Source: Leptolyngbyaceae cyanobacterium (GTDB lineage Bacteria > Cyanobacteriota > Cyanobacteriia > Phormidesmidales > Phormidesmidaceae). From it: 48,000 nt of DNA. The DNA is taken from the NCBI GenBank assembly GCA_050043465.1, contig JBHJIL010000054.1, positions 53,601 through 101,600 on the forward strand. Reading direction: 5' to 3'. A program made the position numbers and the translations under genes. Numbering within the stretch: the stretch's first letter is position 1; every line of letters starts with the position of its first letter. Positions 1 to 48,000 of this stretch are shown here, one piece after another. A model generated the notes under the pieces. It made no database searches. It was not told where the DNA came from and saw nothing but the letters and a program-made list of their open reading frames with translations.

Positions 1-1882
1 TAGTATGGGTGACCTCACTGCCATCCAAATCAGGCCGCTGCAGGGCATAAAACGGTCGCTCGGTTCCTAGCAGATGGGAAAATCTTGCCCAGGTGAGCGC
101 GTCCGCCGACCCCCCATGGAAAAATAACGGTAGCTTCGTCCCACTGGTCTGAATCGGCACCAGGCTCGACCATTGAGAAACCGGCTGCTCCTGACTGAGC
201 AACGCCGCAAACTGTCGCACGTTAGGGGCTTGAAATAATGTTGCCAGCGGTAGAGCACAGTCCAACTGCTGCTGCATCTGATTAAATAGCTGCACCGCCA
301 GCAGCGAATTCCCCCCCATCTCAAAAAAGTTATCGTCTACGCTGAGGGGGCTTACCCCCAACACCGATTCCCAAATCTGGATCAGCTTTAGCTCCAACGG
401 ATTATTCGGGGCAGAGAAACTGTCCTCTAGCTGGTCTCGACTAAGATTAACTGTAATATCGTCAACAGATGCTTGAGAACGCTGAACAACCGTCAACGCC
501 TTGGGGGGCAAAACCTCACCGATGGACCGTTTTGGATTCTCTACGATTGCCGTTAATACCGTTTGAAACTGCTGCAACAGAGTCATTAGCACATCATCAT
601 TCACAGTCTCCGCCAGCAGCAGCACCGTCAGCTCATTCCCCGGTTTAACAACCACCGTCAGACCGTAGGTACTCACCAAACCTGAGCGCATATTCTCCAC
701 CTGCAGACTCCGCTCCGCCTGATACTCAGTCTGAATGGGATAGTTTTCAATCACCAAAAGACTCTCAAACAAACGTCCCGCAACTCCACTCCAGCCCTGA
801 ATCTGATCGGTGGAGGCATAGGCATAGCGGCTAGCCATCGCCTGCTGAGTTTGCAATTCCTGCAACCAGTCCAGCACCGTCTGTTCTGAGAGCACCTTGA
901 CTCGGACTGGCACCACGTTGATCAGCATGCCAACAATGACTTCAACACCTGCTAAGTCTCCCTGGCGTCCAGAAACGGTAGTGCCAAAGACGATGTCTGG
1001 ATTTTGGCTGTAGCCGTGGAGGATCAGTGCCCAGATCCCTTGCATGAATGTATTGAGGGTGAGGCGGTGCGATCGCAAAAACTCCTGCACCCCGGCCATC
1101 ACCTCACTCGAAAACGTAATACAAGGCTCCATTTCAAAGCCCCCAGCATTGGGGGTTTGGGGGCCTGAATAACCAGACACCTCTACACCAACCCCCTCCC
1201 TCCCCGAGGGCTGAGCGAAGTCGTTCGCGAAGCGTTTCCTACGGAAATAGCCCGGCAACCCCACCGGATCCCCAATCCCCCTCAACTCCTCTCGCCAAAA
1301 CTCCTCCGCAGCCGCCCCATCCTGCTGCTTCAACCACCGCACATAGCTCTGATACGTAGGCCCAGCCTTACCCACCGGACGCTCAGCCCGCCGCAAAACC
1401 TCATAACAATCAAACACCTGATTAAACACCAGCGCCCCAGACCAGCCATCCAACATCAAATGATGACAGCTCCACACCAGCTCATACTCCGTCTCATCCA
1501 GACGCATCAGCGCCAGACGAGATATGGGAGCCTGGGTCAGCTCAAACCCACGTCCTCGATCCGCCGCCAGAAAATCTGCCAAAGCCGTCTGCTGATCGTC
1601 TTGTCCCCTCAAATCCAGATGTGTCCAGGGGATAGCGGCCCGTTTTGCCACCACCTGCAACGGCTGCTTTACCCCTTGCCAATGCACCGAAGTGCGCAAA
1701 ACAGGGTGCTGACCCACCACATAGTCCCAAGCCTGTTGCAACAGACCAGCATCCACATCCCCCCGCAGCGTACAGCGCATGTGAATCAACCCATCCTGCA
1801 CAGATGTTTGAAGACTATGCCATAAAAACGCCTGCTGCAGAGGAGCCAGGGCATAGATAGTTTCGATGTTCTTCTTATCCAT
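1..1882 (-). CDS. NRPS terminal module C-T-TE with no adenylation domain; the 3' end (TE domain) runs off the window
   Basis: My translation of the minus strand from ATG 1882..1880 stays open to nt 1. It is absent from the ORF track because it has no stop inside the window. It starts MDKKNIETIYALAPLQQAFLWH and carries the C-domain motif SCHHLMLDGWS. About 450 aa later comes a carrier domain (VDDNFFEMGGNSLLAVQL, nt ~270-340), followed by LPLFFHGGSADALTW (start of a thioesterase-like fold). No AMP-binding motifs lie between C and T. The start sits 2 nt after the upstream stop (TAACCATG). Confidence 0.85.
   Translation of the reverse strand, partial: MDKKNIETIYALAPLQQAFLWHSLQTSVQDGLIHMRCTLRGDVDAGLLQQAWDYVVGQHPVLRTSVHWQGVKQPLQVVAKRAAIPWTHLDLRGQDDQQTALADFLAADRGRGFELTQAPISRLALMRLDETEYELVWSCHHLMLDGWSGALVFNQVFDCYEVLRRAERPVGKAGPTYQSYVRWLKQQDGAAAEEFWREELRGIGDPVGLPGYFRRKRFANDFAQPSGREGVGVEVSGYSGPQTPNAGGFEMEPCITFSSEVMAGVQEFLRSHRLTLNTFMQGIWALILHGYSQNPDIVFGTTVSGRQGDLAGVEVIVGMLINVVPVRVKVLSEQTVLDWLQELQTQQAMASRYAYASTDQIQGWSGVAGRLFESLLVIENYPIQTEYQAERSLQVENMRSGLVSTYGLTVVVKPGNELTVLLLAETVNDDVLMTLLQQFQTVLTAIVENPKRSIGEVLPPKALTVVQRSQASVDDITVNLSRDQLEDSFSAPNNPLELKLIQIWESVLGVSPLSVDDNFFEMGGNSLLAVQLFNQMQQQLDCALPLATLFQAPNVRQFAALLSQEQPVSQWSSLVPIQTSGTKLPLFFHGGSADALTWARFSHLLGTERPFYALQRPDLDGSEVTHT
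1134..1163. repeat. 30-nt G/C hairpin repeat, copy A, inside the C-domain CDS
   Basis: tcaaagcccccagCattgggggtttggggg matches 28305-28334 at 29 of 30 positions. The stem is cccccag/ctggggg-like. It is translated in frame as PQTPNAGGF. Confidence 0.8.
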
Positions 1883-1884
1883 GG

Positions 1885-4134
1885 TTAAACCTCCTCCAGC
1901 TGGCTAATAAAATCGTCTAGATCAGCTTGGCCCAAATCAGCATCGGGAAAATCTGATGGGGTAAAGCCACCGCTGTTGTCAGTACATTGGGCAATGAGAG
2001 ATTTCAGCGCACTCAAGTATTGATTTGCCAGTGTGGACAGGGTTTCTGAACGATGAATTTGGGTGTCATATCGCCAGTTTATCCGTAGCTGATCCTGCGC
2101 TATCCAAGCATTTATCTCTAGTGGGTAACTCCGTCGATTGCGTGAATCTCTCAAGGTACCAACATCGATGTCTGGAATAACTCTTAGGTCTCCGGTGGTC
2201 AAATCCTGTCGTCCAAGATAGTTAAACAACACTTCCGATGATTCTGCCTGAGACAGCTGCTGTCGGGTTGCATCCTCCCCCAGATATCGCAGCATACCGT
2301 AGCCAATTCCTCGGTTTGGCACCTGTCGCAGCTGTTCTTTAACAGATTTGAGGGTCGCGATAGAGTCGTCAGCATTGTCAACGTGTAAACTCACCGGATA
2401 GGTGGTCGTAAACCATCCCACTGTCCGAGACAGGTCAATGCCATCAGCAATCTGTTCTCGCCCGTGGGCCTCCATTTCTATGCGAACATTGCCAGCAGTG
2501 GTGCCTGACCATTGCAACAGCGTTTGGGTCAATGCTGTCAGCAGTGCATCGTTAATTTGGGTGTTGTAAACCGCTGGAACAGTTTTTAATAATGCCTCAG
2601 TATCCTCAGCGCTGAGGGTAACCGTCACGCTCTGGGTTGTGCCTTCCGTGGGTGGCGGTGTGTCTGAAAAATCACGCGGTAGCGCCATAGCTAGTTGCTC
2701 AGATTGAGCTATCCAGAAATCTAATTCAGACTCCCTTGTAGGCGTTTGAGAATTGAGAGTTTTGGCCCAAGTCTGGAAAGATGTGGTCTTCTCAGGCAGC
2801 TGTGGAGTCTCCCTTAATAAGCTGGAGAGATCATCGAGAAGAATCTGCCAGGAAACAGCGTCTACAATCAAGTGATGCAAACTTAGCAAAAGCCAGCTTG
2901 ACTGACCAGCCCCACGGGTGAATAGAATCGCTCCCATCAGATCCCCGTCAGCAAGGTTTACATTGGCATGCAAACGACTGCCATGGTCAGCAATAGCTTT
3001 TATCTGTTCAGATACTTCTAGATGGGAAAGATCAACTTGAATTACCTTGGGAGGACTGCCAGCATCGGCATTAATTTGTTGATCGTTGAGAAAGCGCATT
3101 CTTAGACCATCGTGGTGGGTCCACAAAATTGCCAGGGTTCTTTCTATTAAGGAATGCACACTTGAATAATCTACCGTTTCAATCGGCTCGACGATATCTG
3201 GTTCCCCTTTGCAAGGGGAACCGTCAGGGAGGGGTTCTCGGGATATAGCGCTATTGGTCGAAACCCCACCGCCTGCGGCACCTCCCCTAAGCCCTCTGGA
3301 CTGGCCTCGCCAACGCAAGGGGAGGACTTTTGCAGACATATTTTCTGACTGGGGGATTGTTTCTGGGTAATCACCTAATTTGTCAACCCCATCAGGAAGC
3401 TCTATCAGCATCGCCTGATGCCAGTGGTTGGGCACCTCCATTTCCTGTTCAAAGAACCAGTGCTGAATCGGTGTTAGCGGCACTTCTCCAGTCACTAAAT
3501 CCTGAGTGGCGGTTACTTCAGGTGCTAGATTTACCGCTGCCGCCAGCTCTGCCACCGTTGGATGCTCAAACAGTTGATTAGGTGCTAACCGCAGCCCCGC
3601 CTCCCGCGCCCGCGAAACAATTTGAATACTGAGGATAGAATCTCCCCCTAGCTCAAAAAAGTTGTCGTGGATGCCAACGGTGTCTAGCCGCAGTACCTCA
3701 CTCCAGATTTGAGCTAAAACTTGTTCTGCTGGTGTGCGGGGCGCAGCGGATGCACCCGTCATTGTCCCCACTAACTGGGGCTCAGGCAATGCCTTCGTAT
3801 CAATCTTGCCATTGGCAGTGCGGGGCATTTGGGCTAACGGCATAATCACCGCAGGCACCATATAATTTGGTAGCTTAGCCTTCAGCCGATCTCTCAGAGC
3901 ACTAACCTTCTTATCATCCGCCTTACCATCAGCCGACACCACATAGGCCACTAGCCGAGCAGAACGATTGGACGCAGCCAGGTTTAGCCGCTGTGCCAGG
4001 GCCTCACGCTGTTTGGGTGAGAACGCTTTAACTCGTTGATATAGTTCCTGGTTGGGTGCCATGACAAAATTCTGTGGACTAGTTCTTAGGGGTCTGAAGC
4101 GGAGGGACAGATTGTATTGATCATGGTGGCCCAA
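1885..4134 (-). CDS. NRPS protein made of an A-domain C-terminal subdomain (A9-A10 only), T and E domains
   Basis: The 749-aa ORF contains ARLVAYVVS...LPNYMVPAVIMPLAQMPRTANGKIDTKALP (A9/A10). The T domain is DNFFELGGDSILSIQI. E-domain motifs are PLTPIQHWFFE, HHLIVDAVSW, EAHGRE and TVGWFT. The track start is TTG 4134; ATG 4062 (MAPNQELYQRV...) is an equally plausible start. Motifs A1-A8 are absent. Confidence 0.85.
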   Translation of the reverse strand: MGHHDQYNLSLRFRPLRTSPQNFVMAPNQELYQRVKAFSPKQREALAQRLNLAASNRSARLVAYVVSADGKADDKKVSALRDRLKAKLPNYMVPAVIMPLAQMPRTANGKIDTKALPEPQLVGTMTGASAAPRTPAEQVLAQIWSEVLRLDTVGIHDNFFELGGDSILSIQIVSRAREAGLRLAPNQLFEHPTVAELAAAVNLAPEVTATQDLVTGEVPLTPIQHWFFEQEMEVPNHWHQAMLIELPDGVDKLGDYPETIPQSENMSAKVLPLRWRGQSRGLRGGAAGGGVSTNSAISREPLPDGSPCKGEPDIVEPIETVDYSSVHSLIERTLAILWTHHDGLRMRFLNDQQINADAGSPPKVIQVDLSHLEVSEQIKAIADHGSRLHANVNLADGDLMGAILFTRGAGQSSWLLLSLHHLIVDAVSWQILLDDLSSLLRETPQLPEKTTSFQTWAKTLNSQTPTRESELDFWIAQSEQLAMALPRDFSDTPPPTEGTTQSVTVTLSAEDTEALLKTVPAVYNTQINDALLTALTQTLLQWSGTTAGNVRIEMEAHGREQIADGIDLSRTVGWFTTTYPVSLHVDNADDSIATLKSVKEQLRQVPNRGIGYGMLRYLGEDATRQQLSQAESSEVLFNYLGRQDLTTGDLRVIPDIDVGTLRDSRNRRSYPLEINAWIAQDQLRINWRYDTQIHRSETLSTLANQYLSALKSLIAQCTDNSGGFTPSDFPDADLGQADLDDFISQLEEV
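3203..3349. mobile_element. MITE-like hairpin repeat inserted in frame in the E-domain coding sequence (extra coding block ~3175-3381)
   Basis: By eye it is ~75-80% identical to the reverse complement of intergenic 24089-24210. Shared blocks are tcccctttgcaagggga / tcccccttgtgaaggggga, ggtcgaaaccccaccgcctgcggcacctcccct / ggtcgagacccctctgcctacggcatctcccct, and aaggggaggacttttgcagacatattttctg / aaggggaggatttttgtagacactttttctg. It adds ~69 aa (LGDYPETIPQSENMSAKVLPLRWRGQSRGLRGGAAGGGVSTNSAISREPLPDGSPCKGEPDIVEPIET) that the paralogous E domain in the 1828-aa NRPS lacks. Confidence 0.7.
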
Positions 4135-5485
4135 TAGCTGCTAAGTGGGGATTGTCTTTCTGGGCAGACTGTCTATTTAGCAATGTTTCAACCACTTGGG
4201 CAGCGCGATTTTCTTGGTGGTAGTGGTGGATGCGATCGCACATCTTCCCCACCCTCTCCCGATAAGACTCATCAGCCAGCAACGTCTGAATAGAGCTACA
4301 GATCTCAGCCGCCGTCTCCTTCTCCCGCTCGCCCGCAATCCCTAACCCGTGATAAGCCACCCTGGCCGCATCGCCATTTTGGTCCGCATGTCCGAGGGAA
4401 TACACCAGCATTGGCACCCCCAGGTAAAGACATTCGTTAATGGTGTTAATGCCGCCATTGATGACAGCGCAGTCAGCGTGCTTGAGCACCTGTAACTGTG
4501 GCGTCCAACTAAAAGTATGGACATTGGCAGGCAGGGTTCCAAGCTGGTCAATCTCTAGCTGTCCGCCCAATCCCATAACCAAATCCCATTCAGGTCGGTT
4601 AGCAACAGCTTCCATAATCTTTTTTAACCAATGCTGGTTGCCTTTAGCAAAAGTGCTGCAACCGCAGTATATAAGCGATCGCCCCTGGGTAAGTCGCTTT
4701 TCAAAAAGCTGTTCTAAGACTTTGTGAGTATCTGTCGTAACCTGCGCCTCTTGGCGATTCTCATACACCATCGGTCCCACATAGTGCATCAAAGGATGGG
4801 GATCATGGGGAAAATCTAACTCCAGGGCATTAAAACAAAGGATGGGTAGCGTCCCCTGTCCATAGGGAATTAGCCATTGATTAAAGCCAAACTGTTCGGG
4901 AAACGGATAGCCAATCTGCCGAGCATAACAGCCCCAAACCGACCGTCTGTCCAGCCCCATCCGCTGCCAACGCTGTTTGAGCGCTTCTTTCCAAGTAGTC
5001 AAGCCGTTCTTCAGCCAAGCTAACTCAATGCCAAAGTCGCTATCCGGTAGAGTATGACTATTAATAGGAGGCAACCCAGGTCGTTTCCAGATGGACAGAA
5101 ACTGACATAGCAGCGCCATTGGCAGACCGCTCATTACCCCAGCCATAATGTGAGGCGTCATCTCCATATCGATTAGCACCAAATCCGGCTCAAGCGCTTG
5201 TATGGTTTGGGCAAAGCGATGCACACCCAGCTGATTCACTGCTTGCTGTTGTCGTTGCCGCAATGTCCACAGTTTTTTCCATCGCCCCATGGGTGGGTCA
5301 ACGGGCTGAATCACCCATGACTCTAGCTGAACATAGGGAATTCCCTGGGCCGTAACCGCATCTCGAAAGTCATAGGGACTGGCATAGGTCACCCGATGGC
5401 CAGCCAGCTTCAACTGTTGCACCAGTGCCAGACTGGCGTTAAAAATGCCTTTTAATCCTCCTGTGATACAAACAATGTGGGACAT
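4121..5485 (-). CDS. GT1-family (macrolide/UDP-glycosyltransferase-like) glycosyltransferase
   Basis: The N-terminus is MSHIVCITGGLKGIFNASLALVQQLKLAGHRV. The C-terminal nucleotide-sugar motif is VINGGINTINECLYLGVPMLVYSLGHADQNGDAARV. I prefer ATG 5485, which sits 2 nt after the methyltransferase stop (TAGCCATG), over the track start 5596, which would overlap the upstream gene by 109 nt. Confidence 0.8.
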   Translation of the reverse strand: MSHIVCITGGLKGIFNASLALVQQLKLAGHRVTYASPYDFRDAVTAQGIPYVQLESWVIQPVDPPMGRWKKLWTLRQRQQQAVNQLGVHRFAQTIQALEPDLVLIDMEMTPHIMAGVMSGLPMALLCQFLSIWKRPGLPPINSHTLPDSDFGIELAWLKNGLTTWKEALKQRWQRMGLDRRSVWGCYARQIGYPFPEQFGFNQWLIPYGQGTLPILCFNALELDFPHDPHPLMHYVGPMVYENRQEAQVTTDTHKVLEQLFEKRLTQGRSLIYCGCSTFAKGNQHWLKKIMEAVANRPEWDLVMGLGGQLEIDQLGTLPANVHTFSWTPQLQVLKHADCAVINGGINTINECLYLGVPMLVYSLGHADQNGDAARVAYHGLGIAGEREKETAAEICSSIQTLLADESYRERVGKMCDRIHHYHQENRAAQVVETLLNRQSAQKDNPHLAAIGPP

Positions 5486-5487
5486 GG

Positions 5488-6237
5488 CTAAGAGTCCCCC
5501 GTGCCAGAGTATGTGGAGTCTTTTGTAGGATCTTTTTGCGCAATCACACACAGATCCTCGAGGGGCATATTGTGGGTAAATGGGATGGAGGCCCAAGGGT
5601 CTAGCACATCTAACCGTCTGATATTTTTGAACCTGTTGACCTTTCGCAGCTGGTAGGTCAGTCCTTCGTAGTCATAGCTCCACTTGTGTACCTGTCCCGG
5701 ATCGTCAACAGGAGCATAGCCAAATTGATGGGCATGGAATGAAAACAGAAAGCTGGAGGGGGCATCCTTAGGGATTCTACGCTGAGCATAGTTAACGAAA
5801 TATCCCATGTGACGATAGTTAGTGAAATATCCGTTGATGTGGATGCGCAGGTCTGGAACCGTGAGCAATAAGTAGCCATCTTCTTTTAAAAGACTAGAAC
5901 AAAATTTCAACAGGTCTGTTCCGTCCTCAAAGCTAAAATGCTCAAACACATGCTGCAGTCTGACCAAGTCAAACTGCCCTAATTTCTCTCGGTCAGCATC
6001 TCCCAACTGGCCTATATTGGCTGAATAGTAGCGCTCAGCTAGATCCGGAGCCAGGTCCTCCCCTGAGGCTAGATCAAGACACATAAAGCCTTCTTCAAAT
6101 CGCCGACTGCCCATGTCCAGCCAACGGGTACGTCCTTCGCTGAGCAACTTCTTTTTTAGACCATTGCGCTCAATTCCCAGCTTTTTGAGAGCTCTGGCAA
6201 CGTTGTACTTAAGCCATGGTAGGTTTGCCATCATCAC
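5488..6237 (-). CDS. Class I SAM-dependent methyltransferase (stand-alone)
   Basis: Motifs are RWLDMGS (motif I-like), FDLVRLQHVFEHF and LKEDGYLLLTVPD. The start region reads GTG-ATG-ATG with GAGG upstream. A 55-nt spacer follows the upstream NRPS stop. Confidence 0.7.
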   Translation of the reverse strand: MMMANLPWLKYNVARALKKLGIERNGLKKKLLSEGRTRWLDMGSRRFEEGFMCLDLASGEDLAPDLAERYYSANIGQLGDADREKLGQFDLVRLQHVFEHFSFEDGTDLLKFCSSLLKEDGYLLLTVPDLRIHINGYFTNYRHMGYFVNYAQRRIPKDAPSSFLFSFHAHQFGYAPVDDPGQVHKWSYDYEGLTYQLRKVNRFKNIRRLDVLDPWASIPFTHNMPLEDLCVIAQKDPTKDSTYSGTGDS

Positions 6238-6292
6238 CTCGCCCCCTTACAGTCGTTATAAAATTTCAGTTGAACACGACAGACAGCCATCG

Positions 6293-9031
6293 TTAAACAG
6301 TCTCCTCGATAGCCATTAACAAAGCTTCTGCCTGCTCAGGCTCTAAAGCTGCGAGGGCCGCCACTAGGCTATCTAGCTCGAATGCTGGCTGAGCCACTAC
6401 CACTGCCTCTTGCACACCCTCCTGTTCCCGCAGGGCATCCTCAATCTCCCCGAGTTCAATGCGATGACCCCGAATTTTAACCTGGCGATCGCAACGCCCT
6501 AACCATTCCAACAGACCATCAGCCCGATAACGCGCCAAGTCTCCTGTCTTATAAAGGTAGGGTGAGCACTGCCCACCATCCTCCGGCACAATAAACACCG
6601 CTGCCGTCTTCTCCGGCTGATTCAAATACCCCCGCGTCACCCCATCTCCACCCACATAGATCTCACCAACAGCTCCAGTTGGAACCAGCTGTAGATCCTC
6701 ATTTAGCAAGTAAATCTGAGTATTCGGAATCGCTCTACCAATAGCAACAGGCCCAGGCCTCAGCTCCGTCGGAACTCGGTAAGCCGTACACCACACCGTT
6801 GTCTCCGTCGGTCCATACTCGTTATACAAATCCGTAGCAGGCAGTTTGGCATAGTGTTGCTGTGCCAAACTACGAGGACAAGCTTCCCCCGCAACAACAA
6901 CCGTCCGCAGTGTTGATAACTGCTGAAGATTAGTAGACTCTAGCAGCAACGAATACAGTGTAGGAACACACAGCGTATGGGTAACTTTCTGCTGAGCAAT
7001 CAGGCTAGCCAGCTGATGCAGATCCTGTTCAATCCGCTCAGGAGGCAACACCAATGTTCCACCCTGACACAGCGTCCAGAAAATTCCAGCCACAGAGCTA
7101 TCAAAGGCAATGGAAGAGAGCAACAAGAATCGGCCAACCGGTTCTGGATAAACCTGAAATCTCGCCATCGTAGAATGCACCAAATTACGATGGCTGACCA
7201 TCACCCCCTTAGGCTGTCCTGTGGAACCAGAGGTGTAAATAATGTAGGCCAGATCGTCCGGTTGAGCAGGAGATACAGAAGACTCTAGAGACGGCTCTTC
7301 TGCATACTTCTCATCTAAATAAACGAGAGGAACAGACATTTCAGGTAAATTGACCGATCGCTGCGTCAACAACAGCTTTGGATTAGTATCCTCTAAACAG
7401 TAACTAATCCGAGCTGCAGGATAGGCAGGATCGAGGGGAACATAGGCAGCGCCAGCCTTAAACACCGCCAGAATACTCACAATGCGCTCCAACGATGGAT
7501 TCAGACACAGAGCTACCCGTTCACCAGGAACAACGCCGTGCGATCGCAACACACCAGCCAACCGTTCAGCCCACTGATTTAGCTCGCCATAGGTCAGCGT
7601 TTGCCCTTGAAACACCACCGCCGGAGCATCGGGTGTCTTATCCACCTGAGCTTCAATCAGCTGGTGAATAGTGAGATCATGGGGATAATCGATGCTATCC
7701 CAGATAGTTAACTGCTGTTGTTCTGCCGCTGTCAGTCGAGGTAGGTCAGTTAGTTTTGCCTGGGGTTGCTCAACAAAGGCCGTTAGCAACAGTTCGAGGT
7801 GGGCATGCAGGCGAGTAATTGTCTCCGCTTCAAATCGCCCTGAGTCAGACAGTAATATTAACTCTAGAGACTCGCCCGGCACCACTAAGAGAGCTAAGGG
7901 ATAGTTACTCTGCTCCAGGTAGCGAATCTCGTGGGTCTCAAATCCTAGATCAGTCGCCACCGCTGTTGGATAGTTTTCAAACACCACAATGCTCTCAAAC
8001 AGAGGACTGCCCTTAGGCAAATCACTCCAGCGTTGGATATCGGTCAGGGCTGTGGACTCATACTGTCGCAGTTCCAGAAGCTGTCGCTGTCGGTCCTGCA
8101 GCCAATCCACCAGAGGTTGCTCAGAGGCTATGTCTACCCGTACAGGCAACGTATTAATAAACAATCCCACCATGGTTTCCACACCGCTGAGGTCCGCCGG
8201 GCGCCCTGAAACCACTGACCCATAGGTCACCTGATTTTGACTACTGTAGTGGTTTAGCAACAGCGCCCATGCCCCCTGAACCAAGGTGTTTAACGTTAGC
8301 TGATGCTTCTGACCCAAGGTTTTTAAGGCTGTGGTTAAAGAGGGAGAGAGAGATTTAGATTGTTGCTGATAGTGCCCGGAACTGCCAATTTGGGCAGCGG
8401 GCAGCGGGGTGGGTTCTGCAAAGCCTTTTAGTTGATTGCGCCAGAAGGATTCGGCGGTGCTGAGATTTTGTTCTTGCTGCCAGGCGATGTAGTCGCGGTA
8501 GGGACGTATGGGAGATAACTGAGGAACGATACCTTGCTGCAGCGCTCCATAGTAAGTGAGCATGTCTTGCCAGATCAGGGGCAGCGACCAGCCATCAAAT
8601 AATAGATGGTGAGAACTCCAAATGAATTGCCAGGTGTCTTTGCTGAGGTGGATCAGGGTGAGGCGGAGAATGGGGGCTTGATCAAGGTTAAAGCCTTGGT
8701 TGCGATCGCACCCCAAAAACTCCTCTAGTTTAACCTTCTGTTCACCCTCATCCAAGCCACGCCAGTCCAGTAACCGCCAGGGCAGCTCCACCTGTTGCCG
8801 CACTACCTGCAACGGCTCGTCTAAGCCATCCCACAAAAATGCCGTGCGTAGAACCAGATGCCGTGCCAGAGTCTTCTGCCATGCCTGCTGTAACAGTTCC
8901 GACTGCAGGCGACCGCTAAGCTTACAGGTATATTGGTTCACATAAACCCCAGCTTGGGTATCTGCCAGGGTATGAAACAACATACCCAGCTGTGTGGGCG
9001 AAAGCGTATAAATATCAGCAACGTTTTCCAT
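6293..9031 (-). CDS. NRPS C-A protein whose A domain ends just after motif A8 (no A9/A10, no T)
   Basis: The C domain has MENVADIYTLSPTQLGMLFH and SSHHLLFDGWS. A-domain motifs are LTYGELN, AGAAYVPLDP, YIIYTSGSTGQPKGV, FDSS, NEYGPTE, GEIYVGGDGVTRGY, YKTGDLARY and GRCDRQVKIRGHRIELGEIE. It then reads ...VQEAVVVAQPAFELDSLVAALAALEPEQAEALLMAIEETV-stop (TAA 6295..6293). Confidence 0.9.
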   Translation of the reverse strand: MENVADIYTLSPTQLGMLFHTLADTQAGVYVNQYTCKLSGRLQSELLQQAWQKTLARHLVLRTAFLWDGLDEPLQVVRQQVELPWRLLDWRGLDEGEQKVKLEEFLGCDRNQGFNLDQAPILRLTLIHLSKDTWQFIWSSHHLLFDGWSLPLIWQDMLTYYGALQQGIVPQLSPIRPYRDYIAWQQEQNLSTAESFWRNQLKGFAEPTPLPAAQIGSSGHYQQQSKSLSPSLTTALKTLGQKHQLTLNTLVQGAWALLLNHYSSQNQVTYGSVVSGRPADLSGVETMVGLFINTLPVRVDIASEQPLVDWLQDRQRQLLELRQYESTALTDIQRWSDLPKGSPLFESIVVFENYPTAVATDLGFETHEIRYLEQSNYPLALLVVPGESLELILLSDSGRFEAETITRLHAHLELLLTAFVEQPQAKLTDLPRLTAAEQQQLTIWDSIDYPHDLTIHQLIEAQVDKTPDAPAVVFQGQTLTYGELNQWAERLAGVLRSHGVVPGERVALCLNPSLERIVSILAVFKAGAAYVPLDPAYPAARISYCLEDTNPKLLLTQRSVNLPEMSVPLVYLDEKYAEEPSLESSVSPAQPDDLAYIIYTSGSTGQPKGVMVSHRNLVHSTMARFQVYPEPVGRFLLLSSIAFDSSVAGIFWTLCQGGTLVLPPERIEQDLHQLASLIAQQKVTHTLCVPTLYSLLLESTNLQQLSTLRTVVVAGEACPRSLAQQHYAKLPATDLYNEYGPTETTVWCTAYRVPTELRPGPVAIGRAIPNTQIYLLNEDLQLVPTGAVGEIYVGGDGVTRGYLNQPEKTAAVFIVPEDGGQCSPYLYKTGDLARYRADGLLEWLGRCDRQVKIRGHRIELGEIEDALREQEGVQEAVVVAQPAFELDSLVAALAALEPEQAEALLMAIEETV

Positions 9032-12000
9032 TAGCCCTTACCTCCCATGCGATCGGCTTTATTGAGCAAGGCCGCTAGCTTATCGAGTTTCTTGCTGTTG
9101 AGCTTGGCCAATGGAAAGTCTTCTACAGTTGTCTGATCGCCTGGTCCTTCTAGCAGGGTTTGCAGGTGTAGCATCATGCCATCGGCCAGTGCCTGCACCG
9201 TGGCCTCATCTAGACCGCTGTAGCTCCAGTCAATGTGGAGGTGGCCATTGCTGATAAAGGCACCGATTTCTAGGGGATGCGACCTTATCTGTAGCGGACT
9301 GCGCGACACTTGTAACGGCTGGGCAAACCGAAACATCGACGTAGGCGGCAATAGCTGTTCTAAAGTACCAAGATAGTTAAACAAAATCTCAGGCTGGCTG
9401 TGCTCGGCGATAGTCTCTCCTTTGAGATAGCGTAAAATACCATAGCCAATACCATTATTAGGAACCTGCTGCAGTGTGTGTTTTACTGCTCGCAAAGCCT
9501 CATTGGGAACAGTATCCACCTCAAATGTGACTGGAAAGAGAGAGGTAAACCACCCAACGGTGCGCACCAGCCGACGATTGGGCACCATCGCCTCTTCGCG
9601 TCCATGGCCCTCTAACGCCACCTGAACAGTGTGCTGTCCAGTATGCTGCTTGACCGCTAAGGCCAATGCCGTTAACAACAGTTCCTGGGGGCGGGCACGG
9701 GTTGCTTGCAAAAATGTCTGGGTTAACTCGTAACTCAGCTGTCGAGAAAGTGTGGACGCACTGGCCTCAGTTTGAGCTTCAACACCAAATTGCACTAAAG
9801 CCTTAGCCTGAGACCGCCAGTAGTCAATTTCTGACTGAGAAAGCGATACCTCATTAAGGCCGTCAGCCCATGCCTTAAACGAACTGGTTTTGAGGGGTAA
9901 GGAAAGGGACTCTTGCTGACTTAGTTGTTGATACGCCGTTTCCAAATCTTGAATCAGCGTTAGCCAGGAAAGTGCATCCACGACTAAATGATGAATCACC
10001 AAACCTAGCTGCTGCCGATCGCCCAAATTAAACAAGGCTGCCCTAACCAAATCTCCTGTTGCCAGGTCAAGCTGGGTTTGCAAACCGGCAATAGTGTCAG
10101 TAATTATTTGCTGTGACCGAGCGGACGCATCCACCTGCACCAAGGTGACATTAGTAATAGGGGCACCATAGTACTGTTGCCAGCCGGTCTTTGTTTGGGT
10201 ATAGGTCAGGCGCAAACTATCGTGATGGTTTACCAGAGCAATTAAAGCAGCTTGTAAAACTGAAGGTGTCAATGTCTCGGCCACATCTAACACCACCGTC
10301 TGGGTAAACTGTTCTGGCTGTGGTGAGCGCTGTTCGAAAAATGCTTGTTGAATCGGGGTGAGGGGGACTGTACCGGTCAAATCTTCTGGCGCTAATTCCA
10401 CATCGGGTGCCACCACCACCGACAGCTGTGCCAGGGTAGGATGCTGAAAAATCTGGTTGGGGGACAGGTTAAAGCCAGTCTCCGATATGCGAGCCGCAAT
10501 CTGGATGGCCATAATCGAGTCGCCGCCCAGCTCATAGAAGTTGTCGTGAATGCCGATGCGGTCCACCTTAAGCACCTGCTGCCACAGCTTCGCCAAGGTT
10601 TTCTCCACAGCCGTTTGGGGAGCAACAAAGGCAGACTGCAGTTCTGGACGAGTCTCTTGGGGATCGGGCAGAGCAGCAAAATCAACTTTGCCGTTGGCGG
10701 TCAGCGGCATCTGCTCCAGCTGCATAAAATAGGCGGGCACTAGATTGCCGGGCAGTCGCTGAGTTAGAAAGGTTCTCAAATCCGTTAGCGAGACAGTTCC
10801 GACATAGTAGGCTGCCAGCTGGGCTTTGTTAATTTGCTGGTCCTCGTAGCCAATTTCGCGCAAAATTCTCTCCACCTCAGCCACATCAATCTCATCATTG
10901 AGTTCATCAATGGCAGCTTCTGGGGTTTTATGGCCCATGCGCACATCCCAGCTGTAGGGTAAGGCATAGTTGTGGTAACCCCGCTTTTTGGTGTGCAGGT
11001 GAATACCGACATTGTTGATCAAGCAGTTGGTGGAACGGCCCGTATCCGATGGGCGAATCCAGGGCACCTGCTCCGTCAGAAAGCTGAGCATCTCCGCCAG
11101 CTCTACATCGCAATAGCGATAAAAATCCAGAATTTCGACTTTTTCAAAAATGTCGTCAGTTTTAAAGATATCCACATCCATCAGTCGCGACACAGCATCA
11201 TCAGCGCGGTGATAGGCTTTACGGGCATCTAAAATGGTCTCGTCAATCTTGTTAACGTCAAACTCATCTTGACCAAACAACTCAGTAAACCATTCTTCCG
11301 TCAGGCGGGTTTCAAAAAACTGGCCCCGTGAAAGACCGGTGACAATGCAGGGAATCCCCATCCCATAGGCCAGCTGCATACTCAAGGTGTAGATTGTCTT
11401 AAAGCAGCCGTTGCACACATTACAGTGGCGATTCAAACTGTCGACAAAAATGTCGTTCATCGCCGGGGTAGTGCCAAACTGATGATCCACACCCAGGGTG
11501 CTGACCACACGACGAATGTTGTCCTTCGCTTCTTCCGAGATGTAGCCGTTATCCAGGGTAAAGGCAATCACTTTAAAGCCCATGGGCACCAGCTGGGCCA
11601 GGGCATAGGTACTGTCCTTACCACCGCTAAGCAGCATCATGCAGTCATAGTCACCCTGCTTACGCTGTCGGGCGTTGTCTAAACGAGACTTGAATTCGTC
11701 GATGGATTTGAAATATTGTTCGGTGCGATCGCAATAGGTCTCATAGGTCTGACAAATATCGCACACCCCATCGTGGTCAAAGGTGATGCCAGGGTAGTTG
11801 GAGGCGATCCCGCAACGAGTACAGTAAGTAACCGGGCCGGTCTGTGGGGGAGCCGTCGCCTGAATTAGATTGACAGCGCTGGCACTTACCTCAGGATGAG
11901 CTACCAGCGCCGCTTCAATTTCTCCTAGCTCAATGCGAGTCCCGTGGATTTTCACCTGTCGGTCTCCGCGACCCAGATAGGTGAGCTGACCGTTTTCCTG

Positions 12001-14517
12001 CCAGCGACCCAAATCGCCTGTGCGATAGAGCCTTTGATCACCGCGATAAACAAATCGTTCTGCCGTTAGCTCCGGGCGGTTGAGATAGCCCCGCGCTAGC
12101 CCCGGACCACCAATAAAAATTTCACCCACCGATCCTTGAGGCACCAGGTTGAGATGCTCATCCAAGAGATAAATCTCGGCCCCTGCCGCTGGTTGACCAA
12201 TGGAAACAGACGTAGGGGCATCAGGCTCAAGTTTAAATCGGTGAATCATGCAGCCAACGGTGGCTTCCGTGGGACCATATTCGTTATAAATTTCAATGGG
12301 ATGGTCGCTGGCATTTGCGATCGCACCCGCCAATGATGTCTTTAGATCTTCCCCACCTAAAATCAGGGTTTTCACCCGAGAACCCAGGGCCATTCCCTGT
12401 ACCAGGGCCAGGTGAGAGGGGGTCAGCTTAATCACATCCACTACATTTTCTTCAAAAATGCGCTGTAGTGAGAGATCGATTGCTCCACTTTCTTCTGGAT
12501 AGATAACAACCTGTCCACCAGACAGAAGCGGCACATAGATAGAGGTGACCGTGAGATCAAAGGTAAACGGAGAGAACAGAGGAAAAGCTAGCGTTCTACC
12601 TCGCACATAGTGATGAATGGCCCAATGCACATAGTTTGCTAAACTCCGATGTTCGACCTCCACACCTTTTGGCTGACCAGTGGACCCCGATGTATAGAGC
12701 ACGTAGGCCAGCTGATTGATGGTCGACGGAGCATCTGGATTGCTATCTGACTGCGCGGTTAAATCTAGCCGATCAAGCAGCACAATCTTAGTCGCACCCT
12801 TCAAACAGTCGGCGACCGCTGAATGGGTCAACACCCAACGGGTCTGGGTATCGTTCACAATGTGGGCAATGCGCTCCCCAGGATGACTGGGATCAATGGG
12901 CACGTAGGCCCCACCTGCCTTGAGCACCCCCCAAATCGCCACTAACATCTCAATAGAACGGCGTAGACAGATGCCGACAGGGGTTTCAGTCGTTACCCCC
13001 TGCTGGCGGAGATAGTGGGCCAGTTGATTTGCCTTAGCGTTAAGTTGCCGATAGGTGAGGGTTTCGCTTTTGCATACGATCGCAACAGCGCTCGGTGTCC
13101 GCTGCACCTGGACCTCAAACTGTTGTACGACAGTCTCACTAACGACGAAATTGGCATTAGCTTCTTCACCCTGCGCCAACGCCATCAAGTGAGAACGCTC
13201 TGCTTCCGGAATAATATCCACCGTCGCAATCGGCTGGTCAAGATCGGCTAATACCGCATCCACCAGGGCTAAAAAATGCCCCGGAGCCCGTTCCTGTAGC
13301 TCTGGCTCAAACAGATCACAGTTAAAATCAAAATGTAGCTGTAGGCTACCTCGATCATCAAAGTCATGCACCTGCAGTCGCAAATGGTGACGCGGATCGC
13401 CCGCCCCAGGATGAATCCATTCTGAATGGACAGCATGACCATTAAAGCCTGACAGTTTAGCGTGGATAAAATTTAAGACCACATTGACATCACGGCTAGG
13501 GGCAAACTGGCTTGCACCGGGTTGGGCGTAGCGCAACAGACTCCCGCTGGCCTGATTTACTTTATGCAACAGCGAAGTAAATGTTTCTCCCAATTCAATG
13601 TCCACCTGCAATGGAAACAGTTCGATAAAGACACCAATTGTTTCCTTTAAAATCGCTGTAGGGCGACCATGGGCCGGGGTGGTGAATGCCACTTGATGGC
13701 GACCGCTAATGCGATGGAGGTAAACCAACAGAATACCGGCCACCAAGTTAAATAGAGACAGCTGGGGTGTCAATGCCTGGGCTGCCGAGGTCGTTGCCAA
13801 CTGCTTCAGTGCGGCCGTTCTGGCTGGACCTAGCTCGCATGAAACGCGGCGAGTACGAGAAGAGACTTGATTGGCCGAGCGCTGGTAAAGCTCAACTGAG
13901 TTGGCCTGCTGTTGCTGCCAGTAGTTAATCGTCCGTGATGAGGGTGATGGTAACGAAATATCACTGTATGCGGGTAACGCCGGAGCATCTGACAACGTAC
14001 CGGCAATCGAACGCTGATAGAAGTCTCCCAGAATCTGATAAATTAGCTGAACCGACTGAATATCCGTAATCAGATGGTGCTGATTTATATACCAGGCATA
14101 GCAGTCGGCACTTAGACGAATCAGGGCAGTGTCAAAAAGTCTTTCGGATAAATTAAACAGGGTTTGGCTACGATTCTCTGCCCAAGACCTGGCCGCTGAT
14201 GAGGGATTCTCTTGATCGCTAAAATCGAGTATTGGTACCTCACAGTCCATGGCACGCAATATCCGCCGCTGGGGCACACCGTCCACTTCTTCAATCACCA
14301 TGCGTAGCGTATCACTACGCTTCACCAAAATCTGAAATGCTGCCTGAAAATGGACAGGCTCAATCTCACCCGATAGCGTGAACAAAAACGCCATATTGTA
14401 CAGTGGCGAGTCCGATGCCAGCTTTTGCCCTAGCCATAACAGGTGCTGTGCCGTGGTCAGATTAGACTGGGCCGCTAAATTGTCAGGAGATTGAGTTGGC
14501 GATGCAGCAACGGTCAT
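9031..14517 (-). CDS. NRPS C-A(interrupted by PP-loop domain)-T-E, 1828 aa
   Basis: The C domain carries HHLITD (nt 14079..14062). A-domain motifs are LTYRQLN, AGGAYVPIDP, YVLYTSGSTGQPKGV, FDLT, NEYGPTE, GEIFIGGPGLARGY, YRTGDLGRW, GRGDRQVKIHGTRIELGEIE, then (after the insert) LVPAYFM and NGKVD. The T domain is DNFYELGGDSIMAIQI (nt ~10500-10526). E-domain motifs are PLTPIQQAFFE, HHLVVDALSW, EGHGRE and TVGWFT. Its stop overlaps the next start (TAATG at 9029-9033). Confidence 0.9.
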   Translation of the reverse strand: MTVAASPTQSPDNLAAQSNLTTAQHLLWLGQKLASDSPLYNMAFLFTLSGEIEPVHFQAAFQILVKRSDTLRMVIEEVDGVPQRRILRAMDCEVPILDFSDQENPSSAARSWAENRSQTLFNLSERLFDTALIRLSADCYAWYINQHHLITDIQSVQLIYQILGDFYQRSIAGTLSDAPALPAYSDISLPSPSSRTINYWQQQQANSVELYQRSANQVSSRTRRVSCELGPARTAALKQLATTSAAQALTPQLSLFNLVAGILLVYLHRISGRHQVAFTTPAHGRPTAILKETIGVFIELFPLQVDIELGETFTSLLHKVNQASGSLLRYAQPGASQFAPSRDVNVVLNFIHAKLSGFNGHAVHSEWIHPGAGDPRHHLRLQVHDFDDRGSLQLHFDFNCDLFEPELQERAPGHFLALVDAVLADLDQPIATVDIIPEAERSHLMALAQGEEANANFVVSETVVQQFEVQVQRTPSAVAIVCKSETLTYRQLNAKANQLAHYLRQQGVTTETPVGICLRRSIEMLVAIWGVLKAGGAYVPIDPSHPGERIAHIVNDTQTRWVLTHSAVADCLKGATKIVLLDRLDLTAQSDSNPDAPSTINQLAYVLYTSGSTGQPKGVEVEHRSLANYVHWAIHHYVRGRTLAFPLFSPFTFDLTVTSIYVPLLSGGQVVIYPEESGAIDLSLQRIFEENVVDVIKLTPSHLALVQGMALGSRVKTLILGGEDLKTSLAGAIANASDHPIEIYNEYGPTEATVGCMIHRFKLEPDAPTSVSIGQPAAGAEIYLLDEHLNLVPQGSVGEIFIGGPGLARGYLNRPELTAERFVYRGDQRLYRTGDLGRWQENGQLTYLGRGDRQVKIHGTRIELGEIEAALVAHPEVSASAVNLIQATAPPQTGPVTYCTRCGIASNYPGITFDHDGVCDICQTYETYCDRTEQYFKSIDEFKSRLDNARQRKQGDYDCMMLLSGGKDSTYALAQLVPMGFKVIAFTLDNGYISEEAKDNIRRVVSTLGVDHQFGTTPAMNDIFVDSLNRHCNVCNGCFKTIYTLSMQLAYGMGIPCIVTGLSRGQFFETRLTEEWFTELFGQDEFDVNKIDETILDARKAYHRADDAVSRLMDVDIFKTDDIFEKVEILDFYRYCDVELAEMLSFLTEQVPWIRPSDTGRSTNCLINNVGIHLHTKKRGYHNYALPYSWDVRMGHKTPEAAIDELNDEIDVAEVERILREIGYEDQQINKAQLAAYYVGTVSLTDLRTFLTQRLPGNLVPAYFMQLEQMPLTANGKVDFAALPDPQETRPELQSAFVAPQTAVEKTLAKLWQQVLKVDRIGIHDNFYELGGDSIMAIQIAARISETGFNLSPNQIFQHPTLAQLSVVVAPDVELAPEDLTGTVPLTPIQQAFFEQRSPQPEQFTQTVVLDVAETLTPSVLQAALIALVNHHDSLRLTYTQTKTGWQQYYGAPITNVTLVQVDASARSQQIITDTIAGLQTQLDLATGDLVRAALFNLGDRQQLGLVIHHLVVDALSWLTLIQDLETAYQQLSQQESLSLPLKTSSFKAWADGLNEVSLSQSEIDYWRSQAKALVQFGVEAQTEASASTLSRQLSYELTQTFLQATRARPQELLLTALALAVKQHTGQHTVQVALEGHGREEAMVPNRRLVRTVGWFTSLFPVTFEVDTVPNEALRAVKHTLQQVPNNGIGYGILRYLKGETIAEHSQPEILFNYLGTLEQLLPPTSMFRFAQPLQVSRSPLQIRSHPLEIGAFISNGHLHIDWSYSGLDEATVQALADGMMLHLQTLLEGPGDQTTVEDFPLAKLNSKKLDKLAALLNKADRMGGKG
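10822..11870 (-). other. Embedded Cys-ribbon + PP-loop (adenine-nucleotide alpha-hydrolase) domain inside the A domain, between A8 and A9
   Basis: Motifs in order are CTRCGIASNYPGITFDHDGVCDIC, YDCMMLLSGGKDSTYALAQL (SGGKDS at nt 11628..11611), FTLDNGYISEEAKDNIRRVVSTLGVDH, CNVCNGC and IVTGLSRGQ. The block is flanked by ...VSASAVNLIQ (after A8) and AQLAAYYVG (before A9). Confidence 0.7.
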
Positions 14518-14519
14518 GA

Positions 14520-14759
14520 TTACAGGCTCCGCTTAGCAAGATAGGCATCAATGGCCTTGATGGTTCTAAAGTTGGTGATGGTGATATCCGACTGGGGTAC
14601 ATCACAGCCAAATTTGTCTTCCACAAAGGCAACCAGCTGCATTACCCCCATGGAGTCGAGAATCTCTTCACCGAGAAGATCGTCGTCAACGTCCACCTGC
14701 ATCCGACCATTGAGCAGGGTTTGGCTAATGTACTGTTTTAAAATTTCTGGGGTGTCCAT
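14520..14759 (-). CDS. Stand-alone acyl/peptidyl carrier protein
   Basis: The protein is 79 aa with LGEEILDSMGVMQLVAFVEDKF (DSxG phosphopantetheine-site-like Ser). Its stop lies 2 nt before the NRPS start at 14517. It overlaps the upstream adenylase gene by 22 nt. Confidence 0.8.
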   Translation of the reverse strand: MDTPEILKQYISQTLLNGRMQVDVDDDLLGEEILDSMGVMQLVAFVEDKFGCDVPQSDITITNFRTIKAIDAYLAKRSL

Positions 14760-16345
14760 GCCGTTGTCTCCGCTTGTTGTTGTAATGCGTTGCGATCAAT
14801 TTTGCCGGTACCGGTTCTAGGAAAGGTGGTTGCGATCGCAATCCGTTTAGGCACCGCATAGGCTGGCAGCCGTTCTCCCACGTAGTTCAGCAGGTCCCCC
14901 TCGGTTAAGCTCGCCTCTTTAGTGAGAATCACCGCCGCCTCAACCTGGTGACTACCGGCCTCAGCGGCCACGCCATAGGCCGCCGCCTCTTCCACCTGGG
15001 GATTTCCCACCAGGGCAGCCTCCACCTCATCTAGCTCAATCCGATAGCCCCGTGCCTTAATCTGTCGGTCTTTGCGCCCCACAAACTGGTAGTTCCCATC
15101 CGGTCGCTGCTGCACCAAATCTCCTGTGCGGTAAAACACGGCGGTTTGGTGGGCAATTTCAGTACGATAAAAAGCCTGCTCGTTCAAACTAGGCCGCTGC
15201 CAATAGCCTGCCATCATAGTCGGTGTCCGCACCAAAAATTCCCCTATCTCTCCAGCAACAATGGGGTTGTCCTGATCGTCGAGCACCATCTCTTCGGCAT
15301 TGGCCCAGATGCGACCGATGGGGGCCACCTCGTCAGGCATCGCCTGGCCTGGCTCCAAGGGGGGAACATGATAATAGCTGCACTGATTGATTTCTGCAGG
15401 CCCATAGACATTGCTAAACCGGGCCTGGGGCAGTCGTTCCATCAGCCCATACATATACTTAGCCGGGTAGGGTTCTCCACCAAACAATACCCAGCGCAGT
15501 GAACTTAAATCTCTCTCGTCTAGCACTCCCCGCAACAGCAATTGAATCAACGCAAAGGGAACCGAGTACCAGATGGTAAGGGCTTCATCCTGAGCTAACT
15601 GGGAAAGACTGGCCGGTATTTTCAGATAGGCCTCGGAAATAATCACCGTTGTTGCCCCCACCAGCGGCCCTGAGAAATAATCTAGGGTGGACATGTCAAA
15701 GTGCAGTGGCGAGTGGTTACCCAGACGATCGGTATGGGTGAGACCGTAGGTGTGGGCCGCCATCCGCGCATAGTTGAGACCGCTGCGGTGGGTGTGCATA
15801 ATCCCCTTGGGGGTGCCAGTGGAGCCCGAGGTATACATGATGTAGGCCAAATCTTGTTCCATCCAAGTTACGGCTGGCGATGTATCACTGGGGGGAATAT
15901 CTGACCAGTCGCAGCGGCTGATGTCGGGCTGTTGCTCCAGAGTAAACTGCTCGGGTAAACCAATCACACAGGTCAATTCTGGGGTCGCATCCAACAGGTC
16001 CGGTAGCCGTCTCCGCTTTGATTTTTGGGTAATTAGGTGGCGGATACCGCAGTGGTTAATGGCATAGGCGGTACGGGCAATAGGCGCACCCGGATCGAGC
16101 GGTACATAGGCCGCACCGGCTTTCCAAATGCCGTAGTTTGCGATCGCACTTTCTAAACACTTACCCAGTTAAATCCCGACGCCATCTCCCCGCTTTACCT
16201 CCAGCTCCACCAGCCGCCCGGCAAATCCGTTGGCCCGACGCAATAAATCACTATAGGTCAGACCCTCCCCGTCCCAGCGAAAACCTTCACGCTCAGGAAA
16301 CCGTTCCCCGGACCGACCTAACATTTGAGACAACAAATAAATCAT
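14738..16345 (-). pseudogene. Stand-alone adenylating enzyme (DltA/type II A-domain-like) interrupted by one in-frame TAA at 16171..16169
   Basis: The track ORF (14738..15994, TTG start) lacks motifs A1/A2. Upstream in the same frame I read MIYLLSQMLGRSGERFPEREGFRWDGEGLTYSDLLRRANGFAGRLVELEVKRGDGVGI-TAA-LGKCLESAIANYGIWKAGAAYVPLDPGAP... from ATG 16345, which is preceded by AAGGAGGAG. The stop sits where GI-Y-L is expected. Downstream motifs are YIMYTSGSTGTPKGI, NVYGPAE, YRTGDLV, GRKDRQIKARGYRIELDEVE and TGTGKIDR. Confidence 0.7.
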
Positions 16346-16357
16346 CAGGTCTCCTCC

Positions 16358-17506
16358 TTACAGCCCCAACGAACGGGCGATAATGTTGCGCTGAATATCC
16401 GAGGTGCCAGCATAAATCACCCCACCAATAGCATCCCGCAAATCTCGTTCCACTTCATACTCCGTGAGATAGCCATTGCCCCCATGGATGCGCACCGCAT
16501 CTAACCCCGAGGCCACAAAACACTCGCTCAAATACAGTTTGAGCAGGGCCGCCTCCAGCATCGCCGGTTCACCTCTCTCCTTTAACCAAGCGACCTTATA
16601 GAGCAACAGCCGCGCTGTCTCCAGCCGTAGTTTCATATCAGCCACCCGATTGGAAACCGACTGAAACTTACCAATGGGTTGACCATACTGTTCTCGCTGA
16701 TTGGCATACTCAATGGTTTTCTCCAGCTGACGCTCCATGGTGCCCAGCTCACTGGCCAGGTTAAAACAACGGTCATATTCCAACGAACTGTGGGAAAAAC
16801 TAAACCCAGCCCCCTCTGGTCCTAGACGATTATCTTCAGGTACAAAACAATCCTCAAAGAAAATCTCACCAAAGGGCACCGTGCGCAGCCCCATTTTGTC
16901 TTTAACCGGGCCAGTGGAAAACCCCGCCGCTGTCCGCTCTACCAAAAATGTTGTCACCCCCCACTTACCTAAGCTCGGATCAATGGTGGCAAACACCAGC
17001 GCTAGGTCACAAATAGGTGCACAGGTAACAAACTTCTTGCGGCCATTGAGGCGATAGCCACCGTCACACTTTTCGGCATGGGTCTTCAAGCTATACACAT
17101 CGGAACCTGCGTTAGGCTCAGACAGAGCATGCACACCGATCCACTCACCGCGACATAGCTTTGGCAAGTATCGCTGCTTCTGATCTTCTGTGCCAAACTG
17201 CTGCAACAGAATCTGGACGGTCCACATTTGGGCATTAAGACACAGGGTCAGGCCATTATCCTCACAGCCATAGCCCAATGCTTCCATAGCCAGTACCGCC
17301 GTCATAATGTCCAAGGCTGGCGCACAGCTATAGTCTTCTGGCACCCACAAGCCCTGAATGCCAAGGTCAGCACATATTTTCCAGTTTTCCCAGGAAAATA
17401 TGCCCTGGTGCTCGCGCTCAAACATGTCACCATTCAGGTTCTCATGCGCAAACTGAATGACGCGATTTTTGAAAACAAGTTGTTCGTCTGACCAGGAAAA
17501 ATCCAT
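16358..17506 (-). CDS. Acyl-CoA dehydrogenase family flavoenzyme (likely acting on a carrier-bound substrate)
   Basis: The protein is 382 aa with typical ACAD features along its length (MDFSWSDEQLVFKN..., GVHALSEPNAGSDV, IHGGNGYLTEYEVERDLRDA, IYAGTSDIQRNIIA). It sits immediately upstream of the adenylase/carrier pair. Confidence 0.85.
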   Translation of the reverse strand: MDFSWSDEQLVFKNRVIQFAHENLNGDMFEREHQGIFSWENWKICADLGIQGLWVPEDYSCAPALDIMTAVLAMEALGYGCEDNGLTLCLNAQMWTVQILLQQFGTEDQKQRYLPKLCRGEWIGVHALSEPNAGSDVYSLKTHAEKCDGGYRLNGRKKFVTCAPICDLALVFATIDPSLGKWGVTTFLVERTAAGFSTGPVKDKMGLRTVPFGEIFFEDCFVPEDNRLGPEGAGFSFSHSSLEYDRCFNLASELGTMERQLEKTIEYANQREQYGQPIGKFQSVSNRVADMKLRLETARLLLYKVAWLKERGEPAMLEAALLKLYLSECFVASGLDAVRIHGGNGYLTEYEVERDLRDAIGGVIYAGTSDIQRNIIARSLGL

Positions 17507-17532
17507 TATTAGGTTTGAGGGCGCAGGAATAA

Positions 17533-18636
17533 TTACAAAACAAAACTGTAGGGGTTTTTAACCTCGGCGGTGGCACTTTCTAGCTCAACTAAGGTGCCAA
17601 CGTTTAGCTCAGTGGCATAGTCGAGCAGCATATTCATGGCCACCTGATCTTCTAGGGCAAAGCCGGTGGAATCAAAAATGGTGAACTGCTGTCGATAGTG
17701 ATGGTACCGAGCTGGATTTTTAACAACAACGGATAGCTCCGACCCAATGCTTTGCAGATCTTGAAGCTGTTGACACTCACCTTCGCGAATAGCCTGTTCC
17801 CGAAAATCAGGGCATACAAAGCTGCGCTCTAAAAGACTTAAGGGCACCTCAAATTTGCCAGGAAAATCAGCCCCCACCGCATTGACATGCAGCCATGGCT
17901 TTAGCTTCTGGTCAGGAAAGACAGGGCCGTTGTTCACCTCCACCGATGTGGCCGTACAGAGAATATCGGCGTTGGCAACAATGTCAGAACTATCAGCTGG
18001 GCTAATGTCCAAATGGGCTAATCCTAAACAGGCGATCCGCTCAGAGAAGGATTGGCTAACGGCTGGGTCACTGTCGAAAATGAGAACCTGCTGGAGGTCA
18101 AAGCAGCGGGAAAGGCCATGGAGCTGTGTGATGGCCTGGGCTCCGGCACCAATGAGTCCAAGGATTTGGCTGTTAGGGGAGGCTAAGTGTTGGGTTGCGA
18201 TCGCAGATGCTGCTCCCGTTCTTAACGCCGTCAAAAACGTCCCGTCAATCACCGCTGTTAAATGACCAGACTTGGGATCGTAGGCAGACACCGTCGATAG
18301 CACCGTCGGCAAATTATACAAACTCGGATTCTGGGGATGGTAACCTACCGCCTTAACCACAATCTGCCGCTGCTTCTCAAACAGCGGCATCCATTCCACC
18401 AGACCCACATGGGGTTGCTCGTAACTAAATCCGGTGCGCACCGGCACCACCGTTTGAGTCGGGTCAAACTGTTCAAATGCTGTAATCAGACGAGCAATCA
18501 TCTCATCCATCAGCGCATCTAGGCCCACATACTCAACAATGTGTCGAGTATCCTCAACAGAAAGCACCAGCGTCTTCAACTGCGACGCAGAGCCCACAGC
18601 AGCATTGACTACGCTAGTTTGTGCTAAAGAAACCAT
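17533..18636 (-). CDS. Ornithine (or lysine) cyclodeaminase / mu-crystallin family enzyme
   Basis: The protein is 367 aa. It has the Rossmann segment ILGLIGAGAQAITQLHGL, TALRTGAASAIATQHLA and NAVGADFPGKFE, all typical of the OCD/mu-crystallin family. Confidence 0.8.
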   Translation of the reverse strand: MVSLAQTSVVNAAVGSASQLKTLVLSVEDTRHIVEYVGLDALMDEMIARLITAFEQFDPTQTVVPVRTGFSYEQPHVGLVEWMPLFEKQRQIVVKAVGYHPQNPSLYNLPTVLSTVSAYDPKSGHLTAVIDGTFLTALRTGAASAIATQHLASPNSQILGLIGAGAQAITQLHGLSRCFDLQQVLIFDSDPAVSQSFSERIACLGLAHLDISPADSSDIVANADILCTATSVEVNNGPVFPDQKLKPWLHVNAVGADFPGKFEVPLSLLERSFVCPDFREQAIREGECQQLQDLQSIGSELSVVVKNPARYHHYRQQFTIFDSTGFALEDQVAMNMLLDYATELNVGTLVELESATAEVKNPYSFVL

Positions 18637-18694
18637 GGGAAACAGTTCGCTAAATCGCTATTTGTAACTATGAAGGTCAACCGTACCAAGCGTG

Positions 18695-19918
18695 TCAAAA
18701 GAGACTCTGTAGCACTGGCAAAACCCGAATATTGATATTGAATGCCCGCTCAATAAACCAGTAGAGCGATATAACCCCCAATAACAGTGCCCCTGTTTTC
18801 ATGGCAATGCTTGGATAAAAACGCTGTTTACGCAAAAAATAGAGCACTGGAAAAATGACAGCAATAATTACCAGCTGACCGACTTCTATTCCTAGATTAA
18901 AGCCAAACAAGGACAGAGCTGCGTGTTGACTCGTTAATCCCAGATTTGTCAAGACGTCGGCAAAGCCAAAGCCATGAAACAACCCAAAGAGAAAAATGAT
19001 GATCCAAGAACGCCCTCGAAAAATAGGATAGAAAATATCCAACGCGGCTAAGCCAATGGACGCCGCAACGGCCGACTCCACTAGCCTAGAAGGCACCTGC
19101 ACAATCTGAAACGCGGCCAGACAGAGCGTAATACTATGGGCAAGGGTAAATGCGGTTGCGATCTTAATCAGATAGGTCAATGCAGTCGAAAACTTACCCA
19201 CAGGCTGCCATAGTGCGTTTTCCTGGCGTCTCAGCGCCGAGGGTAGTAGCAGCGCCACTAAAAAGAGAACATGGTCAACGCCGCTTATAATATGCAGGAC
19301 TCCGAGACGAACAATGGCCGAAAACCCCTGCCACAGGCCTCCTGCTGTCAGATCCAGCGTTTGAGTCTGCCCCGGCTTGGTAAAGATTATCAGCGGCTCA
19401 GACTCATTCTGAAAAGTGCCTGTCCTCCAGTTCTCCTCTATTAGCAGCATGTTGGTATGCTGTGGCAGCTGTTCTAAAATCACGTCGTAGGCCACATCAA
19501 TGCTCTGAGGCAGTTCTTGAAAACCCGATAGATCATAATTAAGCAGCAAAAACTGAGCGAATGTCGTATTCAAAAAGCCATAGTCTCGAAACTCCTGGCG
19601 ACAGGCATCTGGAGCACAGTCAAGGCTCAGATGTTTGTTCACATAGGTTTTAATACCCTCTAAGTGAGGCTCAATATCTTCTGACCTAACTTTCTCATCA
19701 CCAGAAAAACCCAATTCAAGCACATCGTTAAGTTCTTTTATCGGCAGCTCTACTCGAGTCGAAATAGAATCTTCTCCAACCTGAAAATATATATAACTTT
19801 GCCCTAATCCATGTGCTACAGCACCGGGCACCAGTGACGTGCTAAAAATGCACAACAAACAAGCCAATGCTGCAAACACAACCCTGGCTACGGTAGAACG
19901 CATCAGCCTACTAAGCAT
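18695..19918 (-). CDS. HupE/UreJ-like membrane protein with a ~200-aa N-terminal extracytoplasmic domain
   Basis: The C-terminal half has HIISGVDHVLFLVALLLP, AFTLAHSITL, LFGLFHGFGFA and multiple hydrophobic helices. There is an N-terminal signal/anchor. The track start is TTG 19936; ATG 19918 (MLSRLMRST...) is preferred. Confidence 0.55.
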   Translation of the reverse strand: MLSRLMRSTVARVVFAALACLLCIFSTSLVPGAVAHGLGQSYIYFQVGEDSISTRVELPIKELNDVLELGFSGDEKVRSEDIEPHLEGIKTYVNKHLSLDCAPDACRQEFRDYGFLNTTFAQFLLLNYDLSGFQELPQSIDVAYDVILEQLPQHTNMLLIEENWRTGTFQNESEPLIIFTKPGQTQTLDLTAGGLWQGFSAIVRLGVLHIISGVDHVLFLVALLLPSALRRQENALWQPVGKFSTALTYLIKIATAFTLAHSITLCLAAFQIVQVPSRLVESAVAASIGLAALDIFYPIFRGRSWIIIFLFGLFHGFGFADVLTNLGLTSQHAALSLFGFNLGIEVGQLVIIAVIFPVLYFLRKQRFYPSIAMKTGALLLGVISLYWFIERAFNINIRVLPVLQSLF

Positions 19919-19993
19919 GAGTTTATCGGGCCACAAAGTGCCTCCTCCAAGTGTAATTGAAATGACTCACAAAGTATGAGAGCTAGCTGAGGA

Positions 19994-20164
19994 CTAGTTT
20001 ACGGCGAACTCAAACTCATTTTTATGGCGAATGTAGCCAAATTTTTCAAACTGCTTGTGTATATGTCGTACTTCCTCAAAAGAACTATACATTAGATCTC
20101 TCTTATCCAAAACATCGACCTCTACATGACCATAGTGGTGGAAAAGCAAACCTTGTATATTCAT
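19994..20164 (-). CDS. Possible small ORF (56 aa) in the low-GC spacer, function unknown
   Basis: My translation gives MNIQGLLFHHYGHVEVDVLDKRDLMYSSFEEVRHIHKQFEKFGYIRHKNEFEFAVN-TAG. It falls below the track's length cutoff. I recognise no motif and see no clear ribosome-binding site. Confidence 0.15.
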   Translation of the reverse strand: MNIQGLLFHHYGHVEVDVLDKRDLMYSSFEEVRHIHKQFEKFGYIRHKNEFEFAVN

Positions 20165-21293
20165 TACCCTTAGTACGACTCAGTCTAAAAACCGGTTTTA
20201 AAGTCTGGATAAACCTAATTTGAATATGAGATGAAGACGATAGCTTACACAACAATTAGACCTGTCAAAACACGTGCTGCCGGTTGTCTAAGCCAGTTAA
20301 AGATCAGCGTATTTCTTTTTGCCAGCTCACACAGCAGGTATCTAGCTCATCAATGCATGTTCGCATTTTAGACAGTTCTATTGGCGATATCATGAGGCCA
20401 AAGACTCAATCCATTCATAGGTCTTAGGTCCCATGAATAGCCAGCAGGCTTGAATCTAGATTGTTGTTGAATAAACAGGATCAAATGAGTTCCCTAGAGT
20501 TTTTCTAAATAAAACTCTTCAGGTGTAGTTTCTCAAAGATCATCAATATTCAATCTCACAAAAGCGAGCGCTCTAGCTGGTTTTTTAATAACTCTCGTTT
20601 TGTTATTCAATTGCCCCACGAACCTTGTAGTAATCCTGGTGCATCCTTTGCTAGAGCGGTGTAATACCTGCCTTAAAAGAGTTTTTTAGCTCTCTTCAAA
20701 TCTGGTCTTCTGTTCTTTTTCGCAAAGTTAGCGGCCCTGAGCTTTGAACAGCTGTTGGGCTATTGGCGAGACACAGATGTCTTATGGGCTTTCCCGAAAA
20801 GACTACACCGATTGAAGGCCCCCTTTTATGGAAGTAGCCCCAGTACGCCTAACGGGGGTACTGGAGTTTCCCAAAATCCTGGAGAATATAAGACTCAAAG
20901 CGGTACGTCATATTCGTGCTCACGCCTTAGCTATTTCGACTTAGGCTGTCAATACAGCGCATGGCAGTACGCCAGAGGTAGACCTAGGTAGCATCTGGCT
21001 GGATTATTGCAGCATGTCGATTACTCATAGTTTTAATAGAGAATCTGCATATGCGGCGACGGTTTTCGCCCAGGTTATGTGCAGAATGGTTGTAAATCAG
21101 TGGGCTGCTACCTTTATTACCATTTGCGTCATTACCGTTTGCCAATATTATAGAAACACGGTTATCTATGGCTTTGCCTACTGGAGGTTAAGCTAAGGGC
21201 AATCGGTTATTCCTTCGCCGCACATTTTTCAAAATCCACAGGGTCTTTGTAGAAATCGTTTCAATCTGCAATCAAGTATCAACGAAGATAACA

Positions 21294-22175
21294 GTGCCAC
21301 ATCCTGCCGCCCCGTTGAAGCCAGTTCGTGTGAATCAGCTGCACGAAAAGTACATCCAAATGTTAGGTAAGTCTCTAGGGTACCTAACCACTGACTCTGA
21401 CCAGAAGTTTCCATTAGACTATGACGCTCTGCTAAGGACGCTTGCTGTCCGGGTCTTAGATACGCTGAGTACGAGCACAGCGCTCTATCACAATATTGAG
21501 CACACTATTCTTGTCTGTTTGGTTGGACAGGAAATTTTGCGTGGTAAGCATCAGCGCGAAGGCAGCGTTACCCGCAAAGACTGGCTTAATTTTATGGTGT
21601 CGCTGCTCTGTCACGATGTGGGCTATGTGGGTGGTGCCTGCCGCCAGGACAATGTTAGCCAGCGGCGCTACATCCGGGGACAGTGTCAGGTGAACGCCTC
21701 AGCCCTGGACTGGGTAACGTTAGCTCCAGGCACAACGGACGCCAGTCTAGCGCCGTATCACATTGAGCGCAGCAAGCTGTTTGTACGGGAAAATTTTGGT
21801 CAGTACAACGCTTTGAATTTAGAAGTAATTTTGCGCAACATTGGGTTTACTCAGTTTCCGGTACCAGAAGCAGCGGCCTATCAGGTAACCGATCACTATC
21901 CTGGACTTACCCGAGCGGCCGATCTGATCGGTCAGCTGAGCGACCCGAGCTATCTGCACAAGACGGTAGCGCTCTTTTACGAGTTTGAAGAGTTGGGCAT
22001 GAATCAGGAGCTGGGCTATCGCTCTCCCAACGATTTGAAGCTGGGCTTTCCTGAGTTCTATCGAACTCAGGTCTATAAATACATTCAGCCTGCTCTAGCG
22101 TATTTACAAGAAACTGCTTTAGGTCAGCAGATTGTTGTAAATTTAGAGGCAAACGTACAGGCGGTAGGGATTTAG
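21294..22175 (+). CDS. HD-domain metal-dependent phosphohydrolase family protein
   Basis: YHNIEHT...LLCHDVGY gives the H...HD signature. The start is GTG 21294, with ATG 21360 as an alternative. Confidence 0.6.
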   Translation: MPHPAAPLKPVRVNQLHEKYIQMLGKSLGYLTTDSDQKFPLDYDALLRTLAVRVLDTLSTSTALYHNIEHTILVCLVGQEILRGKHQREGSVTRKDWLNFMVSLLCHDVGYVGGACRQDNVSQRRYIRGQCQVNASALDWVTLAPGTTDASLAPYHIERSKLFVRENFGQYNALNLEVILRNIGFTQFPVPEAAAYQVTDHYPGLTRAADLIGQLSDPSYLHKTVALFYEFEELGMNQELGYRSPNDLKLGFPEFYRTQVYKYIQPALAYLQETALGQQIVVNLEANVQAVGI

Positions 22176-22288
22176 TAGACGGCTCACCACGGCTGTATGC
22201 GATCGCAACCCCCCATCTCCATCTAACCAAGGCCACCCCCATCAATATCAAAGCGCATACCAGACACATAGGATGCTGCTGGCCAAAG

Positions 22289-22840
22289 CTAGGCGTTGTA
22301 TATCACTGGCTCAGAAGTCTCAGTGGGTTGCGCTTGGACGGTACTGGCAGCAGCGGCGGCGGCAACGGTGACAAAGGATTGGAATGGGGCACCGTTTGCG
22401 ATCGCATGGGCCATATACCCCGCTGATGCACACACCGCTAGACCTCCCACCTGGTTATCCGCCACCTCGGGCAGCGTCGGCAAGAATTCGGCCGCTGCCT
22501 GAATATCTTCAATCTTCAAAGTCGGACTCTCCAGTGCCCGCACGTCGCCATCGCTTTCACCAAAATTACGAAAGTCAAACGCCAGCGCAGCAAAACCCCG
22601 GTCGGCCAGATTTTCCGCATAAAGACCCGACATCTGCTCTTTTACTGAGGTCCAGGACCCAGTCACCACCACACCCGGTAGCTCCTGACCGGCTACATAG
22701 TCGTCAGGTAAATACAAATTGCCAACCAGCGTTTCACCCTGGCTTTCAAAGATGACTTCCTTCACCTGGACGGCCTCGGCGGCTGTTGCCATCAGTGTAA
22801 CTGTTGCTGTTAGTAGGACTGTATTAAAAAGGCGTTTCAT
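22289..22840 (-). CDS. Secreted alpha/beta-hydrolase-fold protein, apparently truncated at the C-terminus
   Basis: A signal peptide is present (MKRLFNTVLLTATVTLMATAAEA). It has PGVVVTGSWTSVKEQ, FDFRNFGESDG and GGLAVCASAGY (nucleophile-elbow-like). The sequence then ends in a low-complexity AAAAAAS tail at 183 aa, about 100 aa short of what I expect for the fold. Confidence 0.5.
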   Translation of the reverse strand: MKRLFNTVLLTATVTLMATAAEAVQVKEVIFESQGETLVGNLYLPDDYVAGQELPGVVVTGSWTSVKEQMSGLYAENLADRGFAALAFDFRNFGESDGDVRALESPTLKIEDIQAAAEFLPTLPEVADNQVGGLAVCASAGYMAHAIANGAPFQSFVTVAAAAAASTVQAQPTETSEPVIYNA

Positions 22841-22941
22841 AATCGTGCTCCGTTGGGTCGATAGTCACTACTATCCAGGCATGCCTAAAATAGTTCTTGA
22901 AAGACATTGCGCAGTTTTAGTACAAGATTGCTCTGCCGCCC

Positions 22942-23829
22942 ATGGATAGTCAGATTGATTTTGTAGACAGTCAAACCCTTACCCCTAATCCAGATGTCAA
23001 TGCAGGTAAGGTACTCGTGTCCAGCAAAGACCTCACCTGGGATGGGATCTATCTAGAAAAAGGTGAGAACGAAGGCTTCACCCCAGATAACGTCACCGTG
23101 ACGCAGCATTATTTTGCGATTAATATAGGTCCGGCCTTGGAATGGGAGTGGAAAGACGGCAGCACCTTTCGCACCCATCGTTACGAAACAGGCGATATCT
23201 GGGTCAATCCTGCCGGGGTACCGTTTTCGCATCGGATCGATGGCCACAATCAGTTTGTCCTGCTCACCCTAGAACCGCAGAAGCTCACAGAGCTTTTACC
23301 CAATCAGCCACTGCTGGACCATCAGTCCTTTCGACGACAGCATCAGGCCAAGGATCGGCACCTGCAAACGCTGATCCAGGCGCTGCTGATCGAAGCAGAA
23401 ATGGGGGGACCCAACGGACGCATCTACGCCGATACGCTTTCAACCGCCCTGGCCACGCACTTTGTTAATCACTACAGTCTTGAGCGCCCGGCTGAGTTTC
23501 CCGCTCTGCAGCCATTGGATCGACAGCGAGTAGGCCGCGTAGTTGACTACATCGAAGCCAATCTAACTGAAGATATTAGTCTTACGGATCTGGCGCTGGT
23601 CGCCCAGCTGAGTAAGTTTCACTTTTCTCGATTGTTTAAGGCCGCCATCGGTACTACACCCCACCAATACTTGCTCAAACGTCGAATCGAGCGAGCCGCG
23701 TTAATATTGCAGCGTGGGGAGTCTTCTATCGCCCAGACTGCATTTCAGTTTGGCTTTACCGATCAGTCTCACTTTACCCGCGTGTTTAAGAAGATAAAAG
23801 GGATTACGCCAAAACAATTTCTGCGCTGA
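22942..23829 (+). CDS. AraC-family transcriptional regulator
   Basis: The C-terminal double HTH reads ISLTDLALVAQLSKFHFSRLFKAAIGTTPHQYLLKRRIERAALIL...FGFTDQSHFTRVFKKIKGITPKQF. It is divergent from the hydrolase gene. Confidence 0.85.
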   Translation: MDSQIDFVDSQTLTPNPDVNAGKVLVSSKDLTWDGIYLEKGENEGFTPDNVTVTQHYFAINIGPALEWEWKDGSTFRTHRYETGDIWVNPAGVPFSHRIDGHNQFVLLTLEPQKLTELLPNQPLLDHQSFRRQHQAKDRHLQTLIQALLIEAEMGGPNGRIYADTLSTALATHFVNHYSLERPAEFPALQPLDRQRVGRVVDYIEANLTEDISLTDLALVAQLSKFHFSRLFKAAIGTTPHQYLLKRRIERAALILQRGESSIAQTAFQFGFTDQSHFTRVFKKIKGITPKQFLR

Positions 23830-23848
23830 GAGGTGAGGCATTACAATG

Positions 23849-24070
23849 GTGGGTTTTGATCACTCGCGCCAACGATCAACCCACCTCGCCTACGGCACTC
23901 CTCCCAGGAGGAGAGAAACACACTTGCGAATATTTAACACCTTTCTTTGAGGCCAAGCCGGACTCTCTTTCCCCTCTCGGGAGAGGCTCCGGGGTGGGTT
24001 TCGATCACTCGCGCCAACGGTCAACTCACCTCGCCTACGGCACTCCTCCCAGGAGGAGAGAAGAATGCCT
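23849..24070. repeat. Two direct copies (~77 bp, period ~145 bp) of a hairpin-containing short repeat
   Basis: Copy 1 (23849-23925) is gtgggttttgatcactcgcgccaacgatcaacccacctcgcctacggcactcctcccaggaggagagaa. Copy 2 (23994-24070) is gtgggtttcgatcactcgcgccaacggtcaactcacctcgcctacggcactcctcccaggaggagagaa. Each contains the perfect stem ctcctcc-ca-ggaggag. A further hairpin (cctctc-gg-gagagg) lies between the copies. Confidence 0.85.
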
Positions 24071-24088
24071 GTACGCAAATAAATCACA

Positions 24089-24210
24089 GGCAGAAAAAGT
24101 GTCTACAAAAATCCTCCCCTTATCAAGGGGAGATGCCGTAGGCAGAGGGGTCTCGACCACTAGCGCCAGTTATCCAGACCCCCTCTAACTCCCCCTTCAC
24201 AAGGGGGAGA
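24089..24210. mobile_element. Intergenic copy of the MITE-like hairpin element also found inside the NRPS gene at 3203-3349 (opposite orientation)
   Basis: Terminal hairpins are ctccccttatcaaggggag and tcccccttcacaaggggga. The internal block ggcagaggggtctcgaccactagcgcc matches the reverse complement of 3250-3290. See the feature at 3203-3349. Confidence 0.65.
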
Positions 24211-24244
24211 ATGGGACTTTCCCTCTTGCGTTACGCTTTGGTGA

Positions 24245-24499
24245 CTACCCTACTCGAATACGTTTCGTCAGAATCGCCATTAGCTCATTGGGCCTCCCTG
24301 TCGGCAACGGCTTGCTCCAGTCGTTAGGCTCAGCATAGTTGAGCTTGTGCAACAGACTGATGGTGTTGCGAATGGCGGTGAGGCTGCCAAAGAGAATATG
24401 GCGGGTGATCTCATATTGAGAGTCCGGCTGGTTGTTTGAGCAATCGGCAGGTGGAGGAGTGGACGAATCGTGGTCGTCCGGGATGAAGTTTTGAAACAT
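24245..24499 (-). CDS. Small hypothetical protein (84 aa)
   Basis: It has an ATG start and good-looking coding sequence (…ITRHILFGSLTAIRNTISLLHKLNYAEPNDWSKPLPTGRPNELMAILTKRIRV). I recognise no family. Confidence 0.4.
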   Translation of the reverse strand: MFQNFIPDDHDSSTPPPADCSNNQPDSQYEITRHILFGSLTAIRNTISLLHKLNYAEPNDWSKPLPTGRPNELMAILTKRIRVG

Positions 24500-24865
24500 G
24501 GTGATCTGGTCTCCGTGTATGGATAGCCTTGACTGCAGGGCAGCCAGGGAAGGAAACCAGAACCCGAGTGAGCCTTAGCCTAACCGAGGAATTGTGTGCA
24601 ATACAGTGTGGCTAAGGGGTAAACTCACCCTAAGCCTCGGGATTGCTTCGGAATCTCCGGGGTCAGTCATCGGTACGGTGTTGGTAGCACCTGCCGATGG
24701 CGCATAAAGCAAACTGAGTTCTGGGAAATTCGGTTAAGAACTTAACCTGCAAAGTAGCATAGGGGTAAATGCTTTCGAGGTCAAGAGATTTCTGATGGCT
24801 TTAACAGAGCAACAAGCCTTCAAGTTCACAACAAGAAGATTTGCTATGAGGAGAACTTAGTCTTT

Positions 24866-27800
24866 TCATAAAGATGAGATATTACAGAGAGCACGATCTT
24901 CGTCGCTCCGCTCAGGATTGTTTGTAAGATACGGTATGAGATGTTCACAAGCGCTAGCCAATAATTCATCTAACCTATCTAAGGTATAAAGAGGCCAAAG
25001 CTTCAGCAGACCATTCTCTCTTAAGCGATCTGGCTGTAGTTTTACGGCAATGTACTGCCAATCAGTGCTAATAGCTCCAGTACCTTCATATTGAGCAATC
25101 TGATTACCCTCTATGTCCCAGAGACGTGTTGTCTTGTCCACTCCACTTGTTACGAGATACCCAGCCGGGCTGAATACGACTTGGCTGATAGTACCCTGAT
25201 GGCCCTCCATTATGGTTAGCTGCTTTCCGTTTGGGTTCCACAATCGTATTGTTCCGTCCGAATCACTTGTTACGATATAACGACCATCTGGACTGAATGT
25301 GGGTTGATTGCCTTGTAAAGTTGCTAGTTCTTTTCCATTCAAGCTCCACAATCGCACCTCGTCAATCCCACTGGTTGCAATATATCGACTATTTGGAGCG
25401 AACACCAAGTGATAGATACTGTCTTGATGGCTTTCTATAACTGTCAGTTCCTCTCCATTCAAATTCCATAGCTTTGCTGGCTGATTCAATCCACTAGTAG
25501 CAATATAACGACCATCCGGACTAAATATAACTTTCGTGGTGTGGCGGCCCTGATTGCCTTGCATCACTGCTAGTTCTTCTCCAAACAGATTCCATAGACG
25601 TGCTATCCCATCCGAGCTGCTAGTTGCGATATAACGACTATCTGGACTGAATCTGGGCTGATTGCCTTGCATTACTGCTAATTCTTTTCCAGACAGGTTC
25701 CATAGACGTACTGTGTCATCCGAGACGCTGGTTGCAATGTGACGTCCATTTGGACTAAACATTATGTTGAATATACGCTCCTGATTGGCCTGCATCACTG
25801 CTAGTTCTTTCCCTTCTAGGTTCCATAGGCGTACCTTGTCAAACTCTATAGTTGCAATGTAACGCCCACTTGGACTAAAAACTATCTTCGAGATACGGTT
25901 CTGATGGTTTTGTATTACTGCTAGTTCTTTTCCTTCCAGGCTCCATAGGCGTGCTGTTCCATCCGAGCCACTAGTTGCGATGTGGCGTCCATTTGGGCCA
26001 AACATCACTTCTGAAACACTACCCCCGTGACCTTTCATTGCTGCTAATTCACGACCATTCAGGTTCCATAAGCGCGCCGTACCTACCTCAGTTTCAGTTG
26101 CAATGTGGTTTCCATCTGGGCTAAAAATTATCTGTGAGATATCTTCATGGCCCGGCATCATTGCTAGCTCTTTTCCTTCTAAATTCCATAACCGCAGTGT
26201 GGTGTAGTCGCCAGTGGCAATATAGTTGCTATCCGGACTAAACGCTATCTCATAAACAGCCTCTTCATGGCCTTCAATTACTACTAGTTCTTTTCCTTCC
26301 AGGTTCCATAGGCGTACTGTTCCATCTGAATCGCTAGTTGCAATGTGGCGACTATCTGGACTAAACACCATTTCTAATACTTCACCTTTGTGACTAGCTT
26401 CCGTCGCTGCTATGTTTTCTCCTTTGAGGTTCCATAGTCGCGCTACGCCATCCGAATCACGAGTTGCAATGTGACGCCCATCAGGGCTAAATACAATTTG
26501 CTCAATCTTCTCTTGACTGCTTCTCATCGTTGATATTACATCACCACTTAGATTCCATAGCTGCGCTACACCATTTGAATCGCGAGTTATAATTTGCTTC
26601 CAAGTCGAACTAAAGGTTATCTCTGAGATATTCTCTTTATGACCTCTCATTGCTGTCAGCTCTTTACCACTCAGGTCCCATAGTCGCAACGTCCCATTTG
26701 ATCCGCCAGTTATAATAAGCCGACTATTTGGGCTAAACTTTATCTCTGAGATATTCTCTTCATGACTTCTCATCACTGTCAGCTCTTTGCCACTCAGGTC
26801 CCATAGTCGTGCTACACCATCGTAGTCACTAGTCGCAATGTAGCGGCCATTTGGACTAAAGACCATTTTCTGAACAGCGTTCTGATGACCTGTCATTACC
26901 GACAGTTGATTGCCATTTAAATCCCACAGCCTCACTATTGTATCTGACCCACTAGTTACGATGTTACGACCATCTGGGCTAAACACTATATTGTAGTGAT
27001 AACCCGGCAACCGGGTCTCACGAATTGATGTTAAACTAGTTTGTAACGTCAATAAAGGACTAGCTGCCAAATATTTTCTTCCATGAGTTTTGATAATCCT
27101 GTTAACTTCCTTGGCGGCTTTGAAAGCAGTAAAAAGGGACTCTGTTTCTTGAAAATCGAATCTTTCAGCAGCAGCAGTCCCTTCTCTCTCCAAGCTAGTG
27201 ATTCTTCTCACTAACTGCACTTGATTAGATACAAAAAATACAGTTGCTGATGCTACCACCGCTCCTGTTATTGTTATTAGTAACAGGCTACGACGCGCCT
27301 GCTGATTCCTTTTTTGCAATTCTCGTTGTTCTAGCTTTACTGTAGCTAGTTTCTTTCCTAGAGATTGATTGTTTCTAGCAAGTTTTTTTCTTCGAGCCTC
27401 TGAACGTCTTCGTTGTCGTTTTTCTTCTTCTAATTCCGCTACCAGCTGCTCCAGCTGTGGTGCCTGTTGCGCTCGAATTACCCCCGCCAAATAATCATGC
27501 ACCAGCTGATACCGGTCATCCGGCGTATCCGGCAAATACACCACGATTCCCGATCCGGTCAAAATCCTCAGCACCAGATCCAGTTCCCCAGTTTCCGGCA
27601 CCACCCCTAAAGCCTCCAGCTCTCTCACCAGCTCCGGCCTGGTCTTCAGCGGTCTCGTCCCCCGCTCATCTGTCAGCAAAAACAACACCAGCTCCGCCAG
27701 CTGCCGGTTTTCCTCCCCGCAGTCCACCACCACATCATCCAAGTAGCGCCGCACCAGGGTTTCCTTTGGCTGACCCGGTAGCTGCCGATATTCCGCCAGC

Positions 27801-28891
27801 GTCTGTATCCCATCCGTCTGCAGCTGCGCCCCCACCACCTGCATCTCAATGGGTCGCACCTCCTGCAGCGGCCCTGCCAGATCCGTTACTAGGGTATCCG
27901 CCAGCTCCGGTTCCAAATACATCCGCGCCCCCGACGCCAGATTCTCAATAATCGCCTTTGCGTCCGCCGGGCTAAAATTGCCAATCTCGTACAGAATCTG
28001 TTTCCCTAAAATGTCTTCTAGCTGCGCCCGCGCCATTGACCCCAGCTGCGCCTGCTTTACCAGCTGCCGCGCTTCTAGCAAATAGTGCAGATAGTCTTCT
28101 CGAATCGAAAATACAATCTTCAGTGCCCCCGGCAGCTCCAAACACTCCGCTACAAACCGAAAAAACTCTCGTCGCTGCAGCGGGTCCGGATTCGCAAAAA
28201 AGAATTCCTCAAACTGATCAAACAACAGCACCGGACGCAGCGTATTCTCTTCACAGATTCTCAGAACATCTAAAATCTCCTGGTCCAATCCAAGAGAATC
28301 CACATCAAAGCCCCCAGGATTGGGGGTTTGGGGGGCTCCAACACTCGCCTCCTCTCCCAAAACCTCCCGCAATAAGCTCTCCCCTCGCCGCCGCACTGCT
28401 CCAGGCATCTCCTTCAGCGCCGCCGCCAGCGCCTTTCCTAACGCCTGCCGCCAGTCCGTATACTTGCGCACCATCACTGGCATATTCCGCCGATTCTCCA
28501 GCGCCCGACCTCGCAGCGCCGGCAGCAGCCCGCCGTTGATCAACGAACTCTTCCCCACCCCTGAGGTACCATGCACCACCACTAGCTTATGGGTTGTTCC
28601 CGCAATCCGCTTGAGCAGCTCCTGCAGGTCTCCATACCGTCCTGACGACGCAATCTCTGGGGCAATCTCTTCTAGCGATGCTCGCTCAGACTGCACCGTT
28701 CCCAGCTGTTCTATCCGCTGCGATCGCAACCGTCCGGCACCAATAAAAGCCCGCAGCCCATACTGTTTTTCAACCGCCAGCCGCTCCTGCTTAACCTTAA
28801 ACGCCTCTAAATAATGCCCCTGCTCTCGCAGCCGCTGCTGTAGCAGAGTCAATATATTGCTATACAGCGGTGGGTGCTCCATCACCCCCAT
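24866..28891 (-). CDS. STAND-type P-loop NTPase - coiled coil - single TM helix - ~16-17 WD40 repeats (1341 aa)
   Basis: Walker A is VVVHGTSGVGKSSL (nt ~28543-28570) and Walker-B-like is PVLLFDQFEEFF. A basic coiled coil (EEEKRQRRRSEARRKKLARNN...) follows. A hydrophobic helix LLLITITGAVVASATVFFV lies at nt 27232-27292. Then come repeated FSPDGRxIATSxSDGTxRLWNLxGKELAVMxGH units. Confidence 0.85.
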   Translation of the reverse strand: MGVMEHPPLYSNILTLLQQRLREQGHYLEAFKVKQERLAVEKQYGLRAFIGAGRLRSQRIEQLGTVQSERASLEEIAPEIASSGRYGDLQELLKRIAGTTHKLVVVHGTSGVGKSSLINGGLLPALRGRALENRRNMPVMVRKYTDWRQALGKALAAALKEMPGAVRRRGESLLREVLGEEASVGAPQTPNPGGFDVDSLGLDQEILDVLRICEENTLRPVLLFDQFEEFFFANPDPLQRREFFRFVAECLELPGALKIVFSIREDYLHYLLEARQLVKQAQLGSMARAQLEDILGKQILYEIGNFSPADAKAIIENLASGARMYLEPELADTLVTDLAGPLQEVRPIEMQVVGAQLQTDGIQTLAEYRQLPGQPKETLVRRYLDDVVVDCGEENRQLAELVLFLLTDERGTRPLKTRPELVRELEALGVVPETGELDLVLRILTGSGIVVYLPDTPDDRYQLVHDYLAGVIRAQQAPQLEQLVAELEEEKRQRRRSEARRKKLARNNQSLGKKLATVKLEQRELQKRNQQARRSLLLITITGAVVASATVFFVSNQVQLVRRITSLEREGTAAAERFDFQETESLFTAFKAAKEVNRIIKTHGRKYLAASPLLTLQTSLTSIRETRLPGYHYNIVFSPDGRNIVTSGSDTIVRLWDLNGNQLSVMTGHQNAVQKMVFSPNGRYIATSDYDGVARLWDLSGKELTVMRSHEENISEIKFSPNSRLIITGGSNGTLRLWDLSGKELTAMRGHKENISEITFSSTWKQIITRDSNGVAQLWNLSGDVISTMRSSQEKIEQIVFSPDGRHIATRDSDGVARLWNLKGENIAATEASHKGEVLEMVFSPDSRHIATSDSDGTVRLWNLEGKELVVIEGHEEAVYEIAFSPDSNYIATGDYTTLRLWNLEGKELAMMPGHEDISQIIFSPDGNHIATETEVGTARLWNLNGRELAAMKGHGGSVSEVMFGPNGRHIATSGSDGTARLWSLEGKELAVIQNHQNRISKIVFSPSGRYIATIEFDKVRLWNLEGKELAVMQANQERIFNIMFSPNGRHIATSVSDDTVRLWNLSGKELAVMQGNQPRFSPDSRYIATSSSDGIARLWNLFGEELAVMQGNQGRHTTKVIFSPDGRYIATSGLNQPAKLWNLNGEELTVIESHQDSIYHLVFAPNSRYIATSGIDEVRLWSLNGKELATLQGNQPTFSPDGRYIVTSDSDGTIRLWNPNGKQLTIMEGHQGTISQVVFSPAGYLVTSGVDKTTRLWDIEGNQIAQYEGTGAISTDWQYIAVKLQPDRLRENGLLKLWPLYTLDRLDELLASACEHLIPYLTNNPERSDEDRALCNISSL
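25080..27010 (-). repeat. Intragenic tandem coding repeats (WD40 units, period ~120-126 nt)
   Basis: I count 16-17 units by eye. Two units (NQPRFSPDSRYIATS..., NQPTFSPDGRYIVTS...) lack ~8 aa of the usual inter-blade segment, which suggests unequal recombination within the array. Confidence 0.8.
28305..28334. repeat. 30-nt G/C hairpin repeat, copy B, inside the NTPase-WD40 CDS
   Basis: tcaaagcccccagGattgggggtttggggg matches 1134-1163 at 29 of 30 positions. It is translated in frame as PQTPNPGGF. Confidence 0.8.
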
Positions 28892-30157
28892 TTACTGAGC
28901 TGATTGTAGATTGACAACAGCCGCTTCTCGTTTTCCCAGCTGATAGTTTGCTTCTGCTAGTCGGGCCAGATACAGCATGCGCCACCAGCTATCCTGACGT
29001 TCCAGGGTATCCAATGCCAGCTGAGATAGCTCGGCCCCCTGCTGCCATTGGTCGCGCTGCATGGCAACATCTGCTAAAAACCCGTAGTTTTCTGCCTGTG
29101 TATTAGGATTTGGGTATCGCTGACGCAGGTTTACTGCTTTTTGCGCCACGGTCTCCAGCTGCTCCCATCGTTGTAGGCGATGCAGCACACGCTCTAGCTG
29201 GTTGATGCTCTTGCAGACCAAGTCAGGACGCTCTGCCTGCTCAAAAACGTCCACAGCATCCTGCAGCGGTGGCAAGACACTTTCCCAGTCGGCATTTTGA
29301 TACTTGATGCTATCGACTGCATAGTAGCGAGCCCGGCCCAGATAAAACAGCGCCAGCCCATATTTCAACGGATCCCGAGTTTGCCAGTAGTCAGTACTCT
29401 GTCCAAAGAGTTCGATGGCGTCTTGGTTGGGTACATTCAACCCCTGGGCAAAGGTCACACCGGCCTGCAAATCTGGTGTTAGCTGCACACCTCGCTGCTG
29501 CAGGTCCGTCAGCGCTAGCGATACTTCGTCGGTTTCTAGATAGTCTGTGTCTAGCTGCTTTAATCGCTGGTTAAATGACTCTGGTGTGTTTGGGGCGAGT
29601 AATGTGTCGAATAAGCGATCGCACGCCAGCTGCAGTCCTTGAATCAATGCTTCGGTGGATAACGCAAATTCAATGGTCTCACCACCGGCAATGCTTTCAA
29701 AATCGTTGGCATACTGCGATAGCCGCCGGTAGCCTTCATCGGTAAACCACAGCACCAGCGGAAACCGAAACTCTCGTCGAAACTCTTCTCGCCGCTTGTT
29801 TAGATCGACTAAAAAGGCTTCTAGTTCGGATGAATCTAGCCGCTCTGCGCCAAGTACTAGGACCGTGCCTGGCAGTTGTTCGTTGTATGCCTGCAGCCGA
29901 GCATACAGGTTGTGGTCCTCTGCCTCCAGCTGCAGTACCTGCACTGGTCCCTGCAGGTTTTCTTTTGCCAGCGTTTGCTTTAGCTGTTCTACCATCTGGT
30001 CTCGCAGCCGACCGTAGTTACACCGCACCAGCAGCAGCGTAATCGTATCGGCTCCCTGCCCAAAGACAATGGCACTAGTCAGCTCCTCCAGCGCCGCCTG
30101 ATTCTGCGCGGAGTTTTCAGAAAAGTTAAAACTGTCAGTCGGAGGAACAGTACTCAT
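28892..30157 (-). CDS. TPR-like repeat protein with an uncharacterised N-terminal alpha/beta domain (421 aa)
   Basis: The C-terminal half shows TPR-like helical repeats (YGLALFYLGRARYY, AVDVFEQAERPDL, ENYGFLADVAMQRDQWQQG, MLYLARLAEANYQLGKREAA). The N-terminal part (ITLLLVRCNYGRLRDQMVEQL...VLVLGAERL...FPLVLWF) looks like a strand-helix NTPase-like fold but has no Walker A motif. Its stop TAA directly abuts the next ATG in the same frame. Confidence 0.6.
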   Translation of the reverse strand: MSTVPPTDSFNFSENSAQNQAALEELTSAIVFGQGADTITLLLVRCNYGRLRDQMVEQLKQTLAKENLQGPVQVLQLEAEDHNLYARLQAYNEQLPGTVLVLGAERLDSSELEAFLVDLNKRREEFRREFRFPLVLWFTDEGYRRLSQYANDFESIAGGETIEFALSTEALIQGLQLACDRLFDTLLAPNTPESFNQRLKQLDTDYLETDEVSLALTDLQQRGVQLTPDLQAGVTFAQGLNVPNQDAIELFGQSTDYWQTRDPLKYGLALFYLGRARYYAVDSIKYQNADWESVLPPLQDAVDVFEQAERPDLVCKSINQLERVLHRLQRWEQLETVAQKAVNLRQRYPNPNTQAENYGFLADVAMQRDQWQQGAELSQLALDTLERQDSWWRMLYLARLAEANYQLGKREAAVVNLQSAQ

Positions 30158-30181
30158 CGGCAGCAGGTGGGTAAAACCCGG

Positions 30182-30772
30182 TTACCAGGTGCGAGGCTTA
30201 AAGTCGGACGTATTACTAATTGATACACTATCTCCCGATTGCTGAATTAAGAATAGCCCCTGGTTGTATGCATAGGTGTCCACATCTTTATCAATTTCAA
30301 TAGCCGCGACCGCTCCGTAAAGCCGATAGCTGGCATAGTGGGGAAACGCTTGCTTAAACTGCTCCAAACTCCGTAAAACCTGACGGATACTGTCCTGAGT
30401 TAGTCGAGACTTTACTTCAATCGCCACAGCTACATCATCGTCCACCACCAAAATGTCAATTTCCAAGTTGCGGTTGCCCCTCGCCGACCGCACCCGCTGA
30501 TAGACTTCCTGGACCGCCATTCCCTGCTCTTGAAACAGCCGTAGCGCTGCCGGGGCGACAATGTTTTCCACAAACCGTCCCCAGCGACTGCTGAGGCTAT
30601 TAACGGCCTGGTTAGCCTGGGCAGCGATGGCTTCTGACTTAGCTATTCGTTCATCAAATTCAGCTTTGGATTCTGCCGCACGTCGATCAGCTTCGGCAAA
30701 GCGTCGATCGGCTTCTTCCTGCGAGCGTTGAAATAGAGCGTAAATATCGTCGAGGGTCACCGGGTCAGACAT
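30182..30772 (-). CDS. PD-(D/E)XK nuclease-fold protein with an N-terminal coiled coil (DUF3782-like)
   Basis: The coiled coil is EEADRRFAEADRRAAESKAEFDERIAKSEAIAAQ. It is followed by NLEIDILVVDDDVAVAIEVKS, a D/E...E-x-K restriction-endonuclease-like core (nt ~30407-30465). The family assignment is from memory of cyanobacterial DUF3782 proteins. Confidence 0.55.
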   Translation of the reverse strand: MSDPVTLDDIYALFQRSQEEADRRFAEADRRAAESKAEFDERIAKSEAIAAQANQAVNSLSSRWGRFVENIVAPAALRLFQEQGMAVQEVYQRVRSARGNRNLEIDILVVDDDVAVAIEVKSRLTQDSIRQVLRSLEQFKQAFPHYASYRLYGAVAAIEIDKDVDTYAYNQGLFLIQQSGDSVSISNTSDFKPRTW

Positions 30773-30840
30773 ATCAATAAAGCCTTTGCTGATTTAATTC
30801 TATCTTGAGCATTCTGGATGCTGATGAAACATTGGGGCAT

Positions 30841-30889
30841 GGGGGGTTATACGTAGGTTCGAAAGGTACAGGATGTAGACAACCCCCCC
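30841..30889. terminator. GC-stem hairpin directly after the P-loop NTPase stop codon (possible attenuator/terminator or repeat)
   Basis: ggggggtt (30841-30848) pairs with aacccccc (30881-30888) across a 32-nt loop. There is no clear U-tract, so terminator function is uncertain. Confidence 0.2.
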
Positions 30890-32280
30890 TAGGATTCTTT
30901 TAATTCTTCGGCTTCTAATAAAATGGGGTTGACGTCAAACCACGACTCGCCCTGGTCGCGATATTCAAATACCAGCCGACTGTGGATCAATCGCTGGTAG
31001 TCATCGTCCCCGCCGACTTTTTTTTGCTGCTGCCGTATCTGTCGCAGTAGCGCCCATTCGTCTGTTGAGAGCTGCAGCGTCATTTCATTGCGTCGGGCTC
31101 GGATCACCTCTTCTAGCTTTTCCTGTTTGAGCGGAAAGTCACGCCCCTTGCGCACCCAGCCGTTGAGTAGCCGCAGCAGGTCCCGTACATGGCCACCGCT
31201 AACCATACACAGCCGGTCCAACGACTCTGGCTGCTCAAACAGCTCGCTCACCTGGGCCAGACGTTCTGGTTCCGAATGCTCCGGCATAGCTCTTACTAGC
31301 ACCAGCTGTTGCAGCAGTCGCAGTCCTTCTTCACACAGCGTGCCGTCGCGCCGCTTTACGGGCACCATGGGCAGCACCTTGGGGTCATCGGTGTAGCGCG
31401 CCGTCAGCAGACCATATTCGCTGGAAAATTTAAGCGCCAGGGGAATGGTGTACACCTTGTGACAGTGTAGCTTTTGCAAACATTCGTGCTGGTCAATAAA
31501 CAGATATTCCTGCTGGGAGCGGCCAAAGCCCTTGGGGCGATTGTCAATCCGGTCTAGATTGTCCACAATCACCACCAGCCCTTTTTTACCCTGCTGTTTG
31601 AGCTGCTCAATGGCGGGCTTGAGGAGTTCTTCGTTGATGTCCTCCACCAGCTGATTTTTCTGCGGTCCTAAAAACTGATTGAGCCGGTCCCGTAAAGTAG
31701 CGTCATTTTTGGCCCTGGCAGTGATTTTGCCGATACCCGCTGCCAGAGAAAATTCGCCGTTTGTGCTGGCGCTGGCGCTGATGTCTGACATGCCCGGTGT
31801 TTTGATCGGCACGGGAATGGCGGCTTCAGCTTCTAGCTCAATCTCCGTCATTAAAAGCTTTGTGGCCTTTTGCAGCAGCCCCCGCAGTCCCTTCGCGTCG
31901 CCAATGTCGATGCCTTCTAAACTTTGGCTAATGCGGCGGGCAATGGCCAGCAATACATCACCGATATCCACATCGGCCATCTCTAAGTCCTCAGTAGACT
32001 CAAAGTAGACCACATGGAACCCCTCTGCTTCTAGCTCCGCTCTTAGCTTTAGTAGCTCCGTCGATTTGCCGCAGCCGATGTGACCGGTAAATAGCGTACA
32101 GGTAGGGTTATCCGGCTCATAGAAGGCAATCAGGTCTTTGATTTCGGTAATGATTTGCTCACCACGTACCTCAGAGAAATCGATATAGAGCTGTCGATCG
32201 TTTTCTTTTTGTGGATCAAGGGTGCGGGCAGGGTTGGTCGTTTGAAAAAACTGGCGAACGTCTAACACGGGCGGCAACAC
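30889..32280 (-). CDS. ORC/Cdc6- or KAP/STAND-like P-loop NTPase of unknown function (463 aa)
   Basis: Walker A is LFTGHIGCGKSTEL (nt ~32058-32087). Walker B is GLVVIVDNLDRI, ~170 aa downstream. A sensor-2-like segment VSGGHVRDLLRLL follows, and the C-terminal region looks like a winged helix. The start is GTG. Confidence 0.6.
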   Translation of the reverse strand: MLPPVLDVRQFFQTTNPARTLDPQKENDRQLYIDFSEVRGEQIITEIKDLIAFYEPDNPTCTLFTGHIGCGKSTELLKLRAELEAEGFHVVYFESTEDLEMADVDIGDVLLAIARRISQSLEGIDIGDAKGLRGLLQKATKLLMTEIELEAEAAIPVPIKTPGMSDISASASTNGEFSLAAGIGKITARAKNDATLRDRLNQFLGPQKNQLVEDINEELLKPAIEQLKQQGKKGLVVIVDNLDRIDNRPKGFGRSQQEYLFIDQHECLQKLHCHKVYTIPLALKFSSEYGLLTARYTDDPKVLPMVPVKRRDGTLCEEGLRLLQQLVLVRAMPEHSEPERLAQVSELFEQPESLDRLCMVSGGHVRDLLRLLNGWVRKGRDFPLKQEKLEEVIRARRNEMTLQLSTDEWALLRQIRQQQKKVGGDDDYQRLIHSRLVFEYRDQGESWFDVNPILLEAEELKES

Positions 32281-32387
32281 CGATCAGGATACATGTCCCT
32301 ATAGCTTCAGGGAGCTCACAATTTTCTCCCACAGAACTGTCTGAGATCGTAATAGTGCTTAATAAAGTCTTCTAGAGGTGATACGTC

Positions 32388-35285
32388 CTAAGCCAGCTGG
32401 CGTTTGATCAGTTCTGCAAAGACGCCTGGCTGCTGGGCTAGTTCATCAAAGCTACCGACCTGGACTACGCGTCCGGCCTTGATGACATAGATTCGATCGG
32501 CGTTGCGAATTGTACTGAGCCGGTGGGCGACAACAATACGGGTGACATTAAGCCGATCGAGACTTTCGCTAACAATTGCTTGAGTTTTGTTATCCAAAGC
32601 GCTCGTAGCTTCGTCTAGCAGCAGCATCTTGGGATTAAGGGCCAACGCTCTAGCAATGATCAGCCGCTGTCGCTGTCCTCCAGACAGATTGCTGCCGCCT
32701 TCACTGACCACCGTGTGTAGCTGCATTGGTAAGTTGCGTACATCTTCGGCATATCCTGCCATTTCTGCTGCGCGCCAGGCGTCATCTTGGGTGTTTAGCG
32801 CTCCGCCGGAAATGTTTTCAAAAATCGATCCGGCACTGATATGACCGTTTTGTAAGACTACACCTAGCTGTCGGCGGATGGCCGTCAGGTTTAGACCGCA
32901 CATATCTCGACCGTCGTAGTACACCGTACCTGACAGGGGATGTTCAAATCCCAGGAGCAGCCGTAGTACGGTTGATTTGCCGGAGCCAGACGGTCCCACT
33001 AGGGCAATAAACTCTCCTGGCTTGGCTTCTACCGTGACGTCATCTAAAATCAGCGGACCGTCATCGCGATAGCGGAAGGTGACATGGTCCATGCAAAAGG
33101 CACCTGTAAGTTGCCCCGGATCGGTTTTTTCGGCGGTGACTTCGGGGGGGGCGGCCAGGATAGGCTGCGATCGCATCCATAATGGAATTACATCCATCAC
33201 ATCGATCATCGTCAGGCTCAGATTGGTAATCCCGCTAATAAAAATGGCAAAGGCGGCGCTAAAGGCCAAAAATCGCCCCGTCGTTAGCTCAAACGGCCCC
33301 ACCAGCGTACTGGCTACCCAAAACAGCGCAATCGTCGTTACCGTTGGTATAACCGTATTAAACACATTGACCGAGTCTTCCAAGCGCTGGGTACTCAGCT
33401 CCAGCTGTAGCAGCTGACGATATTTGTTTCCCCACTGGGCAAAGGCTCTCGACTCTGCCCCGGCAATCCGCAGCTTAGAGACACCGTTAATCAGCTGTAC
33501 CATCAAACCGTACAGCTCTCCCCGGATCTCCAGCATGGGTCGCTGCTTCTTTAGAAGAAACGCTCCTGATGCGACCGTAACGCCCATAATCAACAGGGCG
33601 ACCACCAGAGCCAGAGCCGCCAGTCTAGCGCTGTAGTAAAACAACAGCCCCAAATTTAATATGGCAAAGGTCCCCGACAAAATGGCATCTAGGGCCGAAC
33701 CGCTCAGCAACCGCCGGATAGAAGTAATGCTCGACACCCGCGACAAGAGGTCTCCGGTGGCATAGTCTCTAAAAAATGATGTCCGCAGCTTTAACAAGCG
33801 GTCCCACACCGCCGCCTGCAGCGTCACATCCGAGCCAGTTTCCAGCCGCATCGTGGTGATCGCCTGCACCAGCTGAAAACTAGCTCGACCAATGGCCATC
33901 GCCACCAGCGCCAGTCCGATTTGCAACAAAAGTCCGGCGCTGCCAAAGGGAATCGCATCGTCCACCAGCACCGCCGTCATTTGCGGCAGCACCATCCCTA
34001 GCAGCGTGACGATGACTCCGGCCAGTGCCATCACCGCCAGATCGCGCTGACGTCCATGAAACGCAAATTTAAGTAAATCCCAGGCCGTTAGATGCCCGTC
34101 GGGTAGCGGCCGATAGAACATAAACGCCACCGGTTCAACGGTGCTCGCCACGGCTTCATCGACGGTCGCCCGCCGACCGGTGGCATCGAGCAGCTCATAG
34201 TGGGTCTGATGGACTGGCAATAAGGCAACTGGTCGATGGCCGTCTTGTGTATAGGCAACTAGCGGTCCCACATCCTGTCGCCACCAGCGTCCCCGCAACA
34301 AAACCTGTCGCGATCGCAGCTGAGAGGCCCGAGCAATAGCCTCCAACGGTTCTTTGAGCGACTGTGTCCGCTCAGATTCTGCCGGTGGTTCAATCTTGAC
34401 GCCCAACGCATGTCCCACCGCTCCTGCCATCCGTAACAGCGGTGTTTCAGCTAGCAGATAGTTGCCCGCATTGGGCTGTAGTACAGAAACCAGTCCCTGG
34501 AGAGTTGTTTGGGTAACCTCCTGGTTTAATAGCTGGCGAGCAGCAAACTGGTCTTCTCCTCGCTGGCGATCGCTCTGCCACTCTTCTTCAATGACTTCTA
34601 GCGCAAACTGATGGAACAAATTGAGTCCCTGGACAAAATCTCCGTAGGAAATTGTTGAGCACAGCTGATCGGCGGATACGATATCCAGTTCCACTGGCTG
34701 ATCTGCTGCCCTAACCCATGTGGTCTTCGAGATTGGAAACAGCGGTGATGTTGGCGATAGAACAAATCGCTCCACATCTAACCAACACGCCTGATGGGTT
34801 CGGGGTCTGACCCATCTCATAGCAGCCTTAGGACTGTACCCTTCATTTGCATCAAGACTAAGCGTCCCCACGACGTCAGACGCCTCAGCAATTGAGCGAC
34901 CCGGAAACCCTTTAACCTGGGTGAGGCCCCCTACCCAGCGTTCTACCTGTCTCAGTAATGGAAGAGAGATATGACCACAAATCTCTCCATTATTATCTGC
35001 TGCTTTGACAATCGGCTCAATCTCGCTAATTTCAAACGCTACGGCTATTAAGGCCAGGTCGCACGAACGCAGCTCATTGCCGATGACTAAGTCTCCCGGT
35101 TGTACCGTCCACAGATAGCGACGCTCGCCGACAGGTTCGCAGTCCTGCCAGCCCACAGCAAATATGCCTAAACGCCCGGACTTGACGCGCCATAGCCCGG
35201 ACGTGAGTAAGGGAAAAACCTCATTACTACTAATGACATGCCCATCAGAGAGGTTAAACGTACTTTGAGAATCTGCAAGCACCAT
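32388..35285 (-). CDS. ABC transporter permease/ATPase with a long N-terminal cNMP-binding-like extension (NHLM-bacteriocin-system type, non-peptidase partner)
   Basis: The protein is 965 aa. It has a ~400-aa N-terminal domain, six-helix transmembrane region and NBD with GPSGSGKST, LSGGQRQRLIIARAL and LLLDEATSALD. It is paired with a C39-ABC gene 27 nt upstream. Confidence 0.8.
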   Translation of the reverse strand: MVLADSQSTFNLSDGHVISSNEVFPLLTSGLWRVKSGRLGIFAVGWQDCEPVGERRYLWTVQPGDLVIGNELRSCDLALIAVAFEISEIEPIVKAADNNGEICGHISLPLLRQVERWVGGLTQVKGFPGRSIAEASDVVGTLSLDANEGYSPKAAMRWVRPRTHQACWLDVERFVLSPTSPLFPISKTTWVRAADQPVELDIVSADQLCSTISYGDFVQGLNLFHQFALEVIEEEWQSDRQRGEDQFAARQLLNQEVTQTTLQGLVSVLQPNAGNYLLAETPLLRMAGAVGHALGVKIEPPAESERTQSLKEPLEAIARASQLRSRQVLLRGRWWRQDVGPLVAYTQDGHRPVALLPVHQTHYELLDATGRRATVDEAVASTVEPVAFMFYRPLPDGHLTAWDLLKFAFHGRQRDLAVMALAGVIVTLLGMVLPQMTAVLVDDAIPFGSAGLLLQIGLALVAMAIGRASFQLVQAITTMRLETGSDVTLQAAVWDRLLKLRTSFFRDYATGDLLSRVSSITSIRRLLSGSALDAILSGTFAILNLGLLFYYSARLAALALVVALLIMGVTVASGAFLLKKQRPMLEIRGELYGLMVQLINGVSKLRIAGAESRAFAQWGNKYRQLLQLELSTQRLEDSVNVFNTVIPTVTTIALFWVASTLVGPFELTTGRFLAFSAAFAIFISGITNLSLTMIDVMDVIPLWMRSQPILAAPPEVTAEKTDPGQLTGAFCMDHVTFRYRDDGPLILDDVTVEAKPGEFIALVGPSGSGKSTVLRLLLGFEHPLSGTVYYDGRDMCGLNLTAIRRQLGVVLQNGHISAGSIFENISGGALNTQDDAWRAAEMAGYAEDVRNLPMQLHTVVSEGGSNLSGGQRQRLIIARALALNPKMLLLDEATSALDNKTQAIVSESLDRLNVTRIVVAHRLSTIRNADRIYVIKAGRVVQVGSFDELAQQPGVFAELIKRQLA

Positions 35286-35312
35286 AGAACTAAAAAAGAT
35301 ATCTAAAAATTC

Positions 35313-37499
35313 CTACGCGACCGCCAGTGCGGTGCCCGAGCTTTGAATGAGATCGCTGTAATGGCCAGGTTCCTGCCAAAGTTGTTCATGGTTGCCTCGC
35401 TGTACAACCTTGCCTCGATCCAACACAATAATCTCGTCCGCATCTCGAATTGTGCTCAGCCGGTGGGCCACAATAATGCAGGTACATCCCCGTCGTCGTA
35501 GATTTTGGTCGATCGTTTTTTCAGTCTCAGTATCTAGGGCACTGGTGGCTTCATCCATGATCAAGATCGACGGGTTGTTGACCAATGCCCGAGCAATCTC
35601 TAACCGCTGACGCTGACCGCCGCTGAGGTTCTTGCCGCCTTCTAGTAGCATGGCGTCATACCCATAGGGCATCGCTAAAATAGCGTCTTCAATCGCCGCG
35701 TCCTGACAGGCTTGTTTGAGATCCTGGTCGGATACCGTATCGTCCCAAAGCGTCAGATTGTTCCGTACGCTCCCAGCAAACAACAGAATATCCTGCTCCA
35801 CCATGGCAATGGAGTTGGTCAGGGTAGCCTGGGTAATTTCTTGTCGCGGTCGGCCATCAAAACAGACTTCGCCGCTGCTGGGCTGATAAAGACCTGCGAT
35901 AACTCGCGCCAGGGTGGATTTACCTGAACCGCTGCCACCAACCAAAGCGACTCGCTGTCCGGGCTTAATGGATAGGTTAAAGTCTTCGATCAGCGGCGGG
36001 TCCAACGGACTGTAGCCAAAAGACAGATTACGAATCTCTACTGCTCCTGAAAGCCGATGGTGATTGGCCGCTTCTTGCTCCTCAGATATCGCTTTTTTAC
36101 AGTGCTGACAGAAGGCGATATCGGTTTCGTTTTCGAGCACATCGTCTAGCCGGTCGAGATTGCCTTGGAGTGTCTGCAGGGTGCCTGCAAACTGTACCAG
36201 CGAGTTAACTGGACCTTGAAAGCTTTGCATCAACAGCTGAAACGCTACCAGCATCCCGATAGTTAGCTCGCCGCGAATAATGCGAAAGCCACCAATCAAC
36301 AGCAGTGACAGCGTCGCCAGGGTAGATAAAAGCGACGGCAGTAGACCAATCACCCGATTGGCCAGCCCTAGATTTTGCTGAGCGTTGACGGCTTTGGTGT
36401 GGTATCCGGCCCAGCGGGCAAAAAAGTCCGACTCTAGACCGCCTGCTTTAAGGGTTTCCATCCCCTGCAGTCCGGCGACAGCAATGCCTGAAGCTTTACC
36501 GTATTCTTGGACCAGCCGCAGGTTAGCATCTTTGCGCTGACGCGATACCCACTGCAGCACCGCCACATTGATAGCGGCAAAGGAAATCACAATGATAGTG
36601 AGGGGAATATCGTACTGGAGCATTGCGATCGCATAAAACACGATCATCACCGCGCTGATCATCGTCGTTGTCAGCCGTCCAGAGAGCACTGCCGCCACAT
36701 TGTCATTAAGGCTAATGCGACCGCTAATCTCGCCTGCAAACCGCTGAGCGTAAAAACCCACCGGCAGCTGCAGCACGTGCCACACAAACTTACTGGCCAT
36801 GCCCACCGCCAGCTTGATGCGCAGCGCCCGCAGATAGCGCAGCTGCAGCATGGCTAGCACCCCCTGCACCACGACAATCAGAGCAATCCCTGCCAGTACA
36901 TAGGGCAGCCAGTCTAGACGCTTTGCCAGCAGAATATTGTCAATGTAAATACGGCTAAAGGCGGGTAGCGCCAGCGTTGGCAACACCAGCAAAAAGCCGG
37001 TCAAGGTGCAGTAAACCAAGGCCCCCATGGACCCGGCCAGTCGTCGTGCCAGAGAACCCATGACGTTGGGTTTACGCCCGCCCTTTTCAAAGGCGTCTGT
37101 AGGCTCAAAGGTGAGGGCAATTCCGGTATAGCCTTCGTCAAATTCCTGTTGGGTAACCCGACGCGGACCGGTAGCCGGGTCGTTCAGACGCACGTGGCCT
37201 TTCTCAAACCCATCCACTACCAAAAAGTGGTTAAAGTGCCAAAACACAATAAATGGCGGCTTCAGCTGTCTCAGACTTTCTAGACTTTTTTTAAATCCTT
37301 TCGCGTTTAGGCCATAGGTGCGAGCGGCCTTAAGCACATTAGCAGCGGTCACCCCGTCCCGCGAGACGCCACAGGCGTGCCGCAGCTCCGCCAGTGGGAC
37401 ATAGCGTCCATAGTGACCCAGCACCATACTGAGGGCCGCTGCACCACACTCTACCGCCTCCATTTGCAAGACCGTTGGCGAACTCACTCGATGCGCCAT
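35313..37499 (-). CDS. Bacteriocin/RiPP-type ABC exporter with an N-terminal C39 peptidase domain
   Basis: The C39 domain is VLQMEAVECGAAALSMVLGHYGRYV...NHFLVVDG (Cys at nt ~37440-37460). The NBD has GGSGSGKST, LSGGQRQRLEIARAL and LIMDEATSALD. I prefer ATG 37499, preceded by AAAGGAGGG, over the track start 37517. Confidence 0.9.
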   Translation of the reverse strand: MAHRVSSPTVLQMEAVECGAAALSMVLGHYGRYVPLAELRHACGVSRDGVTAANVLKAARTYGLNAKGFKKSLESLRQLKPPFIVFWHFNHFLVVDGFEKGHVRLNDPATGPRRVTQQEFDEGYTGIALTFEPTDAFEKGGRKPNVMGSLARRLAGSMGALVYCTLTGFLLVLPTLALPAFSRIYIDNILLAKRLDWLPYVLAGIALIVVVQGVLAMLQLRYLRALRIKLAVGMASKFVWHVLQLPVGFYAQRFAGEISGRISLNDNVAAVLSGRLTTTMISAVMIVFYAIAMLQYDIPLTIIVISFAAINVAVLQWVSRQRKDANLRLVQEYGKASGIAVAGLQGMETLKAGGLESDFFARWAGYHTKAVNAQQNLGLANRVIGLLPSLLSTLATLSLLLIGGFRIIRGELTIGMLVAFQLLMQSFQGPVNSLVQFAGTLQTLQGNLDRLDDVLENETDIAFCQHCKKAISEEQEAANHHRLSGAVEIRNLSFGYSPLDPPLIEDFNLSIKPGQRVALVGGSGSGKSTLARVIAGLYQPSSGEVCFDGRPRQEITQATLTNSIAMVEQDILLFAGSVRNNLTLWDDTVSDQDLKQACQDAAIEDAILAMPYGYDAMLLEGGKNLSGGQRQRLEIARALVNNPSILIMDEATSALDTETEKTIDQNLRRRGCTCIIVAHRLSTIRDADEIIVLDRGKVVQRGNHEQLWQEPGHYSDLIQSSGTALAVA

Positions 37500-37634
37500 C
37501 CACCCTCCTTTGGGCAAACCTCAAACCCAGTTCTAACAGTCCAACTGCGTCTTCGCACAAGCATCGGAGCAAATAATTAGAAAACGTTGAGAAATCAATA
37601 CTTCTTAACTTTGAATGGACTGTTGCTAGATCGA

Positions 37635-37685
37635 GTTTCGACTCTGCTCAACTCTCGAAATTAGCCGCTTGAGCGAAGTCGAAAC
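37635..37685. repeat. 17-bp imperfect inverted repeat (hairpin) downstream of the agmatinase-family gene
   Basis: gtttcgactctgctcaa (37635-37651) pairs with ttgagcgaagtcgaaac (37669-37685) at 15 of 17 positions. The 12-nt core tgagcgaagtcg recurs inside the NRPS C-domain CDS at ~1212-1223. Confidence 0.6.
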
Positions 37686-37743
37686 CGGGCTGCTCGTGTG
37701 CCCAGGTGAAGCTCCCTCCAGCCTCAGACAAAGGCCGCGTAGT

Positions 37744-38817
37744 TTATACATTCATTAGGCTAAACAGCTTATAGAGAATACGGGCGCTGACGTTGCCGTC
37801 CCACTCATGGTTACCCGTTTCGCAAATATCGCCGCCAATGATCCGGCGACCGCTGCGCCAGACCTCTCGCCACAGACAGTAGACCTCCTCCAGGTCTAGC
37901 CCTCCCGGTACCGGCGTCCCAGTATGGGGACACAGCTTGGGATCTAATCCGTCCACATCGCAGCTAATGTACACATGCTCTGGCAGCTGGCTCACAATGT
38001 CCTGACACTGCTGTAGCCAGCTTTTCCCTGCGTAGGCGTTCTGTTTTAGCTGGGTGTCTAGATAGGTGACGACGCGTCCGTCAGACTGTTGAATCAGGGC
38101 CATTTCACCATGGGATATGTCGCGAATACCCACCTGCACCAGCTTTGAAATTTGAGGCAGCTGCAGGGCGTTAAACATGATGGAGGCGTGGGACTCTTCA
38201 AACCCCTCGTAGGCAGAGCGCAAGTCGGCATGGGCATCGAGATGGAGAATGCCAAAACTGAGATACTCCTGAGCTAGAGACTTTAAGCCTCCTAAAGGAA
38301 CGCTGTGGTCACCCCCGACAATCAGGGTCTTTTTGTGGTGCTTGAGGGCCTGTTGAGTTTGCTCGCGCACCCAGCGGGTCATGGTGTGGCAGCCTTGGTT
38401 GACTCTGTCGAGGGCGGCGGCCAGGTCGGGACTATCGGCGGGGGTGATGCCTTGCTCCGCACCGCGAATAACTGCGATCGCATCGGGGCGCAGCCGCTGA
38501 TTGTCTACCAGCAGCCACTCTGGAATTGGCAGCATATAGATTCCCTGTCGCCACGCCTCCGGATTGTCAGCGTCGTAAAAATCCAGCTGGGGTGATGCCC
38601 GTAGAATGGCCTCCGGTCCACCGTAGGTGCCGTCCTGGTACGATGTGGTCACATCCCAGGGCACGCCAATGACGATGGTGCTGGCGTGGGCATAGTCGTG
38701 GGGAAACCCAAACAGATTGCCGTTGACCGCCCCCACATCTCCAGGGTCAAAGTTTGCGATCGCGTCCACTACAGCCTGATCTGATTTAGAAAAGCCATCG
38801 TTAGCCTGAGCGTCCAT
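37744..38817 (-). CDS. Agmatinase/ureohydrolase (arginase-fold) family protein
   Basis: Motifs are GGDHSV, HLDAHADL, SCDVDGLDP and GGDICE. I prefer ATG 38817 (MDAQANDG...), 1 nt after the upstream stop. The track's 40-aa extension overlaps the upstream gene. Confidence 0.8.
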   Translation of the reverse strand: MDAQANDGFSKSDQAVVDAIANFDPGDVGAVNGNLFGFPHDYAHASTIVIGVPWDVTTSYQDGTYGGPEAILRASPQLDFYDADNPEAWRQGIYMLPIPEWLLVDNQRLRPDAIAVIRGAEQGITPADSPDLAAALDRVNQGCHTMTRWVREQTQQALKHHKKTLIVGGDHSVPLGGLKSLAQEYLSFGILHLDAHADLRSAYEGFEESHASIMFNALQLPQISKLVQVGIRDISHGEMALIQQSDGRVVTYLDTQLKQNAYAGKSWLQQCQDIVSQLPEHVYISCDVDGLDPKLCPHTGTPVPGGLDLEEVYCLWREVWRSGRRIIGGDICETGNHEWDGNVSARILYKLFSLMNV

Positions 38818-38818
38818 A

Positions 38819-40099
38819 CTATTCTCCCAGCATGGTCCCAATAAATGTGGGCAAACAAAAGGCCGCCCCGTGAATCTGAGTGTTGTAATACTGCAAATTA
38901 AAATTCTGAGAAATTTGCCGCGAGCGAGCGAGATCAAGATCGGCTACCGGGTGCTTACCGTCCTTGGTGCAATAGGTAAAACTCCACATGCCAGTAGGGT
39001 AGGTGGGAATAAACGCCAGATAACAAAAAACGCTGTCCCGGTCAAAAATCTCCTTTAAACAAGAGTTCAGCTCTATAAATGCTTTTTGATTAAAATGGGG
39101 CGATTCGCTCTGGGCTGTCATCACTCCCCCCGGTCGCAGACAGCGATACACATCTTGGTAAAACTCTTTTGAAAATAGCCCCTCAGCCGGCCCCACCGGA
39201 TCAGACGAGTCCACCACAATCATATCAAAACAGCTCTCGGGAGACTGTTTGACATACTCAATGCCATCGTCGATCACCAGCTTAAGCTTGGGATGCTCTA
39301 ACGCTGATGACAGACTGGGTAAGAATTCTTTAGAGGCTCTGACAACCGCCTCGTCAATTTCTACCATGGTCACGCTCTCCACCTGCTCATGACGCAGGAT
39401 CTCACGTACGCTACCGCCGTCGCCGCCGCCAATCACCAAGACGTTCTTGATGTCAGGCTCAACGACCATAGGCACATGAACGATCATCTCGTGGTAGGCT
39501 TTCTCATCCTTTTCGCTACACATCACCATCTTATCGACGGCCAGTAGCTTGCCGTATTCAAACGTATCAAACACCTCAACAGTTTGATACGGAGATTTCT
39601 CTCGAAACAGACAGTCCCCCTTGTGGCGAATCGACAGTGCCATATTTTCATTGCGGTCGGTAAACCAAACACTACGGCTATATCTGGGTACCAGCTGCTG
39701 TGTAGCATCGGCGCGCAGCTCTCCTAGTTCAATGCTGGCTTTTTCCAGCAGATCCAACTGCCCTCGATTGATCTCTACAGCAGAGCCATGTTCAGCCTGA
39801 AATGCTTTTTTTAGGAGCTTGTAGGAGGTCCATGGATTAACCGAATCTCCACAGGTAAATAGATCGACCGCCGCGTAGCGATACTCTGGCCAGGTGTGAA
39901 TAGCGAGATGGCTTTCCTGGATCACCACGACACCCGAAACGCCAAATGGTGAAAAATGATGAAATACTGAGCTGATAATGGTAGCGCCCGATTCTTTGGC
40001 GGCATTGACCATACTAGACTCAATACAGGGTACATCATTGAGTATTTCAGAGGAACAGCCGTGGAATTCAACCAAAATGTGGCGGCCAAGAGATTTCAT
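38819..40099 (-). CDS. Fused S-adenosylmethionine decarboxylase proenzyme (SpeH/SpeD class 1) and spermidine synthase (aminopropyltransferase)
   Basis: The N-terminal part is [15 protein letters not shown]...[16 protein letters not shown] (pyruvoyl self-processing E-S site). The C-terminal part has [18 protein letters not shown] and [11 protein letters not shown] prefer ATG 40099. Confidence 0.85.
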
Positions 40100-40130
40100 G
40101 AACGTATAAACCCGATACAACCTAGCTAAA

Positions 40131-40233
40131 AGTTACTCTCGAGAATCGAACAGTCTCTAGCAAACTTGTGTAAATGACAAACCAGGAAATACTAAATAGA
40201 GATATGAATCCATAGCCGACTGTTCGAGTAACT
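40131..40233 (-). promoter_or_regulatory. Long bulged inverted repeat in the putative 5' leader of the AdoMetDC-spermidine synthase gene
   Basis: agttac[tctcgagaa]tcgaacagtc (40131-40155) pairs with gactgttcga-gtaact (40218-40233). That gives 10+6 bp of stem with a 9-nt bulge and a 62-nt loop. It ends ~30 nt upstream of the ATG. Confidence 0.3.
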
Positions 40234-40295
40234 AGGTCAGTGTATATCCAAATGGATAAACTTGAGCAGCCCGATAGCAGACGTGCTTGCCTGTG

Positions 40296-42836
40296 TCAGT
40301 CTTCAATGTTCCAGCGTTTATTTTGTTTCAGGAGCTGGGTGGCGGCATCTCTGGGCAGCGGTTTAGCAAAGTAGTACCCCTGAGCGTATTGGCAGTCCAA
40401 CTGTTTTAGCAAGTGGGCCTGGTCTAGGGTTTCTACCCCCTCTGCGATAATGTCTAACTTGAGCCGATGACCTAAGGCGACGATTGTGCCAACAATATCG
40501 GCATTTTCGGCAATAGTCTCCATCCGATCGACAAATGACTTGTCAATTTTGAGCGAATCAATGGGCAGTCGATGAAGATAACTCAAGGATGAATATCCGG
40601 TACCAAAGTCGTCAAGGCTAATATGCAGCCCTTTGTCTTTAAGCTTTGAAAGCTGTTGGATGGCCGAGTCAACATCGTCCATAGCAACACTTTCTGTGAG
40701 TTCTAGTTTAAGCCCACGGGGATCGATTTGATGCTGTTGAACGATAGTGGCAATTGTTGTCGCCAAGTCTTGTTGAACAAACTGGCGATTGGAGAGATTA
40801 ACCCCAATAAATAAAGGCTGAGGTCTAGGAAACAGCTGCTGCCATTGTCGAATTTGATAGCAGGCTTCATCTAGAATCCAGTTTCCCATAGTCAAAATAA
40901 GCCCCGTCGCCTCAGCAATGCCAATAAAGTCATCAGGAGGGACCGTACCCCGTTCAGGATGCTGCCATCGAATCAGCGCTTCAAACCCGGCAATTTCTCC
41001 TGAAACTAGGTCTATAATTGGCTGATAATACAGCTGAAACTGCTGATCTTCACCTGCATGACGCAGCTCCATCTCTAGCTGAAACTGAAACACCGACCGG
41101 GCTCGCATATCGGCGCTAAAGACTTCACAGCAGTCGCGCCCTCGGCTTTTGGCTTTCCCTAGCGCTCGGTAAGCATCCTGCAACAGATCGTGGGCTCCAT
41201 ATCCCTGACCTTTTGGATGTAGCGCAACACCAATACTAGCGGTCGTGTTGATCGGCTGACCGTCAATGTGAATCGCCCTTTTCAGGGTCTTTTGTAGGCA
41301 AATGCTACGATCGACAGCCGCCTGGCTATGGTCAACCGTGGGCAAGATAACGGCAAACCGATCACCGCTTACCCTCGCTGCAAAAGCGTCAGGCATTTGT
41401 CGGACAATCCGCTCGGCAACCGTCTGCAATAGTCGATCGGCCACACTCACACCCAGGCTTTCATTGATTGATTTAAATAGGTCCAAATCAATCAGCAGTA
41501 GCGCCAACATCGGGTTGAACGTGTTGCGCTGATTGAGATAGCCCTGGAGCCGTCTTAACCCTGATAGGCGGTTGGGTAAGCTGGTCAGCGGGTCATAAAA
41601 GGTGCGATAGAAAATCTGATAGGCGATGGTGCTGCTAATGGTGATGACAAAGCCCAAAACAGCTGGAATGATAGGTATCCAGCCGCCGTATGAAAATAGT
41701 AACCAGCCTGTGCCGACTAAAGCAGCCAGTGCGATCGCACTGCTTAACAGCAGCAGTATAAAGCGCTGTATGTACCAGACCAGTGCGCCCCCCATTAGAC
41801 ACCAGCCCCATATCCAGAGGATTTCCTGTCCCTGTGTCCACCACCAAATCAGAGCATAGTCTCCCCTAACTACCGACAAAATTTGACTAACGGCTTGGGC
41901 ATGAATAAGCACCCCAGGGGTTTCAAGTTCAGACTGGCTTTGCGTGTTCAGGGGCGTTAAAAAGATGTCATTAACGCTAGAAGCAACCGTCCCAATTAAG
42001 ACCACCCGATCCTTGAACCACTTGGGCTCTACTTGATCGTCTAAGACCTCCGTTAGAGACACCTGTCGAATGGCACTGCTGTGGGTGCGGTACTGCAGCA
42101 TCACCTGATAGCCGCTGGTATCCTCATTCTGATAGCTTCCGGTATCAGGCACCAGCCGGGGAAAAGGAGTGCCAGCAATGGTCAATTGATCCCAGCTTTT
42201 CTGAAAGACCTCCGGACCGTAGCGTTTTCTTAGCACGTGCAGGCTTAACCGCAGCCCGAACGAATAATATTCCTCCGGCTCTAGCGCCGCAAATAGAAAG
42301 CTGCGTCGAATCACCCCGTCAGCATCGGCTACAAAATCAGCAAAGCCAGTACGATCTGGGTCCATACTGGCAGGTGGGGGACTATTCTGCTCCCGATTAA
42401 GTCCGACATCATAGATGCCGTAGACATTTTCTGCCCCTAGCTGTTGGTGCAAACGGTCGTGCCCTGGAGGATACTCAATATCGCGATATATATCTAAACC
42501 AATGGCTGCTGGCTGGTAAGTCTGCAAACGCTCTAGCAGCTCAGCCACCGTATTATCCCGTAAGGGCCATTGATTATGGTTACGAATATCGGCTTCAGTA
42601 ATTCCTACCACCACTACCTCTGGTAGCTCGGTCGGAGTGGCCCGGTAGCAAACCATGCTGTCAAAGGCTTTCAGCTCTAATGCCTGTAGCGCTCCCATCT
42701 GACGAATACCAAGCACAGCTAGGACCACACCTAGGGCAATCAAGACATAGCCGTATCGCTGTAGCTGTCGCCACAGCAGCAGCTGTGTAGAGCGCAAGCG
42801 ACGTCGGCAAACTCTACCAAAACGCAATAGGGCCAC
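40296..42836 (-). CDS. CHASE2 sensor - TM - degenerate GGDEF - EAL protein (probable c-di-GMP phosphodiesterase)
   Basis: The CHASE2-like periplasmic region is VVVGITEADIRNHNQWPLRDNTVAELLERL...AIGLDIYRD, followed by TM helices. The GGDEF site reads RVSGDRFAV (SGDRF). EAL motifs are intact (FEALIRW, DDFGTGYSSLSYL, KIDKSF, AEGVET). The start is GTG. Confidence 0.85.
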   Translation of the reverse strand: MALLRFGRVCRRRLRSTQLLLWRQLQRYGYVLIALGVVLAVLGIRQMGALQALELKAFDSMVCYRATPTELPEVVVVGITEADIRNHNQWPLRDNTVAELLERLQTYQPAAIGLDIYRDIEYPPGHDRLHQQLGAENVYGIYDVGLNREQNSPPPASMDPDRTGFADFVADADGVIRRSFLFAALEPEEYYSFGLRLSLHVLRKRYGPEVFQKSWDQLTIAGTPFPRLVPDTGSYQNEDTSGYQVMLQYRTHSSAIRQVSLTEVLDDQVEPKWFKDRVVLIGTVASSVNDIFLTPLNTQSQSELETPGVLIHAQAVSQILSVVRGDYALIWWWTQGQEILWIWGWCLMGGALVWYIQRFILLLLSSAIALAALVGTGWLLFSYGGWIPIIPAVLGFVITISSTIAYQIFYRTFYDPLTSLPNRLSGLRRLQGYLNQRNTFNPMLALLLIDLDLFKSINESLGVSVADRLLQTVAERIVRQMPDAFAARVSGDRFAVILPTVDHSQAAVDRSICLQKTLKRAIHIDGQPINTTASIGVALHPKGQGYGAHDLLQDAYRALGKAKSRGRDCCEVFSADMRARSVFQFQLEMELRHAGEDQQFQLYYQPIIDLVSGEIAGFEALIRWQHPERGTVPPDDFIGIAEATGLILTMGNWILDEACYQIRQWQQLFPRPQPLFIGVNLSNRQFVQQDLATTIATIVQQHQIDPRGLKLELTESVAMDDVDSAIQQLSKLKDKGLHISLDDFGTGYSSLSYLHRLPIDSLKIDKSFVDRMETIAENADIVGTIVALGHRLKLDIIAEGVETLDQAHLLKQLDCQYAQGYYFAKPLPRDAATQLLKQNKRWNIED

Positions 42837-42889
42837 CTAAAACGGGAGAATTAATTGGCTTCAAAGTGACGAACGGGCAGTAAATGTGA

Positions 42890-45800
42890 TTACCAAGGAT
42901 GCCCAATCAAGGTGAAACCAGACCAATAGGCAGGATGACTAAAGTCCCAACTACCGCTGGTTGCTAAGTCAGGTAAATGTCCAACTATACGGTCTTCATT
43001 ACCGTATAGCATGCCATCCACAATCCTAACGTGGCCTTGATGCATCGCTAGTTGGGCCTGACGTAGGGCCGCACTGCGGGTCAATGGTTGTTCAAGAGCG
43101 CTGTAAAATTCTGACATCAGTCCCAATGTGCCCTCATCGCTAATGGACCAAAGACTGGCCAAGGCCGTCTGTACCCCTACGTTGACCGCCAGTCCAGCAA
43201 ACCCAAATTCAGCCCTTGGATCGCCAAAGGCCGTAGCGCAGGCACTTAAAATCAAAAACTCAATACTATCTAAAGGAAGTGTTTGAAGCTGATTTAGACT
43301 AATCGTCTGATCCCAAAGCTGGATATAAGATTCCGCCAGGTTACCTGGCTCAAATACGGCATGGGTAGCCAGGTGAACGCTAGTAAACTGCCCCTGTTCT
43401 AGCCTCTGGTGGAGTAAGCCTAACGTGGCCTCCTGGTCCAGATACTGCTCATCGTTTTGATGCTGGCTAGCCAAATCGATTTCTAAAGGGACGGCAGCCA
43501 AATCAGGATGGTGCTCAAAGTCAGCGATTCCCATGGCCAACGTCGCCTGGTCAGACGGTCTTGTTTGAGCTGTATCAAAGTCAGTTAGCCCGGCGCTGGG
43601 CAAAAGGCCAATGCTGTAGTCTTCGATTAAAAAGTGTTGGCCATCGTGCAGGGCCGCTATGGGTAAAGAGCGGAGTCCCGCGTCCAGAATAAAGCCAATA
43701 TGATCGATACCTGCGTCTTCTAGATCCGCTAGCATCGGTCGCATCAACCAATCAAACAGCTGCTGCGCAGCGGGTAAGTATTGAGCCGGTCGTAAGACTG
43801 GATTGGTGATCGTCTGGTGAAAGGCCTTGGCAACGGCATGTACTTCTGAAGCGCTAACGGGGACAGGGTGATAGACCGGTGGACCTTCACCACTGACCAG
43901 CACAAGCTCTATGTGAGTTTCTTTGAGCCTGATGTACATTAGGGCCGGTGTGATGTCCTGCGCTTGGGTGACCTGTCTCAGGGTTTGCTGGGTGGTTTGT
44001 AATGAGGGTGCAGCCGGCATGGAGAGGTTAAGGGCTTTGGCAAAGTCGCTGGAAAAAGATGTTTCGATCTGAGCCCAAATCAGTTCACTATTGCTGATGG
44101 TGTTTTCGTAGTCTCCATCGTCGTTGGGAGCCGTGCTGTGTCGATTGCTCAAACCGTCGAGGAAACTAATGTCAGGTAGGCTGGGTTCTACTAGCGAATT
44201 TTCCTCCGGGGAAACAGAGCCGGATAGCTGAACCGCCGCTGGCAAGATGGCCTGTGGTTCAAATAAGTTGTTAATTTCAATCGTTTCTAGGTTACGGGTT
44301 TGAATGACTGTTTGCGGGGCGGCTAGCGTATCAATACCCGTAGTGATGTTACCTGCGATGCCATGGACGGTGCTATCGCCCATGCTAAAAGGAATTGTGG
44401 GCTGATTGTAGGTCAAACGAATCTCTCCCCCCTCTGTTGTGAGTAGACTGGTGGGTTGATCGGTAGCAGGAACGGTTTCAACTATCCGCAGCGTCTGCTG
44501 TGTCGCAATGTCAATATCACCCCCTGTTCTTTCACCGCTGGCGTTGGCCGAATCGATGACGATGCCGCCATCGGCTGTCAGCTGAATATCTCCTCCGCGA
44601 GTAGCGGCGGCGTCAGGACTCACGGCTGTCGCGGTAATGGTTTGACTGAGAATTTCTCCTGCGATCGCATTTAGCGAAACTGTTCCCGCGTTGCCTACAT
44701 TACTGCTATCTGCCCTAGTATTTGCGATGATTGAGCCTGTTGTCAGATCGCCAGTCAGACTTGTTAACGTAATGGCTCCGGCATCGCCTGCATTGTTGGT
44801 GATTGCCTCTGCAGCCGTCACAATGTCCCCGATCAAAAGATCGCTAGCTGCTGTGAGGCTAATCTCTCCGGCGATGCCAGTATTGTTGTTACCGCTGGTC
44901 GTCGTCTTTAGCGTCCCTGCTGTGATGGTGCCTGTTTGGGTGGCTAAAGTAATAGCTCCAGCATCGCCATTATTACTGAGTCCCGCCGTCGTCGTTCTGA
45001 TATCGTCAACGGTGATAGTATCGGTTGCAGATAGCGCCACCGCGCCACCGTCACCGCTGTTGTTAAGCGTGCCCCGAGCGGTTGTTGTAAAACGACCACC
45101 ACTGATAGATCCTTGGGTTGCTGTTAGACGAATATTGCCAGCATTATCGGTATTGTCAATGGCTGAAAATACGCTGGTCGTGATGTCACCCACGGCAATC
45201 TCAGCCGCCTGAATAGCAATGTTCTGTCCCGGAGCCGCTAAACGGTTGTCTGCGGCCATGGTAAAACGACCTGCACCATCGCCGTCGGCATCGGCTAGAA
45301 ACCGAATACTGCTGCCGGGGCCTTGAGCAAAGGTCAAAGCCCCATCGCTTAGAGGTGCAATAGTGATATCGTTGTCTGCTTGCAAGACCAAATCAACCGG
45401 GCCAATAATGGCAGACTCTAGCGTATCTTCGTACAGGACGTGGGCATCGCTCGTATCGGCAATGTTGGGGTCGCTTCCGGCTCGAATGTCTAAGTTCTCT
45501 GGGTCTAGCAGTAGGGTGCCAGGAGCGGCATGCGATCGCAAATCCACTTGACCACCAAAGTACAGCTGCTCCTTTCCCGATACCTCAACAGTGCCTCCCG
45601 CTAAGAGCCCTTGAGCCCTGATAGAGCCGTGAAACTGAGTGATTCCGTCGGACCAAATAACAACCTGCCCCCCCCTCTCTCCATCGGCAACAATGTAGCT
45701 TGCCGCATCCACAAACGTTGATTGCGCGGTCGGTATTGTGCCCGCTCCCTGATAGTCTCCCCCAATTAAAATTTGTCCAGCCGCCTGCAGTTTGGCTCCT

Positions 45801-46705
45801 GTGATTGCCACATGGTCGCCCAAAATCCGAATATGCTCGGCAGCTGTGACGCTACCACCAACGACCGCTGTACCTGTTGCTGGCAAAGATGATCCCGTGA
45901 GCATTAAGGCGCCATCCTCAGCAACCTCTAGAGCAGCCGCATGCCCAGTATCTGTAGCAACCGGCCGGAGCAGGGTTTGTTCCGCCTGTACAGAAAACTG
46001 AATGCCGGGTGACAGTTGCACATTACTGTGAGCACCAACAGCAACGACGTTGACCGCAGCACCACCGCTTAATGTTCCCTGATTAACAACGGTATGCCCT
46101 AGCAGTGACAAAGACTGTTGTTCACCAACCTGAAGATCTCCCAGATTGACAATCGTGCCGGGGCGATCGGGATTAAAATCTAGCTGTAAAATATTGCCTT
46201 GCCCTCTGTCTAGAGGACCCGCTAAGGCAAAATGACCTAGCTCAAAGTCCAAACGATCGGTGGTCAACACCGTAAAATCACCGGCTAAATTAATGGAGGC
46301 TTCGGTCCCAAAGAGTATTCCAGCTGGATTCATGAGATACAGACTTGCGGGTGCGCCACTGACCTCAATGAGCCCATTAATATGGGACGCCAAACCATTT
46401 GTGATCCGACCAAAGACTGAGTCTATACCGGGAGCTATATGAAATTGAGCGCTATAGCCTGGTTCTAAGTCAAACTGCTCAAAACTGTGAAATAGACGGG
46501 TGTCATTATCCGCAATGGTGCCTCCCAAAATGTCAAACCGATTGTTCTCTTGAACGACTTGGGTTTGAATCGAGTCTTGAGCCGGTACAACTTGGGCCTC
46601 GACTCGCTGATGAGTTATGGCTCCCAAAGTTCCAATAGCTATTCCAACAGCACCTATTTTTTGAAAGCAACTATGCCATAACGTCTGAAAACTGTTCATG
46701 ACCAT
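42890..46705 (-). CDS. Two-partner-secretion (haemagglutination-activity/TPS) N-domain - beta-helix repeats - C-terminal CHAT protease-like domain (1271 aa)
   Basis: The TPS domain is NRFDILGGT...LFHSFEQFDL...SVFGRITNGLASHINGLIEV...LYLMNPAGILFG. The beta-helix repeats have GDAGAITLTS / GNAGTVSLNA / GDGGAVALSA periodicity. The CHAT domain is VHLATHAVFE...FLILSACATAFGD...ALASLWSISDEGT. Confidence 0.85.
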   Translation of the reverse strand: MVMNSFQTLWHSCFQKIGAVGIAIGTLGAITHQRVEAQVVPAQDSIQTQVVQENNRFDILGGTIADNDTRLFHSFEQFDLEPGYSAQFHIAPGIDSVFGRITNGLASHINGLIEVSGAPASLYLMNPAGILFGTEASINLAGDFTVLTTDRLDFELGHFALAGPLDRGQGNILQLDFNPDRPGTIVNLGDLQVGEQQSLSLLGHTVVNQGTLSGGAAVNVVAVGAHSNVQLSPGIQFSVQAEQTLLRPVATDTGHAAALEVAEDGALMLTGSSLPATGTAVVGGSVTAAEHIRILGDHVAITGAKLQAAGQILIGGDYQGAGTIPTAQSTFVDAASYIVADGERGGQVVIWSDGITQFHGSIRAQGLLAGGTVEVSGKEQLYFGGQVDLRSHAAPGTLLLDPENLDIRAGSDPNIADTSDAHVLYEDTLESAIIGPVDLVLQADNDITIAPLSDGALTFAQGPGSSIRFLADADGDGAGRFTMAADNRLAAPGQNIAIQAAEIAVGDITTSVFSAIDNTDNAGNIRLTATQGSISGGRFTTTARGTLNNSGDGGAVALSATDTITVDDIRTTTAGLSNNGDAGAITLATQTGTITAGTLKTTTSGNNNTGIAGEISLTAASDLLIGDIVTAAEAITNNAGDAGAITLTSLTGDLTTGSIIANTRADSSNVGNAGTVSLNAIAGEILSQTITATAVSPDAAATRGGDIQLTADGGIVIDSANASGERTGGDIDIATQQTLRIVETVPATDQPTSLLTTEGGEIRLTYNQPTIPFSMGDSTVHGIAGNITTGIDTLAAPQTVIQTRNLETIEINNLFEPQAILPAAVQLSGSVSPEENSLVEPSLPDISFLDGLSNRHSTAPNDDGDYENTISNSELIWAQIETSFSSDFAKALNLSMPAAPSLQTTQQTLRQVTQAQDITPALMYIRLKETHIELVLVSGEGPPVYHPVPVSASEVHAVAKAFHQTITNPVLRPAQYLPAAQQLFDWLMRPMLADLEDAGIDHIGFILDAGLRSLPIAALHDGQHFLIEDYSIGLLPSAGLTDFDTAQTRPSDQATLAMGIADFEHHPDLAAVPLEIDLASQHQNDEQYLDQEATLGLLHQRLEQGQFTSVHLATHAVFEPGNLAESYIQLWDQTISLNQLQTLPLDSIEFLILSACATAFGDPRAEFGFAGLAVNVGVQTALASLWSISDEGTLGLMSEFYSALEQPLTRSAALRQAQLAMHQGHVRIVDGMLYGNEDRIVGHLPDLATSGSWDFSHPAYWSGFTLIGHPW

Positions 46706-46756
46706 TGCGACTGCTCAGGGAACGATTTGCCGGTTTAGGTTGGCGGCAACCGAGTG

Positions 46757-47533
46757 TTAATCAGCGTCTGTTTGTGCGGGTGAGGTAATCTCAACAGCAT
46801 CAGCCGTTACAGACAAAGGAACAATTTGGTCAAGTCGGGCCGATGCCATCAAACTTTGCCACTGGTTCAGAGCCTCTTGGTTATCAGGCTGGTGCTGCAG
46901 TGTTTCAACCAATGTCCCCAGGCGGTCGTACCAAGGCCCAGTTTCGTTAGCGCCAGAGTTCTCTATTCGATCCACCCACCCTTCTACTGAGATATTTTCC
47001 GAATGATTGTTAGGATTGCAAACAATTGAAGCAGCCCAGCGATAGCGCTGATCGACTTCCAGCTTGGGTGCATTAGCCATCGCAGCCAGATCTAGTCCGA
47101 CTAGATCAGCGGTGGGTTTAACCCAAAAACTGGTTTGATAAATAATCTCATCCTGGGTGTTGAACAAATAAAACTCCATCTGCTTAGTGACGGCCACATT
47201 GGGTACGCTTAGCCAGAGCGTCGGTTCAGCTACGGCGGTCGCTCCTAAATTTGTTTCGGGAACAATGGCGACCAGCGGCTCGGAATTTGGGGCACAGGCA
47301 GATGTAGGCAAGCGCGAAGCACCGCTAATTCGTCTGCCGGGTAGCCCCTGACGTACGGGCTCTTCTTCGGCATCCACAGCGATAGGAGCGCTAAGTACGC
47401 CTACGATGGCTAGACCTAGGGCAGCATATCGGCCCCACTGCCAAGAAACCTGCGGCCTGGCTACTTTTATAGCTTTGTTCAGTAGTATATGGAAAGGTAA
47501 ATGTGACGTCTCATGATTAAGCGGCATATGCAT
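46757..47533 (-). CDS. DUF928-family secreted protein
   Basis: A signal/anchor is present (AALGLAIVGVLSAPIAVDA). Characteristic segments are GRRISGASR...C...PLVAIVPETNLGATAVAEPTLWLSVP, MEFYLFNTQDEIIY and QRYRWAASIVCNP. The family name is from memory of cyanobacterial DUF928 proteins. Confidence 0.65.
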   Translation of the reverse strand: MHMPLNHETSHLPFHILLNKAIKVARPQVSWQWGRYAALGLAIVGVLSAPIAVDAEEEPVRQGLPGRRISGASRLPTSACAPNSEPLVAIVPETNLGATAVAEPTLWLSVPNVAVTKQMEFYLFNTQDEIIYQTSFWVKPTADLVGLDLAAMANAPKLEVDQRYRWAASIVCNPNNHSENISVEGWVDRIENSGANETGPWYDRLGTLVETLQHQPDNQEALNQWQSLMASARLDQIVPLSVTADAVEITSPAQTDAD

Positions 47534-48000
47534 CTTTGTCCTTTATTTGACGTTTATCAGGTCCTGGCTTAGAGAACCCCCATAGGAGACATGCTGACCA
47601 ATAATCAATCGGTATTGATGATCCTTGAAAGGACTTAACCTAAAAAAATCAGATGTATGCCAATCTTGCTAGATCGATTCATTCCCTAAATCGACAACGA
47701 CGATAAAACCGGACGCAGATAGAAACAAGATCGGTGACTGTATTCTGTCAGTGAAATGATGTTAGAAATTAGGATATTAAAGAGATCAAGAACATTACCA
47801 TCTGTTTTTGATACGGGTCGACACCCCAAAAATCAGGCTGATTTCAGCGATTAGTACACGCTACAGCTATCACTTCACGCATGTCCCTATTTACTGTTTC
47901 TAAGACATTCAAGCATTGAACCAAAACCGTGCTTGTACTTACCCAATCATGTGTTTTATGCAAAAACTCGCACAGTAATTTAGACAAACGTCGAGAGATT

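Follow-up and report, generated by a model that had tools for sequence, protein, structure and literature searches.

One NRPS module in the window, by which we mean the whole stretch of 48,000 nucleotides of Leptolyngbyaceae cyanobacterium DNA that was analysed, has its adenylation (A) domain divided between two polypeptides, C-A(N) and A(C)-T-E, with the genes for a methyltransferase (MT) and a glycosyltransferase (GT) lying in the gap. We infer that this is probably a functional, naturally split A domain, in which a tail on the first half and a head on the second would act as docking helices, the rejoined domain would be active with histidine as its predicted substrate, and the gap enzymes would have putative tailoring targets. 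An earlier note on this DNA had left three options: a natural split that reassembles in trans through docking tails, the fission of an interrupted A domain, or the inactivation of the module by a two-gene cassette. The first is the best supported, given the conserved break and terminal motifs, the intact catalytic motifs, the occurrence of the head in ordinary NRPS subunits and the precedent of corallorazine; on the best reading, an interrupted A domain is the ancestor or the equivalent of the split one. A literature search for the product or the cluster found nothing.

Layout of the locus and position of the break

The genes of the module and its surroundings are collected in Table 1. As the earlier note had described, the reading frame of C-A(N) carries a C domain and motifs A1-A8 and then stops: Pfam finds Condensation (residues 5-442) and AMP-binding (460-803) only, with neither AMP-binding_C nor PP-binding detected in the 912 residues, and the C-terminus reads ...GEIEDALREQEGVQEAVVVAQPAFELDSLVAALAALEPEQAEALLMAIEETV-TAA. 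The missing A9/A10 segment does open the next NRPS reading frame, as had been claimed, with AMP-binding_C at residues 59-110 of A(C)-T-E, PP-binding at 139-201 and Condensation at 328-721. The two enzymes between the halves were also placed and named correctly. The match of the MT to Methyltransf_23 is marginal (30.8 bits, Pfam cut-off 27), while the GT scores 46.5 bits for UDPGT (cut-off 19.5) and 46.0 bits for EryCIII-like_C (cut-off 31.7) in Pfam, and 125.8 bits for the MGT subfamily of the NCBIfam macrolide-family GTs, which is under the cut-off of 260. The GT starts 2 nt past the stop of the MT. For A(C)-T-E, close homologues keep the ATG at 4062 as the start; beginning at the alternative TTG at 4134 would lengthen the protein to 749 aa.

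Table 1. Features of the split module and its neighbours, in window coordinates
Feature	Position	Strand	Description
C-A(N)	6293..9031	minus	912 aa; condensation domain and adenylation motifs A1-A8
C-terminal tail of C-A(N)	6296..6391	minus	32 aa (QPAFELDSLVAALAALEPEQAEALLMAIEETV); acidic; predicted helix-turn-helix
Gap gene 1, class I SAM methyltransferase (MT)	5488..6237	minus	249 aa; Methyltransf_23
Gap gene 2, GT1 glycosyltransferase (GT)	4121..5485	minus	454 aa; UDPGT/EryCIII-like_C, macrolide-GT-like
A(C)-T-E	1885..4062	minus	725 aa; A9/A10, then T and E
N-terminal head of A(C)-T-E	3958..4062	minus	about 35 aa (MAPNQELYQRVKAFSPKQREALAQRLNLAASNRSA); basic; predicted helix-turn-helix
A(C)	3778..3957	minus	second half of A subdomain: strand RLVAYVV, A9 (LPNYMVP), A10 (NGKID, catalytic Lys)
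T and epimerisation-type domain	1885..3777	minus	GGDS (T), HHLIVDAVSW (E); COM-like C-terminus
Next subunit, first part	1..1882	minus	C-T-TE without A domain; continues beyond window edge
Upstream module C-A-T-E	9031..14517	minus	A domain interrupted at the same A8/A9 site as the break of the split A domain
Starter-unit genes	14520..18636	minus	four genes
Starter PCP	14520-14759	minus	
Starter amino-acid adenylating enzyme	14738-16345	minus	in-frame TAA at 16169-16171
PigA/RedW-like prolyl-PCP dehydrogenase	16358-17506	minus	
Ornithine cyclodeaminase	17533-18636	minus	

The earlier note had proposed aligning the two halves with an intact A domain, and P0165, a contiguous relative of 1542 aa, was used for this. 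Residues 1-889 of C-A(N) align with residues 1-898 of P0165 and residues 33-222 of A(C)-T-E with its residues 900-1097, without gap or overlap, so that nothing is missing or duplicated; an 11-residue loop of P0165 (PSQLLDPLEKSQ) is replaced by the tail of about 32 aa together with the 35-aa head. The split had been assigned to the A8/A9 junction, and it does lie between A8 and A9; its placement can be refined, however, since the break falls within the small C-terminal subdomain (Asub), between the strands VQEAVVVA and RLVAYVV, and not at the Acore/Asub boundary. The observation that the break coincides with the PP-loop insert of the neighbouring A domain was borne out. This neighbouring module is a true interrupted A domain at the a8-a9 site; its insert is a WbuX-like PP-loop amidotransferase domain (about 10852-11829), and its hand-derived specificity code, DLTKIGEVG, is Asn-like.

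Stop and start codons part A(N), MT, GT and A(C), and the A domain is not one continuous polypeptide. C-A(N) carries all of the large subdomain and, of the small one, its first half (A8 hairpin, one helix, one strand), and A(C)-T-E contributes the rest of the small subdomain: a strand and a helix, then A9, and A10 with its catalytic lysine. When the halves are modelled as a fusion in AF2, the result can be superposed on complete A domains (TM 0.84 against 4D4I, normalised by target); the AF2 input for the halves was an unpaired alignment, which holds no inter-chain co-evolution signal.

Motifs A3, A5, A7 and A8 are intact in A(N), and in A(C) the A9/A10 residues P70, G85, K86 and D88 are invariant. 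This bears on the idea that A(N) is a remnant and that the T domain is loaded in trans instead. Trans-loading must take place somewhere in the pathway, since the last module, C-T-TE, is without an A domain of its own; yet the four motifs and a His-type code are strictly conserved in A(N), as are A9 and A10 in A(C), and because a remnant would not retain its binding-pocket code we consider this reading very unlikely.

The code itself was extracted from the alignment, with the pocket positions of A(N) mapped by what we take to be the PheA numbering. It reads DSALVAEVW in the window, against a family consensus of DSALIAEVWK, with DSALIAEVW present in 62 of 80 members of the split family and closely similar codes in the others. 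In PMC12283262, DSALIAEVWK is given as a code for His and beta-OH-His, and to judge by this code the split A domain probably activates histidine. The product of the pathway is predicted to be pyrrole-2-carboxyl-D-(Asn-derived)-D-His(modified)-X.

Conservation of the split and content of the gap

The earlier note had called for a search for clusters split in the same way. More than 70 homologues of C-A(N) were found (about 75; 910-1030 aa) which have Condensation and AMP-binding domains only and end in the tail, together with about 60 homologues of A(C)-T-E (635-700 aa) which begin with the head. These proteins, from NCBI, ENA, JGI and Logan assemblies, share the break point at 42-88% identity, and the same break with tail and head occurs in well over 100 independent assemblies. 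The layout is both conserved and widespread, and is therefore probably a working design and not a broken gene.

An assembly error or frameshift at 4062-6293, which the earlier note had named as a possible refutation, might be suspected, since the name of the identical protein P0001, "MAG: ... Leptolyngbyaceae cyanobacterium", suggests that the window belongs to a metagenome-assembled genome. It is contradicted by the isolate genomes of Leptolyngbya sp. PCC 7375, LEGE 11480 and Dapis sp. BLCC M126, which have the same architecture, as do many assemblies, and by the clean stops and starts in the DNA; an artefact is next to impossible.

The third option, a two-gene cassette inserted into an intact A domain to leave an inactive module and a pseudogene, could be argued from damage elsewhere. 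The nonsense codon in the starter adenylating gene and an in-frame insert of 74 codons in the E domain of A(C)-T-E point to some decay in the source genome, so that in the window's own genome the pathway may be impaired by damage elsewhere in the cluster; the genes of the culturable strain Leptolyngbya sp. PCC 7375 have neither lesion. Against an insertion, the split is conserved across all of the assemblies noted above and the catalytic motifs are intact in both halves, and for these reasons inactivation by insertion is rejected as highly improbable; Crz1/Crz2 of the corallorazine system, which are split at the same position, are active.

In all 12 split loci with inspectable context the gap holds at least one tailoring gene. 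The presence of an MT and a GT between the halves, as reported earlier, stands for the window and for two relatives (L001 and L092), in which orthologues of the window MT occupy the same position, but the content of the gap is not fixed and four gene sets are found: MT and GT in these three, a GT with a Stf0 sulfotransferase in L003, a GT alone in L086, L093 and L094, and a guanidinoacetate-MT-like (GAMT-like) MT in L087-L091. Identity to the window GT is 54-63% for five of six other gap GTs, in step with the divergence of the NRPS, and 40% for the sixth, that of L093. Content thus variable among relatives has been exchanged during evolution.

A recent arrival of the MT and GT genes by horizontal insertion was ruled out, because their codon usage is ordinary, five of the six other gap GTs track the divergence of the NRPS, and synteny is conserved. 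The codon-usage comparison was one that the earlier note had suggested for the gap genes, which deviate no more than other genes of the cluster. Terminator-like and promoter-like signals in the gap did not rise above chance.

Simple fission of an A-M-A domain was likewise rejected as the whole story, since the folds in the gap are unrelated (GT-B, two unrelated class I MTs and a sulfotransferase), the window MT being unrelated to the GAMT-like MT, and since the best 120 MT homologues are all free-standing. Fission or fusion with an MT is clearly part of the family history, and the second option of the earlier note, a fissioned interrupted A domain, is supported as an evolutionary relationship by metagenomic loci that encode C-A(N)-tail-MT and then head-A(C)-T. 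Among 53 metagenome loci with a GAMT-like MT at 47% identity or more, A(N) is a separate gene directly upstream in 27, and the MT is fused as C-A(N)-tail-MT in ten; no reading frame in the 53 runs from the MT into A(C), and a separate head-A(C)-T gene comes next in every case, be the MT a gene of its own or joined to the end of A(N). Over 1200 sequence clusters belong to the slot MT, and in the loci that were sampled it almost always sits inside a split A domain.

The family thus offers a series from contiguous A domains through A+MT fusions and three-piece systems to multi-gene slots, and through it the long-standing question of how interrupted A domains arose becomes open to a comparative test. 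Split modules will be wrongly scored as truncated or inactive by genome-mining tools built on the expectation of intact A domains.

Tail and head as candidate docking elements

The tail and the head each have a conserved 28-residue core with variable linkers at its flanks, and the family motifs are [VI][ED]SLVxALxxLxPExAExLLxxVE for the tail and ELYQRVxxLSPxQRxxLAQQL for the head. Their net charges are opposite, that of the tail being -4.45 +/- 1.55 (negative in 69 of 69) and that of the head +2.75 +/- 1.48 (positive in 57 of 57). Across 39 pairs, uncorrected for kinship, tail and head charge are only weakly correlated, with Pearson r = -0.32 (p = 0.048; Spearman p = 0.10). AF2 with DSSP predicts two helices in each element, at the low to moderate confidence of pLDDT 47-73, and a 67-aa fusion of tail and head was modelled at pLDDT 69. 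The two terminal motifs, which the earlier note had called similar, though only weakly so in their DNA, are weakly alike as profiles: over 20 columns (35% identity) hhalign gives E 0.0011 and a probability of 21%.

Searches for relatives of these peptides gave little: Foldseek found no significant PDB match to the 67-aa model, neither the tail profile nor a canonical NRPS junction sequence matched a solved docking domain among PDB sequences, and Pfam returned nothing meaningful for either peptide. More can be said of the head. Generic alignments to A(C)-T-E begin at about residue 30-37, which places the head outside a normal A domain; where such alignments seemed to reach into the head region, the extensions proved to be ordinary short loops. 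The first 100 aa of A(C)-T-E, searched against representatives, gave as their best 150 matches giant multi-module NRPSs, with scores summed over many A domains. The control set for the head motif consisted of unrelated NRPS loci, taken from a contig scan with the A(C)-T-E alignment, and here the head HMM matches the N-termini of NRPS subunits that begin with a C domain (independent E 1e-10 to 1e-4); the head thus resembles a standard docking element. Several of the upstream partners in these loci carry acidic LSxEE..LL tails after the T domain.

Because both elements are conserved across all four gap contents, their sequences argue that tail and head bind each other, and not the variable gap enzyme. 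The alternative is a non-covalent version of the interrupted A domain, in which the gap enzymes are structural subunits lodged between the halves, bound by tail and head as a glue, and act on the T-bound residue. Several observations fit it: the occupied gap in every inspectable split locus, the natural C-A(N)-tail-MT fusions, which are a Rosetta-stone argument for association, the divergence of most gap GTs in step with the NRPS, and the GT of the contiguous relative, which is a different, paralogous enzyme located elsewhere (29-35% identical). The motifs of tail and head stay constant, however, while the gap enzyme changes fold class, the HMMs of head and tail match no gap ORF, and the head motif is also found in ordinary NRPS subunits lacking such an enzyme; an enzyme acting as glue is on these grounds unlikely.

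Under the preferred reading of mutual tail-head docking, the halves would be rejoined non-covalently, the acidic helix-turn-helix of the tail pairing with the basic helix-turn-helix of the head, each held on by a flexible linker whose length varies, and each of the type that serves ordinary NRPS subunits for docking. It speaks against this reading that in the MT-fused relatives the tail is internal and not C-terminal, which is unusual for a docking domain. The gap, which is the site of embedded tailoring domains in interrupted A domains, is here a gene slot for free-standing enzymes, and the most plausible substrate of the slot enzymes (MT and GT1 in the window) would be the residue loaded by the split module. 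It is possible, though we hold the idea only tentatively, that the slot is exchangeable: a chain broken at the A8/A9 site and rejoined by portable docking helices would allow a lineage to take up a free-standing N-MT, GT or sulfotransferase, which would join the module and modify its T-bound residue, probably His, during assembly. If so, this would be a non-covalent, multi-enzyme version of the interrupted A domain, and the concept would extend to glycosylation and sulfation on the assembly line; we know of no report of a GT or a sulfotransferase (ST) as an A-domain interruption. The family also presents a natural, pre-validated split site with a matched, short pair of putative docking elements, which could serve for swapping A subdomains or modules.

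Relation to known split and interrupted A domains

The closest parallel is the corallorazine synthetase of Corallococcus coralloides, in which adenylation by Crz1 (..C-A-nMT) depends on the addition of Crz2 (A9/A10-T-TD); docking elements are not mentioned in that paper (PMC11342130). The two proteins have the accessions QAT85340.1 and QAT85339.1. As in the window, A8 precedes the break in Crz1/Crz2, the following protein opens with A9/A10 before T, and an MT is found at the A8/A9 site. The two systems differ in that the nMT is covalently part of Crz1 and the two genes are adjacent, whereas in the window two free-standing genes lie between the halves, which therefore makes it a system of four polypeptides; here the A(N) protein ends right after the docking-like tail, the MT is of another type and is accompanied by a GT1, and the predicted substrate is His, as against Gly for Crz. 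The two-piece layout of Crz, C-A(N)-MT followed by A(C)-T, does occur within the split family, in the metagenomic relatives and not in the window, the likeness of the PF27704-type MT to the Crz nMT being one of layout. Taken together, the family and Crz1/Crz2 mark the mid-Asub break as a recurrent and evolutionarily stable NRPS design.

Interrupted A domains (a8-a9; A-M-A, A-KR-A, A-Ox-A) share with the window the insertion site in Asub and a tailoring function at that site, but they are single polypeptides with an embedded domain, whereas in the window the chain is broken and the tailoring functions (a GT, and a sulfotransferase in relatives) are separate proteins; the review of these systems covers embedded M domains only (PMC8341866).

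The tail and head can be compared with the class 2 docking domains of PKS and hybrid systems (CurG/CurH, PDB 4MYY) and with docking domains of the four-helix-bundle type from trans-AT PKS split modules (PMC9113145), to which they are alike in having two predicted helices each, hydrophobic positions and charges of opposite sign. Between the head and the N-terminal docking helix of CurH (IKQLSPLQRAALAL) there is a weak likeness in sequence that is not significant alone (E 0.43 for the head profile), and the tail has no detectable solved relative among docking domains. In known cases, docking domains connect entire domains or modules (ACP|KS, T|C, KS|KR), whereas the pair in the window would rejoin the halves of one small subdomain.

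The operon and its divided adenylation domain

The first 19 kb of the window hold a single NRPS operon on the minus strand, and its features are collected in the table. The earlier note had described an adenylation (A) domain divided between two proteins, with a methyltransferase (MT) and a glycosyltransferase (GT) gene in the gap between them; this description is accurate, both in the Pfam content of the two proteins and in the stop and start codons between the genes of the split locus, which are clean in the window DNA. We refer to the half carrying A1-A8 as C-A(N) and to the half carrying A9/A10 as A(C)-T-E.

Features of the NRPS operon and its surroundings (window positions)
Feature	Position	Strand	Remarks
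Ornithine cyclodeaminase	17533-18636	minus	first in operon order
PigA/RedW-like prolyl-PCP dehydrogenase	16358-17506	minus	
Amino-acid adenylating enzyme	14738-16345	minus	
In-frame TAA in the adenylating-enzyme gene	16169-16171	minus	Tyr in homologues
PCP, 79 aa	14520-14759	minus	LDSMG serine motif
C-A-T-E module	9031-14517	minus	
WbuX-like insert in the C-A-T-E module	10852-11829	minus	~330 aa
C-A(N), 912 aa	6293-9031	minus	Pfam: Condensation and AMP-binding only
Methyltransferase, 249 aa	5488-6237	minus	
GT1 glycosyltransferase, 454 aa	4121-5485	minus	
A(C)-T-E, 725 aa	1885-4062	minus	Pfam: AMP-binding_C, PP-binding, Condensation
Insert in the E domain of A(C)-T-E	3160-3381	minus	222 nt, in frame, 74 codons
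C-T-TE subunit without A domain, start portion	1-1882	minus	
HupE/UreJ-family (Ni/Co transporter-like) gene	18695-19936	minus	adjoins the cluster

The PCP gene, which is below the size of the default ORF list, overlaps the 3' end of the adenylating-enzyme gene and stops 2 nt ahead of the NRPS start codon. Among the loci of relatives (L numbers), equivalents of 79-101 aa are found in L086, L088-L090 and L092-L094, and L091 has a weak PP-binding ORF. The terminal C-T-TE subunit is also present in L001, L003 and L092, the last having two in tandem; since it has no A domain, its T domain must rely on loading in trans. The HupE/UreJ-family neighbor is shared with L003, L086, L087 and L092. The remainder of the window (24866-47533) is unrelated to the NRPS cluster and encodes a STAND NTPase-WD40 protein, two ABC exporters (one with a C39 peptidase domain), CHASE2-GGDEF-EAL and TPS-CHAT proteins, and arginase-like and spermidine-synthase-like proteins.

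Two anomalies are specific to this window. The gene of the starter-unit adenylating enzyme carries an in-frame stop codon (GDGVGI*LGKCLE, as against GDRVGIYLNKSLE in homologues), through either nonsense mutation or an error in sequencing; the frame is otherwise open, at 72% identity to the gene of L092. The E-domain insert, predicted to be disordered (pLDDT 20-34), is not found in most homologues (~650 aa). Within it lies a perfect hairpin, GGTTCCCCTTGCAAAGGGGAACC, suggestive of a small mobile or repeat element. The window contains no second copy. The insert, too, may represent real decay or a sequencing error. Neither anomaly is connected with the split, and isolate genomes carry the split intact.

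With the pocket positions placed by what we take to be the PheA numbering, the split A domain of the window has the code DSALVAEVW, 62 of 80 split members have DSALIAEVW, and 25 A domains of metagenome loci carry these codes as well; because of its dependence on that presumed numbering, we regard the predicted activation of histidine as moderately secure. Among published codes, DSALIAEVWK is assigned to histidine (and beta-hydroxy-histidine) (PMC12283262). The starter would be a pyrrole-2-carboxyl-type unit made by the ornithine cyclodeaminase, adenylating enzyme, PCP and PigA/RedW-like dehydrogenase, to be elongated with an Asn-like residue (hand-derived code DLTKIGEVG) and then D-His, ending on the A-less C-T-TE subunit. 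The His residue is plausibly the target of the gap enzymes. Given the pyrrole-carboxyl and His building blocks and the HupE/UreJ-family neighbor, the product may be a metal-binding peptide.

Conservation of the break and its predicted flanking helices

The earlier note proposed aligning the halves with an intact A domain and searching other genomes for the same split. P0165, a contiguous C-A-T-E relative of 1542 aa with 64% identity across the C-A part, served as reference: C-A(N) 1-889 corresponds to P0165 1-898 and A(C)-T-E 33-222 to P0165 900-1097, so that the halves tile an intact domain with neither loss nor overlap. The break lies within the small subdomain between strands VQEAVVVA and RLVAYVV, both present in the AF2 model (E433-440, E509-515), where the 11-residue P0165 loop PSQLLDPLEKSQ is replaced by a C-terminal tail on C-A(N) (~32 residues) and an N-terminal head on A(C)-T-E (~35 residues). 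In other contiguous relatives this position is occupied by an ordinary loop of 8-14 residues, free of tail or head remnants.

Searches with the two halves recovered the same split. The 725-aa query found ~60 proteins of 635-700 aa with AMP-binding_C, PP-binding and Condensation domains, at identities down to 42%, from Leptolyngbya, Leptothoe, Adonisia, Dapis, Crocosphaera, Xenococcaceae and many metagenomes; the 912-aa query found ~75 proteins of 910-1030 aa with Condensation and AMP-binding only. All of the latter end, after a low-complexity linker of variable length, in the tail motif [VI][ED]SLVxALxxLxPExAExLLxxVE, and all of the former open with the head motif ELYQRVxxLSPxQRxxLAQQL, followed by a variable linker and QRLVAYVV. 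Catalytic motifs are complete in both halves, the A9/A10 residues P70, G85, K86 and D88 being invariant. These features point to a split that is conserved rather than accidental. In a neighbor-joining tree without support values the split proteins form one large clade; because P0165 is nested inside it, beside a split member, the contiguous state of its lineage is probably secondary, through re-fusion or recombination.

Tail and head look like docking elements. Tail cores are acidic (net charge -4.45 +/- 1.55, negative in 69/69) and head cores basic (+2.75 +/- 1.48, positive in 57/57); paired net charges correlate weakly (Pearson r = -0.32, p = 0.048, n = 39, statistics that ignore phylogeny). 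AF2 placed two helices in each, both in a 1197-residue fusion model (H446-455, H458-469, H477-484, H488-503; pLDDT 47-73) and in a 67-residue tail-plus-head construct (mean pLDDT 69). The head HMM also matches the N-termini of ordinary C-domain-first NRPS subunits in unrelated loci, at 11 of 317 same-strand junctions (independent E < 0.01), from Nostoc, Sphaerothrix, Microcoleus, Pelatocladus, Acaryochloris, Anaerolineae, Archangium and Pseudomonas; at several of these the upstream partner ends, after its T domain, in an acidic ..LxxxLxxLSxEExxxLL tail (e.g. DVLVAALADIEQLSEDDVQTLLVSE). Against the PDB, the head profile weakly matched (E 0.43) the N-terminal docking helix of CurH (IKQLSPLQRAALAL) in the CurG/CurH class 2 docking-domain structure 4MYY; the tail profile matched no solved docking domain among PDB sequences, and a Foldseek search with the helix model gave no structural match. 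The resemblance between the tail and head profiles is no more than weak.

Tailoring genes in the gap

In the 12 distinct split loci with inspectable context, the window included, the gap is always occupied (12/12), with variable content: a Methyltransf_23-type MT and a GT1 in the window, Leptolyngbya sp. PCC 7375 (L001) and LEGE 11480 (L092); a GT1 and a Stf0-type sulfotransferase (ST) in Dapis sp. BLCC M126 (L003); a GT1 alone in L086, L093 and L094; and a 263-aa guanidinoacetate-N-methyltransferase-like MT (PF27704) in L087-L091. The two types of MT share no sequence relationship. The window GT shares 54-63% identity with five of the six other gap GTs, parallel to NRPS divergence, and 40% with that of L093; the GT downstream of the P0165 gene reaches just 29-35% and is therefore a paralogue, not a relocated gap gene. 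No terminator-like or promoter-like sites above chance were found within the window's gap. The codon-usage comparison proposed in the earlier note gave z = 2.6 for the MT and 1.8 for the GT, neither of which exceeds the deviation of other cluster genes.

The PF27704-type MT comprises >1200 sequence clusters, of which the best 120 are all free-standing, of ~263 aa and from several phyla. A metagenome scan with this MT yielded 80 loci, and we analysed the 53 with MT identity of at least 47%. In 27/53 the gene immediately upstream of the MT is a free-standing A(N) gene that includes an A8 motif, and in 10/53 the MT is fused as C-A(N)-tail-MT; the remainder are mostly contig-end cuts or regex misses. 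A separate head-A(C)-T gene follows the MT wherever the sequence extends that far, and no ORF among the metagenome loci examined continues from MT into A(C). In the fused proteins the tail motif is retained, placed after the A8 strand and ahead of the MT, and the partner proteins likewise retain the head. Such fusions were seen in L117, L122, L124, L125, L127, L130, L131, L137 and L153, in every case with head-A(C)-T encoded by its own gene downstream. Some MT-fused relatives carry other pocket codes (DVENxGAxx, DAADLGLIG and others), so the split-plus-MT architecture is not tied to one substrate but has spread across A domains of differing specificity.

The fused forms lend some weight to the idea that the gap enzyme itself bridges tail and head. 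Direct tail-head pairing is nevertheless more likely, because tail and head are conserved across gap enzymes of different fold classes, and neither HMM matches any gap ORF.

Interrupted adenylation domains and known systems

The upstream C-A-T-E module, whose A domain has the Asn-like code, contains an interruption of that A domain at this same A8/A9 site. The inserted domain has a CxxC..CxxC zinc ribbon and an SGGKDS PP-loop and matches NCBIfam TIGR03573 (WbuX N-acetyl sugar amidotransferase; 119 bits, E 2.6e-34, profile 2-328 of 344). The insert is seemingly shared by L087, L092 and L093 (faint QueC matches) and, judging by size, by L086, L088, L089 and L091; it is absent from protein P0138, L090 and L094. 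We found no literature on interrupted A domains with a WbuX-like insert, which may convert a side-chain amide to an amidine or nitrile.

We consider it likely that the split A domain is functional by design and, with somewhat less confidence, that docking-type helices re-join its halves; the break point would then be a slot for tailoring genes. The suggestion in the earlier note of a fissioned interrupted A domain fits the family history well, given the fused C-A(N)-tail-MT relatives and the layout of the corallorazine synthetase, a history in which either fission or fusion may have come first. In that synthetase Crz1 ends A2(A1-A8)-nMT and Crz2 begins A9/A10-T, and Gly adenylation was detected only with both proteins mixed (PMC11342130). 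The two-piece layout is that of the metagenomic C-A(N)-tail-MT and head-A(C)-T proteins, so a tailoring enzyme at this A8/A9 position occurs in both covalently attached and free form. Among the cyanobacterial members, GT and ST genes have supplemented or replaced it. The split A domain groups with both the Crz1/Crz2 split and interrupted A domains, yet three features set it apart from them: its family is very large, its tailoring genes are free-standing and exchangeable, GT and ST included, and it has a conserved tail/head pair.

Follow-up and report, generated by a model that had tools for sequence, protein, structure and literature searches.

[quoted passage not shown] This insert is very probably an AMDH (aminomutase/amide dehydratase) domain, i.e., an in-cis tailoring enzyme from a branch of the PP-loop proteins that resembles the N-acetyl sugar amidotransferases (NASATs). 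All of the features described here lie on the minus strand.

The NRPS gene (9031..14517, -) translates into a protein of 1828 residues, which an exact-sequence look-up identified as NCBI MGD1855935.1 from a Leptolyngbyaceae metagenome-assembled genome (MAG). The translation and its Pfam matches (Condensation, twice; AMP-binding; PP-binding; QueC) give the layout C-A[AMDH]-T-E. The N-terminal condensation (C) domain (13168..14460; approximately residues 20–450) was located by Pfam and NCBIfam matches and has HHLITD at residues 147–152; from the gene order, it is expected to join a pyrrole-2-carbonyl starter to the modified asparagine. The A domain is in two parts. Its large N-terminal part, with motifs A1–A8 (11872..13140), was matched by TIGR01733 at residues 488–882; motifs A3, A5, A7, and A8 were located, the last of these (GRGDRQVKIHGTRIELGEIE) at residues 849–868. 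The small C-terminal part (10633..10821) holds A9 (LPGNLVPAYF, residues 1255–1264) and A10 (NGKVD, residues 1275–1279), the catalytic lysine being retained. The motifs of the A domain are intact on either side of the insert. The carrier (T) domain (10420..10599) was matched by Pfam PP-binding at residues 1307–1366 and has GGDSIMA at residues 1331–1337; the serine of GGDS is the predicted carrier of the asparagine on which the AMDH would act. The last domain (9130..10374) matched Pfam “Condensation” at residues 1382–1796 and contains PLTPIQ, HHLVVDALSW, EGHGRE, RTVGWFT, GIGYG, and FNYLG. From the published core motifs of NRPSs, we take it to be an epimerization (E) domain.

The insert of approximately 350 residues begins where the TIGR01733 match stops (residue 882) and extends over residues 883–1232 (10822..11871). 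A preliminary description of this DNA, made by eye, had placed it inside an A domain with an asparagine code, after A8 and before A9; the motif positions agree with that placement. It had also given the interval as 10822–11870, in which the start is correct and the end is one base short of the in-frame boundary. Its Stachelhaus code for asparagine, DLTKIGEVGK, was recovered when the A domain was aligned with those of AlbIV and CysH, both of which have the same ten residues. The code positions were mapped by hand on the numbering of GrsA.

Profile searches and structure prediction place the insert among the adenine-nucleotide alpha-hydrolases of the NASAT (WbuX/WbpG) type, as had been proposed. 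TIGR03573 (WbuX, N-acetyl sugar amidotransferase) matched it with an E-value of 2.7e-34 over profile positions 2–325 of 344; despite this end-to-end match, the score (119.1 bits) lies under the curated NCBIfam cut-off (203.2 bits). Pfam QueC and ThiI both matched the PP-loop region of the insert; the QueC match (23.9 bits; cut-off 22) covers profile positions 2–73 of 210 only, corresponding to the 72 residues that follow the PP-loop strand, and TIGR00364 (QueC), with a cut-off of 150 bits, scored 22. The AlphaFold (AF2) model of the insert has a pLDDT of 91.5, and its best PDB match in Foldseek was the NASAT 8wex (E 2e-11, TM 0.55); TtuA, AsnB/carbapenam synthetase, LarE, and QueC followed among the fold and profile matches. 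Taken with the open reading frame and the motifs, these results establish that the PP-loop insert is real: the family-profile scan that the preliminary description had suggested gave PP-loop hits nested inside the A domain, with SGGKDS aligned to the PP-loop.

Comparison of 51 homologues delineated the motifs of the insert: the PP-loop, the tetracysteine, and about 60 further positions are invariant among them. The tetracysteine, CxxC-x16-CxxC with G-x-CxxC (CTRCGIASNYPGITFDHDGVCDIC; 11752..11823), comprises C17, C20, C37, and C40. It reads CTRC...DGVCDIC, which fits the definition of the NASAT family, CXXCXn[GN]XCXXC together with a PP-loop SGGXDS; in 8wex, the motif binds Zn (PMC10607449). 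By homology to LpNASAT, the tetracysteine of the insert is a predicted Zn site. SGGKDS (11611..11628), predicted to bind the alpha/beta-phosphates of ATP, was aligned by a profile search of the PDB on the SGGxDS of NASAT, LarE, GMP synthase, and QueC; it includes “SGGKD”, the ATP-binding motif in “core region 1” of AMDH (PMC7966384). A further CxxC (C153 and C156 of the insert; CNGC at 11404..11415) is invariant in the homologues and is situated inside CNVCNGC, the first cysteine of which is not conserved (it is serine in CysH). Finally, Cys283 (11023..11025), in DTGRSTNC, is also invariant and might supply the third ligand of a tri-Cys (CxxC...C) site.

The resemblance to NASATs (WbuX/WbpG/PseA; 8wex) thus comprises SGGKDS, the tetracysteine, the overall fold, a “YDC” ahead of the PP-loop, and CxxC...C. 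It could be taken to mean that the insert is a true amidotransferase of this type, in which an ATP-activated asparagine carboxamide would react with ammonia to yield an amidine (2-amino-3-amidinopropionate), an outcome that the preliminary description had listed. Indeed, the nearest curated family and the nearest solved fold are both N-acetyl sugar amidotransferases, the insert has the PP-loop and the Zn-type tetracysteine, and a bona fide NASAT shares the CxxC...C cysteines. Nevertheless, we regard amidine formation as very unlikely. The TIGR03573 score is far under the cut-off (119 vs. 203 bits), and the characterized AMDH members yield a nitrile or isoasparagine, not an amidine (PMC7966384). 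Moreover, true NASATs adjoin hisH/hisF-like ammonia-delivery genes (at the NASAT locus L085, hisH and hisF are directly downstream), and we found no such ammonia-donor genes in the 48-kb window. NASATs are free-standing, act on the N-acetyl group of a sugar (a secondary amide), and obtain ammonia from HisH/HisF-like partners to form the amidine; AMDH, by contrast, is fused to an NRPS, works without an ammonia donor, and acts on the primary amide of a carrier-bound amino acid.

The closest characterized relative of the insert is the AMDH of CysH, from the cystobactamid pathway of Cystobacter velatus. BLASTP against this domain, with the sequence in the Source Data of PMC7966384 as reference, gave 179 identities in 341 positions (52%; 71% positives; E 4e-137) over insert residues 6–343. 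The two domains are alike in size (approximately 340–350 residues, 38 kDa) and share SGGKDS, the tetracysteine, the CxxC, and DTGRSTNC. In CysH, as in AlbIV of the albicidin pathway (Xanthomonas albilineans), the domain follows A8 in an A domain that likewise has the code DLTKIGEVGK, and A9/A10 and a T domain come after it. AlbIV was compared over the A-domain code only, its Source Data sequence being cut at approximately 400 residues. Judged by sequence, the insert is a member of the already characterized AMDH family, and the architecture is not new.

The preliminary description had supposed that no PP-loop insert was known at the A8/A9 site. Interrupted A domains with methyltransferase, ketoreductase, oxidase, or monooxygenase inserts at a8/a9 are known (Labby et al. 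2015, cited in PMC8949500). The class of PP-loop inserts is absent from older review lists of this kind, which accounts for that impression of novelty. The domain had, however, been noticed in CysH (Baumann 2014) and AlbIV (Cociancich 2015), as cited in PMC7966384 and PMC8949500; it was characterized, and given the name AMDH, in 2021 and has been reviewed as an “alpha-ANH-like domain” (PMC8949500). The supposition was therefore incorrect, and the claim of a novel architecture falls with it, prior characterization being what the preliminary description itself had named as grounds for giving it up. The insert resembles those of other interrupted A domains in being an auxiliary tailoring domain in the a8/a9 loop whose substrate is the residue that the host A domain has loaded; it differs in being a presumably ATP-dependent domain of the alpha-hydrolase superfamily rather than a SAM or redox enzyme.

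The arrangement of the NRPS differs from those of the two characterized pathways. CysH and AlbIV are stand-alone A-AMDH-T proteins that need a shuttle (CysB) to bring their product to a module of the assembly line whose own A domain is dead; here, the module is in-line (C-A[AMDH]-T-E). The partners of CysH and AlbIV include a beta-hydroxylase (CysJ/AlbVIII) as well as an O-methyltransferase, whereas the search of the 48-kb window for a TauD/SyrP-type (CysJ-type) beta-hydroxylase found none. The present cluster is also a cyanobacterial, pyrrole-primed one without pABA chemistry, unlike the CysH and AlbIV pathways. The NRPS of 9031..14517 is thus not a stand-alone module with a CysB-type shuttle and CysJ/CysQ partners. 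Across the AMDH family, which is present in at least 541 species genomes, the in-line C-A[AMDH]-T form is the commonest and accounts for most of the homologues. Architectures were judged from genome loci and an exhaustive representative search; an initial listing of homologues was biased towards short, contig-truncated proteins and was not used for this purpose. The stand-alone layout is a trait of the two characterized pathways, not of the AMDH family. “Numerous” AMDH homologues inside asparagine-specific A domains have been reported, and Leptolyngbya sp. Heron Island J is among those listed (PMC7966384); in this strain we found a syntenic NRPS that is 82% identical to that of 9031..14517. 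The filamentous cyanobacterium LEGE 11480 (GCA_015207035.1), a cultured relative, has the complete cluster.

The biochemistry of CysH (Gross et al. 2021, Nat Commun, PMC7966384) provides the basis for a functional proposal. In vitro, the AMDH dehydrates T-bound L-asparagine to beta-cyano-L-alanine: CysH-bound asparagine loses 18 Da solely when the AMDH is present, and CysH alone suffices. CysH prefers asparagine. In vivo, the AMDH is required for isoasparagine, and its deletion abolished both isoasparagine and cyanoalanine cystobactamids; after deletion of cysJ, asparagine, isoasparagine, and cyanoalanine linkers were all made (PMC7966384). Of the three outcomes that had been envisaged for the insert, QueC-like conversion of the amide to a nitrile on the tethered residue is therefore the one demonstrated for the AMDH family (-18 Da in CysH). 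The other two did not hold up: amidine formation is unlikely for want of HisH/HisF-type donors in the window, and amidation of aspartate to asparagine is unlikely given the asparagine code and the preference of CysH for asparagine. Conversion of asparagine to isoasparagine, the second documented outcome of AMDH, was absent from that list.

By analogy, the module likely converts asparaginyl-S-T to beta-cyanoalanyl-S-T (or isoasparaginyl-S-T) in cis, after provision of a pyrrole-2-carbonyl starter and before epimerization. As indicated by its motifs and code, the A domain would adenylate L-asparagine and load it onto the adjacent T domain. The AMDH would then act on the side chain of the tethered residue, as in CysH, with loss of water to give beta-cyano-L-alanyl-S-T; alternatively or additionally, it would isomerize asparagine to isoasparaginyl-S-T. 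In the route that we favor, the primary amide would be activated at its oxygen by ATP bound at SGGKDS, and the resulting O-adenylyl (or phosphoryl) imidate would lose a proton and AMP to become a nitrile; in a true NASAT, ammonia and a secondary amide would instead lead to an amidine. QueC and the ToyM-type nitrile synthases are comparable as PP-loop ATP pyrophosphatases that use ATP to drive nitrile formation from an amide intermediate. The likeness of the insert to QueC is nonetheless confined to the nucleotide-binding, N-terminal third: QueC uses ammonia and the carboxylate of a free deazapurine, and its Zn site is at the C terminus, whereas the insert has an N-terminal ribbon. The upstream C domain would acylate the modified residue with pyrrole-2-carbonyl, and the E domain would invert it to the D form before the chain is handed on to the following module. 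If the domain is active, we consider the nitrile somewhat likelier than isoasparagine, because the window has no CysJ-type hydroxylase and CysH alone dehydrates asparagine in vitro; the choice is not readable from sequence, and a changed outcome is possible at 52% identity. Literature searches for subsequent work on the mechanism of AMDH, or on a product from cyanobacteria, found none.

The cysteines that follow the PP-loop may bear on how the reaction is steered. CXXC-C together with SGGXDS defines the tri-Cys [4Fe-4S] PP-loop enzymes (PMC9283937), and the insert has both elements, C153, C156, and C283 being invariant. The CxxC of C153/C156 aligned on that of the [4Fe-4S]-binding Methanococcus maripaludis LarE (8cnz), and the CxxC...C cysteines are also kept in one NASAT and in one free-standing Bacillus relative. 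Purified CysH is dark brown; its authors considered the mechanism unknown and the color suggestive of a metal cofactor (PMC7966384). The conserved motif suggests an Fe-S site in the insert. We tentatively propose that AMDH, and perhaps NASATs generally, hold a TtuA/LarE-like [4Fe-4S] cluster on C153/C156/C283 near the PP-loop, the open iron of which would bind the asparagine side chain and decide between dehydration to the nitrile and isomerization to isoasparagine.

The same features could instead denote a TtuA/LarE-like sulfur insertase, in which a tri-Cys [4Fe-4S] cluster would pass sulfide to the ATP-activated amide and so produce thioasparagine, a thioamide. TtuA and the Thermotoga/Methanococcus LarE proteins do have SGGxDS and a CxxC with a distant cysteine, a combination that defines the Fe-S sulfur-transfer PP-loop enzymes, and the cysteine ribbon of the insert is like that of TtuA, whose structures are the second-best fold matches. 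The alignment with LarE 8cnz and the brown color of CysH also comport with sulfur insertion. TtuA and LarE, however, insert sulfur, and neither AMDH nor NASAT has any known sulfur chemistry. The same cysteines are found in NASATs, which are enzymes of nitrogen rather than sulfur chemistry. In addition, CysH exhibits a shift of -18 Da and not +16 Da (PMC7966384), neither the cystobactamids nor albicidin contain a thioamide, and a search of the 48-kb window for cysteine desulfurase or sulfur-carrier genes found none. There is thus only the slightest chance that the insert is a sulfur insertase.

Directly upstream of the NRPS gene is a cassette (14520..18636, -) whose predicted product is the pyrrole-2-carbonyl-S-carrier starter. 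It encodes a carrier protein (14520..14759), a stand-alone A domain (14738..16345), a prolyl-carrier-protein dehydrogenase-like ACAD (16358..17506; PigA 391 bits and RedW 359 bits, both under cut-off), and an ornithine cyclodeaminase (OCD; 17533..18636). The A-domain gene is interrupted by an in-frame TAA (16169..16171); the pathway may therefore be impaired in this MAG, or the stop may be an assembly error. Such a stop would be in keeping with the insert being an inactive or structural relic in a module that just incorporates (D-)asparagine, as would the fact that cystobactamid producers also make asparagine-linker congeners, the AMDH reaction being skippable (PMC7966384). We nonetheless judge a relic improbable: the catalytic-looking motifs are all intact and invariant, the flanking A-domain motifs are preserved, the model is confidently folded, and dN/dS for the insert is 0.03–0.06 in comparisons with four related cyanobacteria.

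On the other side of the NRPS gene, the window encodes a C-A(A1–A8) protein (6293..9031), a methyltransferase-like protein (5488..6237), a GT1 glycosyltransferase-like protein (approximately 4121..5485), an A(A9/A10)-T-E protein (1885..4062), and an A-less C-T module (2..1882) that continues past the window edge. This assembly-line gene order (2..9031, -) is repeated in three other loci (L001, L006, and L081). The neighboring A domain is hence split over two genes, with A1–A8 at 6293..9031 and A9/A10 at 1885..4062. The methyltransferase between these halves was considered as a fissioned M-domain insert, and this was rejected: all 76 of the homologues found were free-standing, with lengths of approximately 150–270 residues. 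The Adonisia turfae locus (L002) is uninformative on the split A domain, as the second of its NRPS genes is cut short and adjoins a fragment of a Tex gene. For a 70-residue insertion in the downstream E domain, no repeat or MITE features were found elsewhere in the window.

As a discovery, the insert carries little weight: descriptions of the A-[PP-loop]-T architecture date from 2014–2015, its biochemical characterization followed in 2021, the family is widespread, and an 82% identical orthologue exists in a strain already listed. Its value is as a lead for genome mining, since no molecule has so far been linked to in-line AMDH modules, and few non-ribosomal peptides bear a nitrile or isoasparagine. 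LEGE 11480, as a cultured relative with the complete cluster, is open to direct examination. The conserved tri-Cys motif offers a testable idea on the mechanism of AMDH; if correct, the [4Fe-4S] reading would explain the brown color of CysH and make that mechanism concrete. Independently of that reading, if the proposed function of the module is correct, marine Leptolyngbyaceae may make a peptide, perhaps glycosylated, that contains pyrrole-2-carbonyl-D-(beta-cyanoalanyl); an in-line AMDH module would then, for the first time, have a compound assigned to it.

The 1828-residue nonribosomal peptide synthetase (NRPS) of this cluster was located as an open reading frame at 9031..14517 on the minus strand, and protein look-up returned it as MGD1855935.1, from the Leptolyngbyaceae MAG. 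Pfam matched a Condensation domain, AMP-binding (aa 467–812), QueC (weakly, aa 959–1030), PP-binding (aa 1307–1366) and a second Condensation-type domain (aa 1382–1796). Because this terminal domain bears the core motifs of epimerisation (E) domains, we read the protein as C-A[insert]-T-E. The preliminary description had placed a PP-loop domain within the adenylation (A) domain, and it is indeed there: all of the quoted motifs lie where expected on the minus strand, including the Cys ribbon (11752..11823), SGGKDS (11611..11628) and CNGC (11404..11415). The proposed location holds, but its limits were one base out of frame; the in-frame insert is 10822..11871 (aa 883–1232), flanked by A8 (aa 849–868) on one side and by A9 (aa 1255–1264) and A10 (NGKVD, aa 1275–1279) on the other.

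The nested profile match that had been anticipated was also found. In the gap after the NCBIfam amino-acid adenylation model (aa 488–882), the insert matches TIGR03573 (WbuX, N-acetyl sugar amidotransferase) over profile positions 2–325 of 344 (E 2.7e-34), with a score of 119 bits, under the 203-bit cut-off. An AlphaFold model of the insert, built with 51 sequences, is confident (pLDDT 91.5, pTM 0.90). Its top Foldseek match in the PDB is the Legionella N-acetyl sugar amidotransferase 8wex (E 2e-11, TM about 0.55), followed by TtuA, carbapenam synthetase/AsnB, LarE and QueC, all of them PP-loop ATP pyrophosphatases.

Such an interruption of an A domain had been thought novel, a view that the literature refutes. 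In both the albicidin module AlbIV and the cystobactamid module CysH, an Asn-activating A domain encloses a 38-kDa domain that bears the ATP motif SGGKD. Gross et al. (Nat Commun 2021; PMC7966384) named this inner domain the aminomutase/amide dehydratase (AMDH) domain; a 2022 review already terms it “alpha-ANH-like” (PMC8949500). The insert aligns end to end with the CysH AMDH sequence, taken from the Source Data of PMC7966384, at 52% identity (E 4e-137). The specificity code read by eye, DLTKIGEVGK, was reproduced by alignment: the same Stachelhaus residues occur in the host A domain and in the N-terminal 400 residues of AlbIV and CysH. Thus, neither the insert architecture nor the enzyme is new.

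Orthologues of the host protein exist as well. The acyl-CoA dehydrogenase encoded nearby shares a ≥90% cluster with WP_023070730.1 of Leptolyngbya sp. Heron Island J. There, the same gene order leads to a 1824-residue NRPS that is 82% identical to the one studied here. The 25 closest AMDH homologues in the 2021 paper include WP_023070733.1 from that strain (PMC7966384); we infer that this is the 1824-residue orthologue, since its accession falls three numbers past that of the dehydrogenase, fitting the gene order.

With one genome scanned per species, we confirmed at least 541 AMDH loci, in Cyanobacteria, Bacteroidota, Actinomycetota, Acidobacteriota, Planctomycetota, Chloroflexota, Pseudomonadota and others. 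Among the best 80 of these, the typical frame has about 880–1000 residues (C-A) ahead of the domain and about 155–200 (A9/A10-T) behind it. About 15 of the 80 resemble the present NRPS, with about 600–650 residues behind (T plus an E/C-type domain), and only a few are stand-alone, CysH-like A-AMDH-T proteins (Microvirga, Mesorhizobium). The position pattern was the same in an exhaustive search of 1.84 billion representatives, which yielded 581 clusters at E ≤ 1e-30. The insert belongs to the known AMDH family as a new member, itself uncharacterised, and has the in-line architecture that is commonest there.

N-acetyl sugar amidotransferases are defined by SGGXDS together with a Zn-binding CXXCXn[GN]XCXXC motif (PMC10607449). 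The insert shares both, and both are invariant in 51 AMDH sequences. Equally invariant in that set are C153 and C156, the last two cysteines of CNVCNGC, and C283 of DTGRSTNC; the first cysteine of CNVCNGC is Ser in CysH. The same three residues are conserved throughout a four-sequence alignment of the insert, CysH AMDH, a free-standing Bacillus relative and one bona fide amidotransferase. In a profile search of the PDB, the CxxC of the insert aligned with that of M. maripaludis LarE, which binds a [4Fe-4S] cluster. Tri-Cys [4Fe-4S] PP-loop enzymes have the signature SGGXDS + CXXC-C (PMC9283937), and purified CysH is dark brown (PMC7966384). Taken together, the LarE alignment, the signature and the colour suggest a putative Fe-S site in the AMDH domain. 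Could the insert instead be an inactive relic? Its invariant motifs disfavour this, as does a dN/dS of 0.03–0.06 among related cyanobacteria, which denotes strong constraint, with dS near saturation at these distances.

A free-standing relative of the AMDH/N-acetyl sugar amidotransferase domain is encoded on a Bacillus thuringiensis HD1002 plasmid (NZ_CP009349.1; 8001..8972 of the locus). It has 323 residues, covers 96% of the query at 27.5% identity, and carries the annotation 7-cyano-7-deazaguanine synthase. An acyl carrier protein flanks it on one side, and two adenylate-forming enzymes, carrier proteins and ketosynthases on the other; the relative may be a counterpart acting in trans on a substrate bound to a carrier.

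Upstream of the NRPS lie genes for an ornithine cyclodeaminase, an acyl-CoA dehydrogenase, a stand-alone A domain and a 79-residue carrier protein, a set that classically supplies a pyrrole-2-carbonyl-S-carrier starter. The best NCBIfam matches of the dehydrogenase are the L-prolyl-carrier-protein dehydrogenases PigA and RedW, both under cut-off. The stand-alone (prolyl-type) A gene (14738..16345, minus strand) has a single in-frame TAA at 16169..16171 (...GDGVGI*LGKCLES...), at a site normally occupied by a residue in A domains. Its counterparts are intact (533–546 residues) in three other loci, including those of LEGE 11480 and Heron Island J; the stop stems either from a nonsense mutation of this population or from misassembly.

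The 48-kb window encodes neither a TauD/SyrP-type hydroxylase like CysJ, the partner that steers CysH to isoasparagine, nor a HisH/HisF-type ammonia donor, as found beside a real N-acetyl sugar amidotransferase. From this and the starter context, the best reading is that Asn would be loaded onto the T domain and converted in cis by the AMDH domain to beta-cyanoalanyl-S-T or, alternatively, to isoAsn; the residue would then be N-acylated by the pyrrole starter, epimerised and passed on. For albicidin, Cociancich et al. reportedly proposed that ATP gives an O-activated imidate, which yields the nitrile, since the amide is primary. Collapse of such an imidate may underlie the AMDH chemistry here. 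CysH converted L-Asn to a −18 Da product, beta-cyano-L-alanine, only with the AMDH domain present, and deletion of the domain abolished all isoasparagine- and cyanoalanine-linked cystobactamids (PMC7966384). The preliminary guess at function was largely right in that it included the nitrile. Amidine formation, also among its options, is less likely: an ammonia donor is missing, and the subfamily is known for other products. Those products also speak against thioamide formation, for which sulfur-relay genes are absent.

In the next module, the A domain is split at the A8/A9 hinge, the site of the AMDH insert; its halves belong to two proteins, whose genes enclose two tailoring genes. On the minus strand, a 912-residue C-A protein ending just past A8 (6293..9031) is followed by a free-standing Methyltransf_23-like methyltransferase (5488..6237), a free-standing GT1/MGT-like glycosyltransferase (~4121..5485), a separate protein that starts at A9/A10 and continues as T-E (1885..4062), and a C-T module without an A domain, whose frame continues past the window’s left end (2..1882). 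The order from the C-A protein to the A9/A10-T-E protein is complete in three other genomes, among them cultured LEGE 11480; in Heron Island J its first part is visible, and the examined DNA ends inside the C-A(A1–A8) gene. We rejected the methyltransferase as a fissioned M-domain because the homologues found were free-standing in 76 of 76 cases (about 150–270 residues). LEGE 11480 has two tandem C-T-TE proteins (14225..19828 of its locus) that likewise lack A domains. The carrier domains of such A-less modules must be loaded in trans.

Relative to its orthologue in one of these genomes (L006), the 1885..4062 frame contains an in-frame insertion of about 70 residues early in the E domain (~3171..3381, minus strand), reading GDYPETIPQSEN...GSPCKGEPD. 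A short perfect hairpin lies within it (3200–3222), and the 48-kb window holds no further copy. In a close relative, Adonisia turfae CCMR0081 (12853..16421 of its locus), the cluster is broken and the AMDH-containing gene intact: the second NRPS gene ends within its A domain (AMP-binding profile position ~101), abutting a Tex-like gene fragment, and genes for the methyltransferase, the glycosyltransferase and the A(C-terminal)-T-E protein are absent.

Elsewhere in the window, two 70-nt direct repeats (23848..24062; 96% identical, 145 nt apart) lie just downstream of an AraC-type regulator gene, and a gene for a 1341-residue STAND NTPase shows the internal repeats expected of its WD40 region (25196..26983). 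A polyamine cassette (37744..40120, minus strand), unrelated to the NRPS cluster, joins an arginase-family gene to a fused S-adenosylmethionine decarboxylase/spermidine synthase gene; with their listed limits, the two frames share about 120 nt.

The tri-Cys motif offers a testable idea for the AMDH mechanism, and a cultured relative, LEGE 11480, carries the whole cluster. A natural A-domain split with tailoring genes between the halves looks unusual; it is a more unusual feature of this neighbourhood than the AMDH insert and may merit its own study.
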